A stretch of 64,000 nt of DNA, from the sequence record MF327009; one strand, given 5' to 3'. The stretch is from Shigella phage Sf25. Below the pieces are notes generated by a model that had not been told where the DNA came from, ran no database searches, and worked only from the letters and a program-made list of their open reading frames with translations. Made by a program: the position numbers and the translations under genes. Below are positions 1 through 64,000 of the stretch, piece after piece; the first letter of the stretch is position 1, and the number at the start of each line of letters is the position of its first letter.

Positions 1-546
1 TGCATTATCTACGGTAAAATTATAAGACGGAACAACAGAATCCAAATCATTTGGAAGTTTAATAAGATCTTCAAATTTACCACGACCCAAAAGTGGAGCG
101 ATTTTAAACCCAAATGAATTACAAAACGATTCCATCATGTAATCATCAACATAAGTTACATCACCACTTTCGGTAGTGACAATAATGTCAAATACATAAA
201 AATCTTTATCGCCATAATCAACATTCTTCTGAATGCCAGGTCCAGCGAATTCGCCAAAAACTTGATAAGTCACAACAGCTGAAGTTTCCATAATTTCTTG
301 GACAGCTTTAATAGAATCTTCGTAATTCTTTAAAATAATTTCATAACCGAAGAAATCTTCAGCAGGAAGAATCGGTCCAGTACGTTTAGCGCAAGTTACT
401 TTATCACGCTCAATAATCAATGAGAAATTTGTGCCGTGAATCTTTTCACGAGCTACCCATTCGCCGCCAGTCAATCCTAAGCTATAAAGTTTTTCAATAA
501 ATTTAGAGTTGTAATGATTTTCAAGACTGCTATACTTTTTAAACAT
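1..546 (-). CDS. rnlB: RNA ligase 2 (Rnl2), N-terminal part; the gene runs off the window start
   Basis: Reverse-strand frame starting at ATG 544-546; translation [43 protein letters not shown] with ligase motif I KIHGTN; matches recalled T4 Rnl2 N-terminus. Confidence 0.85.
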
Positions 547-555
547 AATTAATCC

Positions 556-834
556 TCAAAATGTAATTTCTAACCAATCACCATCACGCTGATCACTATT
601 GACTTTAAAGCTGAATCCTTCTTTTCTCAGCCAATCACCAATTTCTTCAGTAATCAATTTATCGCGAGCAGTACAATAATAACTAAAATATGTTTTACCT
701 TGTTCAGCTGCTTTATTAGCAAGTTCTGAAAAATCTTTAATAAAACACTCTAGCTTAAACTGTTTACTTTTTAATGCTTTTTCACGTAATTGATTAGCAA
801 AAGATTCATTTTCATAAAGATCATACTGTTCCAT
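556..834 (-). CDS. hypothetical protein (92 aa), 24.x-like
   Basis: ORF track; tightly packed between rnlB and the next ORF. Confidence 0.5.
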   Translation of the reverse strand: MEQYDLYENESFANQLREKALKSKQFKLECFIKDFSELANKAAEQGKTYFSYYCTARDKLITEEIGDWLRKEGFSFKVNSDQRDGDWLEITF

Positions 835-1036
835 TTTTCACCTTTTTATTGATATGTCTTTTTCTATAGACAACTTTTTCTCGAGTTTCAAATTTATTCT
901 TAGCAGTCATAGCTCGAGCCCATAATACAGCCACTTCTTTCGCCTGTAAGTTTAATTCACGAGCAATTTCAATGAATGACTTTCCAGACTCATGAAGAGT
1001 AAACACCACAACCTCAGTTCTCATAATCAATCTCAT
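821..1036 (-). CDS. hypothetical small protein (71 aa); its 5' end and upstream leader lie inside a 202-bp tandem duplication
   Basis: ORF track; a second copy of its first ~38 codons plus leader is present at 1125-1238. Confidence 0.5.
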   Translation of the reverse strand: MRLIMRTEVVVFTLHESGKSFIEIARELNLQAKEVAVLWARAMTAKNKFETREKVVYRKRHINKKVKNGTV

Positions 1037-1326
1037 GTTATCGAGTTGGTGCCATTATATACATCATTTTCTGATTGTGTTTTGTGTGCTTTCAAAATGA
1101 AGAAAGGGGCCGAAGCCCCTTATGTAATACAGCCACTTCTTTCGCCTGTAAGTTTAATTCACGAGCAATTTCAATGAATGACTTTCCAGACTCATGAAGA
1201 GTAAACACCACAACCTCAGTTCTCATAATCAATCTCATGTTATCGAGTTGGTGCCATTATATACATCATTTTCTGATTGTGTTTTGTGTGCTTTCAAAAT
1301 GAAGAAAGGGGCCGAAGCCCCTTATG
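923..1326. repeat. exact tandem duplication, 2 x 202 bp (923-1124 and 1125-1326)
   Basis: The two units read identically, including the hairpin ggggccgaagcccc and the start codon of the 71-aa ORF. Confidence 0.9.
1090..1119 (-). terminator. rho-independent terminator hairpin (GGGGC-CGAA-GCCCC plus U-run) downstream of hoc; duplicated at 1292-1321
   Basis: GC stem with GNRA-type loop followed on the minus strand by a T-rich run. Confidence 0.55.
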
Positions 1327-1327
1327 A

Positions 1328-2395
1328 TTATGGATAGGTATAGATGATACCAGTTTCTAAAGCAGTTTTATGAATGATGTATCCATTACGTGATTCTTGA
1401 ACATCAACTTCTGGATAGTCTTTCATCATCTTCTGAAGCGTATAACGATGCAAGTAGTATTTACTATCTGGATCGTCAGTTTTCCAATCTTTACCTTCTT
1501 CGGTCATTTTTTGGATTTCATCCATAACCCACCAACCACACCAGATGTAAGCTGAAGTACGATGTGGAAGAGGATGAACATAAGGTAATTCACCTTCTGG
1601 CTCTGGAGCAACTTTATCAGTTACCTGAACTTGACCTTCCGCCGTAATAGTTTTGCTATCATAATCAGCAGCAGTAACAGTTGCAGTAACTTCAATAGTT
1701 TGACTTCCAATAGATGAGGTATCAATGGTATATACATTAGTTGACCCTTCTACAGGAGAAGAATCTTTCTTCCATGAATACGCAATTTGCGCTTCTTCTG
1801 GAGCATCAGTGACATTAGCAGTAAATGTAGCCGAAGCATCTTGTTGAACGTTAATAGAAGGAGGAGTCAATGTAACCTGTGGATTCATTGTCTTCTTATT
1901 AACTGTTAATGATACTTCATTCGAAGTAACTTCCTTTTCATTGTAATTTTCAGCAGTTACTTGGGCTACGCATTTAATTCTTTTTACTCCACTTGTAGTT
2001 GGAGTATAGCTAAATGTAGAGTTAGTTTCTCCACCAACTTGTGAATCATCTACATACCACTGATACGTAGCAGATGCGCCTGATGGCTGCGAAGCCAAAG
2101 CAGCGGTAAATTCAACAGCTGTTCCGATTACTCCTTCCGGAGGACTATTAGGAGTTACGGCTAAGGTAGTCGTCTGTGTCTTATTTTGAACTGTGATAGT
2201 TGTACTAATTTCAGCTGTTTCGGGACTACTATCGGCAACTTGATTTGTTGCAACTACTTTAATAGTCTTTTGACCGGCAGGTCCTTTTAATACATAACTA
2301 AAAGTTGCTTCAGCTCCATCTTGTGGAACATCATCTACAGTCCAAGCATATGTAATAGGTCCATCTCCAGTTTGACCACTGGGCGTAGCAGTAAA
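1328..2395 (-). CDS. hoc: Hoc (highly immunogenic outer capsid protein, Ig-like domains); 5' end missing, no ATG/GTG in the open frame upstream of TTG 2098
   Basis: Frame open from 2395 to 1328; translation ...FTATPSGQTGDGPITYAWTVDDV...ASATYQWYVDDSQ...ELPYVHPLPHR...IIYTYP matches recalled T4 Hoc from about residue 22; a TAA immediately precedes F22. Confidence 0.8.
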   Translation of the reverse strand, partial: FTATPSGQTGDGPITYAWTVDDVPQDGAEATFSYVLKGPAGQKTIKVVATNQVADSSPETAEISTTITVQNKTQTTTLAVTPNSPPEGVIGTAVEFTAALASQPSGASATYQWYVDDSQVGGETNSTFSYTPTTSGVKRIKCVAQVTAENYNEKEVTSNEVSLTVNKKTMNPQVTLTPPSINVQQDASATFTANVTDAPEEAQIAYSWKKDSSPVEGSTNVYTIDTSSIGSQTIEVTATVTAADYDSKTITAEGQVQVTDKVAPEPEGELPYVHPLPHRTSAYIWCGWWVMDEIQKMTEEGKDWKTDDPDSKYYLHRYTLQKMMKDYPEVDVQESRNGYIIHKTALETGIIYTYP

Positions 2396-3015
2396 TTAAT
2401 GTAATAAATTAAGCTAAATAATGTTTGGTGTGCAGAAGCATGCTCAAAACTAGTTGGGTGAGATTTCCAATCCGGAGTTTCAGCGATCCATTGATAAATC
2501 CACCAAGGAACAGTACAGAATCCTGGATTTTTTCCAATCAACTGAAGATTCGGGCTAAAGTTTTCCGGAAGAGTAAATACAGACGGCTTTTCAGATTCAA
2601 TAATCTCAGCTACAGCCTGTTCGAATTTTTCTTCAACAAAAGGAGTATCTTCAATCAAAACATCGGTATTTTCAGGAATTTTATCCGTTTCTACTACTTC
2701 AATTTTAATGTCAGATTTAACTGGAGAATCAATCAAAAGTGCTGCTTCTGGATTGACTTCTTCATCGTCATATTTTAATCCCTCTGCAGCATCAGCAGCA
2801 TCAATTAAGTCTTTAATAGATAACCCATCAGTCTCTGGCATAGGTTCACTAGCGAGCTTCTGGAGAGCTTCTTCAATATCAACAACGATATTATCAAAAG
2901 ATTTATTCTTTTTGACCTTTATACCAAACTGTTCAGCATATTCAGCTAATTTAGCTTTAGCTTCTTTGTTATCATCAAGAGCCTTCAGCTCTGCAATATA
3001 ATCTTTATCTATCAT
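2335..3015 (-). CDS. inh: Inh-like protein (prohead protease inhibitor); 3' end reads about 20 codons into the hoc region in another frame
   Basis: 226-aa ORF starting MIDKDYIAELKALDDNKEAKAK; position between hoc and uvsW as in T4. Confidence 0.6.
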   Translation of the reverse strand: MIDKDYIAELKALDDNKEAKAKLAEYAEQFGIKVKKNKSFDNIVVDIEEALQKLASEPMPETDGLSIKDLIDAADAAEGLKYDDEEVNPEAALLIDSPVKSDIKIEVVETDKIPENTDVLIEDTPFVEEKFEQAVAEIIESEKPSVFTLPENFSPNLQLIGKNPGFCTVPWWIYQWIAETPDWKSHPTSFEHASAHQTLFSLIYYINLLLRPVVKLEMDLLHMLGL

Positions 3016-3028
3016 AATATTTCCTCAG

Positions 3029-3036
3029 TATAAATA
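3029..3036 (+). promoter_or_regulatory. late promoter TATAAATA upstream of uvsW
   Basis: Exact TATAAATA about 30 bp upstream of the uvsW ATG. Confidence 0.55.
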
Positions 3037-3065
3037 TAGATATATTTATTACATGGTATTTAGAC

Positions 3066-4577
3066 ATGACTGACATTAAAGTACATTTTTATGATTTTAG
3101 TCACGTGAGAATTGATTGTGAAGAAAGTACATTTCATGAACTCCGTGATTTCTTTAGCTTTGAAGCTGATGGGTATCGTTTTAATCCGAAATACAAATAT
3201 GGCCACTGGGATGGACGAATCCGTCTTTTAGATTATAATCGTCTTCTTCCATTCGGCTTAGTCGGGCAAATTAAAAAGTTCTGTGATAACTTTGGCTATA
3301 AAGCCTGGATTGACCCACAAATTAACGAAAAAGAAGAATTATCAAGAAAAGATTTTGATGAATGGCTTTCTAAATTAGAAATCTATTCAGGAAATAAAAG
3401 AATTGAACCACACTGGTATCAAAAAGATGCAGTGTTCGAAGGATTAGTCAATCGTCGTAGAATTCTTAATCTTCCAACATCCGCTGGTAAATCGTTAATT
3501 CAAGCTTTGCTTGCGCGATATTATTTGGAAAATTATGAAGGTAAAATTCTTATCATTGTTCCAACAACTGCTCTAACAACTCAGATGGCTGATGACTTCG
3601 TTGACTATCGTTTATTCAGTCATGCAATGATAAAGAAAATTGGTGGCGGAGCATCAAAAGATGATAAATATAAAAATGATGCACCAGTCGTTGTTGGTAC
3701 ATGGCAAACTGTAGTAAAACAACCGAAAGAATGGTTCTCACAGTTTGGAATGATGATGAATGATGAATGCCATCTTGCTACAGGAAAAAGTATTTCATCT
3801 ATCATATCAGGTTTAAATAACTGCATGTTCAAATTTGGTCTATCTGGTTCATTACGTGATGGCAAAGCCAATATCATGCAGTATGTTGGAATGTTTGGTG
3901 AAATATTTAAGCCAGTAACGACTTCTAAGTTAATGGAAGATGGACAAGTAACTGAGCTAAAAATTAATAGTATTTTTCTTCGCTATCCCGATGAGTTCAC
4001 TACTAAATTAAAGGGAAAAACTTATCAAGAAGAAATAAAAATTATTACGGGGCTTAGTAAAAGAAATAAATGGATCGCTAAATTAGCTATTAAGCTTGCG
4101 CAAAAAGATGAAAACGCTTTTGTCATGTTTAAACACGTATCGCACGGTAAAGCTATTTTCGATTTAATTAAAAATGAATACGATAAAGTTTATTACGTAT
4201 CAGGGGAAGTTGATACCGAAACCCGCAATATAATGAAAACCTTAGCTGAAAACGGTAAAGGAATAATTATAGTAGCTAGTTATGGTGTATTTTCTACTGG
4301 TATTTCAGTTAAAAATCTGCATCACGTTGTTTTAGCACACGGTGTTAAATCTAAAATTATTGTATTGCAAACAATAGGTCGCGTATTACGTAAGCATGGT
4401 TCTAAAACAATCGCAACAGTCTGGGACCTCATAGATGATTGCGGTGTTAAGCCAAAATCTGCTAATACGAAAAAGAAATATGTTCATTTGAACTATCTTT
4501 TAAAACACGGCATTGATCGTATTCAGCGCTACGCAGATGAAAAATTCAATTACGTAATGAAAACAGTTAATTTATAA
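3066..4577 (+). CDS. uvsW: UvsW DNA/RNA helicase (SF2)
   Basis: 503-aa ORF; Walker A PTSAGKS and DECH box; matches recalled T4 UvsW. Confidence 0.95.
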   Translation: MTDIKVHFYDFSHVRIDCEESTFHELRDFFSFEADGYRFNPKYKYGHWDGRIRLLDYNRLLPFGLVGQIKKFCDNFGYKAWIDPQINEKEELSRKDFDEWLSKLEIYSGNKRIEPHWYQKDAVFEGLVNRRRILNLPTSAGKSLIQALLARYYLENYEGKILIIVPTTALTTQMADDFVDYRLFSHAMIKKIGGGASKDDKYKNDAPVVVGTWQTVVKQPKEWFSQFGMMMNDECHLATGKSISSIISGLNNCMFKFGLSGSLRDGKANIMQYVGMFGEIFKPVTTSKLMEDGQVTELKINSIFLRYPDEFTTKLKGKTYQEEIKIITGLSKRNKWIAKLAIKLAQKDENAFVMFKHVSHGKAIFDLIKNEYDKVYYVSGEVDTETRNIMKTLAENGKGIIIVASYGVFSTGISVKNLHHVVLAHGVKSKIIVLQTIGRVLRKHGSKTIATVWDLIDDCGVKPKSANTKKKYVHLNYLLKHGIDRIQRYADEKFNYVMKTVNL

Positions 4578-4602
4578 GGGCTTCGGCCCTTTGGAGAAAA
4601 AG

Positions 4603-4833
4603 ATGTTACTAGAATTTAAACAATTTCTTTATGAAGCTTCTATTGATGAATTTATGGGTAAAATTGCCTCTTGTCAAACATTAGAAGGTCTAGAAGAACT
4701 TGAAGCTTATTATAAGAAAAGAGTTAAAGAAACTGAATTAAAAGATACTGATGACATCTCAGTCAGAGATGCTTTGGCAGGAAAAAGAGCTGAATTAGAA
4801 GATTCAGACGATGAAGTAGAAGAAAGCTTTTAA
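4603..4833 (+). CDS. uvsW.1: UvsW.1 small acidic protein
   Basis: 76-aa ORF from ATG 4603 with GGAG ribosome-binding site; position as in T4. Confidence 0.6.
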   Translation: MLLEFKQFLYEASIDEFMGKIASCQTLEGLEELEAYYKKRVKETELKDTDDISVRDALAGKRAELEDSDDEVEESF

Positions 4834-4888
4834 ATTAAAAAAGGCCCAACCAAAAAGGAAGGGCCAAAACTATAGACTAAAGGTCACA

Positions 4889-5056
4889 CTATAGCAAAAG
4901 TTGTGTTTCATTTAATTGTTCTTCCGAACTTTCTGAAACTGGTAGTTCTTTAATGTAATTATAGCAAGGCCCAGGATGTACAGGACCTTTGTCTGTTTCA
5001 ACAACCAATGCAGAATCGATTGGAGTTTTACAGACAACACAAATCTTATCTGACAT
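4889..5056 (-). CDS. small CxxC zinc-ribbon-like protein (55 aa), uvsY.-2-like
   Basis: Manual translation MSDKICVVCKTPIDSALVVETDKGPVHPGPCYNY; not in the ORF track because under 60 aa. Confidence 0.4.
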   Translation of the reverse strand: MSDKICVVCKTPIDSALVVETDKGPVHPGPCYNYIKELPVSESSEEQLNETQLLL

Positions 5057-5082
5057 GATTGTCTCCTCTGAATTATATATCT

Positions 5083-5090
5083 ATTTATAC
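5083..5090 (-). promoter_or_regulatory. possible late promoter (TATAAATA on minus strand) upstream of the 55-aa ORF
   Basis: Plus-strand tatttata about 27 bp upstream of the minus-strand start at 5056. Confidence 0.35.
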
Positions 5091-5309
5091 AACTCTCATA
5101 TGCATATCAATGCCCATATCTTTAGAATAAAAATATTCATCAAGATATCCGGCAAATTTTCCTTTAATATAAAGGACATCTTCACCGCATGGATGGTCGG
5201 CCAGGATACGAATATCCTGACGCTTAAGATTATGCTTTTTCATTAAGAATTGAATTTCCGTTTCAAATTCTTCTTCATAATTAAAAGCATCATCAATGCT
5301 ATATCTCAT
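5085..5309 (-). CDS. hypothetical protein (74 aa), uvsY.-1-like
   Basis: ORF track; start overlaps the uvsY stop. Confidence 0.5.
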   Translation of the reverse strand: MRYSIDDAFNYEEEFETEIQFLMKKHNLKRQDIRILADHPCGEDVLYIKGKFAGYLDEYFYSKDMGIDMHMRVV

Positions 5310-5722
5310 TATTTTCCAGCCTCAAATGCTCGCATGTCTTGAATATGCTTAATAGCAAATCCGCGTGATTTAATAGCATCAAGAGCTCCGCTACAGAAAT
5401 CCAATAAAATTCCCCAATATTGCAATGAAGTATCAACTTTTAAAACATCCTTATCAGCTGATAGAACTGTCTTCATTTCTGATTTCTCATAACGGTCCAT
5501 ACTAAATTCATCACCATCTCCTCGTCCCGAGTAGTAGTCTAATTTAGCTTTAAGAGCAACTTTTTTCTGTGCATCAATTCTAAGCATTTCCTTTTTAATA
5601 CTTGAATGCTTATTGAGCCATTTACTATATAACATCACATTATTAGCTGCTTCATACTGTAATTTAGTCGAATCTATAAACACATCTTTCTTCAATTCTT
5701 CTTGAAGATCTTCTAATCTCAT
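5309..5722 (-). CDS. uvsY: UvsY recombination mediator
   Basis: 137-aa ORF MRLEDLQEELKKDVFIDSTKLQYEAANN; length and sequence match recalled T4 UvsY. Confidence 0.9.
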   Translation of the reverse strand: MRLEDLQEELKKDVFIDSTKLQYEAANNVMLYSKWLNKHSSIKKEMLRIDAQKKVALKAKLDYYSGRGDGDEFSMDRYEKSEMKTVLSADKDVLKVDTSLQYWGILLDFCSGALDAIKSRGFAIKHIQDMRAFEAGK

Positions 5723-5761
5723 ATTGTTCTCTATTCAATTGTTATTGGATGGACTTAGATT

Positions 5762-5788
5762 CATTATACCACGTTTATACGTGAAGCA
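5762..5788 (-). promoter_or_regulatory. MotA-dependent middle promoter for uvsY (MotA box aTGCTTCA plus -10 TATAAT)
   Basis: Minus-strand reading ATGCTTCAcgtataaacgtggTATAAT just upstream of uvsY; fits the T4 middle-promoter consensus. Confidence 0.55.
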
Positions 5789-6187
5789 TTATACTCTATT
5801 ACTGGAAGCCAGTTGCAGTTTTATCTGCTCAATATCATCGGGGTTATCGATGACCGAAAAGCGTATTTCTACTATCAGAGTATAATCATCATAAACTGGT
5901 ATTACATTAACTGCTAATTTATCAATACGTGGCTCGTAGTTTCTTACTGCGCTTTCAATGTTACGCTCAACAGTATCAGCAGTAAGAGGAGTCATATTCT
6001 CAAAAAGCTGATCAGATAAATCGCATCCAAACTCTGGGTCAAATGGCCTTGACCCTTTCCTGGTTGTAATAATTCCTAAAAGGCTATTTTTAATTGACCT
6101 TAATCCAAGAGATCTTGAAACATCTTTGTCCCAATCCATTTTCATTTCTGGGTCAATGTCAGAATAAAGCTTATTAATATTTGCCAT
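5789..6187 (-). CDS. 25: baseplate wedge protein gp25
   Basis: 132-aa ORF, length and position as in T4. Confidence 0.85.
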   Translation of the reverse strand: MANINKLYSDIDPEMKMDWDKDVSRSLGLRSIKNSLLGIITTRKGSRPFDPEFGCDLSDQLFENMTPLTADTVERNIESAVRNYEPRIDKLAVNVIPVYDDYTLIVEIRFSVIDNPDDIEQIKLQLASSNRV

Positions 6188-6813
6188 TACAATAGCTCAA
6201 AGAATTCTTTGAGTCCTCTTATTACATGAGCGTGAGTTTTTCCACACTCTGGACACTTAATTGGAACAGCCAAATAAACAGTAGGCTTTAAAAGCATATC
6301 TTTTATAGCTACAATATCTGACTCTGTGATGATAGAATATAAATCTTCCAGTTCTTTTTCATTTAAGTCTTCAACTGGAATGCTTTCCCCGTTAGCATGA
6401 ATCGTTTCTATGCATGATACTATCATGTGGGCTATATTTTTATCATCAAAAATTTTAGGGTATCGGAATTTAATTTTAATGTCACCCAGTGTATACCAGA
6501 GGTCTTCTGGTGCATCTATTTGTGTATGTAATAGATTTATATGGGTTGGTATTTCAGTTCCACAGGTGCACTTCCAGGAGTTTTCGTGATTAACTTCACC
6601 GAGAGAATGTGCCCATAAATGAATCAACAATAGTTCTGATTCTTGGCGGTTTAAATCTTTTGCATTTGTGCAGTCTTTGATTAGCTTTTTAACAATTACT
6701 TCTACGGAACCATTATTTTTGGCAGTAATAAGTTCTAGATATTCTTTAAGCGTGAATGCGCGACAATTGATTATTTTAGAACCAACTCTCACATCAAATT
6801 TGTATTCATACAT
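6187..6813 (-). CDS. 26: baseplate hub protein gp26
   Basis: 208-aa ORF, length and position as in T4. Confidence 0.8.
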   Translation of the reverse strand: MYEYKFDVRVGSKIINCRAFTLKEYLELITAKNNGSVEVIVKKLIKDCTNAKDLNRQESELLLIHLWAHSLGEVNHENSWKCTCGTEIPTHINLLHTQIDAPEDLWYTLGDIKIKFRYPKIFDDKNIAHMIVSCIETIHANGESIPVEDLNEKELEDLYSIITESDIVAIKDMLLKPTVYLAVPIKCPECGKTHAHVIRGLKEFFELL

Positions 6814-6834
6814 ATTTGAATAAAAGGAGCATCT

Positions 6835-7584
6835 ATGGCAAACATTATTCGTTGTAAATTACCAGATGGTGTTCATCGTTTTAAACCATTTACGGTAGAA
6901 GATTATCGAGATTTTTTGTTAGTTCGAAACGATATAGAACATCGGTCACCACAAGAACAAAAAGAAATAATTACTGATTTAATTGATGATTATTTTGGAG
7001 ACTATCCGAAGACTTGGCAACCATTTATATTTTTGCAGGTATTTGTAGGGTCAATAGGTAAAACTAAAGTACCGGTCACATTTGTATGTCCAAAATGTAA
7101 AAAAGAAAAGACAGTTCCATTTGAAATATATCAAAAAGAATTAAAGGAACCTGTTTTTGATGTAGCTAATGTTAAAATTAAATTAAAGTTTCCTTCTGAG
7201 TTTTATGAAAATAAAGCAAAGATGATTACTGAAAATATTCATTCTGTTCAAGTAGATGAAATATGGTATGATTGGAAGGAAATTAGCGAGTCCAGTCAAA
7301 TAGAACTAGTTGACGCCATCGAGATAGAAACATTAGAAAAAATTCTCGATGCAATGAATCCTATTAATTTAACTCTACATATGTCATGCTGTAATAAGTA
7401 CATTAAAAAATACACTGATATAGTAGACGTGTTTAAGCTATTAGTTAACCCAGATGAGATATTTACTTTTTATCAAATTAATCACACACTCGTAAAAAGT
7501 AATTATAGCTTAAATTCAATAATGAAAATGATTCCTGCTGAGCGCGGATTCGTATTAAAACTGATTGAGAAGGATAAACAATAA
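6835..7584 (+). CDS. 51: baseplate hub assembly protein gp51
   Basis: 249-aa ORF, length and position as in T4. Confidence 0.8.
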
Positions 7585-8759
7585 TGAGTATGTTGCAACG
7601 CCCCGGATATCCAAATCTCAGCGTTAAATTATTTGATAGCTACGACGCTTGGAGTAATAATAGATTTGTTGAATTAGCTGCTACTATTACCACATTAACT
7701 ATGCGGGATTCTCTTTATGGACGAAATGAAGGAATGCTGCAGTTTTATGATTCTAAAAACATCCATACAAAAATGGATGGAAATGAAATAATTCAGATTT
7801 CTGTAGCTAATGCAAATGATATTAATAATGTTAAAACACGAATTTATGGATGTAAGCATTTTTCTGTGTCCGTAGATTCAAAAGGTGATAACATCATTGC
7901 TATTGAATTGGGAACTATTCATTCTATAGAAAATCTTAAATTTGGTAGACCATTTTTCCCTGATGCAGGTGAATCTATAAAAGAAATGCTTGGTGTCATT
8001 TATCAAGATCGCACATTATTAACTCCAGCAATAAATGCTATAAATGCTTATGTTCCTGATATTCCATGGACTAGCACATTTGAAAACTATTTGTCATATG
8101 TAAGAGAAGTTGCTCTAGCTGTAGGAAGCGACAAATTTGTATTTGTATGGCAAGACATCATGGGAGTTAACATGATGGACTATGATATGATGATAAATCA
8201 AGAACCATATCCAATGATTGTCGGTGAGCCATCTTTAATAGGTCAATTTGTCCAAGAATTAAAATATCCATTAGCATATGATTTCGTTTGGTTGACTAAA
8301 TCGAATCCTCACAAACGTGACCCAATGAAAAATGCTACTATCTATGCTCATTCATTTTTAGATTCTTCATTGCCAATGATTACTACGGGAAAGGGCGAAA
8401 ACTCTATTGTAGTGTCAAGGTCAGGTGCTTATTCTGAAATGACTTATAGGAATGGTTATGAAGAAGCTATTCGTCTTCAAACTATGGCGCAATACGATGG
8501 CTATGCTAAATGTTCTACTGTCGGTAATTTTAACTTGACTCCTGGCGTTAAAATTATTTTTAATGATAGTAAAAACCAATTTAAAACAGAATTTTACGTT
8601 GATGAAGTCATCCATGAATTATCCAATAATAATTCAGTAACTCATCTATATATGTTCACTAATGCAACGAAACTGGAAACAATAGACCCAGTTAAGGTTA
8701 AAAATGAATTTAAATCTGATACTACCACTGAAGAAAGTAGTTCTTCCAATAAGCAATAA
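7584..8759 (+). CDS. 27: baseplate hub protein gp27
   Basis: 391-aa ORF, length and position as in T4. Confidence 0.85.
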
Positions 8760-9237
8760 AGAAGTTTCTATTCCTAAAATGGGTCTTAAACACTATAACA
8801 TTTTAAAAGATGTTAAAGGTCCTGATGAAAATTTAAAACTTCTTATTGATTCTATTTGTCCGAATTTATCACCGGCAGAAGTTGATTTCGTTTCTATTCA
8901 TCTATTGGAATTTAATGGAAAGATTAAATCTCGTAAAGAAATAGATGGTTATACTTATGACATTAATGATGTTTATGTATGCCAAAGATTGGAATTTCAA
9001 TACCAAGGAAATACATTTTATTTTAGACCTCCTGGAAAATTTGAACAATTTTTAACTGTAAGCGATATGTTATCCAAATGCTTGCTTAAGGTCAATGATG
9101 AAGTTAAAGAAATTAATTTTCTTGAGATGCCAGCATTCGTTTTAAAATGGGCAAATGATATTTTTACAACTTTAGCAATTCCTGGCCCTAATGGTCCAAT
9201 AACCGGAATTGGCAATATTATTGGATTATTTGAATGA
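8704..9237 (+). CDS. 28: baseplate hub distal protein gp28
   Basis: 177-aa ORF as in T4; start uncertain because it overlaps gene 27 by 56 nt. Confidence 0.7.
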
Positions 9238-11006
9238 AAAAGCCACAAGAAATGCAAACGATGCGTAGAAAAGTTATTTCAGATAATAAACCAACACAGG
9301 AAGCGGCTAAATCCGCTTCCAACACTTTATCTGGACTTAACGATATATCTACGAAATTGGATGATGCTCAAGCTGCTTCTGAATTAATAGCTCAAACTGT
9401 CGAAGAAAAATCGAATGAAATAGTTGGAGCAATTGACAACGTAGAAAGCGCAGTGAGTGATACTACCGCAGGTTCTGAGTTAATTGCCGAAACTGTCGAA
9501 ATTGGCAACAATATTAATAAAGAAATCGGTGAATCACTCGGAAGTAAATTAGATAAATTAACAAGTTTACTAGAGCAAAAAATTCAGACAGCCGGAATTC
9601 AACAAACAGGAACTAGTTTAGCCACGGTTGAAAGCGCTATTCCTGTTAAAGTTGTTGAGGACGATACAGCTGAATCCGTTGGTCCTTTATTACCGGCTCC
9701 TGAAGCAGTTAATAATGATCCTGATGCTGATTTTTTCCCTACTCCTCAGCCAGTTGAACCTAAACAAGAATCGCCAGAAGAAAAACAGAAAAAAGACGCA
9801 TTTAATTTAAAATTATCTCAAGCTTTAGATAAATTAACAAAGACTGTTGATTTTGGATTTAAGAAATCCATTTCAATTACTGATAAAATATCAAGCATGT
9901 TATTTAAGTACACCATCAGTGCTGCTATTGAAGCTGCTAAAATGACTGCAATGATATTGGCTGTTGTTGTTGGAATAGACCTGTTGATGGTTCATTTTAA
10001 ATACTGGTCAGATAAATTTTCAAAAGCCTGGGATTTATTTAGTACTGATTTTACTAAATTCTCTAGCGAAACCGGAACATGGGGTCCTTTATTACAGAGC
10101 ATCTTTGATTCTATTGATAAAATTAAACAACTTTGGGAAGCGGGAGATTGGGGTGGATTGACAGCAGCTATCATAGAAGGACTCGGAAGTGTTCTTTTTA
10201 ATTTAGGAGAGCTTATTCAATTAGGTATGGCTAAATTATCTGCTGCAATTCTTCGAGTCATTCCTGGCATGAAAGACACTGCTGATGAAGTAGAAGGAAG
10301 AGCACTGGAAAATTTCCAAAATACTACTGGAGCATCTCTCAATAAAGAAGACCAGGAAAAAGTTGCAAATTATCAGTACAAAAGAATGAATGGAGACCTT
10401 GGCCCGATAGCAAAAGGATTAGATAAAATTGCTAATTGGAAAACTCGTGCATCTAATTGGATTCGTGGAGTTGATAATAAAGAAGCACTAACAACTGATG
10501 AAGAGAGAGCAGAGGAAGAAGAAAAATTAAAGCAGCTTTCTCCAGAGGAAGCTAAAATTGCTTTAATGAAAGCTAATGAAGCTCGTGCTGCTATGAATCG
10601 TTTTGAAAAATATGCCGATTCAGCTGATATGAGTAAAGACTCAACGGTTAAATCAGTTGAATCTGCCTATGAAGACCTTAAAAAACGGATGGATGACCCG
10701 GATTTAAATAATTCACCGGCGGTTAAAAAAGAACTTGCTGCTAGATTTTCTAAAATTGATGCTACTTATCAAGAGCTCAAGAAGAATCAGCCTAATGCCA
10801 AACCTGAAACTTCTGCTAAATCGCCAGAAGCAAAACAAGTCCAGGTAATAGAAAAGAACAAAGCACAGCAAGCTCCTGTTCAACAAGCATCTCCTTCAAT
10901 CAACAATACTAATAATGTTATTAAGAAAAATACTGTCGTTCATAATATGACACCTGTCACAAGCACAACTGCTCCTGGTGTATTTGATGCGACTGGGGTT
11001 AATTAA
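9234..11006 (+). CDS. 29: baseplate hub / tail-length determining protein gp29
   Basis: 590-aa ORF with ATGA overlap to gene 28; length and position as in T4. Confidence 0.85.
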   Translation: MKKPQEMQTMRRKVISDNKPTQEAAKSASNTLSGLNDISTKLDDAQAASELIAQTVEEKSNEIVGAIDNVESAVSDTTAGSELIAETVEIGNNINKEIGESLGSKLDKLTSLLEQKIQTAGIQQTGTSLATVESAIPVKVVEDDTAESVGPLLPAPEAVNNDPDADFFPTPQPVEPKQESPEEKQKKDAFNLKLSQALDKLTKTVDFGFKKSISITDKISSMLFKYTISAAIEAAKMTAMILAVVVGIDLLMVHFKYWSDKFSKAWDLFSTDFTKFSSETGTWGPLLQSIFDSIDKIKQLWEAGDWGGLTAAIIEGLGSVLFNLGELIQLGMAKLSAAILRVIPGMKDTADEVEGRALENFQNTTGASLNKEDQEKVANYQYKRMNGDLGPIAKGLDKIANWKTRASNWIRGVDNKEALTTDEERAEEEEKLKQLSPEEAKIALMKANEARAAMNRFEKYADSADMSKDSTVKSVESAYEDLKKRMDDPDLNNSPAVKKELAARFSKIDATYQELKKNQPNAKPETSAKSPEAKQVQVIEKNKAQQAPVQQASPSINNTNNVIKKNTVVHNMTPVTSTTAPGVFDATGVN

Positions 11007-11014
11007 GGAATAAT

Positions 11015-12109
11015 ATGGCAATTGTTAAAGAAATAACTGCTGATTTAATTAAAAAGTCCGGTGAGAAAATTTCAGCCGGACAGAGTACTAAATCAGAAGT
11101 AGGAACTAAAACATACACAGCCCAGTTTCCAACTGGGCGTGCTAGTGGTAATGACACTACAGGGGACTTCCAGGTAACAGATCTATATAAGAATGGATTA
11201 TTATTTACTGCATACAATATGTCATCTAGGGATTCTGGAAGTCTTAGATCGATGAGATCTAACTACTCTTCTTCATCTTCGAGTATTTTACGTACAGCCA
11301 GAAACACTATCAGTAATACAGTATCAAAACTGTCAAATGGATTAATATCAGATAATAATTCAGGAACAATAAGTAAAGCCCCTGTTGCAAATATTCTTTT
11401 ACCAAGATCTAAATCCGATGTTGATACATCATCACATAGATTTAATGATGTTCAAGAAAGTCTTATCAGCAGAGGAGGAGGTACTGCTACTGGTGTGCTA
11501 AGTAATATTGCTTCAACTGCAGTATTTGGGGCACTGGAAAGTATAACACAAGGTATAATGGCTGATAATAATGAACAGATTTATACGACAGCCAGAAGTA
11601 TGTATGGTGGTGCTGAAAATAGAACTAAAGTGTTTACTTGGGATTTGACTCCACGTTCAACAGAAGATTTAATGGCTATTATTAATATCTATCAATATTT
11701 TAACTATTTTTCTTATGGTGAAACTGGTAAATCTCAATATGCTGCTGAAATAAAGGGGTATTTAGATGATTGGTATCGTTCTACGTTAATTGAACCTTTA
11801 TCTCCGGAAGACGCAGCTAAAAATAAAACACTATTTGAGAAAATGACATCGAGTTTAACTAACGTTCTAGTGGTTTCAAACCCGACAATTTGGATGGTGA
11901 AAAACTTTGGTGCAACATCTAAGTTTGATGGAAAAACGGAAATATTCGGTCCATGTCAAATCCAGAGTATCAGATTTGATAAAACACCTAATGGTAACTT
12001 TAACGGATTAGCTATTGCTCCAAACCTCCCTAGTACATTTACTCTTGAGATTACTATGAGAGAAATTATCACGTTAAACCGTGCTTCTTTATATGCGGGG
12101 ACTTTTTAA
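11015..12109 (+). CDS. 48: baseplate-tail tube junction protein gp48
   Basis: 364-aa ORF, length and position as in T4. Confidence 0.85.
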   Translation: MAIVKEITADLIKKSGEKISAGQSTKSEVGTKTYTAQFPTGRASGNDTTGDFQVTDLYKNGLLFTAYNMSSRDSGSLRSMRSNYSSSSSSILRTARNTISNTVSKLSNGLISDNNSGTISKAPVANILLPRSKSDVDTSSHRFNDVQESLISRGGGTATGVLSNIASTAVFGALESITQGIMADNNEQIYTTARSMYGGAENRTKVFTWDLTPRSTEDLMAIINIYQYFNYFSYGETGKSQYAAEIKGYLDDWYRSTLIEPLSPEDAAKNKTLFEKMTSSLTNVLVVSNPTIWMVKNFGATSKFDGKTEIFGPCQIQSIRFDKTPNGNFNGLAIAPNLPSTFTLEITMREIITLNRASLYAGTF

Positions 12110-13074
12110 TGTATTCTTTAGAGGAATTTAATAATCAAGCAATAAACGCAGATTTCCAACGTAATAATATGTTTAGCTGCGTTTTTGCGACAACTCCATC
12201 AACTAAAAGCTCTTCGTTGATAAGTTCAATTAGCAACTTTTCTTATAATAACTTGGGCCTAAATTCAGATTGGTTAGGATTGACTCAAGGTGATATTAAT
12301 CAGGGAATTACCACGCTAATTACTGCTGGCACACAAAAACTGATAAGAAAATCAGGGGTTAGTAAATATCTTATTGGTGCCATGAGTCAACGTACAGTTC
12401 AAAGTTTATTAGGCTCATTTACAGTTGGTACATATTTAATTGACTTCTTTAACATGGCATATAACTCATCTGGATTGATGATATACTCTGTAAAAATGCC
12501 AGAGAATAGATTATCCTATGAAACTGACTGGAACTATAATTCTCCTAATATTCGTATAACTGGGAGAGAATTAGACCCTTTGGTTATTTCATTTAGAATG
12601 GATTCAGAAGCTTGTAACTATCGTGCAATGCAAGACTGGGTTAACTCCGTTCAAGACCCAGTAACTGGATTACGCGCTTTGCCACAAGATGTCGAGGCAG
12701 ATATTCAGGTTAATCTTCATGCTCGTAATGGATTACCTCATACTGCGGTGATGTTCACCGGATGCATTCCAGTGTCAGTGAGCGCTCCTGAGTTATCATA
12801 TGATGGAGATAACCAAATAACTACATTTGATGTTACTTTTGCGTATAGAGTCATGCAGGCTGGGTCGGTTGATAGACAAGCTGCGCTTGAGTGGCTTGAA
12901 TCTGCTGCTATAAATGGCATTCAAAGCGTTCTCGGAAATAGTGGAGGTGTTACTGGACTATCTAATTCGCTTTCACGACTCAGTAGATTAGGGGGAACTG
13001 CAGGAAGCATTTCAAACATTAATACTATGACAGGAATTGTCAATTCGCAAAGTAAAATATTAGGAGCAATATAA
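12109..13074 (+). CDS. 54: baseplate-tail tube initiator gp54
   Basis: 321-aa ORF, length and position as in T4. Confidence 0.85.
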   Translation: MYSLEEFNNQAINADFQRNNMFSCVFATTPSTKSSSLISSISNFSYNNLGLNSDWLGLTQGDINQGITTLITAGTQKLIRKSGVSKYLIGAMSQRTVQSLLGSFTVGTYLIDFFNMAYNSSGLMIYSVKMPENRLSYETDWNYNSPNIRITGRELDPLVISFRMDSEACNYRAMQDWVNSVQDPVTGLRALPQDVEADIQVNLHARNGLPHTAVMFTGCIPVSVSAPELSYDGDNQITTFDVTFAYRVMQAGSVDRQAALEWLESAAINGIQSVLGNSGGVTGLSNSLSRLSRLGGTAGSISNINTMTGIVNSQSKILGAI

Positions 13075-13078
13075 CAAT

Positions 13079-13108
13079 GGGGACCGAAAGGTCCCCATAT
13101 TTTTATTT
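13079..13108 (+). terminator. rho-independent terminator after gene 54 (GGGGACC-GAAA-GGTCCCC plus T-run)
   Basis: Perfect stem with GAAA loop followed by atatttttattt. Confidence 0.6.
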
Positions 13109-13393
13109 ACGGAATGAAATAAAAGCAGCAACTGAAGCAACTAAACTGTCTTCAATATAAACTTCAATTTTTACCGGAGCTTCTGACTCAAATTTACCTG
13201 TTACTACACCTTGGAAAATGCTTTCAGTCTGCTGTGGCTTTGAAAAATTTTCAGAAGGAAAAATTCCGAACTTTTTATCTGTTCCAAAAATTTTGATAAA
13301 TTCATCATAAACTGCTTCATTAAAAGCGTTATCAGCAGGAATAACGCCTTCAACTACAAGTTCTTGACCTAAAAAGCGTAAAGAAGATTTCAT
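13103..13393 (-). CDS. hypothetical protein (96 aa), alt-neighbourhood
   Basis: ORF track; preceded by an early-promoter cassette and ribosome-binding site. Confidence 0.5.
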   Translation of the reverse strand: MKSSLRFLGQELVVEGVIPADNAFNEAVYDEFIKIFGTDKKFGIFPSENFSKPQQTESIFQGVVTGKFESEAPVKIEVYIEDSLVASVAAFISFRK

Positions 13394-13400
13394 TTTGTGT

Positions 13401-13454
13401 TCCTCATGTTATGTCAGTAAGATTACTATAACACAACACGAGGGACTTGTAAAC
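13401..13454 (-). promoter_or_regulatory. early-promoter cassette (-35 GTTTAC, -10 TATAGT, RBS); 54 bp identical to 29491-29544
   Basis: Minus-strand GTTTACaag(18 nt)TATAGT then GAGGA; exact copy upstream of alc. Confidence 0.5.
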
Positions 13455-15511
13455 TACATCTTGAACTTTTTAGACATTCCGTTGATGTTAACCAAAGAAG
13501 CCAAGATTTGAGAAACTTCGTTTTCCTCTTCTTTTGATTCTTCTACGAGGAATTGATTAAACCCAGCCATTGGACGAACTTCGCCAGTTTCCATTAGATG
13601 ATCGCCATCATATACCGATTCTTCTAATTGTTCAGAAGGAGGAACGATTGTGCCTTCGATTAGATACTTGTTATAAGCAGTTTCTTTCATCATGTACGTG
13701 CTTACTTTATTAATCTTCAACAAAATTCCACGCGGTAGAATAACTTCAGCTTCTGATGGAAATCCTGATAAATGACCTGGAACGATAACTTTGATTCGCT
13801 CAGCTCCTTTAATTACCATACCCACGCTAGTTTCAGCATCTTCATTAGCATATGTAGAATGACTACCCATATGCATCAAATCTTCTGCATCAATGGAACC
13901 TTCTCCTTCACCAGAAAATACTGCGCCGGAATCATCTAGAGCCATATAGTTTTTACCATGCTCACCGAAGATATTTGGTTTAAGCGATGTTGATACGAAG
14001 TTCTTGAAATAGAACATTTTATTTTCAATGTTATGACGCAAAGTTTTAAAGGTAACTTCTTGCCCACGATAAAGAGTAGTTCCTGGAGGAAGAACTGAAC
14101 CTTTAGCAAATGCAGAATCCAACGTCTCGATGTGTTTAATAGCTCGTTCCATATATTCTTCACGGGTAGAATCAGGTTTACCTAAAAGGAACGAGTTCAT
14201 TTCAACATATGAATCTGCACAATAATCTTCAATTACATCAGACTCAGCCTGAGTTAATCCTTTTGGAGTTACTTCAGTGCTTGCGTATTCATATGCCTGA
14301 GCGGCAGATTCATTAATCAATTTATAAATGCCATTCATGACAAATTGAATAATAGCTGTCTTTTCATCTGGTGTAGCTTTAGAACCTTTAACTAAATCAT
14401 TGATAATTTTCTTAATAACATCAAAGCTATTAGAAATATTAATGTCAGCAAGATCGCTTAAAATTTTATCAGTTTTATAATCAAAGAATTCTTTATTCTT
14501 TAAATATTCTTGAGAACCTTGATATGTTATATCGCTCTGCAACTTGATAGATGGATCACGTAAACGTGCATGGGCTAATGCAATATGATTTCGGAAACTT
14601 TCTAGTTCATAATCGTTAGATTTAAAACGAGAAGCACTTCTCATACCACCGATAGCTCCTTTGCTAAAGTTTGAACCAATCTGAATAACGCCAGAGTTCA
14701 TCGGACCTTCTGCTTTATATACCGGAACTTTAGATTCAAACTCTTGATATTTCTTAGCAGCGAAGCTATCACCCTGAAGTGAAGCATCAACAGTAGAATA
14801 TTGAGCTTGTGCTGCTAATCGACGACTAATTTTAGTTTTCTGAATAACAGCTTGATCCGTGCGCTTATCATTTTCTAAAGCAATAGAAGCAGCAACAGCG
14901 ACAGCTTTAGGAACAGCATTACCTGTTTTAACGTCTACATAAACATCACCAACCTTTGATTCAACTTTTGTGAATAACTCAGTTGAAATAGGAGGTACAC
15001 CTGGAATGTCTTCTAAATTGGCATTTTTACGGTAAACCATAATATATGCATATTTCTTATCATAGTCCCAGATTTCCTTTAAAAGAACATATCGACCTGC
15101 TCCTTTAGTACGTACTAAACGGTCAGCAATAACTTGCATTTGACGAGCAGCGCCATTTGTTTTACTCTTTAGTACGCGGAATAAGCATGCATCAATTTTA
15201 TACTGTTTCATTGTTTGAAGAGCAGTATCAAAAACAGCATTAATGACGCCAATTGGATTTCCACCCAAGTTTTTAAGCTTGACTAACGATAATTTCTCGT
15301 TGACACCTATCATTACGATATGCATCATTTTGTCGCCTGGCTTAACGTTTTTATTCGTATCACCGCCAGAGGTGTATGTACAAAATCTAAATCCAGGAAG
15401 CACGCTTTCTTCACCGGCTTGAATAGCAAAAATTTGTGGTATTTTATGCTTAGGATTTAAGTTAACAACCGGCGCCGAAGCGCCGTCAAATAATTCTGTA
15501 ATAAGTTCCAT
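13454..15511 (-). CDS. Alt-like ADP-ribosyltransferase paralog (685 aa)
   Basis: N-terminus MELITELFDGASAPVVNLNPKHKIPQIF parallels the adjacent Alt; diverged over the whole length, so not a recent duplication. Confidence 0.7.
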   Translation of the reverse strand: MELITELFDGASAPVVNLNPKHKIPQIFAIQAGEESVLPGFRFCTYTSGGDTNKNVKPGDKMMHIVMIGVNEKLSLVKLKNLGGNPIGVINAVFDTALQTMKQYKIDACLFRVLKSKTNGAARQMQVIADRLVRTKGAGRYVLLKEIWDYDKKYAYIMVYRKNANLEDIPGVPPISTELFTKVESKVGDVYVDVKTGNAVPKAVAVAASIALENDKRTDQAVIQKTKISRRLAAQAQYSTVDASLQGDSFAAKKYQEFESKVPVYKAEGPMNSGVIQIGSNFSKGAIGGMRSASRFKSNDYELESFRNHIALAHARLRDPSIKLQSDITYQGSQEYLKNKEFFDYKTDKILSDLADINISNSFDVIKKIINDLVKGSKATPDEKTAIIQFVMNGIYKLINESAAQAYEYASTEVTPKGLTQAESDVIEDYCADSYVEMNSFLLGKPDSTREEYMERAIKHIETLDSAFAKGSVLPPGTTLYRGQEVTFKTLRHNIENKMFYFKNFVSTSLKPNIFGEHGKNYMALDDSGAVFSGEGEGSIDAEDLMHMGSHSTYANEDAETSVGMVIKGAERIKVIVPGHLSGFPSEAEVILPRGILLKINKVSTYMMKETAYNKYLIEGTIVPPSEQLEESVYDGDHLMETGEVRPMAGFNQFLVEESKEEENEVSQILASLVNINGMSKKFKM

Positions 15512-15514
15512 GAT

Positions 15515-17608
15515 TTATCCTTGAACGAACTTGTAAGGCATGTTTGTAATATCTATGCAAGACGCAATAATTCCAAGAGATGATTCTACTTTCTGTTTAA
15601 CGTTTGATGAAACAAATGATGCAAAGTCAACTCTGTCTTCTATTTCAATATCACCTGTCATTGCAACTACTTCGCCGGTTTCCATTAAATGGTCTCCATC
15701 ATAGATTACCGATTCGGTGAGCTCTTCCGTGGTCATAACTTCAGCTTGAATGAGTTTTGTATTATTAGACGTGGTTCCGTCATTATTAGAAGCATCAGTT
15801 ATTTTATTAACTTTGACCATCAATCCGCGCGGTAGAATAACTTCAGCTTCTGTTGCTATTCCGAGACTTCCTGGATATACAACATTAACTTTATGAGCTC
15901 CATCAATTGCCCATCCTATTTGAACTTTAACGTATTCAGGATTTTCTTTATACGCTCTTATTTCGTTTGGATTAATAGTTATTCCTTCTTCATTTTTATC
16001 AACTGTTAATTCATTGCGAGCTTCTGGTTCTAAAAGACCAATACCAGCATGTGTAATTCCAAAACGTCCAAAAATGATAGGAGTTAAAGAAGTAGATACA
16101 AAATTTCTGAAATAGAACACTTTATTTTTAACTAGTGCTTCGTATATAGGAGCAGTCATACTTTGAGCACGATAAACTGTGATGCCTTCCGGTATGCGGT
16201 CACCATTTTCAAAAGCTGAATCTAAGTTATTTATAGCAGATTCAATTTCTTTTTCACTCATTACATCATATCGTTCTGGATTGTAACGACCTAAAAGAAG
16301 ATTATTGATGTCAGTATATCCTGAACCGCAATATTCTCTAATGCCACGCTTTTGTGATGGAGTATATTTAGAACCATCGCGGGCAATAGTAATATCAATC
16401 ATTGGACCAGCACCAATTCCAGAAAAACTGTAAATCATTCGTTTGAGGAATTTAGTTTTTGCTGCGTTCCAGGAATTTTTAGTTATTTCTTCCCAGACTT
16501 CATCTGGTTGTCCTTTACGATTTTTATTATGATTAGCAAGCCATTTATCTTTATAATCTTCAAAGAATTGATTTACAGCTGCTGCGTATTTCTCTAAACA
16601 TTTTATTGAAGTAGTTGGTTCATTTTTAATTGCATTAAAAATTACTTCTTTAATTTTTTCTGAAACTTCACCGACTTGACTCATTGGAAAGAATTTATAA
16701 TCATAGTGAAGTTCATCTGCCGTTCCTTCGGCAATAATTTTTGCTGCCTTAGTTTTAGAAGCTAATGAATTAATTCCAAGCTTCATTTCTTCTGCTTCGG
16801 GAATTAAAGGTGCAGTAGTTGGTTTATTAAAATTAGCTGCTGTAGATTCATACTTCTGGAATAATTCACTTTCAAATCTAGAAGATTCCAATGACTGACT
16901 TTGTGCAATTGCTCTACGGGAAATTTTAACTTTAACGATTACAGCTTGGTCAGAACGTTTATCGTTTTCTTGTGCAATAGATGCTGCAATTGCCTCATTT
17001 TTAGTTACTTGAGCTCCAGTATCTTTATTGATATAAACATCGCCAACTTTCGATTCAACTTTAGTAAAGAGCTCGGTACTAATTTCCGGAACTCCTGGAA
17101 TGTCTTCTAGCGATACATTTTTGCGATGTATAAGAATATATGCATACTTTTTATCATAATCCCAGAGTTCCTTAAGAAGGACGTATCTGCCACCTGAACG
17201 ACTACGGATAAGTCTATCAGCAATAACTTGAATTTGTCGAGCTTGACCAGCGGTTTTAGACTTAAGAATACGAAGCATACAAGCATCAATTTTATACTGA
17301 CGCATTGTTTGCATTGCAACAGTAAAAACTGAATTGATATAATTAATTGGGCTTGGACCAAGACCTTTTAATTTAGCAATTGAACCTTTAGCAGTTAATG
17401 TAAAAGGAACAATATGCATCATTTTATCGCCCATTTTTAAATCGCGATTAGTATCACCTCCAGATGTATAGGTACATAAACGAAAGCCTGGCTGTTCAAT
17501 TGCATCATCAACGTGAACTGAAAAAATTTGCGGTATTTTCTTCTTTGGATTTAAGTTTGTAATCGGAAGAGTAGTATCTTCGTCAAATAATTCTGTAATG
17601 AGTTCCAT
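15515..17608 (-). CDS. alt: Alt ADP-ribosyltransferase (packaged, injected with the DNA)
   Basis: ORF begins (M)MELITELFDEDTTLPITNLNPKKKIPQIF, matching recalled T4 Alt N-terminus; sits next to gene 30. Confidence 0.8.
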   Translation of the reverse strand: MELITELFDEDTTLPITNLNPKKKIPQIFSVHVDDAIEQPGFRLCTYTSGGDTNRDLKMGDKMMHIVPFTLTAKGSIAKLKGLGPSPINYINSVFTVAMQTMRQYKIDACMLRILKSKTAGQARQIQVIADRLIRSRSGGRYVLLKELWDYDKKYAYILIHRKNVSLEDIPGVPEISTELFTKVESKVGDVYINKDTGAQVTKNEAIAASIAQENDKRSDQAVIVKVKISRRAIAQSQSLESSRFESELFQKYESTAANFNKPTTAPLIPEAEEMKLGINSLASKTKAAKIIAEGTADELHYDYKFFPMSQVGEVSEKIKEVIFNAIKNEPTTSIKCLEKYAAAVNQFFEDYKDKWLANHNKNRKGQPDEVWEEITKNSWNAAKTKFLKRMIYSFSGIGAGPMIDITIARDGSKYTPSQKRGIREYCGSGYTDINNLLLGRYNPERYDVMSEKEIESAINNLDSAFENGDRIPEGITVYRAQSMTAPIYEALVKNKVFYFRNFVSTSLTPIIFGRFGITHAGIGLLEPEARNELTVDKNEEGITINPNEIRAYKENPEYVKVQIGWAIDGAHKVNVVYPGSLGIATEAEVILPRGLMVKVNKITDASNNDGTTSNNTKLIQAEVMTTEELTESVIYDGDHLMETGEVVAMTGDIEIEDRVDFASFVSSNVKQKVESSLGIIASCIDITNMPYKFVQG

Positions 17609-17644
17609 CATATCCTCTCTAGTGTTTATTCTATTTATAAAATT

Positions 17645-17662
17645 AAAGGCCCGAAGGCCTTT
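17645..17662 (-). terminator. hairpin terminator (AAAGGCC-CGAA-GGCCTTT)
   Basis: Perfect stem-loop; T-rich on the minus strand downstream. Confidence 0.5.
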
Positions 17663-17849
17663 AATAATCTATTGGTAAGAGAGTACGATATATTTCAAAC
17701 TTTGGACCTTTTTCATAGGCATCAAATGTTTCTGTGAATTTATTATAAGCATATGCATCTATAAATTCAATCATAATTTGTGATACAGAAGTAGAAACAT
17801 CTCCACCTTCTTTTTGAGCCACGACAATTGTTTCTAAGTAAGCTTTCAT
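17661..17849 (-). CDS. hypothetical protein (62 aa)
   Basis: ORF track; overlaps the gene 30 stop. Confidence 0.45.
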   Translation of the reverse strand: MKAYLETIVVAQKEGGDVSTSVSQIMIEFIDAYAYNKFTETFDAYEKGPKFEIYRTLLPIDY

Positions 17850-19309
17850 AGACCAGTTACCTCATGAAAATCACCAAATACATCCTCGAATGTATTAGCT
17901 TTAGTTTTATCTTCACGTAAACGAATCGCAATCGGAAGAAATAATTTAACGTAATCGGTGCGGCCATCAGATTTTAACCAACCATTGCATTCGCACTCTA
18001 GAATTTTTCCAATATAATAATTTTGGTTTTCCATAATGCGAGTACGGTCAAGTTCATGCGATTTTACACCGGCTTTATCTTTTAAGCCTGAACCAGCATT
18101 TACTTTAATTTTTCCACACTCTGATTCAAGAATAAATCCACCCGCTTTAGTAGGGTCTTTACGGTGAGGATAAATTCCTACAATTTTTAAATCAACATCA
18201 ATTACTTCTTTAAATTTATAAAGATTTTTTGAACGAGCATTTTCCCATAATCCATCGATATTTTTGAGAATAATACCTTCAAGACCTTGGTCAATATACT
18301 TTTTATAAATTACCTTAGCTTCATCTAGGTTATTTACTACCTGGTTTTCAATTAAAATTACTTTATCATATCCTGATGTCATTTGTTCTAGTTTAGAAAA
18401 ACGTACATCATATTTTAAACGAAACGCCGGAAGACCGTATATTTCTACCAACGGGACATAATCCCAAACCTGAAACTTCATGCATTGAGCTTCTTTTTCA
18501 GAAATGGTTCCTTTTAAGGATTTATTGGCGATTCCATTAGAAGTAGTACGAGATTCCGCTACTTCGGCGAATTCTTTAGCTTTACTAATTTCAGGATAAG
18601 CATCAAAAAGAAAATCTAGGCCTTCTGGTTCCTTTTTAACTTGCTCATGGTATACCAATTCGCCATCAATTAACACACCTTCTGGATGAATCTGGCGGGC
18701 TTCAGCAGTCATTTTGATTAACTCTTCCTTAAGAAGATCTAATCCTAGATATTCATTACCAGCTCGTGATAAAAGACGAACATCATCTAATTCATCGCCT
18801 CGGACTTCAGCAAAACACCGGGCTCCATCTGCTTTTAACTGCGCAAAGGCTGGAAACTTGATATTCTTACTAATGCCCTTTTCATCATAAGAACTTGCCA
18901 GCATTTGAGGTTGTTCAGGAATTAAACCTGGCCAAACTTTGTTTGCAATAGATACTGAAGCACCGCATTCAAGGTCTCGCATCATCACTCGACGCAAAAC
19001 TTCAACATCATCCTTTTTACCATCAGTGATATATCCAGTTAATTCCTCAATTGCAGCATTTCCAGTCAATTTCCGAGTAGCTAACGTGAATTCAATGAAA
19101 TCAAGCATATCGGTAATGGTCAGCATTCCAAAACTCTGGGTAGCAATACCAGGTTTAGGCCATTTCTTGATATAATACTGTAACCCACGAGAATAAGTCA
19201 GACGATATACTCGTTTAAGCAATTCATTATCTTTATTCTTTTCAAGAATTGCTTGCTTCTGCTTAGTTGATCCAATAGATGCTATTTCATTCAGAATTTT
19301 AAGAATCAT
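17846..19309 (-). CDS. 30: ATP-dependent DNA ligase gp30
   Basis: 487-aa ORF; adenylation motif KADGAR; matches recalled T4 ligase. Confidence 0.9.
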   Translation of the reverse strand: MILKILNEIASIGSTKQKQAILEKNKDNELLKRVYRLTYSRGLQYYIKKWPKPGIATQSFGMLTITDMLDFIEFTLATRKLTGNAAIEELTGYITDGKKDDVEVLRRVMMRDLECGASVSIANKVWPGLIPEQPQMLASSYDEKGISKNIKFPAFAQLKADGARCFAEVRGDELDDVRLLSRAGNEYLGLDLLKEELIKMTAEARQIHPEGVLIDGELVYHEQVKKEPEGLDFLFDAYPEISKAKEFAEVAESRTTSNGIANKSLKGTISEKEAQCMKFQVWDYVPLVEIYGLPAFRLKYDVRFSKLEQMTSGYDKVILIENQVVNNLDEAKVIYKKYIDQGLEGIILKNIDGLWENARSKNLYKFKEVIDVDLKIVGIYPHRKDPTKAGGFILESECGKIKVNAGSGLKDKAGVKSHELDRTRIMENQNYYIGKILECECNGWLKSDGRTDYVKLFLPIAIRLREDKTKANTFEDVFGDFHEVTGL

Positions 19310-19573
19310 TGTTCATCCTTCAGAGTTTGATTTACAGCTCTATTATAAATCAATTCATCATTAAGCTCAGTTAAAGACCTATGATATGTAGTTCTAACTT
19401 TATTTCCTTGCATCCAGTGCTTGATATAAATGAAACCTTGCTCTACACATTTTTAAAAATTCGTTCGTCTTTTTGAGCTCGGAATTCTGGATTGCATCTA
19501 AAGAATTGATTTACGTGACCGTAATCACGCGTAGTATTACCTTCATTTTCATAAATAGTGTGAACGACAAACA

Positions 19574-19762
19574 TTAGAATGCTCCTTGGAAAATATTATC
19601 ACCACAAGTAGGTCTATTATACAAATACTCTATGCCACCAGGTTTAATATAGTTCCATGTCTGAAACGGATGTGTCTGATATGGATGATATAGATGATTA
19701 TAAGGATTAAACCCAGGAGTTCTCCAGGTAGTGTTCCAACGAAAAGAATCATTTTTAATCAT
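19574..19762 (-). CDS. hypothetical protein (62 aa), 30.x
   Basis: ORF track. Confidence 0.4.
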   Translation of the reverse strand: MIKNDSFRWNTTWRTPGFNPYNHLYHPYQTHPFQTWNYIKPGGIEYLYNRPTCGDNIFQGAF

Positions 19763-19779
19763 CTTTTCAATTACATCTT

Positions 19780-20412
19780 TTATAGCTTTTTCACTATCAA
19801 AACTTTCTTTATTTTCCTTCGGTGAAAAAGTTTATTTTCTACATCATTCCATGTATAAACTCGCTGCGCAGTTTTTGGAATATTGTCACGCTCTCCTCGA
19901 GCCATCCAATAAACAGGAACATTTAATATTTCACTCGCATGATCGCAATGATGCGCGAGATCGTCAATATAACAAATTACGTTATATTTCTCTTTTGCCT
20001 TTTTGAACAACTCTTCTTTTGAAGAATCATGACCACACATCATTACTTCCGAGAAGGCGCCAGGAAAAAGAGCATTCAAATTAAATTGACGATTCAACAG
20101 AGCGTCAATAGAATCACCCAATGCTGTAACAGCTACAAAATTATAATCTTCTTTTAGTTTGTTAATTACACACAGGGCATCTTTATATGGAGACAAGTAA
20201 CGAATAAAATCTGATCGATTATATTTTTCAATTAACTTGACACCAAGTTCTTCATCACAATTAAAGAGTTTACCTGGAGAAATAAATTTCTCATCTTGGA
20301 TCATTTTTAAAATATGTTCTAACGGAAGATTATATTTCTGAGCAAAATAAGGAAGACCTGATTGCCAGCTTAAACAAACTCCATCAATATCAGTTAAAAT
20401 AGTAGGCTTCAT
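19780..20412 (-). CDS. HAD-superfamily phosphatase-like protein (210 aa), 30.2-like
   Basis: N-terminal DIDGV matches the HAD motif I pattern DxDx(T/V). Confidence 0.5.
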   Translation of the reverse strand: MKPTILTDIDGVCLSWQSGLPYFAQKYNLPLEHILKMIQDEKFISPGKLFNCDEELGVKLIEKYNRSDFIRYLSPYKDALCVINKLKEDYNFVAVTALGDSIDALLNRQFNLNALFPGAFSEVMMCGHDSSKEELFKKAKEKYNVICYIDDLAHHCDHASEILNVPVYWMARGERDNIPKTAQRVYTWNDVENKLFHRRKIKKVLIVKKL

Positions 20413-20873
20413 AGAGAGTCTCTTAATAGGTTTAACACATCAATAAATTCAGCTTCGGTTAATATTGTATCATCTTTTGTTAGACCACTAGCCATGCTGT
20501 GCTTCAAAACTTTTCCTTTCGAGGCTTGTAATGCATCGCGAAAGCCCCTGTTTTGGAACGCTGCTTCAAAATATGCATTTGTGTATAATTCTTTCCACGC
20601 TGGGGAGTATCTTGAAAACGGAACTCCAAGCCAAAAGAGGGTCCCACGGTCCTGAGCTCTAGCATAAGACCTTCCAGCTTGTTGGGCGGCAAGCCCGGAT
20701 AACCCAAATATACGTCTTTGCTGTTCAACATTTTTCACCTTACATCCTTGGAGGAATCCTTCGAGACCTCCAAATTGGATACCATCCATAACAAAAGGCC
20801 ATTGGGCGAAATTACTTAATGCGCATGATGGCCATTTAAAATTGCTTCTAATCTCTAACTCAGACATTTTCAA
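20409..20873 (-). CDS. NADAR / DUF1768 (YbiA-like) domain protein (154 aa), 30.3-like
   Basis: Contains the LSNF-type motif (WPSCALSNFAQWPF) typical of YbiA/NADAR proteins; assignment by motif recollection only. Confidence 0.45.
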   Translation of the reverse strand: MKMSELEIRSNFKWPSCALSNFAQWPFVMDGIQFGGLEGFLQGCKVKNVEQQRRIFGLSGLAAQQAGRSYARAQDRGTLFWLGVPFSRYSPAWKELYTNAYFEAAFQNRGFRDALQASKGKVLKHSMASGLTKDDTILTEAEFIDVLNLLRDSL

Positions 20874-21066
20874 TACTTATAATTTCAACATCAGCCCAAT
20901 GACCATAGCAAGGAAGACGAAATTCAACTGGCCAGTTAGGGTCCTTTTCTAATATAATAGACTGAACTTGTGGCTCTTCATATTCATCGGTATACGGACC
21001 TTTATACGTTACTTTATATGTGACCTTAATATGCTGAATTCCAAAAATCTTATTAATTATATTCAT
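20860..21066 (-). CDS. hypothetical protein (68 aa), 30.x
   Basis: ORF track. Confidence 0.4.
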   Translation of the reverse strand: MNIINKIFGIQHIKVTYKVTYKGPYTDEYEEPQVQSIILEKDPNWPVEFRLPCYGHWADVEIISIENV

Positions 21067-21260
21067 ACTAATTCCTTTAATCCGTAAATAGGAGATAATT
21101 CATCGCCCATACGAAGGTCTTCATTTCCATCTACCCAGGAAACAATATAAGCCTCTTTTATTTGAATACCACTCCATTTAAATGGAGGTAGAACCTTAGA
21201 AATTAATCCAGGTATACCAACTCCCTTTAATTCAACAGTTTGACCTAAAAAGAATTTCAT
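21063..21260 (-). CDS. hypothetical protein (65 aa), 30.x
   Basis: ORF track. Confidence 0.4.
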   Translation of the reverse strand: MKFFLGQTVELKGVGIPGLISKVLPPFKWSGIQIKEAYIVSWVDGNEDLRMGDELSPIYGLKELV

Positions 21261-21547
21261 TAGAACCTCATCTGAAAACCGTGCGATTTAACATTACCGC
21301 CACCAATATCAGAGATATTAATTTCGCGCGCAATTGAAGGGTCAATGTCAATTTCACGATTGAGTTTAGTGATAGCTAAAGTATCGCGCCCATTTACAGT
21401 ACGGAACTCTAAAGGACATACTACATTAACGTAGTTTTTAATCGATTCACTGGTAGGTTGCAAATGAACAGGAAGGTCTTTAGGCGCCTTTGAGAAAACC
21501 ACTTCACAGAAATTTTTGCGGGTATCAAAATAAGTAGTCATAAACAT
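21260..21547 (-). CDS. hypothetical protein (95 aa), 30.x
   Basis: ORF track. Confidence 0.45.
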   Translation of the reverse strand: MFMTTYFDTRKNFCEVVFSKAPKDLPVHLQPTSESIKNYVNVVCPLEFRTVNGRDTLAITKLNREIDIDPSIAREINISDIGGGNVKSHGFQMRF

Positions 21548-21588
21548 AGTATTTTCCTCAGTAAGGGGCCGAAGCCCCTCATTTTATT

Positions 21589-21954
21589 TTAAATATCAAA
21601 TTCGTTAAGAACTACATCAAAGATTGCTTCAAGATGCTCAGGTTTAGCTCTGTTACTCAGAATATGACGAATCCAAGTTTTAACCAGAAGCTTGCGATTA
21701 ACGCCATTCCAGCAAGGATGAGTCCCTAAATCGCGTTGACGAAAATCATCATCCAAAGCGATTTTGAAGTTGGAACCTTCCATTGTGATTGAAACCGTGA
21801 TGCCATTTTCAAATCGCATATAAACGTAGTTAGGAGTCATATACTGTTCAATTTCGCATACTGATCCATTTTGATGTTTCCAAAGGCAAATAGTATCAAT
21901 AGAACCTGCAATACCATTAGAAACATATTTACGTTCAAAGTTGATGTAGTTCAT
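21589..21954 (-). CDS. hypothetical protein (121 aa), 30.x
   Basis: ORF track. Confidence 0.45.
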   Translation of the reverse strand: MNYINFERKYVSNGIAGSIDTICLWKHQNGSVCEIEQYMTPNYVYMRFENGITVSITMEGSNFKIALDDDFRQRDLGTHPCWNGVNRKLLVKTWIRHILSNRAKPEHLEAIFDVVLNEFDI

Positions 21955-22022
21955 TTTTATTCTCCGAGATGTTTAATTGCGGTACAGGTATATAATATCA
22001 TATCCTGTACCAAAGTAAACAA

Positions 22023-22355
22023 TTATTTTACTACTTTCCAGTGCTTCATGTCAAGTTTACCAACTTTTTTCATCTTCTCAATTAAGCGTTCGGCACGTTG
22101 GCGAGCTGTAACATAATACCATTCACCTAATTCATTTTGTTCAATTTTTCCAACGATTACTGTATTCAATTCATAAATCCAACCAGTAAAGAAATTATGA
22201 ACTTGAATTGTAAAGGTGAAATCTGTTCCCATACCTTCTGTTGTTTCTACTTCAATAATATCACCTTCAACTGCCATTAAGAACCACATAGTTTCATCAT
22301 ATTTACCATTGAAGCATTTAGTTTTAACTGCAGCGTTCAGATTAATCGTTTTCAT
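22023..22355 (-). CDS. hypothetical protein (110 aa), 30.x
   Basis: ORF track; early-promoter-like GTTTAC/TATTAT upstream at about 22385-22420. Confidence 0.45.
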   Translation of the reverse strand: MKTINLNAAVKTKCFNGKYDETMWFLMAVEGDIIEVETTEGMGTDFTFTIQVHNFFTGWIYELNTVIVGKIEQNELGEWYYVTARQRAERLIEKMKKVGKLDMKHWKVVK

Positions 22356-22442
22356 TTTATTCTCCTTTGTTTCTGTAAGATAATACTAACACAAAGGAAC
22401 CATACTGTAAACAACTTTGTGCAATCTTTGGAAAATAAAAAA

Positions 22443-22460
22443 GGACTCCCGAAGGAGTCC
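22443..22460 (-). terminator. hairpin terminator (GGACTCC-CGAA-GGAGTCC plus U-run)
   Basis: Perfect stem-loop followed on the minus strand by a T-run. Confidence 0.55.
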
Positions 22461-22465
22461 TCAAC

Positions 22466-22807
22466 TTATGCTTTCTGCTTACCAAAACGAGAAGCATCAT
22501 CTCGAAGAACCGCACGTGCTCGGCGCATGATCTTCTCAACAGTTTGATTGATACGAGAGTTCGACCCACGCTTGTAGCCAGCGCGTTTAGAATCACCAAC
22601 TTTCTTTTCAACTGCTTTCTTTGCTTTAGCTTGTTTTTTCTGCTTACCAAAACGAGAAGCATCATCTCGAAGAACCGCACGTGCTCGGCGCATGATCTTC
22701 TCAACAGTTTGATTGATACGAGAGTTCGACCCACGCTTGTAGCCAGCGCGTTTAGAATCACCAACTTTCTTTTCAACTGCTTTCTTTGCTTTAGCTTGTT
22801 TTGCCAT
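22466..22807 (-). CDS. small highly basic protein, expanded from about 58 to 113 aa by an in-frame 165-bp tandem duplication
   Basis: Translation MAKQAKAKKAVEKKVGDSKRAGYKRGSNSRINQTVEKIMRRARAVLRDDASRF with the 55-aa block repeated exactly. Confidence 0.55.
   Translation of the reverse strand: MAKQAKAKKAVEKKVGDSKRAGYKRGSNSRINQTVEKIMRRARAVLRDDASRFGKQKKQAKAKKAVEKKVGDSKRAGYKRGSNSRINQTVEKIMRRARAVLRDDASRFGKQKA
22472..22801. repeat. exact tandem duplication, 2 x 165 bp (22472-22636 and 22637-22801), in-frame
   Basis: Identical nucleotide units; boundary ambiguous by 1 bp. Confidence 0.9.
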
Positions 22808-23095
22808 TATAAATTCTCTTTTAAATGAAAATGCAGGACTTATTGGCATTGCCTGCGCAAGCCCTCAAGGGGAACATAGGTTTTTGGATATTTAACGACC
22901 AGGATAACCATAAACCCGTCATCATACCACCAAGACTTACACAGATAACACTTTTCTGACGCATGATAGTAACATTCAAGAGGTACACCGTAAAACTGCC
23001 GGGGTCTTGAAACTATAATGATTCGCAAATCATTAATCAGACAGTTCGACGGCTCCTCGATTTAGCTCACACTAAGGCAGTGAATCTCCAATAAA

Positions 23096-23344
23096 TTACT
23101 TCAATGTTACCACAAAGTGACGAACTGCTTTTCGTGCAGCAGAAGCCAGAGGCTTAGCATACTTAAGTTCATCTTTTTCCTGGAGCTCAGCAGCTAATGC
23201 AGTTTGAGCAGGATTCAGATGTTTGAAATAACGCAGGATTTCAAGAGCTTCGGCTTCAACATCAATAGATGCGCCATAGTTTTCGTGACCATTATTCCAT
23301 GCGTTTCGTTGCAGTTCAAGAGCGTGTTGTAATTGTTTAATCAT
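23096..23344 (-). CDS. rIII: rIII lysis-inhibition accessory protein
   Basis: 82-aa ORF MIKQLQHALELQRNAWNNGHENYG; length matches T4 rIII. Confidence 0.85.
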   Translation of the reverse strand: MIKQLQHALELQRNAWNNGHENYGASIDVEAEALEILRYFKHLNPAQTALAAELQEKDELKYAKPLASAARKAVRHFVVTLK

Positions 23345-23428
23345 TTAAAAATTCTCGTTAGAGATTAAAACTCGGTAGTCACGTTCTTCTGAATTTCATC
23401 TTCTTTCGACAGATCTCTCAGTTGTAGA

Positions 23429-23734
23429 CTAACAGGTAACGAATTTTTGTTTAATTTCTTTTGGCTGCTTAAGACCCAGAGCTACAAAAGGGTGTGGAAC
23501 GTTTCGAATTTGACCAACTGGAAGAGAAGTCAAATCACCAACTTCACAGAAACCTTCAGGAACATCAGGACCAACAGAGTGAACTACACACAGTTCAGGA
23601 ACTTCACCTTGAACACGTTTACCGATAATAAGTCCTGATTCTGTAACTTCTTCATCACCGGCTTGTGCAGGTTCAGAAACTAAAATAACATATTCACCGA
23701 CAGCACGAATTGGTAGCTGTTGTACTTCAGACAT
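23429..23734 (-). CDS. 31: gp31 co-chaperonin (GroES-like); ORF is 101 aa versus 111 aa recalled for T4
   Basis: [44 protein letters not shown] matches recalled gp31; ends at ...KFVTC. Confidence 0.8.
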
Positions 23735-23790
23735 CGTTTTTCCTTTTTGTTAGCAGATGAATTAATAATAACAAATAATTCTTAAAGCAT

Positions 23791-24099
23791 TTATTTACCA
23801 ATAAATTGAAGCAAATGCTCAACTTTCATACCATTAACGGAAATCAATTTGTCAATAGAAAAACCTCGCCATGCACCAAGCTCAACATCAAATACTGGAA
23901 TCATATCAGTAGATTCTTTCCGAGCAGATTCAGTCAATTTACCAGTTTGCATGGTTGGCATAAAGTCCGCATCACGAGTGCCTTTCATAGTACGAATAGT
24001 ACCATCAGACTTTTCAAAAACTACGTTTGAAATACCCATGGACAATTTAGTTTTCAAAATTTCACGAATTGCTACTTTCTGTTCAGTTGTCAGTTTCAT
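23791..24099 (-). CDS. hypothetical protein (102 aa), 31.1-like
   Basis: ORF track. Confidence 0.45.
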   Translation of the reverse strand: MKLTTEQKVAIREILKTKLSMGISNVVFEKSDGTIRTMKGTRDADFMPTMQTGKLTESARKESTDMIPVFDVELGAWRGFSIDKLISVNGMKVEHLLQFIGK

Positions 24100-24336
24100 T
24101 TATTTACCTATTACAGTTTTAATATGGGTTGTTCCACGTTCTTTAAGAGTGGAAAGCAATTTTTGGCATTTTTCTAAATCAGATTTCCAACTATACGGCC
24201 TATCAATACAAACCCATTCTGACTTATAATACTGCTTCCATTTAGAGAAAAAATATTTCTTATACTCTACAGCAAATGAAATGTTCTCGTTAGAATAAGA
24301 ACTAATTGCTGTGAGCTGTACCAAACGAAATTTCAT
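24100..24336 (-). CDS. hypothetical protein (78 aa), 31.2-like
   Basis: ORF track. Confidence 0.45.
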   Translation of the reverse strand: MKFRLVQLTAISSYSNENISFAVEYKKYFFSKWKQYYKSEWVCIDRPYSWKSDLEKCQKLLSTLKERGTTHIKTVIGK

Positions 24337-24917
24337 TATTCACCACAGAATTCGTTGATATTTTCCCAATTTAACTTATTTAAGTTTTTCTTAGGAACAT
24401 TAAACACTTCAATACCTGCATTTCGCAGAATATCATCCCAGCCAGGTTTATTTTTATCGTATGTTTCACAATAAACCAACTTTTTAATTCCAGATTGAGC
24501 TATCGCTTTTGCACAATCTGAGCAAGGAGAAAGTGTTACATACATAGTAGCACCTTCAATTGAAGAACCGTTTCGTGCAGCAAACAAAATCGCATTTAGT
24601 TCAGCATGAATTTCATTTTTAGACGACCATTCAGAGTGAGCGCTACGGTGTTCTTTCGCCAAGACAAAACGATCAGTTGAACCAAACGATACGCATTCAG
24701 GCTTATTACCTTGAATGATAGTATGTTTAGGCTTATTCAGCAACCAACCTTGCTCAGCAGCATAATCACAACAGTTCACACCACCAGCAGGTGAACCATT
24801 ATATCCGGTAGAAATAATACGTCCATTCTTTTCAATTACTGCTCCTACCTTCCAGGAGCAACATTTTGATTCCTGCGATACTAAATATGCAATTTGAAGT
24901 ACTGTACTCGCTTTCAT
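24336..24917 (-). CDS. cd: dCMP deaminase
   Basis: 193-aa ORF; zinc-binding deaminase motifs HAELNAI and PCSDCA. Confidence 0.9.
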   Translation of the reverse strand: MKASTVLQIAYLVSQESKCCSWKVGAVIEKNGRIISTGYNGSPAGGVNCCDYAAEQGWLLNKPKHTIIQGNKPECVSFGSTDRFVLAKEHRSAHSEWSSKNEIHAELNAILFAARNGSSIEGATMYVTLSPCSDCAKAIAQSGIKKLVYCETYDKNKPGWDDILRNAGIEVFNVPKKNLNKLNWENINEFCGE

Positions 24918-25252
24918 TTCATAATCACCAGATAAGCAGATTTAGCAGTTTCAACACGATAAATTTCGTGACGAAGTTTAGTTATACTTTTAATAACAGA
25001 ACTAATTATATTCTGCCCATCTTTAAAGCGGTTTTTCTTATCAATAAAAATTGCGCCAACCATCTTTTTGTGAAGCTCAACTGGATACTTCGTCACAATA
25101 ATAGCATCATATACGGAAGGATGAATACTATTTACTAGAGTGTCATTCATTAAAGTTATTCTAATGAACTGTGCTGTTTCAGAGTCAAGCGCTCTATGAT
25201 CACCAGTATCATTTTCAAGACAATTATCAATTATATCAGTTAAATTCATCAT
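24914..25252 (-). CDS. hypothetical protein (112 aa), cd.1-like
   Basis: ORF track. Confidence 0.45.
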   Translation of the reverse strand: MMNLTDIIDNCLENDTGDHRALDSETAQFIRITLMNDTLVNSIHPSVYDAIIVTKYPVELHKKMVGAIFIDKKNRFKDGQNIISSVIKSITKLRHEIYRVETAKSAYLVIMK

Positions 25253-25485
25253 AGTACGCCATACACCCTTTGTGCTTCAACTAATCCATCAAAATCCAGT
25301 TTAAGATGTGTTATTTGATCACCATCACCTGGATTCACAATTACTAATACTGAACGAGGAGTTTCGGTAATAACACGAACCGATGTTTCAGGAAATCGTT
25401 CAGAAACCTTATTTACCAATTCCTGAGCAAATAGTTTAACTTTTTCTTGGAATTCTTTAACAGTAATTGGTTTTTCACTTAGCAT
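25249..25485 (-). CDS. hypothetical protein (78 aa), cd.2-like
   Basis: ORF track. Confidence 0.45.
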   Translation of the reverse strand: MLSEKPITVKEFQEKVKLFAQELVNKVSERFPETSVRVITETPRSVLVIVNPGDGDQITHLKLDFDGLVEAQRVYGVL

Positions 25486-26006
25486 GTTGATCCCAGCTCC
25501 TTACTTTCAACGTTTTTAACTAATTTGACAGAAACTAATTCGGCATCTTGGGTAATCATTACCGGGCCTTCTTCATACTCTTCAAGATATTCTAGAGCTT
25601 TCTTTTTAGCTTCTTCCTTCGTATCAGTTTGAGCATAGATATAGAACATACAACCAGTAATACCTACTACTTTCCACTTAATTTCTTTATCAGTTTTAAT
25701 TTCAAATTTACTGATAGAGTCATCTTTTTGAACTTCTTCGAAAAAATAATATTCTGACATATAAGTAATTGAAAATAACGGGCTATCTTTATAAGATTCG
25801 CCCATTACATCAACAGCTTTATACCAGCAGTCATCAATTTCACGTTTAATGCTAATAACATTTTTCGCAGAATCTATTTTTACTTTAAATGAATTTTCCC
25901 CAATAAACTTGGCAATTCGTTTATTAGCCCCGCAAGTTTCATTAAAAATATCTTTATATCCAGCTTTAAAGCGATAAACCTTATCTTCTTCAAACCATTT
26001 GCTCAT
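25479..26006 (-). CDS. hypothetical protein (175 aa), cd.3-like
   Basis: ORF track. Confidence 0.45.
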   Translation of the reverse strand: MSKWFEEDKVYRFKAGYKDIFNETCGANKRIAKFIGENSFKVKIDSAKNVISIKREIDDCWYKAVDVMGESYKDSPLFSITYMSEYYFFEEVQKDDSISKFEIKTDKEIKWKVVGITGCMFYIYAQTDTKEEAKKKALEYLEEYEEGPVMITQDAELVSVKLVKNVESKELGSTC

Positions 26007-26068
26007 TTCAATTTCCTCATTTGTTTTGGTAGAGCTATAATATCACAACTCTACCGTAAAGTAAACTG

Positions 26069-26344
26069 TTAAATTGCCTTGAATTCTGATGTCTGTGATT
26101 CAAAACGAATATCGCCTTTGATGACTAGCTCAGCATCAAGACCGAATACGACAATGATATGTGCGGAACCTGGATACAGCGTAATGGCAATAGAATCAAC
26201 CTGGTCTGGAAGCAAAGTATTCAATACATGAGTCACTTGAGCATGAATTCGAAGCTCGGCTGCGTTATCAAGCTTTTCAAACATATTATTAGCGATAATT
26301 TGGCTAAACACTACTTCTACGATTTTAGAATAAGTCGGAAACAT
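26069..26344 (-). CDS. hypothetical protein (91 aa), cd.4-like
   Basis: ORF track. Confidence 0.45.
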   Translation of the reverse strand: MFPTYSKIVEVVFSQIIANNMFEKLDNAAELRIHAQVTHVLNTLLPDQVDSIAITLYPGSAHIIVVFGLDAELVIKGDIRFESQTSEFKAI

Positions 26345-26346
26345 AT

Positions 26347-26547
26347 TTACCTCACATAATTTTCTTCAAGCCAATCAATAACATCCAACGCATTATCAAA
26401 AGTTGAACCATCTACTTTATCTTCTGTTTCATAATCAAGAACATCTAAGCCTACTCTTCCATCAACAATAGGCCATAAACAAAATAGATATTTCTTTTCT
26501 TTTTCAATTTTATCACAAAGACGATAAATCTTTTCTATATTATTCAT
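26347..26547 (-). CDS. hypothetical protein (66 aa), cd.5-like
   Basis: ORF track. Confidence 0.4.
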   Translation of the reverse strand: MNNIEKIYRLCDKIEKEKKYLFCLWPIVDGRVGLDVLDYETEDKVDGSTFDNALDVIDWLEENYVR

Positions 26548-26736
26548 AAGTTTTCCATGGTAAAGGCAGTTTAGTTTTCTTTACTGTTAGTTCAATATCA
26601 GGATTCTTTTCTCTTAATTTAAGGCATTCCTCCCAAGCTCTGATTTCACTAGTGAATACACAAAATTGCCCATTACTAGTACCAACTAAACCACTATTTA
26701 CAATAACAATAGACCAAGTTTCATGATGCCACGCCA

Positions 26737-26737
<1 letters not shown>
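26540..26737 (-). CDS. hypothetical protein (65 aa)
   Basis: ORF track. Confidence 0.4.
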
Positions 26738-27962
<1,225 letters not shown>

Positions 27963-27965
27963 TTA

Positions 27966-28196
27966 TTATTTCTCAACCAATGATTGAATATAATCATGCA
28001 GGTCTTTAGATGCTTTACCCCACTTATTTTGGTATTCATTTTTAAGATTAGCCCGAGATTGAGCTAATAAAACATCATTAGTTGGAGGTAAAGATTCTAA
28101 CCGTTGAATCTGGCGTCCATAAATCATTGCAGCCATCTCGGATTCATAAATCAATCCTTTGAGATGTTCAAATTGATGCCATGAAATCATTTGCAT
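27966..28196 (-). CDS. hypothetical protein (76 aa), pseT.2-like
   Basis: ORF track. Confidence 0.45.
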   Translation of the reverse strand: MQMISWHQFEHLKGLIYESEMAAMIYGRQIQRLESLPPTNDVLLAQSRANLKNEYQNKWGKASKDLHDYIQSLVEK

Positions 28197-28639
28197 TTAT
28201 CCTCTTTTAACTCTTGACGATAATAACATATCATAGTTTTCTGATCATGTACATATCGTTTTACATCATTAAGCCAAATGCGAAATTCCTGGGAATCTTC
28301 AAATGGCATACCGACCCAAGCTTTACCATCAATAACTTTAACTTGCCAGGATAGTTTAGCTTCATCGTATGACTTTATTTGTACTGGCCAATTAGGATGA
28401 ACTGTTTCTTTCTTTACTTCTAGAGGCTTTGTCGAACAACCAACTAGAAGACCAATAGATAATATTACCCAAGCTTTACCATCAATAACTTTAACTTGCC
28501 AGGATAGTTTAGCTTCATCGTATGACTTTATTTGTACTGGCCAATTAGGATGAACTGTTTCTTTCTTTACTTCTAGAGGCTTTGTCGAACAACCAACTAG
28601 AAGACCAATAGATAATATTACTGCTGATAGTTTAATCAT
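28187..28639 (-). CDS. putative lipoprotein, expanded from about 99 to 150 aa by an in-frame 153-bp tandem duplication
   Basis: Signal/lipobox-like LSIGLLVGC-S; the 51-aa block ILSIGLLVGCSTKPLEVKK...DGKAWV is repeated exactly, giving two lipobox copies. Confidence 0.5.
   Translation of the reverse strand: MIKLSAVILSIGLLVGCSTKPLEVKKETVHPNWPVQIKSYDEAKLSWQVKVIDGKAWVILSIGLLVGCSTKPLEVKKETVHPNWPVQIKSYDEAKLSWQVKVIDGKAWVGMPFEDSQEFRIWLNDVKRYVHDQKTMICYYRQELKEDKCK
28314..28619. repeat. exact tandem duplication, 2 x 153 bp (28314-28466 and 28467-28619), in-frame
   Basis: Identical nucleotide units. Confidence 0.9.
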
Positions 28640-28989
28640 TTAGAAAGGTCCTGGATGTCTTCTGCGAACTTGTTGAAGGAGTTGTTGATTTGTTTTTCAA
28701 CCAATCCTGGCTTACTAGCCACCACATCCGCCTTCTTTGCGTCTTTGCGCAGCTTTTCATTTTCACGCTCAATAGCAGCAATTGCCTCACGATTTTTATT
28801 ATTCATTGCATCAATATAATTATATTGATTTTTTAAATCATTTAATGCTAAAGCATTTTCATTAGCAGTTTTTGTAATTTCTACGACAGACGTTTCTAAT
28901 CTTTCAATTTTGTGTTTTAAAACTAAAGAAGTTCCGCCCAATATAATTACAATTAATAGTAAACCTGCTGTAGTATTACTTAATTGCAT
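28636..28989 (-). CDS. hypothetical membrane-anchored protein (117 aa)
   Basis: ORF track; N-terminal hydrophobic segment LLLIVIILGGTSLVL. Confidence 0.45.
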   Translation of the reverse strand: MQLSNTTAGLLLIVIILGGTSLVLKHKIERLETSVVEITKTANENALALNDLKNQYNYIDAMNNKNREAIAAIERENEKLRKDAKKADVVASKPGLVEKQINNSFNKFAEDIQDLSK

Positions 28990-29483
28990 AAAGTTTTAAT
29001 AACCTCTATAATATCGTCTTGAGAAAGACCGTTAATTAAAATATGATGTTCAGCTGGAGATTTAGAAATTTTAAAGCATGCCGCAACATCTTCTGCCATA
29101 TCTGATGCACTACGATTTGGATTACTAATTCCAAGACGATGCTTTCCAGTCAAAGGATTAACGATGATATAGCATTTGCAGCTATTGATATGAACATTAG
29201 GCTGAGTCTGATTAATGAATACTTCGCACTCATACTTAGCGAGTTGATTTTCTAAAAAGACTTTCATCTCCTCAACCGCATCAGGAAGCATATCACGGGC
29301 TTGCTCAAGACGACGATTTCGATATTCTTTAATGGTCGTTTTCCGCTTGACTTGCTTAGCTAAATCTTTCTTAAGATCGGTGATATATCCAACTCGACGA
29401 TTTCCTTTAAATACAGAAATCCCATCTGTAGTATCACCGTATGCTTCAACGACCATCTCAGTAGTAATAAGCTGCAAATCCAT
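28980..29483 (-). CDS. alc: Alc (inhibitor of host transcription on cytosine DNA)
   Basis: 167 aa from the second Met; position between pseT.x and rnlA as in T4. Confidence 0.7.
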   Translation of the reverse strand: MDLQLITTEMVVEAYGDTTDGISVFKGNRRVGYITDLKKDLAKQVKRKTTIKEYRNRRLEQARDMLPDAVEEMKVFLENQLAKYECEVFINQTQPNVHINSCKCYIIVNPLTGKHRLGISNPNRSASDMAEDVAACFKISKSPAEHHILINGLSQDDIIEVIKTLCN

Positions 29484-29490
29484 CATAAAG

Positions 29491-29544
29491 TCCTCATGTT
29501 ATGTCAGTAAGATTACTATAACACAACACGAGGGACTTGTAAAC
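29491..29544 (-). promoter_or_regulatory. early-promoter cassette upstream of alc; 54 bp identical to 13401-13454
   Basis: Same -35/-10/RBS cassette as at 13401-13454. Confidence 0.5.
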
Positions 29545-29547
29545 AGC

Positions 29548-31135
<1,588 letters not shown>

Positions 31136-31162
31136 AATAAAATGGGCCTTGTGGCCCACTCC

Positions 31163-32332
31163 TTAAAAATATTTTTTAAAACTCATCATAACTTTATCAT
31201 CAACATCATTATCAATCTGTGCTACAAGGTAAGATGACAGTTCTACTTCTTGTGGCGCGGATTGAACATTATCAGAATTAAGATATTCACGAATCCAAGG
31301 ATACGGATGTTTAACCGGAGCATCAGTAATTGGGCATGGAAGACCGCACTGTTTCATACGAGATACAGTTAAGTAATCAATAAAGCTCCACATGCTATTT
31401 GTATTTAATCCAGGAACATCGCCATCTTTAAATAAATGAACTGCCCAGTCTTTTTCTTGACGGTTAACTTCCATGAAAATATCAACTGCTTCTTGTTCAC
31501 ACTCTTGGGCAATTTTAACCCATTCATCACCATCAGTGCCAAGTTGAAGTTGACGAATAATATATTGGGTGCCTTTAAGGTGAAGCTGCTCATCACGTGC
31601 AATGAACTTCATAATCTTGGCATTACCTTCCATGATTTCCATGTTTTTATGGAAGTTAAAGGTACATGCGAAAGATACATAAAAACGAATAGCTTCCAAT
31701 GCGTTGATTACATGCAAGCAGAGGTAAAGAGATTTCATTAGCGCTCGTTTAGTACATTCAACAACTTTGCCTAGCTCTTCTTTACGAAATCCTTCTGATA
31801 AAATTCCTTCATAATCTTCAACCGCATTCTGGTATTCACGAGTCTTAACTAGAACATCATCGTAATAGCGACCAATGGACTCGGCACGTTTCATAATAGC
31901 TTTATCTAATACAATCTCATCAAACACCTTTGACGGATCAGTATAAAGATTTCGCATGATATGAGTATATGAACGACTGTGAATAGTTTCACTAAAAGTC
32001 CATGTAGCAACCCATGTATCAAGGCTTGGATCTGAAATTAATGACATAAGTACAGCAGACGGTGCACGACCCTGAATGCTATCCAAAAGTGATTGATACT
32101 TCAGGTTATTAGTAAAAATATCTTGCTGATATTGAGGAAGCTTGTTAAATTGTGCAGCATCCATCATCAAGTTTACTTCTTCAGGACGCCAGAAAAATGA
32201 CAATTGCTTTTCGGTTAAATCTTCAAAAACTTTATGGCGTTGAATATCATAACGCGCAATACCAAGACCTGAACCGAAGAACATAGGTTCTTTTAAAACA
32301 TCAACTGGATTTGTATTAAAAACTGTGCTCAT
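31163..32332 (-). CDS. nrdB: ribonucleotide reductase small subunit, uninterrupted (no intron)
   Basis: Continuous 389-aa ORF MSTVFNTNPVDVLKEPMFF...; ferritin-like di-iron protein. Confidence 0.9.
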   Translation of the reverse strand: MSTVFNTNPVDVLKEPMFFGSGLGIARYDIQRHKVFEDLTEKQLSFFWRPEEVNLMMDAAQFNKLPQYQQDIFTNNLKYQSLLDSIQGRAPSAVLMSLISDPSLDTWVATWTFSETIHSRSYTHIMRNLYTDPSKVFDEIVLDKAIMKRAESIGRYYDDVLVKTREYQNAVEDYEGILSEGFRKEELGKVVECTKRALMKSLYLCLHVINALEAIRFYVSFACTFNFHKNMEIMEGNAKIMKFIARDEQLHLKGTQYIIRQLQLGTDGDEWVKIAQECEQEAVDIFMEVNRQEKDWAVHLFKDGDVPGLNTNSMWSFIDYLTVSRMKQCGLPCPITDAPVKHPYPWIREYLNSDNVQSAPQEVELSSYLVAQIDNDVDDKVMMSFKKYF

Positions 32333-32383
32333 AAATTTTCCGCTTAGTTAATAGATAGTGACTCGTCCGTGAGTCAAATTATA

Positions 32384-34897
32384 TCATAATTTACAGGATG
32401 AACAATCTTCAGCTTTTGGAGTTTCTATTTCATAATCATCAGTACCAGAACCGTCACGGGTATTATGATAATAGAAATTTTTTCCGCCAAAATACCAAAA
32501 ATATAAAAGGTCATCAATCATTATTGACATTGGAACCTTTCCTTTTGGAAAAATCTGCGGGTCATAATATGTATTAGCTGAAGCTGATTGACATACCCAT
32601 TTCAGCATAATAGCTACTTGCGTAAGATAAGGTTTATTGCCTTTCTTAGCTAATTTCCACGTATAATCATAGAGGTCTATGTTATGCTCAATATTGGGCA
32701 CGACTTGATTAAAGGAACCCTCTTTTGATTCTTTAACAGAGACTGGTCCACGTGGAGGCTCGATACCGTTTGTACTGTTAGAAACTTGGGAAGATGACTC
32801 ACATGGCATAAGTGCTGATAATGTGCTATTACGGATGCCAAAGAGCTTAAGGTCTTCCCGCAGCGACGACCAGTCACAAACGTATTTTGGAGCTGCGATT
32901 TGGTCAATCTTTTTATTGTACCAGTCGATAGGTAATTCGCCTCGAGACCAACGAGTGTCTGAATAATATTCGCAAGGTCCTTTTTCTTTGGCGAGCTTAA
33001 TGGATGCTTTAATGAGTCCATACTGTAATCTCTCAAATAGTTCATGTGTTAAATCGTTAGCATCTTCATAAGAAGCAAAATTACTTGCCAGCCAAGCTGC
33101 ATAGTTAGTAACACCTACACCAAGATTTCGACGCTTTTTAGCTTTTTCTGCTTCAGGAACTGGATATCCTTGGTAATCCAAAAGATTATCAAGAGCACGA
33201 ACTTGGACTTCTGCCAATTCATTAATTTTATCTTGGTCTTGCCAATCAAAGTTATCTAACACAAATGCAGATAACGTACACAATCCAATTTCAGCATCAG
33301 GACTATTCACATCATTTGTTGGAATAGCAATTTCACAGCACAAGTTGCTCTGACGAATAGGTGCCTTTTCACGAATAAACGGAGTATAGTTATTCGTATT
33401 ATCTATGAACTGTACATAAATCCTTGCTGTTCCTGAGCGTTCAGTCATGAGCAATTCAAATAGTTCACGGGCTTTAATACGCTTTTTACGAATATTAGGG
33501 TCTTTTTCTGCTGCTTCGTATAATTCACGGAAACGGTCTTGGTCTTTAAAATAAGAATAATAAAGCTCGCCACCCATTTCATGCGGACTGAACAAAGTAA
33601 TGTAATCGTTCTTTCCGAATCGTTCCATCATCAAATCATTCAGCTGAACACCATAATCCATATGACGGATACGGTTTTCTTCTACACCTTTGTTATTTTT
33701 CAAAACGAGAAGATTTTCAACTTCCAAATGCCAAATAGGATAATAAGCAGTAGCAGCGCCGCCACGAATTCCACCCTGTGAGCATGATTTAACAGCAGTC
33801 TGAAAATGTTTCCAAAAAGGAATAACACCAGTATGGCGTACTTCACCTGTGCCAATCTTAGAACCTTCGGCACGAATCATACCAACGTTAATACCAATTC
33901 CATAATCCATATGACGGATACGGTTTTCTTCTACACCTTTGTTATTTTTCAAAACGAGAAGATTTTCAACTTCCAAATGCCAAATAGGATAATAAGCAGT
34001 AGCAGCGCCGCCACGAATTCCACCCTGTGAGCATGATTTAACAGCAGTCTGAAAATGTTTCCAAAAAGGAATAACACCAGTATGGCGTACTTCACCTGTG
34101 CCAATCTTAGAACCTTCGGCACGAATCATACCAACGTTAATACCAATTCCAGCGCGTTTGGAGATATATTCAACAATTGAAGCAGAAGCCTTATTGATAG
34201 ACTTTAATGAATCACCTGCTTCAATAACAACGCATGAACTAAACTGCCGAGTTGGAGTACGGCAACCAGCCATAATAGGAGTTGGCAGTGAAATCTGTCG
34301 AGTAGATACTGCTTCATAAAAACGGATAACGTGTTTTAATCTATCAACAGGTTCATCTTGATGCAATGCCATTCCAATAGTCATAAATGCAAACTGTGGA
34401 GTTTCATAAATTTGACCAGTGGTTTTATCTTTAACTAGATATTTTTCTTTTAATTGCATCGCCCCGGAATAAGTAAATTCCATATCCCGCTCGTGCTTAA
34501 TTTTTGATTCTAAAAATGTAATTTCTTCGGCAGAATATTTTGACAACAATTCAGGGTCATATTTACCTTCATTTACACAGTAAGAAATGTGGTCAATAAA
34601 TGAACGTGGTTCATACTGCCCATAAACATGCTTACGAAGAGCGAACATTAAACAGCGTGCAGCTACATATTGATAATCAGGCTCTTCAACTGAAATAGAA
34701 TTCGCAGCAGCCTTAATTACAATGGTTTGAATGTCATCAGTTGTCATTCCATCACGGAGATATGATTTAATATTTTCATATAATTCATAAGGATCTACAG
34801 ATGTTCCTTCAGCTGCCCAAGATAAAACTTTAATAATTTTTTGCGGGTCAAAGCTCTGAGAAACACCACTACTTTTGATAACATTAATTAATTGCAT
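32384..34897 (-). CDS. nrdA: ribonucleotide reductase large subunit carrying an in-frame 249-bp tandem duplication (837 aa versus 754 aa expected)
   Basis: MQLINVIKSSGVSQSFDPQKI...; 83-aa block GIGINVGMIRAEGSKIG...NRIRHMDY repeated exactly. Confidence 0.9.
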   Translation of the reverse strand: MQLINVIKSSGVSQSFDPQKIIKVLSWAAEGTSVDPYELYENIKSYLRDGMTTDDIQTIVIKAAANSISVEEPDYQYVAARCLMFALRKHVYGQYEPRSFIDHISYCVNEGKYDPELLSKYSAEEITFLESKIKHERDMEFTYSGAMQLKEKYLVKDKTTGQIYETPQFAFMTIGMALHQDEPVDRLKHVIRFYEAVSTRQISLPTPIMAGCRTPTRQFSSCVVIEAGDSLKSINKASASIVEYISKRAGIGINVGMIRAEGSKIGTGEVRHTGVIPFWKHFQTAVKSCSQGGIRGGAATAYYPIWHLEVENLLVLKNNKGVEENRIRHMDYGIGINVGMIRAEGSKIGTGEVRHTGVIPFWKHFQTAVKSCSQGGIRGGAATAYYPIWHLEVENLLVLKNNKGVEENRIRHMDYGVQLNDLMMERFGKNDYITLFSPHEMGGELYYSYFKDQDRFRELYEAAEKDPNIRKKRIKARELFELLMTERSGTARIYVQFIDNTNNYTPFIREKAPIRQSNLCCEIAIPTNDVNSPDAEIGLCTLSAFVLDNFDWQDQDKINELAEVQVRALDNLLDYQGYPVPEAEKAKKRRNLGVGVTNYAAWLASNFASYEDANDLTHELFERLQYGLIKASIKLAKEKGPCEYYSDTRWSRGELPIDWYNKKIDQIAAPKYVCDWSSLREDLKLFGIRNSTLSALMPCESSSQVSNSTNGIEPPRGPVSVKESKEGSFNQVVPNIEHNIDLYDYTWKLAKKGNKPYLTQVAIMLKWVCQSASANTYYDPQIFPKGKVPMSIMIDDLLYFWYFGGKNFYYHNTRDGSGTDDYEIETPKAEDCSSCKL
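33651..34148. repeat. exact tandem duplication, 2 x 249 bp (33651-33899 and 33900-34148), in-frame within nrdA
   Basis: Identical nucleotide units; boundary ambiguous by 3 bp. Confidence 0.9.
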
Positions 34898-34915
34898 AAG
34901 TCCTCAACTTGAAAA

Positions 34916-35271
34916 TCGTCTTTAAACAATCGGTTAACTATATGAGCTATTATATCACCATGACACGGCTTTGGTTTACATGTGCATCCTAGCCTCATTC
35001 CACGTAAAGGCTCTAAATGTGCTTTAGTTATTTCTCCGGATTTAATTCGACGTATAAAATCTTTTTTGAATAATTCAATGGCAGCCTCCCGGCTCGTCTT
35101 TAAACAATCGGTTAACTATATGAGCTATTATATCACCATGACACGGCTTTGGTTTACATGTGCATCCTAGCCTCATTCCACGTAAAGGCTCTAAATGTGC
35201 TTTAGTTATTTCTCCGGATTTAATTCGACGTATAAAATCTTTTTTGAATAATTCAATGGCAGCCTCCCGGC
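34916..35271. repeat. exact tandem duplication, 2 x 178 bp (34916-35093 and 35094-35271), just upstream of the nrdA start
   Basis: Identical units; unit length not a multiple of 3; replaces the 3' end of the upstream ORF. Confidence 0.9.
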
Positions 35272-35392
35272 TGCCAGCATCTTTACCGACGTAATTTCCC
35301 CAAAATGTACCACGGTGAATATTAACATCAAAGTCGGATTTATATTTATTCACTACCCGGCATAGACGGCCCGCGCGGTTGTAGGTGTTCAT
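35075..35392 (-). CDS. hypothetical protein (nrdA.1-like); C-terminus altered by the 178-bp duplication
   Basis: ORF track; without the second copy the frame would end ...NRLFKDDFQVEDLCN overlapping the nrdA ATG. Confidence 0.45.
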
Positions 35393-35609
35393 ATTGTTCT
35401 TCCGTTAAAACAGTAATATCGTAGTAACAGTCAGAAGAAGTTTTAACTGTGGAAATTTTATTATCAAAATACTCACGAGTCATTTTATGAGTATAGTATT
35501 TTTTACCATAAATGGTAATAGGCTGTTCTGGTCCTGGAACTTCTAACTCGCTTGGGTTAGGAAGTGTAAAAAGAACGGCACCAGAAGTATCTTTAAATCG
35601 TAAAATCAT
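35346..35609 (-). CDS. hypothetical protein (87 aa)
   Basis: ORF track. Confidence 0.4.
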
Positions 35610-36466
35610 ATTGCCATTTTCCCTTTAATTGCTGGATGCGATTCATAATTTTCAAGGATAAAATCTTTCGGTTTCATGTATTCAGTTAACCAGTAAAGCT
35701 GTGTTTCGGTGTCACAATTTCCAAACTCTATAGGCCAATCAATTTTAAGTTCACACAGTTCTTTAGGCTCACGACGTAAAATTTCTTTACATTGCTCAGT
35801 ATGATTCATATAGATGTGAGTATTACCACCAGAAAATATCAAATCTCCTGGGATAAGATTACACATCTTAGCCACAATATGCGTCAAGGCAGCGTACGAG
35901 GCAATGTTGAATGGCAAGCCCAAGAAAACATCTACACTTCTTTGGTACCATTGTAAATCAAGATAACCATTACGCACATTAAACTGATAGAACATATGAC
36001 AGGGCGGTAATGCCATTTGATTGATTTCAGCTGGATTCCATGCTGAAACGATTTGACGTCGATCAGTTGGTAATTTTTTAATACGATCAATAGTTTCAAC
36101 TAATTGATCCACACCACCGAAATCACGCCATTGTTTACCGTATATAGGACCAAGTTCACCACTATGATATCCTAGGTCTTTAGCTTGGTTTTCATAATTG
36201 TCATCCCAGATAGTTTTACCTTGAATAAGACTACCGTGAGTAAGAAGACGTAAATCATTAACATTGGTAGAACCGGAAATAAACCATAAAAGCTCAGCAA
36301 TGCATGCATTCCAGGCGAGCTTCTTAGTTGTTACTGCAGGAAAACCTTTGGTTAAATCCCATCGTAATTTAGTACCGAACAAAGCAATTGTTCCTGTGCC
36401 CGTTCGGTCATCGGTTTCATAGCCATTTTCAAAAATGTCTTTAATTAAATCTTGGTATTGTTTCAT
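35606..36466 (-). CDS. td: thymidylate synthase, uninterrupted (no intron)
   Basis: Continuous 286-aa [28 protein letters not shown] with catalytic PPCH; same length as spliced T4 Td. Confidence 0.9.
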
Positions 36467-36511
36467 TTAGTACCTTATATAAATTATAATACATTTTATG
36501 AAGCTAAATAA

Positions 36512-36859
36512 TCAATACGGTTTAGCATCAAATTTTCTCTCAATTTCAGGTGTGAAATATAATTCTTTACCGCGTTTGGAAAAGCGACCAATAATATGAT
36601 AATTATTCTCATCAAACGTGATATTACCAATATCCATAGCTTTCAACCAAATATCGATATTTCTATCCAGCTTTATATCAAAATTCCAATACGGAGAACT
36701 ATTACCGAAAATACTACAAGCGGATTCAGTGAAACAGCTACTATAAATCTTGTCTTTAGGAACTACTAATTGATAGACACCTTTAATAAACTGAGGACCT
36801 TGCCATTTTGGCTGTTTCTCGTCTTTTTCTAACAGAATAGGGTAATAATTAAAATTCAT
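36512..36859 (-). CDS. hypothetical protein (115 aa)
   Basis: ORF track. Confidence 0.45.
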   Translation of the reverse strand: MNFNYYPILLEKDEKQPKWQGPQFIKGVYQLVVPKDKIYSSCFTESACSIFGNSSPYWNFDIKLDRNIDIWLKAMDIGNITFDENNYHIIGRFSKRGKELYFTPEIERKFDAKPY

Positions 36860-36878
36860 ATTTCCGCCACGCGTTATT

Positions 36879-37705
<827 letters not shown>

Positions 37706-37716
37706 ATTATCTCCTA

Positions 37717-38049
37717 TTAAAAAGGATCAGGAACATATCCGCTAGCTTTAATCATTTTAATTAACGTTAACATTCCTTTGTTAACTGCTCGGGAGATTTC
37801 ATCAAAAACTTCATCACTAAAAAGTTCTAACACGCCCTTCTGAACTTTTAATTTACAGCCAACAATTTCTTCATCGCCTATAGTAAATTCATTACCACCA
37901 ATTCCACCGAAAAACTTAATTACACCAGTTAACTGTCTTCCACGAGAATATGGGTCGTGTGATAAAGTAATATGAGTCACCCCGGGTACAGTTTTAAATT
38001 GGCAGCGAATATTTACTTGTGAAATTCCAGTTACATGAATGTCAGACAT
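37717..38049 (-). CDS. hypothetical protein (110 aa), frd.2-like
   Basis: ORF track. Confidence 0.45.
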   Translation of the reverse strand: MSDIHVTGISQVNIRCQFKTVPGVTHITLSHDPYSRGRQLTGVIKFFGGIGGNEFTIGDEEIVGCKLKVQKGVLELFSDEVFDEISRAVNKGMLTLIKMIKASGYVPDPF

Positions 38050-38059
38050 AATATTTTCC

Positions 38060-38302
38060 TCAAATAGACTTTTTCACAATTTTCCAATCAGCTTTAAACT
38101 GATCGACGTCAGAGTGATAAATCCAGAATCCTGCGCTTTCACCGTCTTCATAAAGCGGACACCCATCACATTCATCTTCCCATCCCATGCCACGTAAAAG
38201 GTGTTCAGCTTTTTCAACAAGTTCAGAATCTTTACCGATGATATTAAAATACCATTTACCTCTAACTTCTGAATCTTTGATGCTCTGGCGTTGTAATCTC
38301 AT
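38060..38302 (-). CDS. hypothetical protein (80 aa), frd.3-like
   Basis: ORF track. Confidence 0.45.
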   Translation of the reverse strand: MRLQRQSIKDSEVRGKWYFNIIGKDSELVEKAEHLLRGMGWEDECDGCPLYEDGESAGFWIYHSDVDQFKADWKIVKKSI

Positions 38303-38440
38303 TTTATTCTCCTTAGCAAGCTTTAATCAAAAGATATAAACAGACCAACATAACTGCTGCCATAATATAAGGTGCGAACATTTTCTTTTCTCCATTAGTT
38401 TTGATAGGGTAATAGTATCACACTACTACCCTTCTGTAAA

Positions 38441-38887
38441 CTACTTTTTGAAAGTTTTTCGCAAAAGTTCAATGATTTCATCTACATTGTTTTCGTCAAC
38501 AATGCAGTGAATTTTTGTTACGCCAGAAACCTTGTCTATGACTTCATCTACATTGTTTTCGTCAACAATGCAGTGAATTTTTGTTACGCCAGAAACCTTG
38601 TCTTTGACTTCATCTTCTTCAGAAGTCGGTTCTTTATACTCACGAAAACAATGAAATTCATCTTCGCAAATTTCTAAAAGTCTATCTTTGAGGTAAAAAT
38701 GCTTTCCATTTGCGCATTCAATGTGTTTTACTGCTTTATATCCATTAGCGACGGAAACTTCTTTAACTTCAAACCATCCGCCATTATCTCGAATAGCTTT
38801 AACGATTGATGAATTAGAACGTGGGCTATAATTAATAAATGTATCAATAAGTCTTGGAACAAGTTCATACTTTTTGCCAATATACAT
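38441..38887 (-). CDS. hypothetical protein (148 aa) with an internal 22-aa tandem repeat
   Basis: ORF track; ...VKDKVSGVTKIHCIVDENNVDE VIDKVSGVTKIHCIVDENNVDE.... Confidence 0.45.
   Translation of the reverse strand: MYIGKKYELVPRLIDTFINYSPRSNSSIVKAIRDNGGWFEVKEVSVANGYKAVKHIECANGKHFYLKDRLLEICEDEFHCFREYKEPTSEEDEVKDKVSGVTKIHCIVDENNVDEVIDKVSGVTKIHCIVDENNVDEIIELLRKTFKK
38472..38615. repeat. near-exact tandem repeat, 66-bp unit, about 2.2 copies, 2 mismatches
   Basis: Position i matches i+66 across 38472-38549 except at 38476 and 38538. Confidence 0.8.
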
Positions 38888-38930
38888 TACGTTTCCTCAT
38901 TTTGATAGGGGCTTGATAGCCCCTTGATAA

Positions 38931-39158
38931 TTATTGTTCAATCAGTCCCATGTAAAATTCTGCGTCTTCGGCATCCATGCCATCACAATATTCATTAGCC
39001 ATAAAGCGGGTGAGGTCTTCAAGAGGACCTTCAACAACAATTTGAATACTCCAAAATTTAGAATCTTGCACACTTGTGATACTAAGTTCAGGATAACGAT
39101 TACGAATAATCTCTTCAATATATTCAAAATCAACAATGTCAATATCAACTTTAGCCAT
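38931..39158 (-). CDS. hypothetical protein (75 aa from [11 protein letters not shown]), 32.1-like
   Basis: ORF track 38931-39221, trimmed to the internal Met that follows an RBS and the early promoter at 39201-39230. Confidence 0.45.
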
Positions 39159-39200
39159 ATTATTTTCCTCTTTAATCATCAGCAGTATTGCCGATAGTTG

Positions 39201-39230
39201 TATAGTACCATGGAAGGACAAGGATGTAAA
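39201..39230 (-). promoter_or_regulatory. early promoter (-35 GTTTAC, -10 TACTAT) with AT-rich upstream element
   Basis: Minus-strand GGTTTACatccttgtccttccatggTACTAT; cassette recurs at 55870-55899 and 59253-59282. Confidence 0.5.
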
Positions 39231-39244
39231 CCGTTTTGTGAAAA

Positions 39245-39281
39245 AAATTTTTGAAATAAAAAGGGGACCTCTAGGGTCCCC
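39245..39281 (-). terminator. rho-independent terminator after gene 32 (GGGGACC-CTAGA-GGTCCCC plus U-run)
   Basis: Strong stem-loop followed on the minus strand by ttttatttcaaaaattttttt. Confidence 0.65.
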
Positions 39282-39303
39282 AATTAATTAGTAATATAAT
39301 CTA

Positions 39304-40212
39304 TTAAAGGTCATTCAAAAGGTCATCCAGGTCCGTGTCATCAGCACTAGATGAACTGCCAGAGCTTGAGCTCATAAAATCATCTTCAGTTTTTGTATTG
39401 AAGTCATCAACATTGAATGCATCCAAATCATCAGCAACTTTATCAGCTTTCTTAGCGGCAGTTGCTGCGGCACCGCCCATCACAGCAGTTCCCATAACTT
39501 GACCGAATTTAGTGCTCAGTTCTTCAAACGATTTGAATTTATCTTTAGAAGTCATTTCAGAAAGGTCAACCATTTGTTCGAACAGTTCTTTCTGGAAAGA
39601 TTCATCATCAATGTTTGGAATCGCAGATTGATTCAGGAATTTAGATTCATCGTAGTTACTAAATCCAGAAACCTGTTTAACTTTCAGTACAAAGTTAGCA
39701 CCTTCCCACGGACAAGTTACATCAACCGGAGTTTCACCCATTTCAACATCAACCGCAATCATCGCGTTGATTTTATCCCAGATTTTCTTACCGAAACGAT
39801 ATTTAAATACTTTACCTTCATTTTCTGGAGCAGCTGGGTCTTTTACAACAAGAATATTAGCCCAGTAAGAAGTTTTACGTTTAACAAGACTGTACTCTTT
39901 ATTGTCAGTGTTATACAGATCATTTTTACTAATGTATTGACATACTGGGCAAGAATCGTAATCACCGTGGGTAGATGAACAATTTTCGATATACCATTTA
40001 CCATTTTTCTTGAAACCGTGATTTACAAGAATTGCGAATGGTGCTTGTTCATCATTTTTAGACGGAAGAAAACGAATTACTGCTTGACCGTTACCCGCAT
40101 TGTCGAGTTTCAGTTTCCACTCGCCTTTATCTTCAGAAGAAAAACCACCTTTATTTCCAGCCAGTTTAGCCATTTGTGCAGCGAGTTCAGCAGTAGATTT
40201 ACGTTTAAACAT
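39304..40212 (-). CDS. 32: single-stranded DNA-binding protein gp32
   Basis: [50 protein letters not shown]; acidic C-terminal tail; matches recalled T4 gp32. Confidence 0.95.
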
Positions 40213-40310
40213 TTTTATTTCCTTTTTAATTTAATTAACAGTTGGTGCTATGACGATGTATGACCTCATAGCTGGTCAGTGAGATAATTATAATCTATTT
40301 ATAATAAGCA
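40213..40310 (-). promoter_or_regulatory. gene 32 5' leader: AU-rich translational operator (UUAAAUUAAAAAGGAAAUAAAA-AUG) and a TATAAATA late-promoter match at 40296-40303
   Basis: Sequence read directly; gp32 autoregulation through such an operator is established for T4. Confidence 0.5.
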
Positions 40311-40311
40311 A

Positions 40312-40809
40312 TTAATACTTGCAAGATTTCACAGTTTCAATAAAAACTTTTTTAGCTTCCTGTGAATCAATATTTAAAATTTTTCTATAAGCCTTTAACT
40401 TTATAGAATAATTATTCCAAACTAAATTATCAGTTTGTTGATCATGTTTATCAATTATATTTAAAAACGAATCAAGCAAGATAAACGTCTCAAACGAAAT
40501 TATGTTCGATTGCAGAAGTTTAAAAATATAACTTGACTGAACTTTTGGATTATACTCAAAAATTTCTTTAAAAGCAGAAACTTCAACTTTTTTACTAAAA
40601 TAATAAATGTTGCGAATATCTTCTTCAAACTTAAATTTAATTTGCTTTAAGCGTCCGATATATTCACGATAAAACACAAGTGCATCAGCGTCAGAGATGT
40701 CACCAATCCAAGCATCTTGGTTAGCAACCAAATTGCTTATAAAGATTAAAGCAAGTTCCTTTAATTTATATTTTTCTGATAACTTCTGGAAAAAATACTT
40801 ATCCCTTCG
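40312..40809 (-). CDS. 59: gp59 helicase loader, C-terminal 165 residues only (about residues 53-217), fused in-frame to gene 33
   Basis: RRDKYFFQKLSEKYKLKELALIFISNLVANQDAW...ETVKSCKY matches recalled T4 gp59; the N-terminal about 52 residues are absent. Confidence 0.75.
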   Translation of the reverse strand, partial: RRDKYFFQKLSEKYKLKELALIFISNLVANQDAWIGDISDADALVFYREYIGRLKQIKFKFEEDIRNIYYFSKKVEVSAFKEIFEYNPKVQSSYIFKLLQSNIISFETFILLDSFLNIIDKHDQQTDNLVWNNYSIKLKAYRKILNIDSQEAKKVFIETVKSCKY

Positions 40810-41127
40810 ATTAGTTTTTTCACAACGAACAACAGAAGGACGTAAAAGATTTTCGTCGATAGCTTCTGACTGAATTTTTTCAATTATACCCGAAGGAATA
40901 AATTTAGCAAATTGAGTTTCAGGAATAGAATTTTCTTCTAAGAACGCTGTTGTAGCTTCAAGATAACTCATTCCAAACTCTTCTACCATTTTTTCAATAA
41001 TAAATCCATTTTCTTGGCGGTCAAGAAGCTTTGCTATTTCATCCTTTTCTTTCTTAATTGAAAGTTCTTTTTCTGAAAGACCGGTCTCATCGACCGGACG
41101 AATATCATTTAGAGAAAACTGTGTCAT
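40810..41127 (-). CDS. 33: gp33 late-transcription co-activator, residues 1-106, lacking its last about 6 codons and stop, fused in-frame to gene 59
   Basis: MTQFSLNDIRPVDETGLSEKELSIKKEKDEIAKLLDRQENGFII...VVRCEKTN continues directly into the gp59 sequence. Confidence 0.75.
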
Positions 41128-41374
41128 AAAGTTCAACTACCTCTTCAGTTTCAGCTTCAAACACATCACGGTTATCTTTATGATACAAAGCTAACAGACG
41201 ATTAAACATCTTACCATCAACGCCAAGTTCATCTTTGGCACGAATTCGAATATCTTTAATCAATTCATTATAACCAGAAATTTTCAGTTTATGATCAGAT
41301 GCTTCTTTAATAAATTTAGCTAAGTCTTCGCCATGGATAGCTTCATCAAATTCAACCATTTCTTTTTTAGCCAT
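41105..41374 (-). CDS. dsbA: DsbA double-stranded DNA-binding protein
   Basis: 89-aa ORF; position between rnh and 33 as in T4. Confidence 0.75.
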   Translation of the reverse strand: MAKKEMVEFDEAIHGEDLAKFIKEASDHKLKISGYNELIKDIRIRAKDELGVDGKMFNRLLALYHKDNRDVFEAETEEVVELYDTVFSK

Positions 41375-41382
41375 TATTCACC

Positions 41383-42300
41383 TCAAAATTCATTAATGCT
41401 ATTAGTTAATTTAGAAAGACCCGCTTTTACAAAATATGAATAAATTTTGCCACGCGGTGGTAATTTATATGAATTATAGTAATTCACAATGTTTGAAGCA
41501 ATATTATCAGGAATATAATCAAAATCAATTAGAACTAAATTTTCTTTATAACGATTATATTCAGATTCAGTGAGAAGCACCTTAGCTTGCTCACGGTCAT
41601 TAGCAATAGCTTCAACAATAGAGGTTTTCATTGAAGGAGTTCGTTCACCTTCAACTCTAGTAAACCAAAAGTCAGACCGTACTTTAACTGAAGCAACGTT
41701 ATCCTTTTTGTCACCTTTAAGGATTTTAGTCATACAGTCAATTTCAGCAGAACCGCTTTTAATTTTAACCCATTTCTTGTGCATCGGTGACCATTGCTTA
41801 ACATTTGGGTATTTATGAAGTTGAGTAAAGTCACCATCCGATGAAATGATTAAAATCTTGTGTCCTTCTAAAGAGAACTTTTTAACAAGAACAGCAATAT
41901 GGTCATCTGCTTCATACTTATCAATATCCATAACAATGTATGGCATATAAGCTTTCAATTCATCTATAACTTTATGACTGGATTCAAAATAACCTTCCCA
42001 GTCCCAAGTAGATTCTTCTCGTGCTTTTCCACGGTTTTTCTTATAATAATAAGCAAAATCACGACGCCAATATCCAGATTTCGCGTTATCAATACACAAT
42101 ACAATTTTAGTGTATCCAAGAGCTTTTGCTTTTTTGACATTAAACTTAATTGAGTTCAATATCAAATGACGAACCATTGATAAATTAATTTTTTCTTTAT
42201 CTGGAAAGTTTACCAAAGCAGTTGAAAGCGCAATTTGACTAAAGTCAATTAAGCAGATTCCTTCTTTGTAATCTTCATCCAGCATCATTTCTAAATCCAT
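41383..42300 (-). CDS. rnh: RNase H (5'-3' exonuclease, FEN-1 family)
   Basis: 305 aa from MDLEMMLDEDYKEGICLIDFSQIALS; matches recalled T4 RNase H. Confidence 0.9.
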   Translation of the reverse strand: MDLEMMLDEDYKEGICLIDFSQIALSTALVNFPDKEKINLSMVRHLILNSIKFNVKKAKALGYTKIVLCIDNAKSGYWRRDFAYYYKKNRGKAREESTWDWEGYFESSHKVIDELKAYMPYIVMDIDKYEADDHIAVLVKKFSLEGHKILIISSDGDFTQLHKYPNVKQWSPMHKKWVKIKSGSAEIDCMTKILKGDKKDNVASVKVRSDFWFTRVEGERTPSMKTSIVEAIANDREQAKVLLTESEYNRYKENLVLIDFDYIPDNIASNIVNYYNSYKLPPRGKIYSYFVKAGLSKLTNSINEF

Positions 42301-42362
42301 ATGAACCTCGTTCAATTAGTGAGATTTCTATTATATACCATCCGAATCTTAAAGTAAACAAG

Positions 42363-42370
42363 TATAAATA
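42363..42370 (+). promoter_or_regulatory. late promoter TATAAATA upstream of gene 34
   Basis: Exact TATAAATA about 35 bp upstream of the gene 34 ATG. Confidence 0.65.
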
Positions 42371-42404
42371 CTTATTATTGAAAACACAATAGGAGCCCGG
42401 GAGA

Positions 42405-45400
42405 ATGGCCGAGATTAAAAGAAAGTTCAGAGCAGAAGATGGTCTGGACGCAGGTGGTGATAAAATAATCAACGTAGCTTTAGCTGATCGTACCGTAGGA
42501 ACTGACGGTGTTAACGTTGATTACTTAATTCAAGAAAACACAGTTCAACAATATGATCCAACTCGTGGATATTTAAAAGATTTTGTAATCATTTATGATA
42601 ACCGCTTTTGGGCTGCTATAAATGATATTCCAAAACCGGCAGGAGCTTTTAATAGCGGACGCTGGAGAGCATTACGTACCGATGCTAACTGGATTACAGT
42701 CTCATCTGGTTCATATCAATTAAAATCTGGTGAAGCTATTTCGGTTAACACTGCAGCTGGTAATGATATTACATTTACTTTACCATCTACTCCAATTGAC
42801 GGTGATACTATCGTTCTCCAAGATATTGGAGGAAAACCTGGAGTTAACCAAGTTTTAATTGTAGCTCCAGTACAAAGTATTGTAAACTTTAGAGGTGAAC
42901 AGGTACGTTCAGTACTAATGACTCATCCAAAGTCACAGCTAGTTTTAATTTTTAGTAATCGTCTGTGGCAAATGTATGTTGCTGATTATAGTAGAGAAGC
43001 TATAGTTGTAACACCAGCAAGTCTCTATCAGGCGCAATCTAATGATTTTATCGTACGTAGATTTACTTCTGCTGCACCAATTAATGTTAAACTTCCAAGA
43101 TTTGCTAATCATGGCGATATTATTAATTTCGTTGATTTAGATAAACTGAATCCACTTTATCATACAATTGTTACTACATACGATGAAACGACTTCAGTAC
43201 AAGAAGTTGGAACTCATTCCATTGAAGGCCGTACATCGATTGACGGTTTCTTGATGTTTGATGATAATGAGAAATTGTGGAGATTGTTTGACGGGGATAG
43301 TAAAGCACGTTTACGTATCATAACGACTAATTCAAATATTCGTCCAAACGAAGAAGTTATGGTATTTGGTGCAAATAACGGAACAACTCAAACGATTGAG
43401 CTTCAGCTTCCAACTAATATTTCTGTTGGTGATACTGTTAAAATTTCCATGAATTACATGAGAAAAGGACAAACAGTTAAAATCAAAGCTGCAGGTGAAG
43501 ATAAAATTGCTTCTTCAGTTCAATTGCTGCAATTCCCAAAACGTTCAGAATATCCGCCTGAAGCTGAGTGGGTTACAGTTCAAGAATTAGTTTTTAACGG
43601 TGAAACTAATTATGTTCCAGTTTTACAGCTTGCTTATATAGAAGATTCTGATGGAAAATACTGGGTTGTACAGCAAAATGTTCCAACCGTAGAAAGAGTA
43701 GATTCTTTAAATGATTCTACTAGAGCAAGATTAGGCGTGATTGCTTTAGCTACACAAGCGCAAGCTAATGTCGATTTAGAAAATTCTCCGCAAAAAGAAT
43801 TAGCAATTACTCCAGAAACATTAGCTAACCGTACTGCTACAGAAACTCGTAGAGGTATCGCAAGAATAGCAACTACTGCTCAAGTGAATCAGAACACCAC
43901 ATTCTCTTTTGCTGATGATATTATCATTACTCCTAAAAAGCTGAATGAAAGAACTGCTACAGAAACTCGTAGAGGTGTTGCTGAAATTGCTACGCAACAG
44001 GAAACTAATGCAGGTACTGATGATACTACAATCATCACTCCTAAAAAGCTTCAAGCTCGACAAGGTTCTGAATCATTATCAGGTATTGTAACCTTTGTAT
44101 CTACCGCGGGAGCTACTCCAGCTTCTAGTCGTGAATTAAATGGTACAAACGTTTATAATAAAAACACTAATAATTTAGTTGTTTCGCCTAAAGCTCTAGA
44201 TCAGTATAAAGCTACTCCAACGCAGCAAGGTGCAGTAATTTTAGCAGTTGAAAGTGAAGTAATTGCTGGACAGAGCCAAGAAGGATGGGCAAATGCGGTT
44301 GTAACGCCAGAAACGTTACATAAAAAGACATCAACTGATGGAAGAATTGGATTAATTGAAATTGCTACACAGTCTGAAGTTAATACAGGAACTGATTATA
44401 CTCGTGCAGTCACTCCTAAAACTTTAAATGATCGTAAAGCAACTGAAAGTTTAAGTGGTATAGCAGAAATAGCAACACAAGTTGAATTCGACGCAGGCGT
44501 CGACGATACTCGTATCTCTACACCATTAAAAATTAAAACCAGATTTAATAGTACTGATCGTACTTCTGTTGTTGCTCTATCTGGATTAGTTGAATCAGGA
44601 ACTCTCTGGGACCATTATACCCTTAATATTCTTGAAGCAAATGAGACACAGCGTGGTACACTTCGTGTGGCTACACAAGTTGAAGCTGCTGCAGGAACAT
44701 TAGATAATGTTTTAATAACTCCTAAAAAGCTTTTAGGTACTAAATCTACCGAATCGCAGGAAGGTGTTATTAAAGTTGCAACACAAACTGAAACTGTTGC
44801 TGGTACATCATCTAATACTGCTGTATCTCCAAAGAATTTAAAATGGATCGTGCAGAGCGAACCTACTTGGGCAGCTACAACGGCTATAAGAGGATTTGTT
44901 AAAACTTCTTCTGGTTCTATTACTTTCGTTGGTAATGATACTGTTGGTTCAACACAACCTTTAGAATCATATGAAAAAAATAGCTATGCTATATCTCCAT
45001 ATGAATTAAACAGAGTATTAGCTAACTATTTACCATTAAAAGCCAAAGCAGTTGATAGTAATTTACTCGATGGTCTAGATTCACTCCAGTTCATTCGTAG
45101 GGACATCGCCCAGACAGTTAATGGATCACTAACCTTAACGCAACAAACGAATCTGAGTGCCCCTCTTGTATCATCTAGTACTGCTACGTTTGGTGGATCA
45201 GTTTCTGCTAATAGTACATTGACTATTTCTAACACAGGAACAGCTACTCGACTGATTTTTGAAAAAGGACCTCAGACTGGAACAAATCCGGCTCAAACGA
45301 TGACTATCAGAGTTTGGGGAAATGAGTTTGGAGGTGGTTCTGATACATCACGTTCAACTGTATTTGAAGTTGGTGATGAAACGTCTAATCACTTCTATTC

Positions 45401-46274
45401 GCAACGTAATAAAGCTGGTAATATTGTTTTCAGTATTAATGGTACTGTAATGCCAATAAATGTGAATGCTTCGGGTTCATTGAATGCTAATGGTGTTGCA
45501 ACATTTGGTAGTTCTGTTACTGCTAATGGTGAATTCATCAGTAAATCAGCAAATGCTTTTAGAGCAATAAATGGTGATTACGGATTCTTCATTCGTAATG
45601 ATGGTGGAAACACCTATTTCATGTTAACTGCTTCTGGTGATCAAACTGGTGGATTTAATGGATTAAGACCTTTAGCAATAAACAATACATCAGGTCAAGT
45701 TACAATCGGTGAAGGATTAATTGCAGCAAAAGGTGTTACGATAAATTCTGGTGGTTTGACTGTTAACTCGAGAATTCGTTCTCAAGGTTCTAAAACTGCT
45801 GATTTATATACTCGTGCTCCTACTGCTGATACAGTCGGATTCTGGTCAATTGACATTAATGATTCAGCTACATACAACCAATTCCCTGGTTATTTTAAAA
45901 TGGTTGAAAAAACTAATGAAGTGACTGGGCTTCCATACTTAGAACGTGGTGAAGAAGTTAAATCTCCTGGTACTTTGACTCAGTTTGGTAATACTCTTGA
46001 TTCACTTTACCAAGATTGGATTACTTATCCAATAACTCCTGAAGCACGTACAACCCGTTGGACACGTACTTGGCAGAAGAATAAAAATTCATGGTCAAGT
46101 TTTGTCCAAGTATTTGATGGTGGAAACCCTCCTCAACCTTCTGATATTGGTGCTTTACCTTCTGATAATGCAATAATCGGAAACTTGACAATAAGAGATT
46201 TCTTAAGGATTGGTAACGTCCGCATTATTCCAGATCCTGTGACTAAATCAGTTAAATTCGAGTGGATTGAATAA
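42405..46274 (+). CDS. 34: long tail fibre proximal subunit gp34
   Basis: 1289-aa ORF; recurring ITPKKL...TETRRG...IATQ motifs; length matches T4 gp34. Confidence 0.95.
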   Translation: MAEIKRKFRAEDGLDAGGDKIINVALADRTVGTDGVNVDYLIQENTVQQYDPTRGYLKDFVIIYDNRFWAAINDIPKPAGAFNSGRWRALRTDANWITVSSGSYQLKSGEAISVNTAAGNDITFTLPSTPIDGDTIVLQDIGGKPGVNQVLIVAPVQSIVNFRGEQVRSVLMTHPKSQLVLIFSNRLWQMYVADYSREAIVVTPASLYQAQSNDFIVRRFTSAAPINVKLPRFANHGDIINFVDLDKLNPLYHTIVTTYDETTSVQEVGTHSIEGRTSIDGFLMFDDNEKLWRLFDGDSKARLRIITTNSNIRPNEEVMVFGANNGTTQTIELQLPTNISVGDTVKISMNYMRKGQTVKIKAAGEDKIASSVQLLQFPKRSEYPPEAEWVTVQELVFNGETNYVPVLQLAYIEDSDGKYWVVQQNVPTVERVDSLNDSTRARLGVIALATQAQANVDLENSPQKELAITPETLANRTATETRRGIARIATTAQVNQNTTFSFADDIIITPKKLNERTATETRRGVAEIATQQETNAGTDDTTIITPKKLQARQGSESLSGIVTFVSTAGATPASSRELNGTNVYNKNTNNLVVSPKALDQYKATPTQQGAVILAVESEVIAGQSQEGWANAVVTPETLHKKTSTDGRIGLIEIATQSEVNTGTDYTRAVTPKTLNDRKATESLSGIAEIATQVEFDAGVDDTRISTPLKIKTRFNSTDRTSVVALSGLVESGTLWDHYTLNILEANETQRGTLRVATQVEAAAGTLDNVLITPKKLLGTKSTESQEGVIKVATQTETVAGTSSNTAVSPKNLKWIVQSEPTWAATTAIRGFVKTSSGSITFVGNDTVGSTQPLESYEKNSYAISPYELNRVLANYLPLKAKAVDSNLLDGLDSLQFIRRDIAQTVNGSLTLTQQTNLSAPLVSSSTATFGGSVSANSTLTISNTGTATRLIFEKGPQTGTNPAQTMTIRVWGNEFGGGSDTSRSTVFEVGDETSNHFYSQRNKAGNIVFSINGTVMPINVNASGSLNANGVATFGSSVTANGEFISKSANAFRAINGDYGFFIRNDGGNTYFMLTASGDQTGGFNGLRPLAINNTSGQVTIGEGLIAAKGVTINSGGLTVNSRIRSQGSKTADLYTRAPTADTVGFWSIDINDSATYNQFPGYFKMVEKTNEVTGLPYLERGEEVKSPGTLTQFGNTLDSLYQDWITYPITPEARTTRWTRTWQKNKNSWSSFVQVFDGGNPPQPSDIGALPSDNAIIGNLTIRDFLRIGNVRIIPDPVTKSVKFEWIE

Positions 46275-46282
46275 GAGGTATT

Positions 46283-47398
46283 ATGGAAAAATTTATGGCA
46301 GAGTTTGGACAAGGATATGTCCAAACTCCATTTTTATCGGAAAGCAATTCAGTAAGATATAAAATAAGTATAGCGGGTTCTTGCCCGCTTTCTACTGCAG
46401 GGCCTTATGTTAAATTTCAAGATAATCCTATTGGAAGTCAAACATTTAATGCAGGTCTTCATTTGAGAGTTTTTGATCCTACATCAGGGGCGTTAGTCGA
46501 TAGTAAATCATATGCATTTTCATCATCTAACGATACGACATCAGCTGCTTTTATTGATTTTATGAATTCAATTTCATCTAATAGAATAGTTGCTATATTA
46601 ACAAGTGGAAAAGTTAATTTCCCTCCTGAAGTAGTTTCTTGGTTAAGAACAGCAGGAACATCTGCTTTTCCATCTGATGCTATATTATCTAGATTTGATG
46701 TTTCATACGCAGCTTTTTACACTTCAGTAAAACGGGCAATCGCGTTAGAACACGTTAAATTAAGTAATAGAAAAAGCACAGATGATTATCAAACTATACT
46801 AGATGTAGTATTTGATAGCATAGAAGATGTTGGAGCAACAGGTTTTCCAAAAAGAACTTATGAAAGCGTTGAACAATTTATGTCAGCAGTTGGTGGAACA
46901 AATAATGAAATAGCGCGTTTACCTACTTCAGCCGCAATAAGTAAACTTTCTGACTACAATTTAATTCCTGGCGATGTTCTTTATCTTAAAGCACAGTTAT
47001 ATGCTGACGCAGATTTATTAGCATTAGGAACTACTAATATTTCAATTCGTTTTTATAACTCATCAAACGGATATATTTCTTCAACCCAAGCTGAATTTAC
47101 AGGACAGGCTGGATCTTGGGAATTAAAAGAGGATTATGTGGTTGTTCCAGAAAATGCAGTTGGATTTACGATATATGCACAGAGAACTGCTCAAGCAGGA
47201 CAAGGCGGCATGCGAAATTTAAGCTTTTCTGAAGTATCAAGAAATGGTGGAATTTCAAAACCCGCCGAGTTTGGTGTTAATGGTATTAGAGTTAATTATG
47301 TCTGTGAATCTGCTTCACCTCCTGATATAATGGTACTTCCAACACAATCGTCTACAAATACTGGAAAAGTTTTTGGACAAGAATTTAGAGAAGTTTAA
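46283..47398 (+). CDS. 35: long tail fibre hinge connector gp35
   Basis: 371-aa ORF; position and length as in T4. Confidence 0.9.
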   Translation: MEKFMAEFGQGYVQTPFLSESNSVRYKISIAGSCPLSTAGPYVKFQDNPIGSQTFNAGLHLRVFDPTSGALVDSKSYAFSSSNDTTSAAFIDFMNSISSNRIVAILTSGKVNFPPEVVSWLRTAGTSAFPSDAILSRFDVSYAAFYTSVKRAIALEHVKLSNRKSTDDYQTILDVVFDSIEDVGATGFPKRTYESVEQFMSAVGGTNNEIARLPTSAAISKLSDYNLIPGDVLYLKAQLYADADLLALGTTNISIRFYNSSNGYISSTQAEFTGQAGSWELKEDYVVVPENAVGFTIYAQRTAQAGQGGMRNLSFSEVSRNGGISKPAEFGVNGIRVNYVCESASPPDIMVLPTQSSTNTGKVFGQEFREV

Positions 47399-47403
47399 AC
47401 TGA

Positions 47404-47430
47404 GGGAGCCTTCGGGTTCCCTTTTTCTTT
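47404..47430 (+). terminator. rho-independent terminator after gene 35 (GGGAGCC-TTCG-GGTTCCC plus T-run)
   Basis: Stem-loop followed by tttttcttt. Confidence 0.65.
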
Positions 47431-47437
47431 ATAAATA
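47430..47437 (+). promoter_or_regulatory. late promoter TATAAATA upstream of gene 36
   Basis: Exact TATAAATA about 24 bp upstream of the gene 36 ATG. Confidence 0.65.
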
Positions 47438-47460
47438 CTATTAAAATAAAGGGGCATACA

Positions 47461-48126
47461 ATGGCTGATTTAAAAGTAGGTTCAACAACTGGAGGCTCTG
47501 TCATTTGGCATCAAGGAAATTTTCCATTGAATCCAGCCGGTGACGATGTACTCTATAAATCATTTAAAATATATACAGAATATAATAAACCACAAGCAGC
47601 TGATAACGATTTCGTTTCTAAAGCTAATGGTGGTACTTACGCTTCAAAGGTAACATTTAACGGTGGCGTGCAAATACCATATGCTATAAACAATACAAAC
47701 CAAAGCGGTATTTTTCCTGGTAATGGTGATGCTGCTACTTTTGCTACAGCAAATATTGATATTGTTTCATGGTATGGCATTGGTTTTAAATCATCACAAG
47801 GATCTGCAGGTAGAACTGTAGTAATTAATGCACGTAATGGCGATATTAGCACAAAAGGCGTTGTATCTGCTTCAGGACAAGTAAGAAGCGATATGACTGC
47901 TCCAGTTGCAGCAAATGATCTCACAAGAAAAGATTATGTTGATGGAGCAATAAATATTGTTACGGATAACGCAAATTCACGTGTATTGCGTAGAGGCGAT
48001 ACTATGACTGGAAATTTAACAGCTCCAAACTTTTTCTCACAGAATCCAGCGTCTCAACCTTCACATGTTCCACGATTTGATCAAATTGTTATTAAGGATT
48101 CTGTTCAAGATTTCGGCTATTATTAA
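47461..48126 (+). CDS. 36: long tail fibre distal connector gp36
   Basis: 221-aa ORF; length matches T4 gp36. Confidence 0.9.
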   Translation: MADLKVGSTTGGSVIWHQGNFPLNPAGDDVLYKSFKIYTEYNKPQAADNDFVSKANGGTYASKVTFNGGVQIPYAINNTNQSGIFPGNGDAATFATANIDIVSWYGIGFKSSQGSAGRTVVINARNGDISTKGVVSASGQVRSDMTAPVAANDLTRKDYVDGAINIVTDNANSRVLRRGDTMTGNLTAPNFFSQNPASQPSHVPRFDQIVIKDSVQDFGYY

Positions 48127-48134
48127 GAGGACTT

Positions 48135-51100
48135 ATGGCTACTTTAAAACAAATACAATTTAAAAGAAGCAAAACTGCAGGTCAACGTCCTGCTGCTTCA
48201 GTATTAGCCGAAGGTGAATTGGCTATAAACTTAAAAGACCGTACTCTTTTTACTAAAGATGACTCGGGAAATATTATTGATTTAAGCATTTCTGCCGGTG
48301 GTAACATTAGTGGAAATATCACTCAAAATGGTGATTATTTACAAAACGGCACGTATAATCTTAATGGAAATCAGTTTGTTTATGCAGGAAAGTATATTGA
48401 ATTCTTGCCAAAAACTGCTGGAAATGGTGCTTGGGCAAATCAGCACACAAATAAAGCTCCAATTTTCACCGATTTGAGTTCAACTACTTCAACTTCTGAA
48501 TATCATCCGCTAATTAAACAACGTTATAAAGATGGAACGTTTTCATTAGGGACTTTAGTTTCTGAAGGCTCAATGAAGATACACTATATCGATGAAACTG
48601 GCACTTCAAAATATTGGACTTTCCGACGTGATGGTGGTTTTGTTGTTGATAGTGGTAGTTTAACTGTTACTGCTGGAAACATATCTGCTTCAGGCAATAT
48701 TAATTCGGCATCAGGGGTTGTTTCAGCTCCTCAAATTAATACAAAAACCATTGTTTTAGATACAAAAGCATTTGGACAATATGATTCGCAGTCATTAGTT
48801 CAGTATGTTTATCCTGGCACTGGCGAAACAAACGGTATAAACTATCTTCGTAAAGTTCGCGCAAAATCAGGTGGTACAATTTATCATGAAATAGCTTCAG
48901 CTCAAAGTGGAAAAAGCGATGAAATTTCGTGGTGGACTGGAAATACAGCCGTTAATAAACAAATGGGTCTTCGTAATGATGGTGCAATGGTATTACGTCG
49001 TTCACTTGCTATTGGCACAATTACTACAGATGAAAACGTAAATAACTATGGATCTGCTGGAGCAATGGGAGAAAAATACATTGTTCTTGGAGATGCGTCA
49101 ACTGGACTAGCTTATAAAAAGACAGGAGTTTATGACTTAGTTGGTAGTGGTTTATCTGTTGCTTCTATCACTCCCGACAGTTTTCGTAGTACCCGTAAAG
49201 CAATTTTTGGACGTTCTGAAGACCAAGGCGGTACATGGCTTCTTCCTGGTCAAAACGCTGCTCTTCTTTCAGTTCGTACAGATATTGATCAAAATAATAA
49301 CGGTGATGGTCAAACTCATATTGGATATAATAGTAACAGCAAGTTTTATCATTATTTTAGAGGCAGAGGCCGAATGGCTGTTGGAATGGCTGAAGGTCTT
49401 ATTGTTGAGCCTGGAATTTTAGATATTAAAACTGGTTCAAATACTGTTTCTATTAGAGCTGATGGCGGAATTTCATCTACTCAGCGTCTTTCATTGCAGA
49501 ATGGTATATTTTTATCTTCTGACGGAAATAACAACGGTATATCGTTTAAAGCTTCTAGCAGTATAGATGGAACTAAAACTCTTAATTGGGATGCTGGTAC
49601 TCGTGCAGGTCAAAACAAAAATACAGTAATTTTAAAAGCATGGGGAAATTCATTTAATACAAGTGGTGGAACTGATAGACATACTGTATTTGAAGTTTCT
49701 GATTCGCAAGGATACTACTTTTATGCTCAACGTACTACCCCTGCATCCGGTCAAACAGTAGGTCCTATTAATTTTAAATTTAATGGTACTGTAGAAACCG
49801 GTCATATCAATGGATTAGGTAATATTACTTTATCTGGGGCAGTTATAGCAGATTCTGCTAATATTAAAGGACCGCTAAAAATATCTAATGCTAATACAGC
49901 TGATGCTTTTAGAATATGGAACGCTGAATATGGAGCCATTTTCCGTCGTTCAGAAACATCATTGCATATTATTCCTACACTTAAAGATGCAGGGGAAAAT
50001 GGTGGAATAAGTAATCTTCGCCCATTAAGTATTGATCTTTCAAACGGATTTGTGCAAATGCATCATTCTCTTTCTGTGGGGAATACAGTAAGAACGAATG
50101 GATTGTTTGCTGTGGATACTTCAGCTGCTCTTGTTGCAATTAACAGATGTTCCTATTGTGAAACAAAGATACGTTCAAGGGAATAGCACCTATTCATTAG
50201 GTACTTTAATTAATGGTGGTGATTTCCGTTTACATTACCATGAAGGCGGTGACAGTTCTTCAACAGGTGCAGTTATAAAAGATATTTCCTGGGAATTTAA
50301 ACGTAATGGTGATTTCTATTCGCCAGGTCGTTTACGTACAGGAAATATCTATATTGGAACTGATGGTAATATCACGGGTGGTTCTGGTAACTTTGCTAAC
50401 TTGAATACAACTTTAAACCGTAAAGTTAATTCTGGTTTTATTACTTATGGAGCAACTGCAGGTTGGTACAAGTTTGCAACAGTAACAATGCCTCAAGCTA
50501 CATCAACCGTTTCAATTACAGTCACTGGCGGAAATGGATTTAATTCTGGATCATTTAATCAGTGTGCAATTTCTGAAATTGTTCTTCGTACAGGAAACAA
50601 TAATCCTCTGGTGATACATATGACATTTATGTTAATATGGGAACATATGCTAATCAGTTGATATTTAACTATAGTTCTGTTGATAATGCCACAGTTCAAA
50701 TTATTGGCGCATTCAGTTCAGCTCAAAATCCTGTTGATGCATTGCCAGAAACATATGTTAAAGGTCAGGTAGCAGATGTATTGACTAACTTAGTTGATTC
50801 TGGAAAAACGAAGCGTTTTGTTGCTGAATCTGAAATAGCTATTAATAATCAAACTGGATTACGTATTACGAGTAATGGTGATAAATCTGGTTCAAATTCA
50901 GTATTATTCAGAAATGATGGATCAGCGTTTTATATTCTTTTAACAGATAAAAACGCAGCAGATGGAAATACGACTGCCACAGAAGGAGATTGGAATGGTA
51001 AACGTCCTTTCCAAATTAATATGACTTCTGGTGAAGTAACATTCGGAAATAATATTAATATTTCTGGAAACGGAAGCATTACTTGGACAAAAGCCGGAGC

Positions 51101-51770
51101 AAACCCTAGAAATATGAGAATATTTCATGCAGGTGATGCTTCTCGTGGTAACCGTATTGAAATCGCAGATGATACTAATTATATTGCTTACTTTGAAAAA
51201 ACTCCAGGTGGAGCTAACCGCTTTGTAGTTAATGGTGCTACTGTAGCTGGTGTTAATCAAATGAATTCATTTGGTATTAACATCAATAACGCGCTTGGTG
51301 GAAATAGTATAGCATTTGGTGATAATGACACGGGTATTAAGCAAAACGGCGATGGATTATTAGACATTTATGCGAATGGTGTGCAAACGTTCCGTTTCCA
51401 AAACGGTGATTTGTACTCATATAAAAATATAAATGCCCCAAACGTTTATATTCGTTCTGATATTCGCTTAAAATCTAATTTCAAACCTATCGAAAATGCA
51501 CTTGATAAAGTTGAAAAACTCAATGGTGTCATTTATGATAAAGCTGAATATATCGGTGGAGAGGCAATTGAAACTGAAGCGGGTATTGTGGCTCAAACGT
51601 TACAAGACGTTTTACCAGAAGCCGTCCGTGAAACAGAAGACAGCAAGGGTAATAAAATACTCACTGTTTCTTCTCAAGCCCAGATTGCTCTTCTGGTTGA
51701 AGCTGTGAAAACGCTTTCTTCTCGTGTAAAAGAACTTGAATCTAAACTTCTTGAATCTAAACTTATGTAA
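48135..51770 (+). CDS. 37: long tail fibre distal subunit gp37, T2-type with C-terminal intramolecular chaperone domain; reading frame broken twice (about 50140-50160 and 50604-50615)
   Basis: Three consecutive ORFs in three frames (48135-50186, 50098-50661, 50637-51770), all gp37-like: [37 protein letters not shown]...; [34 protein letters not shown]; C-terminal SDIRLKSNF...VKELESKL. Confidence 0.8.
51456..51767 (+). other. peptidase S74-type intramolecular chaperone / self-cleavage domain at the gp37 C-terminus
   Basis: Motif RSDIRLK followed by a coiled-coil-like tail; domain assignment by recollection of the family. Confidence 0.55.
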
Positions 51771-51772
51771 AA

Positions 51773-51792
51773 GAGGGCTTCGGCCCTCTAAG
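51773..51792 (+). terminator. hairpin after gene 37 (AGAGGGC-TTCG-GCCCTCT)
   Basis: Perfect stem-loop followed by aaggattttt. Confidence 0.45.
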
Positions 51793-51800
51793 GATTTTTA

Positions 51801-52498
51801 ATGGCAATTGTAGGTGTTCCTGGCTGGATTGGTGAATCTGCCGTGAATGAAACAGGACAGCGTTGGATGGATGCTGCAATGAGAGCAGTCCGTGTTTCAG
51901 TTCCCGGTTGGATGAGCTCAATGGCCGGACAATCTAAAGAAGTATATTATAGCATTGGTGCTAGTAATTCTTATAATAAAGATACATTAATAAACTGAAT
52001 GCATACGTGACACTTAATATCAATTCAGGCGTGCATGTTTGGGGCCGTGGCGGGAATGGCGGAAATAACTCTGCCGGTGGAGCAGGAGGAACTGCAATAA
52101 ATAATGGAATTGGAACTAGATTGCGTATTAACAACAATGGTGTTATCGCAGGAGGCGGTGGCGGCGGTGGAGGCGGATATTATTCTCCTTTTTCACAAAT
52201 GAAATTGACTTTTGGCGGTGGCGGCGGTCGTCCATTTGGTGCTGCTGGCGGGTCTGCTAATATGGAACAGGGCGCTACTGCTGGTACTATTTCTGCACCT
52301 GGTAAAGGGTCTGTCAATGGTATCTATAATGGCGGGAATGGCGGTGATGCTGGTGCCGCAGGTGGTAAATGTAATATTCGTGGGCAAGGATCAGAATATA
52401 ACGGCGGTGCGGCCGGTAAAGCTGTTACTGGTAATGCTCCAACTTGGACTAAGGTTGGTACAATATATGGCCCTCTGATATTCTATTTGGTGTTCTAG
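51801..52498 (+). CDS. 38: gp38 receptor-recognising adhesin (T2-type, glycine-rich islands); split by a frameshift near 51980-51996
   Basis: ORF 51801-51998 (MAIVGVPGWIGESAVNETGQRWM...) and ORF 52007-52498 in another frame with GGGGGGGGG islands; the second frame is open back to 51980. Confidence 0.75.
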
Positions 52499-53100
52499 AT
52501 CGCTTGTTCAAAGATAACGCTACCGGGAAAGTTCTTGCTTCCCGGGTAGCTGTCGTAATTCTTTTATTTATGATGGCGATTGTTTGGTATAGGGGAGATA
52601 GTTTCTTTGAGTACTATAAGCAATCAAAGTATGAAACATACAGTGAAATTATTGAAAAGGAAAGAAATGCACGCTTTGAATCTGTCGCCCTGGAACAACT
52701 CCAGATAGTTCATATATCATCTGAGGCAGACTTTAGTGCGGTGTATTCTTTCCGCCCTAAAAACTTAAACTATTTTGTTGATATTATAGCATACGAAGGA
52801 AGATTACCTTCAACAATAACTGAAAAATCACTTGGAGGATATCCTGTTGATAAAACTATGGATGAATATATAGTTCATTTAAATGGACGTCATTATTATT
52901 CTGACTCAAAATTTGCTTTTTTACCAACTAAAAAGCCTACTCCCGAAATAAACTACATGTACAGTTGTCCATATTTTAATTTGGATAATATCTATGCTGG
53001 AACGATAACCATGTACTGGTATAGAAATGATCATATAAGTAATGACCGCCTTGAATCAATATGTGCTCAGGCGGCCAGAATATTAGGAAGGGCTAAATAA
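52467..53100 (+). CDS. t: holin T; the ATG at 52467 is out of frame with the body (in-frame body 52453-53100, first canonical start TTG 52504)
   Basis: Body (WPS)DILFGVLDRLFKDNATGKVLASRVAVVILLFMMAIVWYRGDSFFEYY matches recalled T4 T residues 11-218; ATG GCC is followed by a stop in its own frame. Confidence 0.75.
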
Positions 53101-53373
53101 TTATTTGTTTGTATACATCTCTAGATATCGATATACACCCTCAAAACCCTCGTTGAATTCGTCGATGAGGGTTTTCTTATCTTCTTGAGTTAATTCAGAA
53201 ACAATTTTACGGAATGAATTCTGATTTAATTTTCTACCTTCATGCGTTACTCCAATCTCATTCAAAAATGCAATAAAATTAGCACGATTTTCAACAATAT
53301 CTTCTCTGGAAAATTTAATCAAAATAGACGCAACAGTAATAATTTCACGAACTGTATCAATGTTTTTATTCAT
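53101..53373 (-). CDS. asiA: AsiA anti-sigma70 factor
   Basis: 90-aa ORF MNKNIDTVREIITVASILIKFSREDIVENRANFIAFLNEIGVTHEG; matches recalled T4 AsiA. Confidence 0.9.
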   Translation of the reverse strand: MNKNIDTVREIITVASILIKFSREDIVENRANFIAFLNEIGVTHEGRKLNQNSFRKIVSELTQEDKKTLIDEFNEGFEGVYRYLEMYTNK

Positions 53374-53385
53374 TAACTATACCAC

Positions 53386-53538
53386 TCAATTAGTTGACTT
53401 TGTTATAATATCATCAGACGCTTGATTTGTAAACTGGTCTGTGTTATTTTCTTCAAAAATTTTTTCTACGAATTCCTTGAACGACTCGCGTTCCTGAGCT
53501 ACATTATGCTCGATTACCTTTTCAAGATTATGACTCAT
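53386..53538 (-). CDS. small hypothetical protein (50 aa)
   Basis: Manual translation MSHNLEKVIEHNVAQERESFKEF; start overlaps the arn stop (ATGA). Confidence 0.35.
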   Translation of the reverse strand: MSHNLEKVIEHNVAQERESFKEFVEKIFEENNTDQFTNQASDDIITKSTN

Positions 53539-53813
53539 TCGAAATAATCTTCAATTTCGTAATCATGGACGTAAATCATTATAGTTTTTAATACATCATC
53601 AATACTTTTTCCTGGAGCTGGAATTACGTAAAAATATCCTGCTTTTGAGAGGTCTTTATAAGTTCCAATCAAGAAATCATTATTCTCAAGATGTAGTTCT
53701 TCAACTAATTCATTAACAATTGAGTGGTATAAATTTGGTAGAAACTTATATAGCTTTTCTAGAATATCAATTTTGATTGTATATTGAACCACGGACTGAG
53801 AATCAATAATCAT
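53535..53813 (-). CDS. arn: Arn anti-restriction protein
   Basis: 92-aa ORF; length and position between asiA and motA as in T4. Confidence 0.75.
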   Translation of the reverse strand: MIIDSQSVVQYTIKIDILEKLYKFLPNLYHSIVNELVEELHLENNDFLIGTYKDLSKAGYFYVIPAPGKSIDDVLKTIMIYVHDYEIEDYFE

Positions 53814-53896
53814 AGACCTTCCCCTTATGTTTCTGTTTGCGATTAGATTCTTTAAACGCTTTCTTCTTATCTTTATGAACAGAAGCTTTATTAAAA

Positions 53897-54115
53897 TTAT
53901 GTTTTGCGACTAAATTGTTCATAGTGCTGAATTACCTCTCTTAAACATTTGCATGTGAATGAAAACTTTTTAGCTACACCACATTCAAATATATGTTCTC
54001 TTAAATCGCGTGTATCGGTATATCCCATCTCAACAATAAAGTGCCTTATCAGATTTTTATCTTTATCATTCAGAGAGTTAAAATAATCAGATTTTGAATT
54101 AATTTCCCTGGCCAA
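53897..54115 (-). CDS. hypothetical protein (72 aa)
   Basis: ORF track. Confidence 0.4.
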   Translation of the reverse strand: MAREINSKSDYFNSLNDKDKNLIRHFIVEMGYTDTRDLREHIFECGVAKKFSFTCKCLREVIQHYEQFSRKT

Positions 54116-54395
54116 ATTGAATCACCTTCAGTTGACGTTTTAATTCTTTTATCATTTCTTCGTTCATCGCAATATAAAGATCGCGTAAAGCAGGTTTTAG
54201 CATGTCATTTATTATAGAACTAAATGGACACACATAATCTTTTCCTACAAGCTTTTTGGTGAATTCCATATCACAGAACTTAAATCCCGGCTCATTGGCA
54301 TAAATTCCCCAATTAGTTGACATCATTTTATTAGCATATTCCAGTGCCTGGATTTGATTCATAATTCCATCAATTTGAAACTTTTTAATATTCAT
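54099..54395 (-). CDS. hypothetical protein (98 aa)
   Basis: ORF track. Confidence 0.45.
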   Translation of the reverse strand: MNIKKFQIDGIMNQIQALEYANKMMSTNWGIYANEPGFKFCDMEFTKKLVGKDYVCPFSSIINDMLKPALRDLYIAMNEEMIKELKRQLKVIQFGQGN

Positions 54396-54856
54396 TAGTA
54401 AAGGTCCTCAGAGTAAAGTTCTTTTTCACTACCACCACGTTCAATACGTACTTGTCCAGCGTAAGTTGCAATAATCATTGCTTCTTCACGTGTCCAATAA
54501 TTACTATATTGGTCAATAAACCCTTGGTCATCATCACAAACTTGTTGAGTAACTAATTGAGGTTTAACTACATCTAAAACTTCTGCCATATCTTTAGAAT
54601 AATGACGAGCACCTGGAATAATAAGAGTTCGTCCATCTTTTAATTTAAAACGGTTGGCTGCACAGACAATTCGTCGTTGATACTTTTGGTTTTCATCCCA
54701 ATATGCAGGCTGCCAACAGATTTCAGGAACTTCTTTCAGAATATCTTCTTCTGTGCATTTATAACCATGCGCTTTAAATTTTTCAACAAGACTTTCTGGA
54801 GTTTCACGAGATAAAGGAACATTCAGCATTTTTAAACGATTAATAAATGGGTTCAT
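54395..54856 (-). CDS. hypothetical protein (153 aa)
   Basis: ORF track. Confidence 0.45.
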
Positions 54857-55182
54857 TTAAACCATCCTTTAATACGTTGCCACAAAGTTTTCTGCTGAGC
54901 TTTGTTAACACCAATTGAACGAATAACCGGTTGAGATTCCTGGAATTCTTTATAATCGGCAAGGTAAATTTCGTAAGCTGCATCCGTAAATGAACTTATC
55001 GCTGCCATAAAATTATTGCGAATACCTACTGGAGCATCTTTACTTTCACGAATAATCATGTATTTACCAGTCTTAATCTTTACGATAGTTCCAAGATAAG
55101 CTCCGTGGTACCAAATATCCCAACCCTCTTGAGTAGGTTCTGCGCAACGACGAAGTTCATTAACAATTTCTAACTTGTTCAT
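54853..55182 (-). CDS. hypothetical protein (109 aa)
   Basis: ORF track. Confidence 0.45.
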
Positions 55183-55192
55183 TATTTATTCC

Positions 55193-55828
55193 TCACAGTT
55201 CAGATGCTACAGTGATTACAGCTTCAATGTTTTCTGCCGAGCGTTTAATGTCAAGATACACATTACCGTTTTTAGCGATTTTACATGACATTCCGATGTC
55301 AGTAAATTTCTGAATATGATGTTCCATCATTTTGTATCCAAAAATTCGCATGTTTCCATTGTTGTTAATTTCAAAATTGCGAATTCCGTGAGTGCGTTTT
55401 TCTAAAATAGCGAGATAGTTACTGCGATAAGTTTCAACCTTTTTAAGAACAAATCCATTTTCATCTAAAAGTTTTAACATGAGGTCTTTATCTTCTTCCA
55501 TATCGGAAGTAATCTCGCGAGCTTTACGAGTTGCTCGTTTTTTCAGTAGTTCCGGAGCATTTTCTTGTGCGTATAAAGTTGCTGCATTTGAAATAATATC
55601 CTGAGCTTCACCAGTAATGATTAATCCATCACCAGATTTCTCCACCAGGCCTTTTTTAATCAATACCCCAATATTACTATTAACTACTGCGTTACCTAAA
55701 TCTGGATGCACCTCACGAACTTCTGCGGCTGTAATGAAATCTTTCTTAGCAATAGTAATTAAAATCGCAGCTGTTTTTTCATTCAGAACATCGTTAGAAG
55801 CTTTGATGATGTAAGTTACTTTAGACAT
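55193..55828 (-). CDS. motA: MotA middle-transcription activator
   Basis: 211-aa ORF MSKVTYIIKASNDVLNEKTAAILITIAKKDFITAAEVREVHPDLGNAVV; matches recalled T4 MotA. Confidence 0.9.
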   Translation of the reverse strand: MSKVTYIIKASNDVLNEKTAAILITIAKKDFITAAEVREVHPDLGNAVVNSNIGVLIKKGLVEKSGDGLIITGEAQDIISNAATLYAQENAPELLKKRATRKAREITSDMEEDKDLMLKLLDENGFVLKKVETYRSNYLAILEKRTHGIRNFEINNNGNMRIFGYKMMEHHIQKFTDIGMSCKIAKNGNVYLDIKRSAENIEAVITVASEL

Positions 55829-55869
55829 TTTCTAATCTCCGTAATTCTGTATCAGTAGTTGATAGTTGT

Positions 55870-55899
55870 ATAGTACCACAGTATGCTTTGGTTGTAAAC
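55870..55899 (-). promoter_or_regulatory. early promoter for motA (-35 GTTTAC, -10 TACTAT)
   Basis: Minus-strand GGTTTACaaccaaagcatactgtggTACTAT with AT-rich upstream element; motA is an immediate-early gene in T4. Confidence 0.55.
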
Positions 55900-55930
55900 C
55901 GTTTTGTGAAAAAATTTTTGAAATAAAAAA

Positions 55931-55950
55931 GGGAGAGCCGAGGCTCTCCC
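55931..55950 (-). terminator. rho-independent terminator (GGGAGAGCC-GA-GGCTCTCCC plus U-run)
   Basis: Strong stem-loop; minus-strand T-run follows. Confidence 0.65.
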
Positions 55951-55955
55951 TAAAA

Positions 55956-56105
55956 TTACTGCTCAAACACGATAACTATCATGATAACACGTTGAATTCC
56001 GAACGCAAGAAGACCTCCTGCTACGGCTGGAACAACACCTAAACCAGCCAGTAAAATGCTACCGGATACTAATGCAGCGCTTGTAATACCTATGAATGGA
56101 CTCAT
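55956..56105 (-). CDS. small hydrophobic membrane protein (49 aa)
   Basis: Manual translation MSPFIGITSAALVSGSILLAGLGVVPAVAGGLLAFGIQRVIMIVIVFEQ; overlaps the gene 52 stop. Confidence 0.4.
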   Translation of the reverse strand: MSPFIGITSAALVSGSILLAGLGVVPAVAGGLLAFGIQRVIMIVIVFEQ

Positions 56106-57430
56106 TTGATTTCCTCTAAATCTTTGGTGTATTCTGTAACTACATCAGTAGTTTTCCAATATTCGTTTTCTTCTTTTTTAGCTTTAGCTTCTTCAGCAAG
56201 TTTCTTTGCTTCATCAGAAGTCATATGAAAAATATTCATACCAACTAGTTTATCAACATAAGAAGAATACATATCAATTTTAGAAAGTTCTTCTGTCAGT
56301 TCTTTACGAGTTTTACCTTGTACAACAATTTCACCTGAAATTACTTTCTTAATGAAATGTGCCTTGGCAAAGGCTAAACGAAATGCTGATTCAGTTTCTT
56401 TGATTTTGTTATCAATTCGTTTTTGGACATAAGTTTTACGAATTTCAACAAAGTCTTTAATTAAATCGACTACGTTATCGTAAACTTGTAGTTTTCCTTT
56501 CTCATTAATAACCGTAATATTCTGAGAACGACGCTCAATCAACCCGAAGTCTTTCATAATTTTTGCATGGCGTTCTTCTTCATTATCGCTCAAAGAATAT
56601 TCTTTACGGAATTTAACTTTAAAGCCAAAACCATGCTCACCACAAGCATCATCCCATGTAATGAAGCCTTTATCTTCAAGTGGGTCTAAGATTTTACTCA
56701 CATAAGTTTCACGATCATACTTATACGGAATCTCAGTGATATGCATTTGAGTTCGTGAAGTAAACTTATATGTTCCACGAATTTCATATTGCCCATCAAT
56801 TTCAACGACTTCACCACGAAATTCTGGGAATTCTACCTTCGGTTTAGTTACTTTCTTTCCTTGAAGAGCTTGTAGTACAGCTTTCTTGACAGAAGAAACG
56901 CTATGAGGAAGAATGTAAGTTGCATAACCAGTTGCAATACCGGAAACGCCATTAAGAAGAACAGTAGGAATAATAGGCAAATAGAAAGCAGGCGGAATGT
57001 GTTCTTTATCTTGATGTACCGGAGCATATTCAGTATCTTTATATACGTTATAGAAATTTTTACTTACACGAGCAAAAATATAACGACTTGCTGCTGCTTT
57101 TTGGACGGTACGAGAACCAAAGTTTCCTTGACCATCTAACAGAGGAAAGTTATTATTCCAAGTATTAGCCATCAAAGCACCTGCGTCTTGTGCAGAGTTT
57201 TCACCATGATGATATCCAAGGTCTGCTACACCACCTGCAATAGAAGCGAGTTTGTGAAACTTATCTTTATTTCCTCGTGCCAAATCAAGAGCTCGAGAAA
57301 TAACAAATCGTTGAACTGGCTTAAATCCATCAATCATATTTGGGATAGCACGATTTTCAACCGTGTACATAGCATAAGCCAATGCTTCATTATCAATGAT
57401 ACTTTTTAAATCGCGATTATTCAGTTGCAT
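56102..57430 (-). CDS. 52: DNA topoisomerase II medium subunit gp52 (GyrA-like)
   Basis: 442-aa ORF MQLNNRDLKSIIDNEALAYAMYTVENRAIPNMIDGFKPVQRFV; matches recalled T4 gp52. Confidence 0.9.
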   Translation of the reverse strand: MQLNNRDLKSIIDNEALAYAMYTVENRAIPNMIDGFKPVQRFVISRALDLARGNKDKFHKLASIAGGVADLGYHHGENSAQDAGALMANTWNNNFPLLDGQGNFGSRTVQKAAASRYIFARVSKNFYNVYKDTEYAPVHQDKEHIPPAFYLPIIPTVLLNGVSGIATGYATYILPHSVSSVKKAVLQALQGKKVTKPKVEFPEFRGEVVEIDGQYEIRGTYKFTSRTQMHITEIPYKYDRETYVSKILDPLEDKGFITWDDACGEHGFGFKVKFRKEYSLSDNEEERHAKIMKDFGLIERRSQNITVINEKGKLQVYDNVVDLIKDFVEIRKTYVQKRIDNKIKETESAFRLAFAKAHFIKKVISGEIVVQGKTRKELTEELSKIDMYSSYVDKLVGMNIFHMTSDEAKKLAEEAKAKKEENEYWKTTDVVTEYTKDLEEIK

Positions 57431-57434
57431 AAAT

Positions 57435-57575
57435 TTACCATACTAGTGAATGTAGTGCCATAATAACATCAGAAATGAAAAGCACGACTTGAATTAATCC
57501 GAACATTACTCCATAATATAGTGCTACCAATAAAGTAGCAAGGGCTAATGAATAGCCCAAGATTTTCTTAATCAT
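57435..57575 (-). CDS. ac: small membrane protein (46 aa), ac-like
   Basis: Manual translation MIKKILGYSLALATLLVALYYGVMFGLIQVVLF; position as T4 ac; T4 Ac recalled as 51 aa. Confidence 0.4.
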   Translation of the reverse strand: MIKKILGYSLALATLLVALYYGVMFGLIQVVLFISDVIMALHSLVW

Positions 57576-57620
57576 TAGTAGATAACAACACAAATGTTAA
57601 ATATGCACACATACCCTGGG

Positions 57621-57680
57621 CTAAAGCTTGAAATTATTACGATAGAACTGCATCACATGTTCGTTATGGAAATTACTCAT
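57621..57680 (-). CDS. stp: Stp-like peptide (19 aa; T4 Stp is 26 aa)
   Basis: Manual translation [19 protein letters not shown]; first 16 residues match recalled T4 Stp. Confidence 0.4.
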   Translation of the reverse strand: MSNFHNEHVMQFYRNNFKL

Positions 57681-58138
57681 TAATATGCCTGCAAAACAAA
57701 TTTAAAGTTATCAGCCAACATACGGTTCATTTCTTCAAGTGTTTGATACTCAGAATGATGATTACGAGTAAACGCTAAAGCTAACTGTCCTTTTCCAAAT
57801 CCCGTCGTCAGAGGTTTCATCTTAGAAGCAGGCAGATAAAATACTGTGTATACCATATTGTTATTTGCAATAGTACGTGCAAGCTGAGACCGACGTTGAC
57901 GAATATGACTTAGAACTGCACTGAATCCTTGCTTAGAACGCTGATTACCTACATAAAATCGTGCAGACACACATGGATTACTAAATGGACGACCATCTAA
58001 TTTACTTACTAAAAAGTAAAATCCAGGTTTAGATAAAATATCTTTATGCGGAGTTCCCAAAAACCACTCACCACCCTTGATTGTACCAATAACAGTTGCG
58101 CCTGCATTATTCAGATCAGTAACAGTCATATATTTCAT
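57680..58138 (-). CDS. ndd: Ndd nucleoid disruption protein
   Basis: 152 aa from [28 protein letters not shown]; position as in T4. Confidence 0.75.
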
Positions 58139-58198
58139 ATTAATTTCCTCTAAATTATTTTCTACTCCAAGGCCGCATGAATACACGCGGCCATTAAA

Positions 58199-58414
58199 TT
58201 AATCGTCGCAGTCGACGCTCAATTCCCAAAACTCTTCTACGGTATAAGTTTCAGTATCATTTTCAATACAAAAACGTTCATTACTGTTATTTGCTAAAGT
58301 AGCATTAACTGTCGGTTTCTCGCTAGTGCTCTTAAGAGGTGAAATGCGAATTAACTGATCACCGTTATCTAAACAGAAAATTTCACCAACTTTTACATCT
58401 TTAAAACTTTTCAT
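58199..58414 (-). CDS. hypothetical protein (71 aa), ndd.x
   Basis: ORF track. Confidence 0.4.
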   Translation of the reverse strand: MKSFKDVKVGEIFCLDNGDQLIRISPLKSTSEKPTVNATLANNSNERFCIENDTETYTVEEFWELSVDCDD

Positions 58415-58529
58415 AATTCACCTCAAGGAGTATAAAATCCAAATGCAGTTGTTGACCATCCCATCCAATATGGAAAATTTGCACCAATGTAAAACATAAG
58501 AATATAAAACCAAATGTTTAGTAAATTCA

Positions 58530-58718
58530 TTATTTTACACCATTCCAAATTGTTTCAACTACAGATTTTAAGCCATTTTGATGAATGTCCATTCCGACTA
58601 CCGCCATCAAATAGATTCCAACTACGTTTAACATATCAATCATTAAAACGATTGGGAATATACTCAAAACTACTAGTATTATAACTACATTCCATATAGC
58701 TTTAATAATCTTTTTCAT
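58530..58718 (-). CDS. small membrane protein (about 62 aa from MKKIIKAIWNVVIIL)
   Basis: ORF track 58530-58853, trimmed to the internal Met preceded by GGAGG and an early promoter at 58746-58776. Confidence 0.4.
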   Translation of the reverse strand: MKKIIKAIWNVVIILVVLSIFPIVLMIDMLNVVGIYLMAVVGMDIHQNGLKSVVETIWNGVK

Positions 58719-58961
58719 TTTCTGTTCCTCCGTAGTTGATAGGGTAATAATACCACAGAGGAACAGTCTTGTAAACAACTTTTTTAAAAATATTCGTAAT
58801 AAATGTGAATACCAACTACTACTGCTGAAACTTGCACAACCCACCACGCACAAGCAATAAGCACAGAATTCAAAATTTTCATAATAACCTCATCACAAAA
58901 GTAAATGTTAAACAAATTAATGGAATACTAATTAACCAAACGAAACACCACCATAATGAAC

Positions 58962-59225
58962 TCATAGTTCAATCTCAGCGATTTCCAAGTGTTTTTGTTT
59001 TATTGCCTTTTTAACACAATCATGGACTAAATATGACCATGAATCATTATATTCTCCATTAACTAATCGTTGGAGATCTTCACGTGATGATAAGTAAGGT
59101 TGATCTGATTCCCATTTTGATAAAAATACTGCAGTAAAAATATCTCCTTCATCTGTAGTTGAAGTCGTAAATGCAATAAATTCACCGGTAATTTTATGTT
59201 TAGCGTAATAAAATTTAAATTTCAT
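58962..59225 (-). CDS. hypothetical protein (87 aa)
   Basis: ORF track; early promoter at 59253-59282 and GGAGG ribosome-binding site upstream. Confidence 0.45.
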   Translation of the reverse strand: MKFKFYYAKHKITGEFIAFTTSTTDEGDIFTAVFLSKWESDQPYLSSREDLQRLVNGEYNDSWSYLVHDCVKKAIKQKHLEIAEIEL

Positions 59226-59252
59226 TTTCCGCTCCTCCGTAGTTGATAGTTA

Positions 59253-59282
59253 TATAGTACCACGGTCCTTGTGGTATGTAAA
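59253..59282 (-). promoter_or_regulatory. early promoter (-35 GTTTAC, -10 TACTAT)
   Basis: Same cassette as at 39201-39230 and 55870-55899. Confidence 0.5.
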
Positions 59283-59299
59283 CCGTTTTGTGAAAATTT

Positions 59300-59857
59300 T
59301 TAAATGGAAAGATACCATCCGTTGTAGTTGCTTTTTCTTACAACCTTACGAAGGTCTTCTCTATCACCGATGAACTTCGGAGTGTACTGGATGACACCTG
59401 GGTGAATTTCTTTAGTGTTGAATATAATTATACAGTCAGCGACCTGATGATTCAGAATGGGCCCTAGATTTATTCCAGAACCATATGGATACTCTCCGCT
59501 GCATCCTGTTGTTACAGAAATCCAACGTGAGTCAGTTTGATGTGTCTTAACTTCTACACGAAGCCCGCAGTATCTTGGATGCGCCAATACATCCCATGCG
59601 TATGTATACGGGTCATTAACATCCTCTTGGCCTTTGTTAACATATCCGCTTAGCCAATCTGCTACAAAAAACTCTGCGTACACCGCGATACGACATCTTT
59701 CAATAACTTCTGCTTTATCCTGATTTGGATTTTGTTTTAAAGAGTATCTTGCTGTATCAGCAATTTTGACCTTCATTTCACTAGTCAAGTCATTGTTCGA
59801 TAGGGTAAATGTCGGAATCTGAAATAGTCTCTGTAAACCCGGATTCGTTTTCTGCAT
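59300..59857 (-). CDS. denB: endonuclease IV
   Basis: 185-aa ORF MQKTNPGLQRLFQIPTFTLSNNDL; length as T4 EndoIV. Confidence 0.8.
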   Translation of the reverse strand: MQKTNPGLQRLFQIPTFTLSNNDLTSEMKVKIADTARYSLKQNPNQDKAEVIERCRIAVYAEFFVADWLSGYVNKGQEDVNDPYTYAWDVLAHPRYCGLRVEVKTHQTDSRWISVTTGCSGEYPYGSGINLGPILNHQVADCIIIFNTKEIHPGVIQYTPKFIGDREDLRKVVRKSNYNGWYLSI

Positions 59858-60119
59858 TTAGACTTTCCTTTTTACCGCTGAGATAAGCGTTATACACTTT
59901 AAGAGTACCGTAGTAAATTCGGTCATTTTCATCTAAAGACACACGGTCAAGTTCATCAAGTTCCTTTTTATCCATGACTATAACATCATTGCAATAAAGA
60001 AACCCAAGTTTTTCGTGACCAAACTCAAATTTATTACAGTACACAATATTAGCGTGATGATTTCCGTGCAGTTTAATCTCTTTTATGTCGGAATCACCGA
60101 TATTCATACAATAAATCAT
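59790..60119 (-). CDS. hypothetical protein (109 aa); overlaps the denB start by 68 nt
   Basis: ORF track; the long overlap is atypical and makes the 3' boundary uncertain. Confidence 0.4.
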   Translation of the reverse strand: MIYCMNIGDSDIKEIKLHGNHHANIVYCNKFEFGHEKLGFLYCNDVIVMDKKELDELDRVSLDENDRIYYGTLKVYNAYLSGKKESLNAENESGFTETISDSDIYPIEQ

Positions 60120-60137
60120 AATTTTTCCTTAAAACAA

Positions 60138-60153
60138 AAGGGCCGAAGCCCTT
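60138..60153. terminator. hairpin (AAGGGCC-GAAG-CCCTT) with flanking T-runs on both strands
   Basis: Stem-loop between two minus-strand ORFs. Confidence 0.4.
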
Positions 60154-60157
60154 TATT

Positions 60158-60352
60158 TTACTTGAATTGTGCAATTCTTTTCTCTAGACATTCAGCATAA
60201 GATTTCATTGAGATGAACTGTGAAAGCAGCAGTTCTTGCTCAACTGCACTAACCGTTAGAAACTTTGTGCTTTCTAAAAATTTGCTCAGTGCATTAATTT
60301 TGAGCATTAATTGATCGTATTCTTCTTTTACTCGTGCTTGATAACCTAACAT
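60158..60352 (-). CDS. hypothetical protein (64 aa), rIIB.1-like
   Basis: ORF track. Confidence 0.45.
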   Translation of the reverse strand: MLGYQARVKEEYDQLMLKINALSKFLESTKFLTVSAVEQELLLSQFISMKSYAECLEKRIAQFK

Positions 60353-60380
60353 AATTTTCCTTAGTTAAGGGCCGAAGCCC

Positions 60381-61319
60381 TTATTTAAATTGCTCAGTAA
60401 CGTCTTCAACTACTTCGTATTGGCAAGTACGCATTTTAGCATCGTTGTAATCAATCGGAATTGATACTACATCACGCGGATGTACTTTAACTTTTACAAC
60501 TCGGCTAGTTGAACTACCAAAGTGACGAATATAAGATTTAGAACACACATGCAGACCACGAGAACAAGTTTGTGTATCATCGTCGTTCACACGAGTACGT
60601 GGCATTTTAACTACTTTACCAGGACTGTTATCAAAGGTATTTGAGTGACAATCAAAGTAATTGCTACGAACTACTTTCCAAGCATAGAAGTAACCATCTT
60701 CTGTAATTTCAATATCGTTTGCTACCAAGAAATCAAAGAGTCGAGATACCGCTTTTTGGCTTGGGTTTTCCAGCAGATTTTCCAAGAACGGAAAATAAAA
60801 TTCAAAGTTTTCACCTTTTTCCATCGAATCGAGAATACGATCAACTAAACCAGACCGTAATTCGATATTTTGATAGAACAAGCTTCCGCCTTCAATTCGA
60901 ACATCGCCGGAAATATATTTTTCAACAGCGCGACGAACATTAATTTTTTGTGCAGCTTCTTCCAGCTTATCCGCTACAAGCAGATTAAGAATTTCCTGGA
61001 AGTTTGAATGAGTATTAGGTGTTGCGTTATAAGTTACACCGTCGACAGTAATTGAAATGAATTTTTTAGATGCATTCCAAATAATGTCAGATTTAGCAAC
61101 TGGAGCAATAACTGCATCGCTATTAACTTTAACTGTAATATCACCGCTAATAGTAACTTTAGGGCGTTTAGCTTCTTCAGCATTTTTCAAAACACGACGG
61201 ATTGTATCAACCGATACATCCTTCCAATAAGCCAATTCCTGTTGGGTGTAATTACCGCTTGAATACAGTTTAACAATTTCAGCTTGTTCGTTTTTGGTCA
61301 GGCATTTAATATTGTACAT
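60381..61319 (-). CDS. rIIB: rIIB membrane-associated protein
   Basis: 312-aa ORF MYNIKCLTKNEQAEIVKLYSSGNYTQQELAYWKDVS; matches recalled T4 rIIB. Confidence 0.9.
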   Translation of the reverse strand: MYNIKCLTKNEQAEIVKLYSSGNYTQQELAYWKDVSVDTIRRVLKNAEEAKRPKVTISGDITVKVNSDAVIAPVAKSDIIWNASKKFISITVDGVTYNATPNTHSNFQEILNLLVADKLEEAAQKINVRRAVEKYISGDVRIEGGSLFYQNIELRSGLVDRILDSMEKGENFEFYFPFLENLLENPSQKAVSRLFDFLVANDIEITEDGYFYAWKVVRSNYFDCHSNTFDNSPGKVVKMPRTRVNDDDTQTCSRGLHVCSKSYIRHFGSSTSRVVKVKVHPRDVVSIPIDYNDAKMRTCQYEVVEDVTEQFK

Positions 61320-61330
61320 AATTTTCCTTA

Positions 61331-63757
61331 TTAGGCCGCAAGGGCCTTCATAGTTTTAGCGATTTGAGAAACTTCATCATCACTTAAAGAGTTGCGATAA
61401 CCGATGAAGTCGGAAACAATACGGAATTTCTTGGTAAACTCAGCAACCATTTTATCACTGTTTTTTGAAGCATTATTTGATAATACATCAAAAAGATTAG
61501 TTACTGTCCAGATGTCATGACCGATGGTACCTTTTCCACCGTTGAAATATACGCCCCGCAATGAACTAACTATATTAGCGAGTCGTGTATATTCTTCAGA
61601 AACTTCATCTGTACTGAAGTACTTCATCATAAAATCTAGTTCAGGATACTTGATAATTTTATCAATATATCGTTGAGCTGAACTTGAATAACCTACGTAC
61701 TTATCATAATCTACATCATCAAAAGCATCTACATATAAATCACGCAGAGTTTCAAAAATACATTGGCACTGACCGAGTTCTTTTACCTTTTTCTGCAAAA
61801 GCGGACGAATAACATAAAATTCATTAATGCCAATAAGATTAGCCATACGAATCAAAATATTCATAGATGGATGACAAAGAGATGTAGTACCATCCATAGA
61901 GAAAATATCAGAACGATGCATATACGCTACATAACCAGTAATTTCATCTGCTTCTGATGTGAGCGTAAACAGTTCCTCTTTTTCCCATCGCCCATCTTTA
62001 ATTTCAAACTTAAATGCTGTAGCAGCTTTAGGACGAGGAGCTTTACTTTTAACTACCTTTGGAATATAGCTTTTAACTAAAGCTTCAATTTCTGACAAAT
62101 AATGAATGTTAACTTCATCACTTTCAAACATCGCCATAATATCAGGAAGTAAATCAATCTGCGATTCTACTTCTGGATTAATAAACAGAAGACGCTCATT
62201 GTGATGAATATTCAAAGTGTTATTAAATTCACTATCATCTAACGCATGTGCTAATCCACGAACAATATTAACACGATTTTTAATATTATCAATAACGATA
62301 TTAATTTTTGTTGTATTAATACCAAACAGACGATAACTTGATGCAACGGCTGAAGTTTCATGACTTTGCTTAATGCGTTTCAGTCGAGGGTCAAGATTTA
62401 CTTCATACACAACTCCTGCATTGCATAACTTACTGTCAGGTTCAAACATGCTCTGCATCTTTTTATATGACAGATTTTTAGTCGTGAATTTGACTGAATT
62501 ACTAATCATATAATCTCGAGCAGAATATCCCATCTTCATCAATTCACGATATGTGTGACGAGGAGATGTAGATTCTTTAAATCGTTTTACATCTTCATTG
62601 AATGCCTTCTCACTAAGCTCTTTAACACGCTCAATAATATTTTTACGAGTACGATCATCTAGTGAAAGAGCTTCGCGTGATGGAGCAATATCAAGTGAAC
62701 CCATTGGAAACTTAATGTAATTCACTTCATTGCGAATGCTTAGCCAGTTACGGTCTCTAATAACACCATCGATAGGATAAACAATACCGCCATAGATAGC
62801 ATATAATCCACCACGATCAGGCCAGTATCTTTCTGGATTTACACCATAATAATCATCAAAATCAGGAAAATAATCAATTTCAATAATATTTTTACGAGTA
62901 CGATCATCTAGTGAAAGAGCTTCGCGTGATGGAGCAATATCAAGTGAACCCATTGGAAACTTAATGTAATTCACTTCATTGCGAATGCTTAGCCAGTTAC
63001 GGTCTCTAATAACACCATCGATAGGATAAACAATACCGCCATAGATAGCATATAATCCACCACGATCAGGCCAGTATCTTTCTGGATTTACACCATAATA
63101 ATCATCAAAATCAGGAAAATAATCAATTTCGCGGTCAAGACCATTAATGATAGCCAAATCTTTGAACGGTCGCATGATATAAGAAACTTCATAAGCAAAG
63201 TTTCTAAAGTCTTTTTCTTCAACTGGAACTACGATTTCAATACCAGTTTTATCATCTGGACCCATTTCTTTTACGAATGTAGGTTTAATCTGTGGGCCAT
63301 CACCATCCATGTAAGCTACATAACCACGAATTTCACCTTTATGATACGAAGTAATACTAAACGTATCAGTATAACTAAACGGAGATTTAGAACCTAAACC
63401 AAATCCGCCAATAAAGTCATTAGATTCAGCCTTAGATGAACTGAAGTATGAATTATACAGCCCAGGAGAATTATCATCACCCTGAATATCAAAATCACTC
63501 ATACCCGGACCAAAATCTCGACAAACAAATCGTGGATCTAATCGTCCTGGAACTTGAATGATAAATTTTTCAGGATTTCCATTAAGTGCATGAGCATCAA
63601 TCATGTTAGTAATCAATTCACGGACTACTGCGCGAATCTTGTTTGTATACAAATCAGATGACAGAATTTTAAATACTTTAGGATTTGCTGCGATGCTAAA
63701 TGCTTTTGATTTAGAACCATTGCCAAGAATTGTTTCTTTTTCAGTGGTGATAATCAT
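61331..63757 (-). CDS. rIIA: rIIA protein carrying an in-frame 249-bp tandem duplication (808 aa versus 725 aa expected)
   Basis: [20 protein letters not shown]...; 83-aa block [24 protein letters not shown]...TRKNIIE repeated exactly. Confidence 0.9.
62631..63128. repeat. exact tandem duplication, 2 x 249 bp (62631-62879 and 62880-63128), in-frame within rIIA
   Basis: Identical nucleotide units. Confidence 0.9.
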
Positions 63758-63767
63758 AATTTCCTCA

Positions 63768-63971
63768 TTAATTCATATTACGCTTAATAACTTCAGCAAC
63801 TTCTAGTAGTTCATCTTTAGTTGCAGTGTCGGATTGAATTTTATCTCTAATATCTTTAAAGCGGTTTTTAAATTCTTCGGCTTCTCCCATATCGAAAAAG
63901 CGTTGAATGATTCTATATTCTCGATGAACTGCTTTATCAAAAAGTTCTAAATTTACTTTATATGATTTCAT
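63768..63971 (-). CDS. hypothetical protein (67 aa), rIIA.1-like
   Basis: ORF track; immediately upstream of rIIA. Confidence 0.45.
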
Positions 63972-64000
63972 TTCAATATCCTCATTTGCCCAATTAATTA

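What the first reader, a model, noticed from the sequence alone, without database searches (positions are those of the whole stretch)
28314..28619. Exact in-frame 153-bp duplication in a putative lipoprotein, duplicating the lipobox
Units 28314-28466 and 28467-28619 are identical. The encoded 51-aa block includes the hydrophobic segment and cysteine (ILSIGLLVGC-STKPLEV...), so the product would have a second internal signal/lipobox-like segment after the first mature domain, an unusual topology.
Basis: seen in the sequence. Interest (0 to 1): 0.45.

Follow-up and report, generated by a model that had tools for sequence, protein, structure and literature searches.

The report
Assembly-join duplication in phage o-spanin gene
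The perfect 153-base repeat sits in the outer-membrane spanin (lysis) gene of a T4-like Shigella phage, and is almost certainly two contig ends pasted together without trimming their overlap, one of at least fourteen such join errors in this stretch, so it is ordinary.

Summary
Units 28314-28466 and 28467-28619 are 100% identical and in frame, inside minus-strand ORF 28187..28639 (150 aa). That ORF is the T4 pseT.2 o-spanin, just downstream of the pseT.3 i-spanin. The window is Shigella phage Sf25 (protein AUV63357.1).

The duplication is very probably not biological.
- About 500 related phage genomes hold one copy.
- The junction is absent from three large contig collections.
- All other homologue clusters are 95-112 aa.
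- Collapsing the repeat gives exactly the common 99-aa o-spanin (Cys17/87/98, as in T4).
- Two independent assemblies that are 100% identical through the unit and the DNA on its i-spanin/alc side carry one copy.

The window holds five more perfect two-copy duplications (165-249 nt). It also has at least eight sharp missing-segment joins and two homopolymer frameshifts. These break essential genes: 37, 38, holin t (start codon and ribosome site gone), 33 and 31. A plaque-forming phage cannot have that genome, so the record is a draft scaffold with untrimmed overlaps and unfilled gaps.

Artefact about 0.93; real duplication about 0.05. No reads were available. One caveat: four of the five intragenic duplications are in frame (p about 0.045).

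The parts
28314..28466 (.). Repeat unit 1 (153 nt). Read here as the 3' end of the left-hand contig.
   Evidence: 100% identical to unit 2. Single copy in Kha5h and KRT47.
28467..28619 (.). Repeat unit 2 (153 nt). Read here as the 5' end of the right-hand contig. The junction is 28466|28467 with 2 nt ('AC') of slack.
   Evidence: The junction 26/31-mers are absent from viral, metagenome and genome contig collections.
28187..28639 (-). o-spanin gene (T4 pseT.2 homologue) as written, 150 aa. The true gene is most likely 300 nt / 99 aa.
   Evidence: PHROG 812 E=4.9e-57. It equals AUV63357.1, Sf25_gp77. The collapsed ORF is identical to P0002, 99 aa, Cys17/87/98.
28636..28989 (-). i-spanin gene (T4 pseT.3 homologue, 117 aa, N-terminal transmembrane segment, no Cys). 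Its stop overlaps the o-spanin start by 4 nt (ATGA).
   Evidence: PHROG 739 E=3.3e-37. Annotated 'spanin Rz / PseT.3' in Kha5h. The overlap is shown. It contains the PseT.3 peptide ERENEKLRKDAKKA used by Kongari 2018.
923..1326 (.). Overlap-type join: perfect 202-nt duplication covering the start of gene 24.3 and the hoc/24.3 intergenic region.
   Evidence: Single copy in KRT47 and Sf24.
22472..22802 (.). Overlap-type join: perfect 165-nt duplication inside gene 30.9.
   Evidence: Gene 30.9 is 58 aa in the ERZ and SRR contigs.
33651..34151 (.). Overlap-type join: perfect 249-nt duplication inside nrdA, giving an ORF of 837 aa instead of 754.
   Evidence: NrdA is 754 aa in ERZ27303200.
34916..35272 (.). 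Overlap-type join: perfect 178-nt duplication inside nrdA.1, which shifts its frame.
62631..63130 (.). Overlap-type join: perfect 249-nt duplication inside rIIA, giving an ORF of 808 aa instead of 725.
52469..52471 (.). Gap-type join: 71 nt missing relative to phage JK1, whose flanks are 100% identical. The lost stretch holds the end of gp38, the intergenic region with the Shine-Dalgarno site, and the ATG plus first 8 codons of holin t.
   Evidence: All 12 listed records have 872-873 nt (873 in 11, 872 in one) for 801 nt of window.
50146..50608 (.). Two gap-type joins (-173 nt at 50146|50147, -69 nt at about 50607). They leave the middle of the essential tail-fibre gene 37 out of frame, so gp37 is split into three ORFs.
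51997..52002 (.). Gap-type join in gp38: about 103 nt (residues 66-100) missing, with a frame change.
40809..40810 (.). Gap-type join: 173 nt missing. This removes the last 6 codons and stop of gene 33 and codons 1-52 of gene 59, creating a 274-aa fusion ORF (40312..41136).
   Evidence: with the KRT47 annotation.
23431..23432 (.). Gap-type join: 72-93 nt missing, including the last 10 codons of gene 31 (co-chaperonin).
2394..2396 (.). Gap-type join: 133 nt missing, covering the C-terminal 19 codons of inh and the start of hoc.
   Evidence: with the Sf24 annotation.
58624..58626 (.). Gap-type join: 130 nt missing in the ndd.2a/ndd.4 region.
   Evidence: same break against Sf24 and KRT47.

Best explanation
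The gene is the ordinary two-component spanin pair of a T4-like phage. The i-spanin (PseT.3 homologue) is at 28636-28989. The o-spanin lipoprotein (PseT.2 homologue) lies just downstream. Together they span the periplasm and disrupt the outer membrane at the last step of lysis. The 153-nt tandem duplication inside the o-spanin gene is an assembly artefact of the deposited Shigella phage Sf25 record. Two neighbouring contigs whose ends overlapped by 153-155 nt were concatenated without merging the overlap. The true gene is the 300-nt, 99-aa version.

Shown: the repeat is exact. It is unique to this record. It is one of six identical-type events in the window. The same window has at least eight joins where sequence is missing, plus homopolymer frameshifts that break essential genes. 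The collapsed ORF equals the commonest Tequatrovirus o-spanin.

Inferred: the joining procedure itself.
For: (1) Uniqueness.
- About 500 phage records match the region at 90-99% identity. Every listed one holds 746-748 nt (748 in 38 of 40) for the 899-901 nt of query it covers, which is one copy.
- The 80-nt junction query only ever aligns as two pieces at the two ends of a single unit.
- Junction 26/31-mers give 0 hits in the viral, metagenome and genome contig collections.
- The only 150-aa homologue among 5.8 billion protein clusters is AUV63357.1 from one 168,573-bp contig. All 36 other clusters are 95-112 aa.

(2) The collapsed ORF equals P0002 exactly (99 aa; 208 member sequences, at least 1000 contigs). 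Its Cys17/87/98 match T4 PseT.2.

(3) Independent assemblies ERZ27303200 and Logan SRR5371447 encode the identical i-spanin. They are 100% identical to the window from 12 nt left of the unit through at least 1.3 kb to the right. They carry one copy, as well as a 58-aa 30.9 and a 754-aa NrdA.

(4) Six perfect 2.0-copy duplications (153-249 nt) lie in 64 kb, with only 0-3 nt of junction slack. All are single copy in KRT47 and Sf24. By comparison there are 0 such repeats in 377 kb of T4-like DNA from other sources. There is 1 (265 nt) in Sf24, which was deposited in the same accession series and comes from the same river source.

(5) The same window has sharp missing-segment joins that break gp37 into three frames and split gp38. 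They also delete the holin t start codon and ribosome-binding site, fuse gp33 to gp59, and truncate gp31. In addition there are 1-nt homopolymer deletions in 30.1 and 30.2. For the t join, a phage with 100% identical flanks (JK1) and 11 others all have the 70-71 nt (71 in 11, 70 in one) that the window lacks. A phage isolated by plaque formation cannot have this genome, so the record demonstrably contains join errors.
Against: No reads or assembly metadata could be examined. The Sf25 record itself and the describing paper (J Virol 2018, PMC5874400) are not held.

Four of the five intragenic duplications are multiples of 3 (p about 0.045 by chance). None of the six duplications on its own hits an essential gene (my rough estimate p about 0.05-0.1). 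That pattern is what selection on real duplications would produce.

The overlap lengths are variable, so this is not the fixed k-mer overlap of a de Bruijn assembler. The Sf24 example (265 nt) exceeds a 250-nt read, so the apparent cap at 249-252 nt may be coincidence.

Similarity breakpoints against relatives coincide with the junction only for this duplication, not generally.
Confidence: 0.93

Rival explanations
1. The duplication is a real tandem duplication in the Sf25 genome. It would arise by illegitimate recombination or replication slippage at the 2-nt 'AC' microhomology. The product would be a 150-aa o-spanin precursor. The first signal peptide is processed at Cys17. The mature lipoprotein then carries a doubled N-terminal linker/beta-1 region with an internal hydrophobic stretch and an extra periplasmic Cys (Cys68).
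For: The duplication is in frame and leaves the first signal peptide, the lipobox and the C-terminal Cys pair intact. Four of five intragenic duplications in the window are in frame, and none hits an essential gene. Spanins are dispensable for plaque formation under usual laboratory conditions (own knowledge of lambda Rz/Rz1), so a damaged o-spanin could persist.
Against: It is never seen again in about 500 relatives, three contig collections and 5.8 billion protein clusters. The copies show zero divergence. Six such events in 64 kb compare with none in 377 kb elsewhere. The same record has joins that delete the holin start and break gp37, gp38, gp33 and gp31, so the sequence cannot be trusted at exactly this kind of feature. 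T4-type recombination would also tend to collapse perfect 150-250-nt tandem repeats (own knowledge). An extra periplasmic Cys would probably disturb the two essential disulfide cysteines C87 and C98 (Kongari 2018; inference).
Confidence: 0.05
2. The record is a chimera of two co-sequenced T4-like genotypes. The repeat marks the point where a contig of one genotype was abutted to a contig of another. The unit is then the SNP-free stretch shared by both.
For: At this junction Kha5h is 100% identical from 27944 to 12 nt beyond the unit and about 96% further right. The ERZ and SRR contigs are 100% identical from 12 nt left of the unit rightwards and 97.4% further left. At the 249-nt duplications, polymorphic sites abut the unit boundaries (33650, 62630, 63131).
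Against: Per-kb identity profiles against Sf24, KRT47 and ERZ show ordinary T-even mosaicism. Their breakpoints do not generally coincide with the other five junctions. The coincidence at this junction may be chance, because ERZ and SRR were selected for having an identical i-spanin. This is a sub-variant of the artefact explanation, not a biological alternative.
Confidence: 0.02

Closest known systems
Phage T4 two-component spanin PseT.3 / PseT.2 (separated architecture; Kongari et al. 2018, PMC6139136)
   Same: The gene order alc - pseT.3 - pseT.2 - pseT.1 - pseT is the same. The i-spanin is 117 aa without Cys. The collapsed o-spanin is 99 aa with lipobox Cys17 and periplasmic Cys87 and Cys98. 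Both antibody peptides used for the T4 proteins (ERENEKLRKDAKKA, WLNDVKRYVHDQKT) are present verbatim.
   Different: As deposited, the o-spanin ORF carries a 51-aa internal repeat (150 aa). No other member of the family has this. I attribute it to the assembly.
Lambda Rz / Rz1 spanins
   Same: The function is the same (an inner-membrane and outer-membrane lipoprotein complex that disrupts the outer membrane). The T4 pair complements lambda Rz/Rz1 amber mutants. Many records annotate these genes as 'spanin Rz' and 'outer membrane lipoprotein Rz1'.
   Different: There is no detectable sequence relationship. The lambda genes are embedded one within the other, while these are separate. T4-type o-spanins have a beta-alpha-beta organisation and need both Cys residues.
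Untrimmed contig-overlap duplications in deposited genome assemblies (for example terminal overlaps left when contigs are circularised or concatenated)
   Same: There are exactly two head-to-tail copies at 100% identity, with no meaningful junction homology. The repeat is unique to one record, recurs several times in the same record, and is accompanied by gap joins and homopolymer errors.
   Different: The overlap length varies (153-249 nt) rather than being a fixed k. The joining procedure is not documented in anything I could read.

Membership tests
T4 PseT.2-type o-spanin (PF26831 Phage_T4_Spanin / PHROG 812) | Sequence homology to the family | tested here: met
   PHROG 812 E=4.9e-57, matched in two stretches because of the repeat. 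All homologues carry PF26831. The collapsed ORF is identical to P0002 'Rz-like spanin [phage RB68]'. The local Pfam copy gave no significant hit, only UPA_2 below its cutoff.
T4 PseT.2-type o-spanin (PF26831 Phage_T4_Spanin / PHROG 812) | N-terminal lipoprotein signal with a lipobox Cys | tested here: met
   MIKLSAVILSIGLLVG|C has Lys3, a hydrophobic core, and the L-V-G-C pattern at residues 14-17. This is a pattern test only. SignalP and LipoP were not available.
T4 PseT.2-type o-spanin (PF26831 Phage_T4_Spanin / PHROG 812) | Immediately downstream of an i-spanin gene that has an N-terminal transmembrane segment (separated architecture) | tested here: met
   The i-spanin at 28636-28989 matches PHROG 739 at E=3.3e-37. 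Its stop overlaps the o-spanin start by 4 nt.
T4 PseT.2-type o-spanin (PF26831 Phage_T4_Spanin / PHROG 812) | Two conserved periplasmic cysteines (C87, C98), both required for lysis | tested here: met
   They lie at positions 87 and 98 in the collapsed ORF, and at 138 and 149 as written, with an extra Cys68. The requirement is taken from Kongari 2018.
T4 PseT.2-type o-spanin (PF26831 Phage_T4_Spanin / PHROG 812) | Outer-membrane disruption activity | not testable with these tools
   This needs complementation of lambda Rz-am Rz1-am or a T4 pseT.2 mutant.
Contig-overlap assembly artefact | Two exactly identical head-to-tail copies with no spacer and no significant junction homology | tested here: met
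   100% identity over 153 nt with 2 nt of slack.
Contig-overlap assembly artefact | Absent from independent assemblies of the same or near-identical DNA | tested here: met
   The ERZ and SRR contigs have one copy and are 100% identical through the unit and on the right (i-spanin/alc) side, but about 97.4% identical on the left.
Contig-overlap assembly artefact | Other join defects of the same kind in the same record | tested here: met
   There are five more perfect duplications, at least eight gap joins and two homopolymer frameshifts. Essential genes 37, 38, t, 33 and 31 are broken.
Contig-overlap assembly artefact | Reads do not span the junction | not testable with these tools
   No reads were available. 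The record and the paper are not held.
Genuine tandem gene-internal duplication | Junction observed independently (a second isolate, assembly or read set) | tested here: not met
   0 hits in four collections and no second protein of this length.
Genuine tandem gene-internal duplication | The surrounding sequence is a trustworthy, viable genome | tested here: not met
   The holin start is deleted, and gp37, gp38, gp33 and gp31 are disrupted in the same window.

The most novel reading that the evidence does not exclude
The duplication is real. Sf25 would then make an o-spanin whose mature part carries a doubled linker/beta-1 module, an internal pseudo-signal segment and a third periplasmic cysteine. 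That would be a natural test of how much extra length and how many extra thiols the periplasm-spanning T4 spanin complex tolerates.
Probability: 0.04. Interest if true: 0.3.

Novelty: not a real feature. Interest (0 to 1): 0.06.

Why it matters
Biologically it matters little. The locus is the well-characterised T4-type spanin pair, and the odd topology disappears once the overlap is collapsed.

The practical value is curation. The Sf25 record (protein AUV63357.1, UniRef100_A0A2K9VM38, named 'Outer membrane lipoprotein Rz1') spreads a 150-aa pseudo-variant. The same window also yields an 837-aa NrdA, an 808-aa rIIA, a gp33-gp59 fusion and fragmented gp37, gp38 and t. These products enter protein databases and can mislead comparative work on tail-fibre and host-range genes, lysis genes, or gene-internal duplication.

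For a genome scan the lesson is general. A perfect two-copy repeat should first be checked against the rest of the contig for sibling repeats and for broken essential genes.

Tried and rejected
(1) An exact look-up of the 150-aa product in the contig index found nothing. The homologue search then identified it as Sf25_gp77.

(2) I tried to read the describing paper by DOI and by PMC5874400 for the sequencing and assembly method. It is not held. Literature searches for Sf25 and its sister phages gave nothing on assembly.

(3) I guessed accession MF327009 for Sf25. It is not in the collection. Its neighbours MF327005-8 are Sf19, Sf20, Sf21 and Sf24.

(4) I tested whether the nearest relative switches at every junction, which would indicate a chimeric assembly. 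The switch is striking at the o-spanin junction. Per-kb profiles against Sf24, KRT47 and ERZ show no general coincidence, so I kept this only as a minor variant.

(5) I considered a read-length cap as the explanation, because match runs of 251 and 252 nt occur twice. The 265-nt duplication in Sf24 weakens this.

(6) I considered that the in-frame bias and the avoidance of essential genes argue for real, selected duplications. I rejected this as the main reading once the gap-type joins through essential genes were found.

(7) The local Pfam scan gave only a sub-threshold UPA_2 hit for the o-spanin and coiled-coil noise for the i-spanin. I ignored these.

(8) I did not run structure prediction or fold search, because the protein as written is probably not made.

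Full report
**1. Observation**

The repeat is exactly as described.
- Tandem Repeats Finder reports 28314-28621, period 153, 2.0 copies, 100% matches.
- The repeat finder gives 28314-28466 and 28467-28619 at 100%.
- A base-by-base check shows identity over 155 nt, that is the unit plus 2 nt ('AC') of junction slack.
- The junction 31-mer occurs once in the window and never in shuffles.

The repeat lies in minus-strand ORF 28187..28639, which is 150 aa. The 51-aa block ILSIGLLVGCSTKPLEV...DGKAWV occurs at residues 8-58 and again at 59-109. The lipobox pattern matches at residues 14-17 and 65-68.

**2. What the gene is**

The window is a Tequatrovirus (T4-like) genome. On the minus strand the local gene order is rnlA, alc, a 117-aa ORF, the 150-aa ORF, pseT.1, a 106-aa ORF, then pseT (polynucleotide kinase).
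- The 117-aa ORF (28636-28989) matches PHROG 739 'Rz-like spanin' at E=3.3e-37.
- The 150-aa ORF matches PHROG 812 'Rz-like spanin' at E=4.9e-57, in two stretches.
- In Kha5h these genes are annotated 'spanin Rz; PseT.3' and 'outer membrane lipoprotein Rz1; PseT.2'.
- Precomputed Pfam gives PF26831 Phage_T4_Spanin for all homologues.

Kongari et al. 2018 (PMC6139136) describe the T4 pair. PseT.3 is a 117-aa i-spanin with no Cys. PseT.2 is an o-spanin lipoprotein whose Cys87 and Cys98 are both required for lysis. The pair complements lambda Rz/Rz1. Both antibody peptides quoted there occur verbatim in the window's proteins.

With the repeat collapsed, the ORF is 99 aa with Cys at 17, 87 and 98. 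It is identical to P0002, the commonest o-spanin cluster (208 member sequences, at least 1000 contigs).

**3. Source and uniqueness**

The exact 150-aa protein is AUV63357.1, 'hypothetical protein Sf25_gp77 [Shigella phage Sf25]'. It comes from one 168,573-bp contig and is the sole member of its cluster. All 36 other homologue clusters are 95-112 aa.

About 500 phage records match window 28100-29000 at 90-99% identity. Every listed one holds 746-748 nt (748 in 38 of 40) for the 899-901 nt of query it covers, which is one copy. An 80-nt query centred on the junction aligns only as two pieces, 155 nt apart in the records. Junction 26/31-mers have no exact match in the viral, metagenome or genome contig collections.

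Two independent assemblies encode exactly the same i-spanin: ENA ERZ27303200 k141_778181 (169 kb) and Logan SRR5371447. Both carry a 99-aa o-spanin. They are 100% identical to the window from 12 nt left of the unit through at least 1.3 kb on the right.

**4. The repeat is not alone**

A whole-window scan found six perfect 2.0-copy tandem duplications.

| Coordinates | Period (nt) | Location | Effect |
|---|---|---|---|
| 923-1326 | 202 | start of 24.3 plus upstream intergenic | an intact 24.3 copy remains |
| 22472-22802 | 165 | inside 30.9 | in frame |
| 28314-28621 | 153 | o-spanin (pseT.2) | in frame, 150 aa instead of 99 |
| 33651-34151 | 249 | inside nrdA | in frame, 837 aa instead of 754 |
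| 34916-35272 | 178 | inside nrdA.1 | frameshift |
| 62631-63130 | 249 | inside rIIA | in frame, 808 aa instead of 725 |

Junction slack is 0, 1, 2, 3, 1 and 2 nt in that order. All six are single copy in KRT47 and in Sf24.

The background rate is very different.
- No tandem repeat of at least 60 nt and at least 97% identity occurs in 377 kb of T4-like DNA from other sources. These are KRT47, Kha5h, the ERZ and SRR contigs, and 15 IMG/VR loci around the spanin genes.
- The complete Sf24 genome has exactly one, a perfect 265-nt duplication. Its two resulting ORFs are annotated as similar to each other. Sf24 was deposited in the same accession series and comes from the same river source.

**5. 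The decisive context: gap-type joins through essential genes**

A comparison with Sf24 and KRT47 shows sharp breaks where the window lacks sequence.

| Join (window) | Missing | What is lost |
|---|---|---|
| 2395 | 133 nt | C-terminus of inh and start of hoc |
| 23431\|23432 | 72-93 nt | last 10 codons of gene 31 |
| 40809\|40810 | 173 nt | last 6 codons and stop of gene 33, codons 1-52 of gene 59; creates a 274-aa fusion ORF |
| 50146\|50147 and about 50607 | 173 and 69 nt | gp37 residues 728-882 fall in a different frame from residues 1-680 and 905-1287, so the gene reads as three ORFs |
| about 52000 | about 103 nt | gp38 residues 66-100, with a frame change |
| 52470 | 71 nt | end of gp38, Shine-Dalgarno site, ATG and first 8 codons of holin t |
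| 58625 | 130 nt | ndd.2a/ndd.4 region |

For the join at 52470, phage JK1 is 100% identical on both sides yet has the 71 nt. All 12 listed records have 872-873 nt (873 in 11, 872 in one) for 801 nt of window. The missing 71 nt are TTCAAGAGTATAATTTTTGAATAAATATCCTTAAAAGGAGGGTCTATGGCAGCACCTAGAATATCATTTTC. In the window, the t reading frame has no start codon before a TTG at codon 21.

There are also single-base deletions in homopolymer runs at 19450 and 19825. These frameshift 30.1 and 30.2 relative to both relatives.

Genes 37, 38 (adhesin type), t, 33 and 31 are essential for plaque formation in T-even phages (established T4 genetics, own knowledge). A phage isolated by plaque formation cannot have this sequence. 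So the deposited record contains join errors. The perfect duplications are the complementary kind of the same error: overlaps left in, rather than gaps left out.

**6. Mechanism**

*Best explanation (0.93).* Contigs from a fragmented assembly were ordered and concatenated. Where neighbouring ends overlapped, the overlap was kept twice. Where they did not meet, the gap was closed silently. The o-spanin junction 28466|28467 is one such boundary. The true locus is the standard pseT.3/pseT.2 pair, which works as described for T4. The i-spanin is anchored in the inner membrane. The o-spanin is lipid-anchored in the outer membrane. The two interact through their C-termini, and the o-spanin forms disulfide-linked dimers through C87 and C98. 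The complex disrupts the outer membrane after holin and endolysin have acted. The joining procedure itself is inferred, not shown.

*Rival 1 (0.05): a real duplication.*
- In its favour, it is in frame and spares the signal peptide and the C-terminal cysteines.
- Also in its favour, four of five intragenic duplications are multiples of three (p=0.045), and none hits an essential gene.
- Against it stand all of sections 3-5, plus the expected instability of perfect tandem repeats in a highly recombinogenic T-even phage (own knowledge).
- If it were real, the first signal peptide would direct export and lipidation at Cys17. The second hydrophobic stretch (about 12 residues, AWVILSIGLLVG) is too short for a membrane span and has no N-terminal context. 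It would therefore be an internal periplasmic segment with an extra thiol (Cys68), and that thiol could disturb the essential C87/C98 chemistry (inference).

*Rival 2 (0.02): a chimera of two genotypes.* It is suggested by the switch of nearest relative exactly at this unit. It is not general across the other junctions. It is still an artefact reading.

**7. Comparison with the known, and novelty**

The locus is a plain member of the T4 PseT.2/PseT.3 spanin family, and every defining feature I could test is met. The duplication is not a real feature of the phage on present evidence. Interest is therefore low. The main value is as a curation flag for the Sf25 record and the aberrant proteins derived from it.

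**8. Limits**
- No reads, no assembly metadata and no access to the Sf25 record or its paper.
- Only 64 kb of the genome was seen.
- Lipoprotein prediction was by pattern only.
- The decisive experiment is read mapping or a 748-bp versus 901-bp PCR across the locus.

Noticed in passing
window 923-1326, 22472-22802, 33651-34151, 34916-35272, 62631-63130: Five further perfect two-copy tandem duplications (202, 165, 249, 178 and 249 nt). They lie in 24.3/hoc, 30.9, nrdA (837-aa ORF), nrdA.1 (frameshift) and rIIA (808-aa ORF). All are single copy in KRT47 and Sf24.
   Followed up: yes
window 52470 (also about 52000, 50146|50147, about 50607): Sharp missing-segment joins. At 52470, 71 nt are missing relative to JK1, whose flanks are 100% identical; this removes the end of gp38 and the ribosome-binding site, ATG and first 8 codons of holin t. 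gp38 is split and frame-shifted. gp37 is split into three ORFs with its middle part out of frame.
   Followed up: yes
window 40809|40810, 23431|23432, 2395, 58625: Further gap joins shared against both Sf24 and KRT47. At 40809, 173 nt are missing, which fuses gp33 (minus its last 6 residues) to gp59 residues 53-217 as a 274-aa ORF. At 23431, 72-93 nt are missing, removing the last 10 codons of gene 31. At 2395, 133 nt are missing (end of inh, start of hoc). At 58625, 130 nt are missing in the ndd.2a/ndd.4 region. The length 173 occurs at two separate gaps, which is unexplained.
   Followed up: partly
window 19450 and 19825 (also 23061, 36861, 38891): Single-base deletions relative to both relatives. 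The first two lie in T and A homopolymer runs and frameshift genes 30.1 and 30.2. They look like sequencing or consensus errors.
   Followed up: partly
window 38469-38600: An extra 66-nt tandem copy (97%, two mismatches within the first 8 nt of the second copy), absent from Sf24 and KRT47. Sf24 has one copy followed by a natural 15-nt partial repeat. This may be a seventh overlap join with contig-end errors, or a real slippage event.
   Followed up: partly
window 51735-51764: A perfect 15-nt tandem duplication (CTTGAATCTAAACTT twice) at the C-terminal end of gene 37, absent from Sf24 and KRT47. It is in frame (5 aa). Its origin was not examined.
   Followed up: no
window 13401-13454 and 29491-29544: An exact 54-nt repeat 16 kb apart, upstream of alt and of alc on the minus strand. 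It contains a T4 early-promoter-like site (TTTACA-17-TATAGT with TG) and a ribosome-binding region. The Logan contig L010 ends exactly in it.
   Followed up: partly
window 39184-39290, 55852-55958, 58729-58794, 59236-59301: A family of 66-98-nt repeats (65-80% identical) in intergenic regions of the early-gene clusters. They probably represent early promoters with their upstream A/T tracts and adjacent terminator hairpins.
   Followed up: no
L006 43090-43619 (Sf24 MF327008.1, about 92090-92619): The sister phage Sf24 has one perfect 265-nt tandem duplication that creates gp121 and gp122, which are annotated as similar to each other. KRT47 has a single gene there. It is probably the same kind of join artefact from the same set of depositions.
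   Followed up: partly
L009 (ENA ERZ27303200 k141_778181) and L010 (Logan SRR5371447): A 169-kb metagenome-assembled T4-like genome and a Logan contig share an identical genotype. They are 100% identical to the window across the o-spanin unit, i-spanin and alc (28302 to at least 29819), but only 95-97% identical elsewhere. This is ordinary T-even mosaicism with one block boundary at the repeat.
   Followed up: partly
window 6818 and 25489-26012: A 29-nt deletion between genes 26 and 51 relative to both relatives. Also a 522-nt segment present in the window and in KRT47 (gp213, 'similar to Sf23 gp63') but absent from Sf24. The second looks like natural accessory-gene variation.
   Followed up: no

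Follow-up and report, generated by a model that had tools for sequence, protein, structure and literature searches.

Interruptions and Duplications Known from T4-like Phages

The reductase genes of T-even phages are naturally interrupted by group I introns and homing-endonuclease insertions, and nrdA, the gene for the large subunit of ribonucleotide reductase (RNR), also occurs as split 'genes-in-pieces', which means that a modified nrdA need not be absurd in itself. These natural interruptions are mobile DNA of foreign origin, are shared by several genomes, and do not cost the protein any of its sequence. Genuine tandem duplications of T4 include the classical ones of the rII region and amplifications that arise on a kilobase scale under selection by host defence; they are single, selected, and unstable events of kilobase size, and the very active recombination of T4 causes unselected tandem repeats to be lost quickly. 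False tandem duplications and deletions are a further known class, produced by errors of assembly or joining when overlaps are retained or gaps are closed on concatenation. A literature search on the instability of T4 duplications and on phage misassembly gave nothing directly usable. The encoded enzyme can be compared with the class Ia RNR alpha subunit of Escherichia coli (NrdA/R1; PDB 2r1r, 1rlr, 8vhp), in which the allosteric specificity loops, loop 1 (residues 259–278) and loop 2 (residues 292–301), both sit in the first half of the catalytic barrel (PMC4728125).

Structure of the nrdA Repeat

The sequence analysed here, referred to as the window, is a 64-kb segment of a Tequatrovirus (T4-like) genome. 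As written, nrdA occupies 32384..34897 on the minus strand and encodes a protein of 837 aa with ATP-cone, all-alpha, and barrel domains. The Pfam domain set (PF03477, 63.6 bits; PF00317, 72.9 bits; PF02867, 529.5 bits; all above the cut-offs) and the phmmer matches to class Ia alpha chains of known structure (8vhu, E = 2.5e-289; 2r1r, E = 6e-282) bear out the gene identity given in the original prediction. The likeness to E. coli NrdA/R1 extends to all three domains, with phmmer E values of about 1e-280 to 1e-289, and to the surroundings of the active-site cysteines, as the active-site strand (FSSCV) and the finger loop (SNLCxEI) are aligned as 'qfsscvvie' and 'rqsnlcceia', once each. The protein of the window differs in that the stretch matching R1 residues 253–335 is present twice.

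This doubling results from a tandem repeat of 249 bp. The unit nearer the 3' end of the gene (33651..33899, minus strand; residues about 333–415) and that nearer the 5' end (33900..34148, minus strand; residues about 250–332) are base-for-base identical and lie in frame within the 837-aa ORF, in full agreement with the repeat originally described. Tandem Repeats Finder (TRF) reported a period of 249, 2.0 copies, 100% matches, and a score of 1002. The exact periodic match is prolonged by 3 nt, a CCA microhomology at 34149..34151, so that the array covers 33651–34151, the position of the junction is ambiguous by 3 nt, and the boundaries of the repeat could be in any codon phase. The 83-aa unit GIGINVGMIRAEG...NRIRHMDY appears at residues 250–332 and again at residues 333–415, and the copy-to-copy junction reads ...ACGTTAATACCAATT/CCATAATCCATATGA.... 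An exact repeat of 249 nt cannot have originated by chance.

When aligned with the PDB chains, the repeated unit is the equivalent of E. coli R1 residues 253–335 and holds loop 1 and loop 2 entire, being part of a half-barrel and not an autonomous domain (PMC4728125). Because of the repeat, the match to the barrel profile is broken into two stretches, as are the PDB matches. A single uninterrupted first half-barrel (about 224–439 in E. coli, with one loop 1 and one loop 2) is not found in the protein as written and is recovered exactly when one copy is removed. Neither the solved structures nor the listed database homologues contain a doubled loop 1/loop 2 stretch. Structure prediction of the 837-aa protein, based on an alignment of near-identical homologues only, gave an uninformative model with a mean pLDDT of 27.9 and a pTM of 0.25. 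The original view that an insertion of 83 residues at this place would very likely inactivate the enzyme is plausible.

Comparison with nrdA of Relatives

The comparison with relatives that had been proposed as a check showed nrdA to be 2,265 bp long (754 aa) in these phages versus 2,514 bp in the window, and the lengths of 837 and 754 aa originally given are both correct. All listed phage records covering nrdA (among 681) span 2,265 bp, corresponding to a single copy, and a 754-aa NrdA is encoded in seven of eight related loci. The best 120 protein matches in a collection of 5.8 billion clusters are, without exception, 754 aa long with one copy each. The 837-aa protein had no database record, and a 50-nt sequence spanning the junction had no exact match in viral, metagenome, and genome collections. 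A natural interruption was observed in one related locus (L001, PP400789.1), where NrdA is encoded as pieces of 477 aa and 329 aa around an I-HmuI/NUMOD-like ORF; the window, in contrast to such interruptions, contains a self-copy of 83 barrel residues that is found nowhere else.

Removal of one copy yields a protein identical at 754 of 754 positions to a natural NrdA (P0001) that occurs on 75 public contigs, and the de-duplicated gene aligns with those of 10 relatives over 2,265 bp without gaps. At the DNA level, the window differs from every relative by 1.5–4%; the best phage record shows 96.4% identity over 25 kb, and contigs encoding identical NrdB, UvsW, MotA, or de-duplicated NrdA reach DNA identities of no more than 96–98.5%. 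Since the copies are 100% identical although the window has diverged to this extent, the events post-date all of this divergence.

Other Tandem Duplications in the Window

The window contains eight tandem duplications of 15–249 bp, six of which are perfect two-copy repeats of 153–249 bp detected by TRF and a scan for exact periods. Besides that of nrdA, the perfect repeats comprise a 202-bp duplication that spans the intergenic region between hoc and 24.3 plus codons 1–28 of 24.3 (923..1326, minus strand; single copy in 6 relatives), an in-frame 165-bp duplication of most of the small gene 30.9 (22472..22802, minus strand; single copy in 11 relatives), an in-frame 153-bp duplication extending pseT.2 from 99 to 150 aa (28314..28621, minus strand; single copy in 13 relatives), the pseT.2 product of relatives matching Pfam Phage_T4_Spanin, and an out-of-frame 178-bp duplication in nrdA.1 (34916..35272, minus strand; single copy in 13 relatives) that begins 19 nt upstream of the nrdA start codon. 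The last of them is the twin in rIIA to which the original prediction had drawn attention; it is indeed present at 62631..63130 (minus strand) as a perfect in-frame duplication of 249 bp, lengthening the product from 725 to 808 aa, and is single copy in 6 relatives. The two remaining events are an in-frame 66-bp duplication in frd.2 (38472..38603, minus strand; single copy in 24 of 24 relatives with the unit), whose copies are identical at 65 of 66 nt and differ at a site where identity of the relatives to the unit falls short of 100%, and a perfect 15-bp duplication at the 3' end of gene 37 (51735..51764, plus strand) not present in KRT47 and PinkRuby. Each duplication is single-copy sequence in all relatives covering the site (6 to 24, depending on the site). 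Junction microhomology amounts to 3 nt at nrdA and to 0–3 nt at each of the five further perfect repeats, which may be roughly as random placement would yield, the estimated expectation being about 0.8 nt per junction. Perfect tandem duplications with periods of 40–600 were absent from 1.54 Mb of 88 related loci and from a further 0.40 Mb, which gives six in the 64-kb window versus none in 1.94 Mb of relatives.

Deletions and Disrupted Genes

The window also has ten private short deletions of 29–173 bp, and all of these approximately 18 duplications and deletions are absent from every relative examined. At the inh/hoc junction (2394..2396, minus strand), 133 bp are lost: inh lacks its last 19 codons, hoc lacks its 5' end, and the intergenic spacer is gone. 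Between genes 26 and 51 (6817..6819), the window lacks 28–29 nt of a stretch kept in 6 relatives, whose sequence across the site includes TATAAATA. The deletion at gene 31, encoding the co-chaperonin (23431..23436, minus strand), removes 94 bp, namely the last 10 codons and downstream sequence, and that at gene 33/59 (40809..40812, minus strand) removes 173 bp kept in 13 relatives, consisting of the gene 33 3' end and codons 1–52 of gene 59, which leaves a gp33-gp59 fusion ORF (40312–41136, 274 aa) with gp59 lacking 52 residues.

The tail-fibre region is also affected. In gene 37, encoding the distal tail fibre (50146..50607, plus strand), deletions of 173 bp (50146/50147) and 70 bp (about 50607) were sized against PinkRuby, which has the closest gp37; the 461 bp between them are frameshifted, and the gene is divided into ORFs of 683, 187, and 377 aa. 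The gp37 fragment had no database record. Gene 38 lacks about 104 bp internally, with a resulting frameshift (51990..52000, plus strand), and a further 71 bp are lost between gene 38 and the holin gene t (52469..52471, plus strand), comprising the gene 38 3' end, the spacer, and the first nine codons of t including the start. The other two deletions lie at ac (57630..57633, minus strand; 134 bp of the 5' part and upstream sequence, kept in 6 relatives) and between ndd.2a and ndd.4 (58607..58625, minus strand; about 128 bp, kept in 5 relatives), the latter being the least certain of the events because this region also varies naturally.

These events exist in the sequence, are private to the window, are perfect or near-perfect, and in some cases break genes essential in T4. 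Genes 31, 33, and 37 are essential according to T4 genetics, and given this essentiality, the lesions in genes 37, 38, t, 33/59, and 31 mean that the genome as written cannot be that of a viable phage.

Origin of the Repeat

The original prediction took the repeat for a mutation carried by the phage, a reading that did not stand, as the repeat is one of approximately 18 private repeated or missing blocks, several of which break essential genes. For this reason, a defect of the sequence is a better reading than a defect of the enzyme, and we assign a probability of about 0.85 to the nrdA repeat being a flaw of the sequence text, presumably introduced at the construction stage, rather than a property of the phage. 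Register would have been lost repeatedly relative to a collinear T4-like template, giving eight stutters, in which a stretch was rewritten, and ten skips, with the nrdA repeat as one of the stutters. Adjacent blocks joined at a wrong offset would produce a perfect tandem repeat if the overlap were retained and a deletion if a gap were closed without filler; alternatively, the register errors could derive from in silico generation or editing. The most likely cause, we infer, is a register error of one of these kinds, in assembly or joining or in silico, and the underlying phage most likely possesses a class Ia RNR alpha subunit of the usual 754 aa. The window shares with assembly-error artefacts perfect private copies far above the background, repeated and skipped blocks of similar size side by side, indifference to the viability of the genome, and the exact restoration of natural genes on removal of the extra copy; it differs from them in the non-blind placement of its events (mostly in-frame duplications in dispensable genes, deletions on gene boundaries, and paired sizes).

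A genuine recent tandem duplication, in which slippage or unequal recombination at CCA copied 249 bp of nrdA, would be tolerated via the host reductase with an enzyme probably dead or misregulated; this origin is unlikely. It agrees with the 3-nt microhomology, with the closest relatives shared by both flanks of the repeat, with larger duplications that spare essential genes and usually preserve the reading frame, and with the in-frame position of the repeat itself in a gene listed as auxiliary, required only on nrd-defective hosts, in a table of PMC5931544 quoting Miller et al. (2003). It would, however, need eight co-arising and fixed duplications whose copies are free of differences, apart from a single mismatched position in the 66-bp repeat, alongside ten deletions, several of them in essential genes. 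Such repeats number zero in 1.9 Mb of relatives, and that of nrdA is absent from the listed phage records (about 680) and the best 120 protein clusters. Unselected tandem repeats are also generally lost quickly in T4. The resemblance to genuine T4 duplications lies in head-to-tail repeats in a T4-type genome, one of them in rIIA; in contrast to those, the window has eight events of 15–249 bp without evident selection, beside lethal deletions. Independent molecules or isolates carrying the duplication were not found, as the junction and the protein are absent from collections, and a genome able to replicate is not what the window contains, taking gene essentiality from T4 genetics.

Considerably less probable is that the window is a consensus drawn from a population of mixed or defective phages (a metagenome comprising a number of T4-like strains or damaged genomes, for example), in which an assembler joined minority structural variants and the duplication is present in some molecules. 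The 461-bp block of gene 37, which is ~88% identical to the relative matching its flanks at 98–99.9%, points in this direction, as do the jumps in identity at the tail-fibre junctions and the single mismatch between the frd.2 copies, which falls where relatives vary, at a site that could be polymorphic. On the other hand, six large repeats of 100% identity are not expected from strains 2–4% apart, the junctions at nrdA, rIIA, 24.3, and 33/59 are without such jumps, and the nrdA product would remain an artefact in any case. A slightly smaller chance still is left to real DNA of a T4-like population with extreme template switching or illegitimate recombination, which would have produced duplications and deletions of 15–250 bp about every 3.5 kb at microhomologies of ≤3 nt, doubling the NrdA loops, while defective genomes survived by complementation in mixed infection. 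Least probable, to the point of being very hard to credit, is an adaptive domain duplication in which a second loop 1/loop 2 segment confers new allosteric or oligomeric behaviour. Its sole support is an in-frame repeat with both specificity loops complete in the unit; against it, no 837-aa homologue is present among the best 120 clusters, the zero divergence between copies implies no evolutionary history, the unit is no autonomous domain (PMC4728125), and an equally long repeat lies in the unrelated rIIA together with many other such events in the window.

If the events were real, they would represent an unprecedented rate of rearrangement in a T4-type phage and a natural experiment in which a class Ia reductase has its specificity loops doubled. 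With a normal reductase as the most likely state of the phage, the biological weight of the repeat is small, and its relevance concerns quality control. The presence of approximately 18 such errors in one window makes findings that rest on repeats, fusions, truncated or split genes, and missing promoters suspect pending verification of the sequence; this applies, for example, to the repeat in rIIA, the fused gp33-gp59 ORF, and gene 37 in its three pieces.

Placement of the Events

The observed placement of the events departs from what blind mis-joining predicts. None of the seven larger duplications hits an essential gene of a list compiled by us (p about 0.04), and lengths that are multiples of three were found for five of these seven duplications versus none of eight deletions included in the test (Fisher p = 0.007). 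Deletions fall on gene boundaries above chance (p = 0.002), and the event sizes repeat pairwise (249/249, 173/173, 133/134, and 70/71). Selection acting on real mutations would likewise favour in-frame duplications in dispensable genes.

A chimera of mixed strains at nrdA was rejected, as no identity discontinuity occurs at the junction, nor at those of rIIA, 24.3, and 33/59. The closest relative does not change across the nrdA junction, where 65% of control positions score equal or higher. Coverage drop-out at extreme base composition was also discarded, the event segments having ordinary G+C contents of 0.29–0.45, compared with an average of 0.355 for the window. Jumps in identity to relatives (p = 0.003 and < 0.001) were confined to the tail-fibre junctions, in the hypervariable region.

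Sequence of the nrdA Repeat and Its Occurrence in Related Phages

The nrdA gene of Sf25, as written in the sequence, contains a tandem repeat that the phage itself most likely lacks. Positions 33651-33899 and 33900-34148 are base-for-base identical in the window; Tandem Repeats Finder reported a period of 249, 2.0 copies, 100% matches and 0 indels, and in an exact-period scan the periodic match continued 3 nt past the two units, so that the array covers 33651-34151 and its junction has 3 nt of microhomology (CCA). The ORF as written (32384-34897, minus strand) encodes 837 aa, in which the 83-residue unit GIGINVGMIRAEG...NRIRHMDY occupies residues 250-332 and again 333-415. The original prediction had described this in-frame duplication and ORF, and every detail was borne out; a second claim, that rIIA carries a repeat of equal length, also held (249 bp, perfect, 62631-63130, lengthening the protein from 725 to 808 aa). 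Pfam detected an ATP-cone, an all-alpha domain and a barrel domain in the nrdA product, and phmmer matched it to E. coli R1 (NrdA) in the PDB with E-values of about 1e-280 to 1e-289. These matches identify it as the alpha subunit of a class Ia ribonucleotide reductase.

Comparison with the nrdA of relatives, which had been proposed as a check, returned a single-copy gene encoding 754 aa, the length of all 120 best clusters in a collection of 5.8 billion protein clusters. The gene was matched by 824 phage records, 681 of which cover it, and in every record among the matches listed it spans 2,265 bp, compared with 2,514 bp in the window. In seven of the eight contigs with an identical NrdB, NrdA has 754 aa; in the remaining one the gene is split. 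With one copy removed, the protein equals P0001, a natural NrdA present on 75 contigs, at all 754 positions, and alignments of the de-duplicated gene with ten relatives are gap-free (97.7-98.5%). No record of an 837-aa NrdA protein was found, and the 50-nt repeat junction was not found in viral, metagenome or genome collections. Other variation around nrdA was seen among related loci. In L001 (PP400789.1, 6781-9949), NrdA is divided into parts of 477 aa and 329 aa by a 236-aa ORF whose faint match is I-HmuI/NUMOD-like, apparently an intron or an inserted homing-endonuclease gene, and in L006 a GIY-YIG endonuclease gene (6898-7629) replaces nrdA.1; neither the L001-type insertion nor the L006-type gene was found in the window.

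Other Duplications and Deletions

The window is a segment of a Tequatrovirus (T4-like) genome, running from rnlB, 24.2, 24.3, hoc, inh, uvsW, baseplate genes 25-54, alt, 30, 31 and cd, through pseT, rnlA, denA, nrdB, nrdA, td, frd, 32, 59, 33 and rnh, to 34-38, t, asiA, motA, 52, ndd, denB, rIIB and rIIA. Its best phage record is Shigella phage KRT47 (96.4% identity across 25 kb). Apart from the extra and missing blocks, the encoded proteins match natural ones at 98-100% identity, which indicates that the lesions are superimposed on an otherwise healthy genome. Uninterrupted genes are present for td (35606-36466, 286 aa) and nrdB (31163-32332, 389 aa), and some related loci (L001, L008 and L109) carry a td intron containing I-TevI; such differences in interruption are ordinary natural variation among T-even phages. 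Compared with KRT47 alone, genes 30.1 and 30.2 are frameshifted by single-base deletions in T5/A5 homopolymer runs (at ~19450 and ~19825), apparently either ordinary errors of sequencing or natural pseudogenes.

Tandem Repeats Finder detected six perfect two-copy repeats within the 64 kb, including those of nrdA and rIIA. The others are of 202 bp in the hoc/24.3 spacer and the 5' end of 24.3 (923-1326), 165 bp in gene 30.9 (22472-22802), 153 bp in pseT.2 (28314-28621) and 178 bp in nrdA.1 (34916-35272). A 15-bp perfect repeat (CTTGAATCTAAACTT twice, 51735-51764), absent from KRT47 and PinkRuby, lies near the 3' end of gene 37, and frd.2 contains a 66-bp in-frame repeat (38472-38603) whose copies match at 65 of 66 nt, the sole mismatch being ATGATTTC versus ATGACTTC. 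The frd.2 unit is single copy in all 24 relatives carrying it, and this junction is not obtainable by simple duplication of single-copy sequence; it requires either a substitution after the duplication or two templates that differed slightly. Each duplication corresponds to single-copy sequence in every relative covering the site, and no perfect tandem duplication of period 40-600 was found in 1.54 Mb from 88 related loci or in a further 0.40 Mb.

Ten deletions, none present in relatives, were called from chained alignments of the window with KRT47, PinkRuby and about 25 further close loci. A 133-bp deletion at ~2395 removes the 3' end of inh and the 5' end of hoc; it is separate from the natural length variation of Hoc (window hoc, 1328-2395), which among relatives (L009, L092-L096) has 281, 376 or 471-472 aa, with differing numbers of Ig-like domains. 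At 6818, 29 nt are missing from the gene 26/51 spacer, where relatives contain TATAAATA, a late-promoter-like motif, and a 94-bp loss at ~23432 leaves gene 31 (co-chaperonin) without its last 10 codons. A 173-bp deletion at ~40810 takes away the end of gene 33 and the first 52 codons of gene 59, a stretch present in all 13 relatives covering the site; what remains is a 274-aa in-frame fusion (40312-41136) of residues 1 to ~109 of gene 33 (late transcription co-activator) and gene 59 from residue 53. Gene 37 (distal tail fibre, 48135-51770) is broken into three reading frames (ORFs of 683, 187 and 377 aa), having lost 173 bp at 50146 and 70 bp at ~50607 relative to the closest gp37 (PinkRuby/Sf24); the intervening 461 bp are in another frame at only ~88% identity, compared with 98-99.9% in the flanks, and no phage record shares this arrangement. 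The remaining deletions are of ~104 bp within gene 38 (~51995, frameshifting), 71 bp at ~52470 (taking the 3' end of gene 38 together with the initial 9 codons of holin t), 134 bp at ~57630 (5' part of ac) and ~128 bp at ~58620, in the ndd.2a/ndd.4 region, which is also naturally variable. Genes 31, 33 and 37 are essential in T4, and because all three are damaged the genome as written could not propagate.

Origin of the nrdA Repeat

The simplest account of the nrdA repeat, to which we assign a probability of about 0.85, is an error of sequence construction. The text would have lost register against a T4-like template, stuttering in eight places and skipping in ten, as a result of mistakes during assembly, joining, generation or editing. 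This is favoured because the copies show perfect identity in a window that diverges by 1.5-4% from each of its relatives, because junction microhomology is only 0-3 nt, because both signs of error occur at similar sizes, and because errors disregard viability. The original prediction is retained as to the repeat in the sequence, and finds only partial support in its reading as an enzyme mutation. That the phage DNA itself underwent a recent duplication is unlikely: eight events would have to fix together with copies essentially undiverged, in a genome that also bears lethal deletions, and persist despite the very active homologous recombination of T4. The consensus of a mixed population, a considerably less probable source, would fit the jumps in identity to relatives at the tail-fibre junctions, but finds no support at nrdA, where both flanks share the same closest relatives. 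Adaptive domain duplication, likewise without support, is highly improbable.

The placement of the events is not as blind mis-joining would predict. Duplications lie mostly inside dispensable genes, none of the seven larger ones touching an essential gene (p ~0.04), and gene boundaries are spanned by six of the eight larger deletions, more than by chance (p = 0.002). Lengths divisible by three were found for five of seven duplications versus none of eight deletions (Fisher p = 0.007), event sizes recur pairwise (249/249, 173/173, 133/134 and 70/71), and the affected segments have ordinary base composition. Patterns of this kind are a hint that the process was gene-aware or rule-based (in-silico editing or generation, for example) and not a plain assembler error. 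A biological reading gains nothing from them, since the deletions are lethal.

Predicted Consequences for the Enzyme

AlphaFold2 gave an uninformative model of the 837-aa NrdA (mean pLDDT of 27.9), from an alignment of only 32 sequences at least 99% identical. In the phmmer alignment, the 83-residue unit corresponds to residues 253-335 of R1. In R1, the specificity effector is sensed and the substrate latched by loop 1 (259-278) and by loop 2 (292-301, including Cys292, Gln294 and Arg298), both of which belong to the first half-barrel at residues ~224-439 (PMC4728125). The repeat would therefore double the whole of both loops and, if real, would at least disturb specificity regulation and barrel closure, making an inactive 837-aa enzyme plausible, where inactivation had originally been considered very likely. 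T4 nrdA is classed as auxiliary, being required only when the host is nrd-defective (Miller et al. 2003, as quoted in PMC5931544), so its loss of function would be tolerated.

Follow-up and report, generated by a model that had tools for sequence, protein, structure and literature searches.

The window, i.e., the entire 64-kb stretch of DNA that was analysed, is a segment of a Tequatrovirus (T4-like) genome that runs from rnlB/hoc to rIIA. The genes around the feature considered here all lie on the minus strand, in the order td, nrdA.2, nrdA.1, nrdA. They comprise td (35606–36466), which encodes an intact thymidylate synthase of 286 aa and is intron-less, nrdA.2 (35346–35609), which encodes a DUF5496 protein and is likewise intact, nrdA.1, and nrdA (32384–34897), which encodes the large subunit of ribonucleotide reductase. 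Introns are absent from both td and nrdB (31163–32332) in the window phage. A tandem repeat lies at the boundary of nrdA.1 and nrdA: positions 34916–35093 and 35094–35271 are 100% identical over 178 bp, as reported by Tandem Repeats Finder (period 178, 2.0 copies) and by a repeat finder, in agreement with an earlier note on this DNA that had described the two units as identical. The repeat begins 19 nt upstream of the nrdA ATG and spans the 3′ two-thirds of nrdA.1. Copy 1 (34916–35093) is proximal to nrdA and holds the native 3′ end of nrdA.1, copy 2 (35094–35271) matches it at every base, and the novel junction, at which GGCAGCCTCCCGGC abuts TCGTCTTTAAAC, falls between positions 35093 and 35094. 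The periodic region covers 34916–35272, i.e., 2 × 178 + 1 bp, which leaves 1 bp of microhomology at the boundary of the repeat. An exact tandem copy of this length cannot have originated by chance.

The unit had also been described as not being a multiple of 3, which is correct (178 = 3 × 59 + 1), and two open reading frames result from the repeat. The chimeric nrdA.1 ORF (35075–35392, minus strand; 105 aa) has its last 13 residues, which form the tail ending in DDFQVEDLCN, exchanged for EPGGCH past the junction, with tblastn showing two frames. It nonetheless keeps the DUF4326 domain whole (PF14216; E = 4.6e-22, 78.9 bits for a gathering cutoff of 25, profile positions 1–81 of 82). The partial second copy of nrdA.1 is a 36-aa ORF (34888–34998, minus strand) that carries the native C-terminus ending in NRLFKDDFQVEDLCN, covers positions 65–81 of the DUF4326 profile and overlaps the start of nrdA (ATG at 34897) by 10 nt. 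The earlier note had predicted both configurations. According to it, a single copy would let nrdA.1 end in DDFQVEDLCN over the nrdA ATG, which is true of all relatives, where nrdA.1 is 108 aa long and overlaps nrdA by 10 nt; two copies would give a C-terminus of KDEPGGCH with a partial second copy in front of nrdA, and this was recovered in the ORFs, in tblastn and in Pfam. The nrdA product itself is 837 aa long instead of the 754 aa found in relatives because a second, in-frame duplication of 249 bp (33651–34148) lies within the gene.

The state of the locus in relatives was established with a query of 1001 bases spanning the 178-bp repeat, to which 511 phage records matched, 489 of them covering at least 80% of its length. 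Among the 40 matches listed, 39 span 823 of the 1001 query bases (1001 minus 178), which corresponds to one copy; the exception is Escherichia phage vB_Eco_TB37. Each of 14 independently obtained relatives, drawn from GenBank, Logan, ENA, a JGI metagenome contig and IMG/VR, has exactly one unit with the same flanks. Five relatives found through a look-up of the td protein are all single copy, as is OIWM01000017.1, a relative at 95–97%, which was the sole yield when a 44-mer specific to the window was searched in IMG/VR, GTDB genomes and JGI metagenomes. Neither exact look-ups of gp34 and Alt nor searches of E. coli genomes and plasmids recovered the sequence of the window. Alignment of the td–nrdA interval with relatives, which the earlier note had proposed as a check, showed the expected single-copy end of nrdA.1 and its 10-nt overlap with nrdA, and the junction of the window occurred in none of them. 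Furthermore, 50-mers across the six duplication junctions of the window gave no match among 50,697 phage records, neither the 178-bp junction nor the 249-bp junction in nrdA was found in IMG/VR, and exact look-ups of the chimeric nrdA.1 and of the 837-aa nrdA were negative in a collection of 153 billion gene positions.

The entire 64-kb window, when scanned, yielded six exact two-copy tandem duplications of 153–249 bp. In a chained alignment of the window with the syntenic stretches (about 65 kb each) of Shigella phage Sf24 and Escherichia phage TadeuszReichstein, to which PinkRuby was added for the tail-fibre genes, all six duplications proved private to the window. Besides the 178-bp duplication that starts at 34916 in nrdA.1, they are a 202-bp duplication (923–1326) that takes in the 5′ half of gp24.3 and the hoc terminator region, a 165-bp duplication (22472–22802) in frame within gp30.9, a 153-bp duplication (28314–28621) in frame within the o-spanin gene, whose product becomes 150 aa long against 99, the 249-bp duplication in frame within nrdA (listed at 33651–34151 in the scan), and another of 249 bp (62631–63130) in frame within rIIA, whose product is 808 aa long against 725. 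The partial copies of gp24.3 and nrdA.1 are out of frame, whereas nrdA, rIIA, o-spanin and gp30.9 carry internal repeats in frame. Exact tandem duplications of at least 40 bp number zero in the syntenic 65 kb of TadeuszReichstein and one in that of Sf24, and TB37 has one of at least 30 bp in 50 kb. The repeat of Sf24 (MF327008.1, gp121/gp122, at about 10832–11361 of the compared stretch) is an exact 265-bp tandem duplication beside denB that is annotated as two paralogous genes and is not present in the window; the repeat of TB37, which is 79 bp long, creates an annotated ORF of 30 aa.

In addition to the duplications, the window contains nine clean deletions of 70–173 bp that are private to it relative to Sf24, TadeuszReichstein and PinkRuby. 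The resulting damage was assessed by tblastn of Sf24 proteins. A 133-bp deletion (junction 2394/2395) removes residues 1–21 and the start of hoc together with the last 19 residues of inh, which retains residues 1–207 of 226, and a 72-bp deletion (23431/23432) costs gp31 its stop and its final 10 residues. A 173-bp deletion (40809/40810) takes away the C-terminus of gp33 and residues 1–52 of gp59, and gp33 is joined in frame to residues 53–217 of gp59 in a fusion ORF. Deletions of 173 bp (50146/50147) and 70 bp (50606/50607) both lie within gp37 and cause frameshifts, the gene being left in three pieces in two frames. A 103-bp deletion (51997/51998) shifts the frame within gp38, and a 72-bp deletion (52469/52470) takes the stop of gp38, the sequence between the two genes, and the start and first nine codons of holin t. 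Finally, a 134-bp deletion (57630/57631) eliminates residues 1–32 of ac with its upstream region, and a 130-bp deletion (58624/58625) truncates ndd.2a and ndd.4.

The remaining parts of the truncated genes are mostly 97–100% identical to Sf24. In T4, genes 31, 33, 37, 38 and t are required for plaque formation. Since these genes are truncated or frameshifted here, the sequence as written is non-viable; with lesions in gp31, in gp33/gp59, twice in gp37, in gp38 and in t, and with no other decay, it cannot represent a viable, replicating phage. Taken alone, the 178-bp event would be compatible with a viable genome, as the DUF4326 domain and nrdA are left intact by it; the same cannot be said of the sequence in which it sits.

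Between the breaks the sequence is of high quality. It is 97–99.7% identical to relatives with few small indels, and stretches of 9,337 bp and 5,161 bp align to Sf24 at 99.7% and 99.2% identity, respectively, with zero gaps; thus, the breaks are not read noise. No inversions were found in the window when they were looked for against relatives. The 15 breakpoints have 0–3 bp of microhomology, on average 0.87 bp. Random events of 70–250 bp simulated on Sf24 yielded 0.76 bp (P = 0.37 for the summed values); for the six duplications alone, the comparison with random gave P = 0.07. Clustering of the breakpoints did not differ from random either, as judged by the smallest span of four events (P = 0.15) and by the CV of the spacing (P = 0.12). 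A search of the junctions for pieces from different strains showed shifts in identity at 2394, 50146, 50606 and 52469, all of them within hoc, gp37 and gp38, genes that are hypervariable by nature; the duplication junctions showed none. The sizes of the events pile up at the extremes of their range, with 249 and 249 bp among the duplications and, among the deletions, 173 and 173 bp at the top and 70, 72 and 72 bp at the bottom; events of 30–69 bp were not seen in the window, and the pile-up is explained by none of the models tested.

Several other repeats and differences in gene content were considered separately from these breaks. An exact dispersed repeat of 54 bp (13401–13454 and 29491–29544), which on the minus strand resembles a T4 early promoter (GTTTAC ... 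TATAGT) and lies upstream of alt.-3 and alc, was rejected as an artefact: relatives carry a promoter-like cassette at both sites, with one to three mismatches at the alc site and with an exact match in Sf24 at the alt.-3 site, and the cassette is thus natural. A 66-bp repeat (38469–38615), present in 2.2 copies within a 148-aa frd.2-like ORF (phrog_622), was rejected as a member of the series, since its copies are in frame, match at 97% instead of 100% and belong to another size class; Sf24 and TadeuszReichstein have one copy fewer, and the repeat looks like a natural length polymorphism. A family of intergenic repeats of 66–98 nt with 65–80% identity (39184–39290, 55852–55958, 58729–58794 and 59236–59301) combines promoter-like hexamers with adjacent GC-rich hairpins, and its members probably represent the promoter/stem-loop cassettes known from T4-type phages. 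In comparison with Sf24 and TadeuszReichstein, the window also has a 518-bp insertion (25485–26003) encoding a 175-aa ORF, which has no Pfam match, matches phrog_3710 (unknown function) and appears to be a natural accessory gene. The homing-endonuclease gene segG is present in Sf24 and TadeuszReichstein and is absent from the window between 32 and 59 (40275–40311).

The 15 private breaks form a set marked by exactness, random-like breakpoints, damage to genes and absence from all relatives. Judged from these comparisons of sequence, the 178-bp duplication is most probably an artefact of sequence construction and one of the 15 clean private breaks, a reading to which we assign a probability of roughly 0.88. 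The repeat bears the features by which such an artefact is recognised, in that its copies are base-identical, it is private, it is accompanied by faults of the same kind and the sequence that results is implausible. The gene consequences described in the earlier note are exact, whereas its implication that the phage genome itself carries a genuine duplication is not sustained, given that 14 other private breaks of the same size class destroy essential genes and that the junction is present in no relative or public collection; the note's own caution about read support was well placed.

For the origin of the breaks, we infer a specific mechanism of concatenation in which the size of the events would be capped by the read length. 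A fragmented assembly of a T4-like phage may have been ordered, probably along a reference, and its pieces placed one directly after another. An overlap of 153–249 bases between neighbours, up to approximately one read length, would then have been written twice and would appear as an exact tandem duplication, and where stretches of 70–173 bases were uncovered, they would have been dropped and would appear as clean deletions. The two duplications of exactly 249 bp would fit overlaps of one shared, trimmed 250-nt read. However, a de Bruijn assembler yields overlaps of fixed k, and the events fit the joining of ends poorly in that the overlaps vary from 153 to 249 bases with no fixed k, no event is smaller than 70 bp and the sizes lie at the extremes of their range; the precise mechanism of the artefact is therefore uncertain. 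An equivalent post hoc corruption of an otherwise good sequence would have the same appearance.

A biological origin must be weighed against construction of the sequence. It is improbable, in our estimation, that the repeat is a genuine and very recent tandem duplication that arose by replication slippage or illegitimate recombination and was tolerated as near neutral, with the deletions being separate artefacts. Such an event would be nearly neutral at this locus, since the domain of the chimeric nrdA.1 is intact and only its 13-residue tail is altered, while copy 1 preserves the native end of nrdA.1 and, with 178 bp of native upstream sequence, the context of the nrdA start. Moreover, the duplicated genes 24.3, 30.9, o-spanin, nrdA, nrdA.1 and rIIA are all dispensable in T4, so that all six duplications fall where selection would permit them, a point against the artefact; if essential sequence makes up some 45% of the window, as a rough estimate suggests, such placement by coincidence has a probability of about 3%. 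Lone exact tandem duplications are known from the records of TB37 and Sf24 and do occur, therefore, in deposited T4-like genomes, which also speaks against an artefact. Nevertheless, six exact events in 64 kb compare with zero or one in relatives, and nine deletions that inactivate essential genes match the 178-bp repeat both in size class and in how clean they are. The very active recombination of T4 should, moreover, rapidly collapse direct repeats of 178 bp unless they are selected, and the junction is found in no other public sequence examined (IMG/VR, the 50,697 phage records and the 14 relatives). T4 does duplicate by recombination at short homologies (PMC9391042), but the single base pair of microhomology at the 178-bp repeat falls short of the 2–10 bp that serves as the criterion there. 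A real duplication would be recent and close to neutral.

The exception among the relatives suggests a further possibility, namely, that short tandem duplications arise preferentially at the nrdA.1/nrdA boundary of Tequatroviruses, a natural hot spot at which slippage or the repair of breaks at the nrdA start, for instance, would have produced the repeats of the window and of TB37 independently. The record of TB37 (OZ035850.1, about 139579–139737) indeed shows an exact 79-bp tandem duplication over the start of nrdA and the end of nrdA.1, which overlaps the 178-bp unit of the window by 18 bp and has no counterpart elsewhere in the 50 kb of TB37 that were scanned. However, the two events have no end point in common, TB37 is the only one of the 50,697 phage records to contain its junction, which was not found in IMG/VR either, and the locus is otherwise covered to at least 80% of the query by 489 of 511 records and single copy in 39 of the 40 matches listed. 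With hundreds of related records, a neighbouring event by chance is not very unlikely, and the event of the window is fully explained by the genome-wide pattern of breaks; we therefore regard a hot spot as very unlikely. Similarly slight is the chance that the duplications of the window are genuine, with the nrdA.1/nrdA boundary as a recurrent site in Tequatroviruses that was hit independently in the window and TB37, or that the sequence faithfully depicts defective T4-like genomes, a population dependent on complementation whose many short duplications and deletions were made by homology-independent joining.

Construction of the sequence remains the preferred reading, under which the 178-bp repeat would be without biological meaning and its value would lie in quality control. 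Gene calling, work on protein families and comparative studies should not draw on the 64-kb stretch until it has been corrected. The alterations affect at least 19 genes, including 24.3, hoc, inh, 30.9, 31, o-spanin, nrdA, nrdA.1, 33, 59, 37, 38, t, ac, ndd.2a, ndd.4 and rIIA. Other findings in the window probably share this cause where they depend on a tandem repeat, a frameshift, a fused ORF or a truncated gene.

Among known systems, the gene context of the repeat corresponds to the nrdA operon of T4, with nrdA.1 (DUF4326, PF14216) and nrdA.2 (DUF5496), in that the order td, nrdA.2, nrdA.1, nrdA is shared with the window. The stop-start overlap of nrdA.1 and nrdA in relatives is that of the window once one copy is removed, and the duplicated 178 bp are the sole difference. 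The TB37 repeat is analogous to the 178-bp repeat in its gene boundary and as an exact two-copy tandem, but it differs in end points and size, damages neither nrdA.1 (108 aa) nor nrdA and stands alone in its stretch of genome. Segmental gene amplification of the "accordion" type, which involves a whole gene with its promoter and usually more than two copies, was considered and rejected, as the unit here is 178 bp of the 3′ part of a gene, is present in two copies and is not a multiple of 3.

Genuine amplifications and deletions of T4 form at homologies of 2–10 bp (Srikant et al. 2022, eLife, PMC9391042). In that case, the deletions measured 0.7–6 kb, a selected gene was amplified in multiple copies on the scale of kilobases and all 62 essential genes were spared, the list of essential genes being that of Miller et al. 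2003. The window resembles this system in the co-occurrence of tandem repeats and deletions in a T4-type genome. In contrast, its events span 70–249 bp with homology of 0–3 bp at the random level, reach two copies only and damage essential genes. Misassembly through unmerged overlaps and dropped gaps differs from the window in having overlaps of fixed k, whereas those of the window vary from 153 to 249 bp with none of the events below 70 bp. The two nevertheless have in common exact copies, sizes of at most one short-read length and a lack of breakpoint homology, together with many events per sequence, absence from all relatives and a disregard for gene boundaries and essentiality.

Follow-up and report, generated by a model that had tools for sequence, protein, structure and literature searches.

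The T4 late-transcription coactivator, gp33, contacts the beta flap of RNA polymerase through its core, which also represses basal late transcription, and the sliding-clamp-binding tail of gp33 is needed for the activation of late transcription (PMC2988020). A second study places the start of this C-terminal clamp-binding motif at approximately residue 106 and cites in vitro work in which the motif was essential for gp45-dependent late-transcription activation (PMC7892883). Engineered fusions of gp55 to gp33 are able to function in vitro (PMC2988020). The T4 helicase loader, gp59, is a two-domain protein with a partial structural resemblance to HMG1A, which has been used as a template for modelling the binding of gp59 to forked DNA (PMC3012046).

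The window (the whole 64-kb stretch of DNA that was analysed) comes from the genome of a T4-like phage (Tequatrovirus). An earlier note made from the sequence had described a single 274-aa ORF consisting of gp33 residues 1-106 followed by gp59 residues 53-217 (approximately), and this description is borne out by the ORF listing, a structure search and Pfam. The 274-aa ORF is called from an upstream TTG at 41136 (40312..41136, minus strand). From the native gene 33 ATG at 41127 the fused 33::59 ORF is 271 aa in length (40312..41127, minus strand), with its stop codon at 40312-40314. Codons 1-106 of gene 33 occupy 40810..41127 (minus strand), and codons 53-217 of gene 59, together with the stop codon, occupy 40312..40809 (minus strand). 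Both assignments are based on alignment, Pfam and PDB matches. In the gene 33-derived part, the core of the late-transcription coactivator that binds the beta flap of RNA polymerase is retained, and neither the tail TLDFLL nor a stop codon is present.

In a search of solved structures, residues 1-106 of the fused ORF are identical to T4 gp33 (3TBI, 7D7D), and residues 107-271 match T4 gp59 residues 53-217 with three substitutions (1C1K). The alignment to 1C1K begins at gp59 residue 51-53. The fused ORF contains the Pfam domain Trans_coact (PF16805; 88.9 bits against a cut-off of 25, the Pfam gathering score), which aligns over profile positions 1-67 of 73 only. T4_Gp59_N aligns over positions 38-93 of 93 only, such that the first 37 positions are missing, while T4_Gp59_C is complete (positions 1-109 of 109). 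The complete two-domain architecture of gp59 (N plus C) is not found in the fused ORF.

The ORF listing places rnh at 41383-42315 (minus strand), and an intact dsbA is found at 41105..41374 (minus strand); as in relatives, its 3' end overlaps the beginning of gene 33. Gene 32, encoding the ssDNA-binding protein, is also intact and is located at 39304..40212 (minus strand; ORF listing), and an identical protein is encoded by many public contigs. Gene 34 is next after gene 32 and lies on the plus strand. The spacer between genes 32 and 59 (40213-40311) is approximately 100 bp and does not contain segG; the same spacer is found in SholemSchwarzbard, PinkRuby and slur02, and segG is present between genes 32 and 59 in Sf24.

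Alignment to phage SholemSchwarzbard shows a single gap of exactly 173 bp in the window, with near-identity on either side. The earlier note had put the junction at approximately 40809/40810 and the loss at 170-180 bp; the position proved to be exact and the estimate of the loss brackets the measured value. Read along the minus strand, the join is GAAAAAACTAAT followed directly by CGAAGGGAT and falls between bases 40810 and 40809 of the window. The junction (40809..40810, no strand assigned) is blunt: the breakpoints have no bases in common and there is no junction homology. It falls on a codon boundary in both gene 33 and gene 59 and is in frame. The missing 173 bp encodes the gp33 residues TLDFLL, the gene 33 stop codon TGA, overlapping the ATG of gene 59, and gp59 residues 1-52. 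This content agrees with the proposal that the last six residues of gp33, its stop codon and approximately the first 52 residues of gp59 had been lost. The hydrophobic clamp-binding motif at the free C-terminus of gp33 is gone with the 173 bp, and the ATGA overlap that couples the gene 59 start to the gene 33 stop also lies inside the deleted segment.

Two origins of the gap were considered and rejected. Translocation of the missing 173 bp is not supported, as no copy of this segment occurs elsewhere in the window at either the DNA or the protein level. A scar left by the segG homing endonuclease was rejected because segG is missing in many relatives and the deletion is approximately 500 bp away.

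A set of 50,697 phage records was searched for relatives by megablast and blastn. The nearest record is Sf24 (97.6-97.8% identity), and the window is 2-3% divergent from its nearest relatives. Approximately 500 Tequatrovirus matches were recovered; among the matches listed, all align in two pieces that span 173 bp more than the query, and none has a contiguous 40809/40810 junction. The exact junction string has no matches in viral, genome and metagenome contig collections, and an exact-protein look-up returned no record of the fusion protein; the same kind of look-up with gp34 gave no match either. All six of the examined contigs with an identical gp32 encode a separate gp33 (112 aa) and gp59 (217 aa, called as 212 aa in one case). 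The searchable literature yielded no laboratory strain with a 33-59 deletion. In the reference alignment that the earlier note had suggested, the relatives keep both separate genes and the 173 bp; a segment absent from relatives as well, which was the outcome that would have counted against the fusion, was not seen. Judged from these comparisons, the join does not appear to be a natural gene fusion shared by a lineage, as neither the relatives listed nor the public sequences searched carry it.

Taken at face value, the fusion would remove two well-studied T4 functions at once and would suggest an odd chimeric protein. The loss of gp59 residues 1-52 is equivalent to approximately 40% of the N-domain profile, and we take the HMG1A resemblance of gp59 to sit in this N-terminal domain. 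If the fusion were real, the chimera would repress but could not be activated, because the gp33 core is kept (allowing basal repression) and the clamp-binding tail that contacts gp45 is lost. The phage would then be without both clamp-activated late transcription and helicase loading. The earlier note's expectation of a deleterious allele is sound, since the clamp-binding tail (PMC2988020, PMC7892883) is lost and the gp59 N-domain is truncated.

The deletion at 33/59 is one of approximately 17 private clean indels in the window (10 deletions and 7 tandem duplications, 66-249 bp in size). These were identified by whole-window comparison to Sf24, PinkRuby and six other contigs, in which many breakpoints have window positions that are shared by all relatives; the nine other deletions were scored against Sf24 and PinkRuby. 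At 2395/2396, the inh 3' end and the hoc 5' end are lost in a 133-bp deletion, and the remaining hoc ORF is truncated (2335-3015, 1328-2098). Like the deletion at 33/59, this event removes the boundary between adjacent genes. At 23431/23432, a 72-bp deletion removes the last 10 codons and stop codon of gene 31 (co-chaperonin; 23429-23734) along with part of the spacer before rIII, and the ORF now stops after 101 aa, at a TAG created by the join. Gene 37, encoding the distal long tail fibre (48135-51770), carries a 173-bp deletion at 50146/50147 and a 70-bp deletion at 50606/50607. Both of these cause frameshifts, both are absent from every relative examined, and the gene is split into three ORFs. 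In gene 38 (region 51801-53100), a 103-bp deletion at 51997/51998 causes a frameshift, and a 71-bp deletion at 52469/52470 removes the gene 38 end, the RBS between the two genes and 26 nt from the start of the holin gene t, including its ATG. As written, gp38 is split into two ORFs. The last three deletions, defined against Sf24 and PinkRuby, are located in the ac/stp region (134 bp at 57630), in a small ORF upstream of ndd (166 bp at 57676) and in the small ORFs of the ndd region (approximately 130 bp at approximately 58625); as two relatives were compared, some of these three could be natural variation.

Four of the seven tandem duplications are found in 24.3 and adjacent intergenic DNA (202 bp at 923/1125, spanning 923-1326), 30.9 (165 bp at 22472/22637, spanning 22472-22802), pseT.2 (153 bp at 28314/28467, spanning 28314-28621) and nrdA.1 (178 bp at 34916/35094, spanning 34916-35272). 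These four have 0-2 bp of junction homology and are absent from the relatives compared. Two 249-bp duplications are in frame: one in nrdA (33651/33900, spanning 33651-34151; NrdA of 837 aa versus 754) and one in rIIA (62631/62880, spanning 62631-63130; 808 aa versus 725). Each of these proteins is 83 aa too long. For rIIA, the junction comparison covered Sf24. In a search of all phage records, two further junctions, including that of nrdA, were contiguous in no record. The seventh duplication is a 66-bp unit in frd.2 (38469-38615) with one mismatch between its copies. The copies of the other six are 100% identical, with 0-3 bp of junction homology. In relatives, the frd.2 unit is flanked by imperfect 15-bp direct repeats, and this duplication, unlike the others, is possibly a genuine slipped-mispairing event. 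All seven duplications are in dispensable genes and five of the seven are multiples of 3 in length.

The indel sizes cluster (70/71/72, 133/134, 165/166, 173/173 and 249/249 bp), with six size pairs within 1 bp among the 17 indels against approximately two expected by chance. Two stretches of the window are free of events, one of 20 kb (inh to 30.8) and one of 9 kb (dsbA to mid-gp37), covering the baseplate genes and gp34-36. The breakpoints were also checked as possible boundaries between segments of different ancestry, as would be expected of contigs from mixed strains. A step in identity to Sf24 and PinkRuby is seen only where a breakpoint lies within the hypervariable hoc or gp37, and there is no step at 40809/40810 (99.3% versus 100%). 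A 54-bp perfect dispersed repeat (13401-13454 and 29491-29544), found in two intergenic regions upstream of an alt-like gene and of rnlA, was rejected as an anomaly of the same kind because the same 54-mer is present at the corresponding loci in relatives.

The point substitutions in the window show a contrasting pattern. Private substitutions were defined as sites at which the window differs from all available relatives while the relatives agree with one another, and 298 of these are found in clear genes. Codon position 3 accounts for 242 of them; by effect, 249 are synonymous and 49 non-synonymous, with no new stop codon. Random in silico mutation of the whole sequence was rejected as the source of the point changes, given that these are overwhelmingly synonymous; this rejection applies to the point changes and does not extend to the indels. 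From its substitutions, the base sequence is that of a normal genome shaped by selection. As these substitutions are selection-shaped and free of stops, the indels would seem never to have passed selection. They are instead likely to have arisen after the last round of selection, because they destroy tail-fibre, adhesin, holin, co-chaperonin and late-transcription functions and because the duplicate copies are identical despite the 2-3% divergence of the genome. As written, the genome around the fusion is predicted to be non-viable, with gp37, gp38, t and gp31 each disrupted by private indels similar to that at 33/59.

This window-wide context, which goes beyond the earlier note, turns the reading of the fusion from a biological event to what is most likely a flaw of the record, because the fusion is one of approximately 17 private clean indels and several of these are in indispensable genes. 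The 33::59 fusion is probably a defect of the sequence as recorded, arising as an artefact of sequence construction or from an edit, and is unlikely to belong to any replicating phage. How the join was made is inferred; it may have been an assembly or scaffold join or a deliberate or accidental edit.

The proposed model for the origin of the fusion is as follows. The underlying genome would be that of an ordinary Tequatrovirus with separate genes 33 and 59. During the building or handling of the sequence, adjoining pieces would have been butted together. Where a stretch was lost between two pieces, a clean deletion would result, as with the 173 bp at 33/59; where the overlapping ends of two pieces were both kept, a perfect tandem duplication would result. 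The in-frame, codon-exact join of gene 33 to gene 59 would be a coincidence, with a chance of approximately 1 in 9. The butting of pieces would explain both classes of event, the missing junction homology, the absence of events larger than approximately 250 bp and the fact that gene function makes no difference to where they fall. The size ceiling (events of 66-249 bp) is near one short-read length, which fits overlaps and gaps between assembled pieces. An artefact of this type is expected to produce many similar junction anomalies in one record, regardless of gene function and on a background of natural substitutions, and this is the pattern found in the window. De Bruijn graph misassemblies normally leave homology of k-mer size at their junctions. 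As such homology is absent here, an artefact would require the end-to-end joining of pieces or editing.

Some features of the data argue against an artefact. The in-frame join at a codon boundary resembles a designed or selected fusion (the chance figure given above applies). The lengths of the duplications (five of seven are multiples of 3) and their location in dispensable genes hint weakly that some of the duplications may have been filtered by selection and could be real. The positions of the events are also not uniform along the window.

An alternative is a real 173-bp illegitimate deletion, carried by a defective DNA molecule or by a laboratory mutant unable to grow alone. The join is, after all, present in the sequence, in frame and at a codon boundary, and T4-type phages are known to yield deletion fusions, of which rII r1589 is the classical example. 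Such a genome would need complementation, for example from a helper phage present at high multiplicity or from gp33 supplied on a plasmid, or would have to have been captured as dead DNA. However, at least 16 further recent indels, with the loss of gp37, gp38, t and gp31, would have to be present on the same molecule, and no single complementation scheme covers the losses of all four. The complete identity of the duplicate copies, in a genome that is 2-3% from its nearest relatives, is also difficult to accommodate, as are the absence of the junction from all collections searched and of a 33-59 deletion strain from the searchable literature. We consider a real deletion of this kind unlikely.

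Far less probable is a natural, functional fusion in a viable lineage, in which the gp59 C-terminal domain would tether the coactivator to the replication fork and so replace the clamp-binding tail. The codon-exact, in-frame join would be expected of such a protein, neither the gp33 core nor the gp59 C-terminal domain is truncated, and the engineered gp55-gp33 fusions can be functional in vitro (PMC2988020). The fusion nonetheless occurs in none of the approximately 500 Tequatrovirus genomes among the matches listed. The clamp-binding motif is reported to be essential for activation (PMC7892883), the gp59 N-domain is truncated, the window holds no second copy of the missing segment, and the surrounding genome is predicted to be non-viable as written. 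It is more improbable still that the fusion is expressed in a growing phage, with a tail-less gp33 core tethered via the gp59 C-terminal domain to gp32-coated fork DNA. Were this the case, late transcription would be coupled to replication and the gp33-gp45 contact would be bypassed. A defect of the recorded sequence accounts for the fusion together with the other indels and is the preferred reading.

The principal value of the finding is as a quality warning: the 64-kb stretch would contain approximately 17 structural errors or edits. Reads should be checked before any oddity of a gene in this stretch is interpreted, for instance the split gp37, the longer NrdA and rIIA, or the holin gene without a start codon.

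The window can be compared both to known assembly artefacts and to known phage genes. Like the joins produced during assembly or scaffolding, its events are perfect tandem duplications and clean, homology-free deletions, under approximately 250 bp in size, scattered, and blind to gene function. Artefacts of this type do not specifically predict the equal sizes (173 bp twice and 249 bp twice) or the 66-bp duplication with one mismatch.

At the protein level, the fused ORF shares with T4 gp33 (PF16805; 3TBI, 7D7D) residues 1-106, including the helical core responsible for binding to the beta flap of RNA polymerase, and differs from it in that the last six residues (TLDFLL) are replaced by 165 residues of gp59. 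With the T4 gp59 helicase loader (PF08993, PF08994; 1C1K) it shares the complete C-terminal domain within residues 53-217, and it differs in having lost residues 1-52 and in having neither its own start codon nor a ribosome-binding context. At the level of gene organization, the window follows the standard Tequatrovirus order rnh-dsbA-33-59-(segG)-32 of Sf24, PinkRuby, SholemSchwarzbard and slur02, with which it shares gene order, orientation, the dsbA/33 overlap and the flanking genes at 97-100% nucleotide identity. In all relatives the gene 33 stop overlaps the gene 59 ATG (ATGA) and the two proteins are 112 and 217 aa in length, whereas in the window the 173 bp around this overlap is absent and the two genes are read as one.

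Follow-up and report, generated by a model that had tools for sequence, protein, structure and literature searches.

Gene 37 in the sequence record of a T4-like phage is broken by two gaps that probably reflect corrupted sequence

In the window analyzed here, i.e., the whole 64,000-nucleotide stretch of Shigella phage Sf25 DNA (record MF327009), the gene for the distal long tail fibre subunit (g37) is interrupted by two gaps of 173 and 70 bp. These belong to a window-wide series of at least 15 clean gaps or exact duplications of 70–249 bp, and we therefore favor faulty sequence over biology: very probably, the lesions entered the written sequence later, as an artefact of assembly or processing. 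In the phage itself, gp37 is most likely normal and about 1290 amino acids long. The original prediction had implied a defect specific to gene 37. This was not supported: the genes for the adhesin (g38) and the holin (t), among others, were affected alike.

Judged from sequence similarity, the window is a natural segment of a Tequatrovirus (T4-like phage) most similar to Shigella phage Sf24, and its g37/g38 region is a T2-type module of an ordinary kind that resembles Sf24 and includes one small, novel mosaic block. The gene order g34-g35-g36-g37-g38-t-asiA is the same as in the Tequatrovirus phages Sf24 (gp37 AUV63109.1, gp99) and PinkRuby (gp37 XNS39872.1). We sized the gaps in g37 by MAFFT alignment and anchor mapping against these two phages. 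The features of g37 and of the genes preceding it are as follows.

42405–46274, g34, upstream in the tail-fibre module
46283–47398, g35, upstream in the tail-fibre module
47461–48126, g36, directly before g37
48135–51770, + strand, gene 37, T2-type distal long tail fibre subunit, interrupted as written; assigned from its position after g36 and 98% DNA identity, in three pieces, to g37 of PinkRuby and Sf24
48135–50146, + strand, g37 segment A in frame 0, corresponding to nt 1–2012 of Sf24 g37
50146/50147, + strand, junction D1 in g37, where 173 bp (57 codons + 2 nt) are absent compared with Sf24 and PinkRuby
50147–50606, + strand, g37 segment B in frame +1, 152 codons by translation
50606/50607, + strand, junction D2 in g37, where 70 bp (23 codons + 1 nt) are absent compared with Sf24 and PinkRuby
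50607–51770, + strand, g37 segment C, again in frame 0, with the Peptidase_S74 chaperone domain, about 98–99% identical to Sf24
51735–51764, + strand, perfect 15-bp in-frame tandem duplication at the g37 end (CTTGAATCTAAACTT twice), an insertion compared with Sf24 and PinkRuby

Instead of the single ORF of about 1290 codons expected for gp37, g37 as written contained three, i.e., 48135–50186 (683 aa), 50098–50661 (187 aa) and 50637–51770 (377 aa). The peptide motifs quoted in the original prediction were found where it had placed them, and it was right that a full-length distal fibre cannot be encoded: ORF1 reads 13 out-of-frame codons past D1 and stops at 50184–50186, short of the tip that binds gp38 and of the C-terminal chaperone domain. 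Its estimate for the first break, about 170 bp or 58 residues, came close to the 173 bp measured. The second break, which it had put down to an indel of 1–2 bp, turned out to be the 70-bp gap. Also, only two reading frames were used rather than the three proposed, as the starts of ORF1 and ORF3 are divisible by three and ORF2 lies at +1. ORF3 is back in the frame of ORF1 because the two gaps sum to 243 bp, i.e., 81 codons. When these 243 bp were restored from the Sf24 sequence, we obtained one ORF of 1292 aa with zero internal stops. At D1, two bases each of two different codons meet (AAC AG/AT GTT), with 0 bp of microhomology; at D2, CC/ abuts a codon boundary, with 1 bp.

The assignment of g37 to the T2 type was borne out by its Peptidase_S74 C-terminus, present in place of a T4-type receptor-binding tip (Pfam PF13884, E = 8e-16, residues 284–341 of the 387-aa translation of 50607–51767 in segment C, about 51456–51629), followed by an adhesin gene with Gp38_N and GP38 domains. 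In distal fibres of the T2/T6 type, the gp37 C-terminus is cleaved and capped by a gp38 adhesin of about 260 aa (Trojet et al. 2011, PMC3157838). The window has this architecture at the level of its sequence, i.e., g37 with a C-terminal intramolecular chaperone domain and then Gp38_N with a glycine-rich GP38. Unlike in T2/T6-type systems, however, both g37 and g38 are incomplete ORFs as written.

The stretch 45135–50146, which includes g37 segment A, was 99.5% identical to Sf24 and gap-free. Identity to Sf24 was only about 80% in the first ~200 bp of segment B, where the best record reached 87% (phage FL12), and the last ~260 bp were near-identical to Sf24 again. Sf24 and PinkRuby share about 98% g37 DNA identity with the window, the same C-terminal Peptidase_S74 and the same gp38 adhesin type, but their g37 genes are single ORFs of 3864 bp, whereas g37 of the window lacks 173 + 70 bp and has in addition the 15-bp duplication and a divergent block of about 200 bp after D1. 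The duplication was crossed by none of five references, and phage slur04 likewise lacks it, as judged from span lengths. In Escherichia phage teqskov, which has a T4-type tip, the first 2012 nt of g37 were 99.8% identical to the window and this match ended exactly at D1; past that point teqskov has a C-terminus of the T4 type and a gp38 chaperone of 183 aa, whereas the window turns to T2-type sequence.

At the protein level, a search with the 152-aa middle part of g37 found two weak relatives only (75% and 55% identity). We sought an intact parent of the divergent block after D1 with a 50-mer and a 29-mer and obtained no match. Exact products of the truncated 683-aa gp37, of gp34 and of gp29 were looked up as well and none was on record; the same lookup with gp35 returned a Logan contig whose g37/g38/t is intact but different.

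Downstream of g37, the adhesin and holin genes were broken as follows.

51801–52469, + strand, gene 38, T2-type adhesin (Pfam Gp38_N + GP38), broken by D3, 3' end lost at D4
51997/51998, + strand, junction D3 in g38, where 103 bp are absent
52469/52470, + strand, junction D4 at the g38 end and t start, where 72 bp are absent
52470–53100, + strand, holin gene t without its start, residues 10–218 present (tblastn query 10–218, 100% identity)

Pfam searches with the g38 fragments placed Gp38_N at 51801–51995 and GP38 at 51998–52495 (PF21721, E = 3e-19, and PF05268, E = 2e-44, on the two fragments), and identified the holin as Phage_holin_T (E = 8e-114). The D4 gap takes the final g38 codons and stop, the intergenic ribosome-binding site, and the t start codon with the first nine codons. 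With the 103 and 72 bp re-inserted, gp38 had 261 aa and the holin 218 aa. The best phage records over D3 and D4 were all split into three pieces.

A single class of lesion ran through the whole window, irrespective of gene function, codon phase and essentiality. Nine gaps of 70–173 bp lay in inh/hoc, gp31, gp33/gp59, g37 (twice), g38, g38/t, ac and ndd.2a/ndd.4; the one in gp31 removes the C-terminus and stop, that in gp33/gp59 the gp33 stop and the N-terminal 52 aa of gp59. Microhomology did not exceed 2 bp at any of the nine. Six perfect 2.0-copy tandem duplications of 202, 165, 153, 249, 178 and 249 bp were located in 24.3, 30.9, pseT.2/.3, nrdA, nrdA.1 and rIIA, respectively. TRF gave a 100% copy match for all six; in a separate repeat search, the 165-bp pair came out in another register, at 98%. 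Event lengths were divisible by three in 6 of 15 cases, i.e., at chance level, and some recurred (249/249, 173/173 and 72/72; P about 0.02). The placement of the 15 events fits random positions. A hotspot in g37-g38-t was rejected, as four events in 2.4 kb have P = 0.16 under random placement; gene 37 was hence no special target. Genes 31, 33, 37, 38 (in T2-type phages) and t are essential according to established T4 genetics, and all of them are disabled within this one 64-kb stretch as written. Smaller error-like lesions were also seen: 30.1 and 30.2 are frameshifted by single-base losses in a T6 run and an A6 run, and a gap of 29 bp takes out the gp26 Shine-Dalgarno sequence together with the gene 51 late promoter TATAAATA.

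For a census of the junctions, we required 15-bp anchors on both sides. References were Sf24, PinkRuby, KRT47, teqskov and one Logan contig, plus, for about 21–42 kb of the window, six further contigs, i.e., intact relatives found via NrdB. The 15 large-lesion junctions were placed at 1124, 2395, 22629, 23433, 28466, 33899, 35093, 40811, 50146, 50606, 51997, 52469, 57631, 58615 and 62879, and none of them was crossed by any reference covering its position. Six junctions were checked against 50,697 phage records and were absent; the best matches listed were all in pieces, their flanks reaching up to 100% identity. No phage record spanned D1 or D2 in one piece, and the exact D1 junction 43-mer gave no hit in contig collections of viruses, metagenomes and genomes.

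The point differences from Sf24 had a different character. Over the window, 591 differing codons were synonymous and 128 nonsynonymous, with 79% of the differences at third positions; the synonymous to nonsynonymous counts were 33:1 in g38 and 30:16 in g37. Relaxed selection on the remaining coding sequence, the mark of a natural deletion pseudogene, was not seen. As the point differences are mostly synonymous, we conclude that the genes were under purifying selection until the lesions arose.

If the lesions were real, the window would derive from a defective, heavily rearranged T4-like genome, perhaps a non-viable variant complemented by a co-infecting helper in a mixed population, or metagenome DNA from dead particles, and gene 37 would indeed be unable to yield a fibre. 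T-even phages generate deletions and duplications by illegitimate recombination, the written sequence is internally consistent with high-quality flanks, and D1 and D3 lie at mosaic boundaries. We nevertheless consider this origin unlikely, because fifteen large events in 64 kb would knock out 31, 33/59, 37, 38 and t together, in genes that are broken without relaxed selection and at junctions found in no other record searched. Moreover, the ends of spontaneous T4 deletions are typically short direct repeats, whereas the junctions found here have minimal microhomology, and the duplicated copies are essentially identical. Less probable still are physical lesions in a massively rearranged, replication-dependent defective T-even genome that had undergone dozens of deletions and duplications of 70–250 bp and survived solely by complementation in a mixed population, with gene 37 as one casualty among many. 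We also see little chance that the gaps represent natural length variation in a hypervariable fibre gene, a mosaic allele in which a tiny sequencing error alone breaks the frame. The g37/g38 locus is the most plastic one of T4-type phages (PMC3157838), the sequence that follows D1 is mosaic and divergent, and two single-base homopolymer errors occur elsewhere in the window. The codon phases of D1 and D2, however, misfit an in-frame variant, which would require an additional indel right at either joint. The flanks of D2 and D4 are both 99–100% Sf24-like, unlike allele boundaries. Among 691 records matching g37 none had the lengths of the window allele, and no intact g37 lacking the same 57 + 23 codons was found.

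Two compensating recoding events, +1 near 50146 and −1 near 50606, might in principle yield full-length gp37, as the two shifts cancel, the ORFs overlap at 50098–50186 and 50637–50661, and frame 0 is open from 50604. Two random lengths, however, total a multiple of three in one third of cases, and 57 and 23 codons conserved in relatives are missing at the very sites. We found no X_XXY_YYZ slippery heptamer in phase in either overlap region (50098–50186 and 50604–50661), and the junctions are conserved in no relative. Identical-looking gaps elsewhere delete start codons, stop codons and promoters. The resemblance of g37 to the translational bypass of T4 gene 60 is superficial and limited to an ORF that goes on in a different frame; g37 differs in having no conserved signal or slippery site, in the loss of conserved codons, and in that other genes and non-coding signals are hit too. 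We regard recoding as extremely improbable.

We therefore return to corruption of the written sequence, and infer that the DNA of the phage itself would be free of these lesions. Candidate causes are mis-assembly, contig joining without overlap or gap resolution, faulty consensus or polishing, and in-silico editing. Such corruption would have left clean gaps of 70–173 bp and exact tandem duplications of 153–249 bp at positions that fit random placement, and two of the gaps would have landed in gene 37, shifting the frame by +1 and then back. If contigs had simply been abutted, duplications would be unmerged overlaps and gaps unfilled holes, which leaves the repeated lengths of 249, 173 and 72 bp unaccounted for. 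As counterpoints to an artefact, no unbroken version of this exact phage was found in any collection, and the sequence changes from Sf24-like to other-like right at D1 and D3; these two could be real recombination joints.

At face value, the record describes a T4-like phage without functional fibre, adhesin and holin, i.e., a puzzling non-viable genome, and in its broken state it would mislead host-range prediction and annotation. Since the breaks in gene 37 appear to be part of a window-wide corruption, re-assembly or flagging of the record is called for, rather than interpretation. The distinction used here, small substitutions shaped by selection as opposed to large events that ignore it, may serve as a reusable triage for other finds of broken genes.

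Gene 37 (g37, the distal long tail fibre subunit gene) lies in the window, a Tequatrovirus (T4-like) segment, in the order g34, g35, g36, g37, g38, t, asiA, where g38 encodes the adhesin and t the holin. As written, g37 is divided into three ORFs:

42405-46274, g34
46283-47398, g35
47461-48126, g36
48135-50186, g37 ORF1, 683 aa
50098-50661, g37 ORF2, 187 aa
50637-51770, g37 ORF3, 377 aa

In contrast, the nearest deposited genes, g37 of Escherichia phage PinkRuby and Shigella phage Sf24 (~98% DNA identity), are one 3864-bp ORF each, and they aligned with the window in three pieces (3615 bp of window versus 3858 bp of record). In Pfam, the C-terminus of g37 matched the Peptidase_S74 intramolecular chaperone domain, and 3′ of g37 came Gp38_N and GP38 adhesin domains followed by holin T. 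These domains of the g37 C-terminus and g38 uphold the T2-type label of the original prediction, whose quoted peptide motifs were also found in the g37 region. The g37-g38 domain order agrees with the T2/T6 fibre arrangement (Trojet et al. 2011, PMC3157838).

Gaps in the fibre genes were sized by MAFFT alignment and exact anchor mapping:

50146/50147, D1, 173 bp (57 codons + 2 nt) missing in g37
50606/50607, D2, 70 bp (23 codons + 1 nt) missing in g37
51997/51998, D3, 103-bp gap breaking g38 (T2-type adhesin), within 51801-53100
52469/52470, D4, 72-bp gap, g38 end/t start

The prediction of a g37 broken twice was right about the breaks, and its estimate for D1 (~170 bp, ~58 residues) was accurate, but the second break and the frame count were misdescribed: D2 is a 70-bp gap instead of a 1-2 bp indel, and two frames are used instead of three, ORF1 and ORF3 having starts divisible by 3 and ORF2 lying at +1. 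The last g37 segment is back in the frame of the first because 173 + 70 = 243 bp, i.e., 81 codons. Putting back both Sf24 segments alone yielded a single 1292-aa ORF with zero internal stops. As written, ORF1 encodes 670 native and 13 out-of-frame residues, and its product would have neither the gp38-binding tip nor the chaperone domain; going by what is established about gp37 assembly, a functional fibre could therefore not form from the sequence as written. D4 takes out the g38 end with its stop, the ribosome-binding site between g38 and t, and the t start codon with the first nine codons; restoring the D3 and D4 segments gave a gp38 of 261 aa and a holin of 218 aa. The last g37 codons (51735-51764) also hold a perfect 15-bp in-frame tandem duplication that is not in Sf24, PinkRuby, the other references or slur04, and which could be natural or a smaller-scale lesion of the same kind.

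We compared each annotated Sf24 protein with the window and chained the nucleotide sequence against Sf24. Besides the fibre genes, many window genes match their Sf24 counterparts only in cut-short, frame-shifted or partly duplicated form. The window contains nine clean gaps, five of them beyond the fibre genes, and six perfect 2.0-copy tandem duplications, none of the latter found in any relative examined:

923-1124 / 1125-1326, 202-bp duplication, 24.3
2395, 133-bp gap, inh C-terminus / hoc N-terminus lost
22465-22629 / 22630-22794, 165-bp duplication, 30.9
23433, 72-bp gap, gp31 C-terminus and stop lost
28314-28466 / 28467-28619, 153-bp duplication, pseT.2/.3
33651-33899 / 33900-34148, 249-bp duplication, nrdA, in frame
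34916-35093 / 35094-35271, 178-bp duplication, nrdA.1
40811, 173-bp gap, gp33 stop and gp59 residues 1-52 lost
57631, 134-bp gap, ac
58615, 130-bp gap, ndd.2a/ndd.4
62631-62879 / 62880-63128, 249-bp duplication, rIIA, in frame

These 15 large events span 70 to 249 bp, with lengths that recur (249/249, 173/173, 72/72; P ~0.02 under a uniform model). Their placement is compatible with random positions (four in 2.4 kb, P = 0.16); g37 is no special target, simply a long gene. The original interpretation stands in part: the written g37 cannot yield its product, but the defect is no biological feature particular to this gene.

Smaller irregularities were seen as well. Relative to Sf24, KRT47 and teqskov, one base is lost in a T6 run at ~19450 (30.1 frameshift) and one in an A6 run at ~19824 (30.2 frameshift), both of which look like homopolymer errors. 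A 29-bp gap between gp26 and gp51 (6817) removes the gp26 Shine-Dalgarno sequence (reverse strand) together with the late-promoter box TATAAATA that precedes gene 51. In frd.2 (38469-38615), a 66-bp repeat of 2.2 copies is imperfect (97% identity), unlike the six perfect duplications, and its junction was crossed ungapped by none of the references.

Differences common to the window and at least one relative were classed as natural mosaics. These comprise an extra ORF of ~515 bp relative to Sf24 (25489-26004), also present in KRT47 (gp213) and teqskov; the missing homing endonuclease segG between gp32 and gp59 (40275-40311), likewise in KRT47 and teqskov; a single gp121/122 paralogue rather than two; and some small intergenic indels. 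Two intact tandem alt (ADP-ribosyltransferase) paralogues of ~41% mutual identity (13457-17608) also occur in Sf24 and KRT47. None of the 15 large events was crossed by the covering references (Sf24, PinkRuby, KRT47, teqskov and a Logan contig), nor were those at ~21-42 kb by six further contigs. In a collection of 50,697 phage records, the best matches listed for the D1/D2, D3/D4, gp59 and nrdA junction regions were always split, with flanks up to 100% identical, in the gp59 case including T4. The 43-mer across D1 was not found in viral, metagenome or genome contig collections, and no record was found of the truncated 683-aa product.

Of the codons that differ from Sf24, 591 are synonymous and 128 nonsynonymous (g37 30:16, g38 33:1), and 79% of base differences fall at third positions. 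As codon differences are mostly synonymous, ordinary purifying selection acted on the lineage, broken genes included. The large events, unlike the point differences, show no filtering by selection: only 6/15 lengths are divisible by 3, and the lesions take out start codons, stop codons and promoters and disable genes 31, 33, 37, 38 and t. In established T4 genetics 31, 33, 37 and t count as essential, as does 38 in T2-type phages.

We consider it most economical, and very probable, that the lesions entered the sequence after the biology. They could stem from mis-assembly, from contigs joined with overlaps left unmerged (which would give exact duplications) or holes left unfilled (which would give gaps), from a consensus or polishing step that went wrong, or from sequence editing; the homopolymer losses fit an error-prone data source. 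A truly defective genome kept by complementation is unlikely, given the many lethal hits at once, duplicated copies that are essentially identical, no sign of relaxed selection, and gap junctions without microhomology (≤2 bp at all nine, including the five beyond the fibre genes).

That g37 is a natural shorter allele with small errors is more doubtful still, since D1 and D2 both join inside codons and Sf24-like sequence lies on both sides of D2. Programmed recoding to make gp37 seems hardly credible: conserved codons are gone at the break sites, a slippery heptamer was not found, and the sites are not kept in relatives.

The first 2012 nt of g37 are 99.8% identical to teqskov, and the C-terminal part with the chaperone domain is near-identical to Sf24. 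Between them, a ~200-bp block (~50175-50345) is ~80% identical to Sf24 and without a close match (best deposited phage FL12, 87%; viral, metagenome and genome contig collections gave zero exact 29-mer matches); this block has the look of a new mosaic piece in the shaft of the fibre. The gp38 adhesin combines PinkRuby and Sf24 sequence in a mosaic, and D1 and D3 each fall at a switch from Sf24-like to other-like sequence. We conclude that the breakage of g37 is very probably not a real biological feature and that the distal fibre of Sf25 is probably Sf24-like, T2-type and ~1290 residues long.
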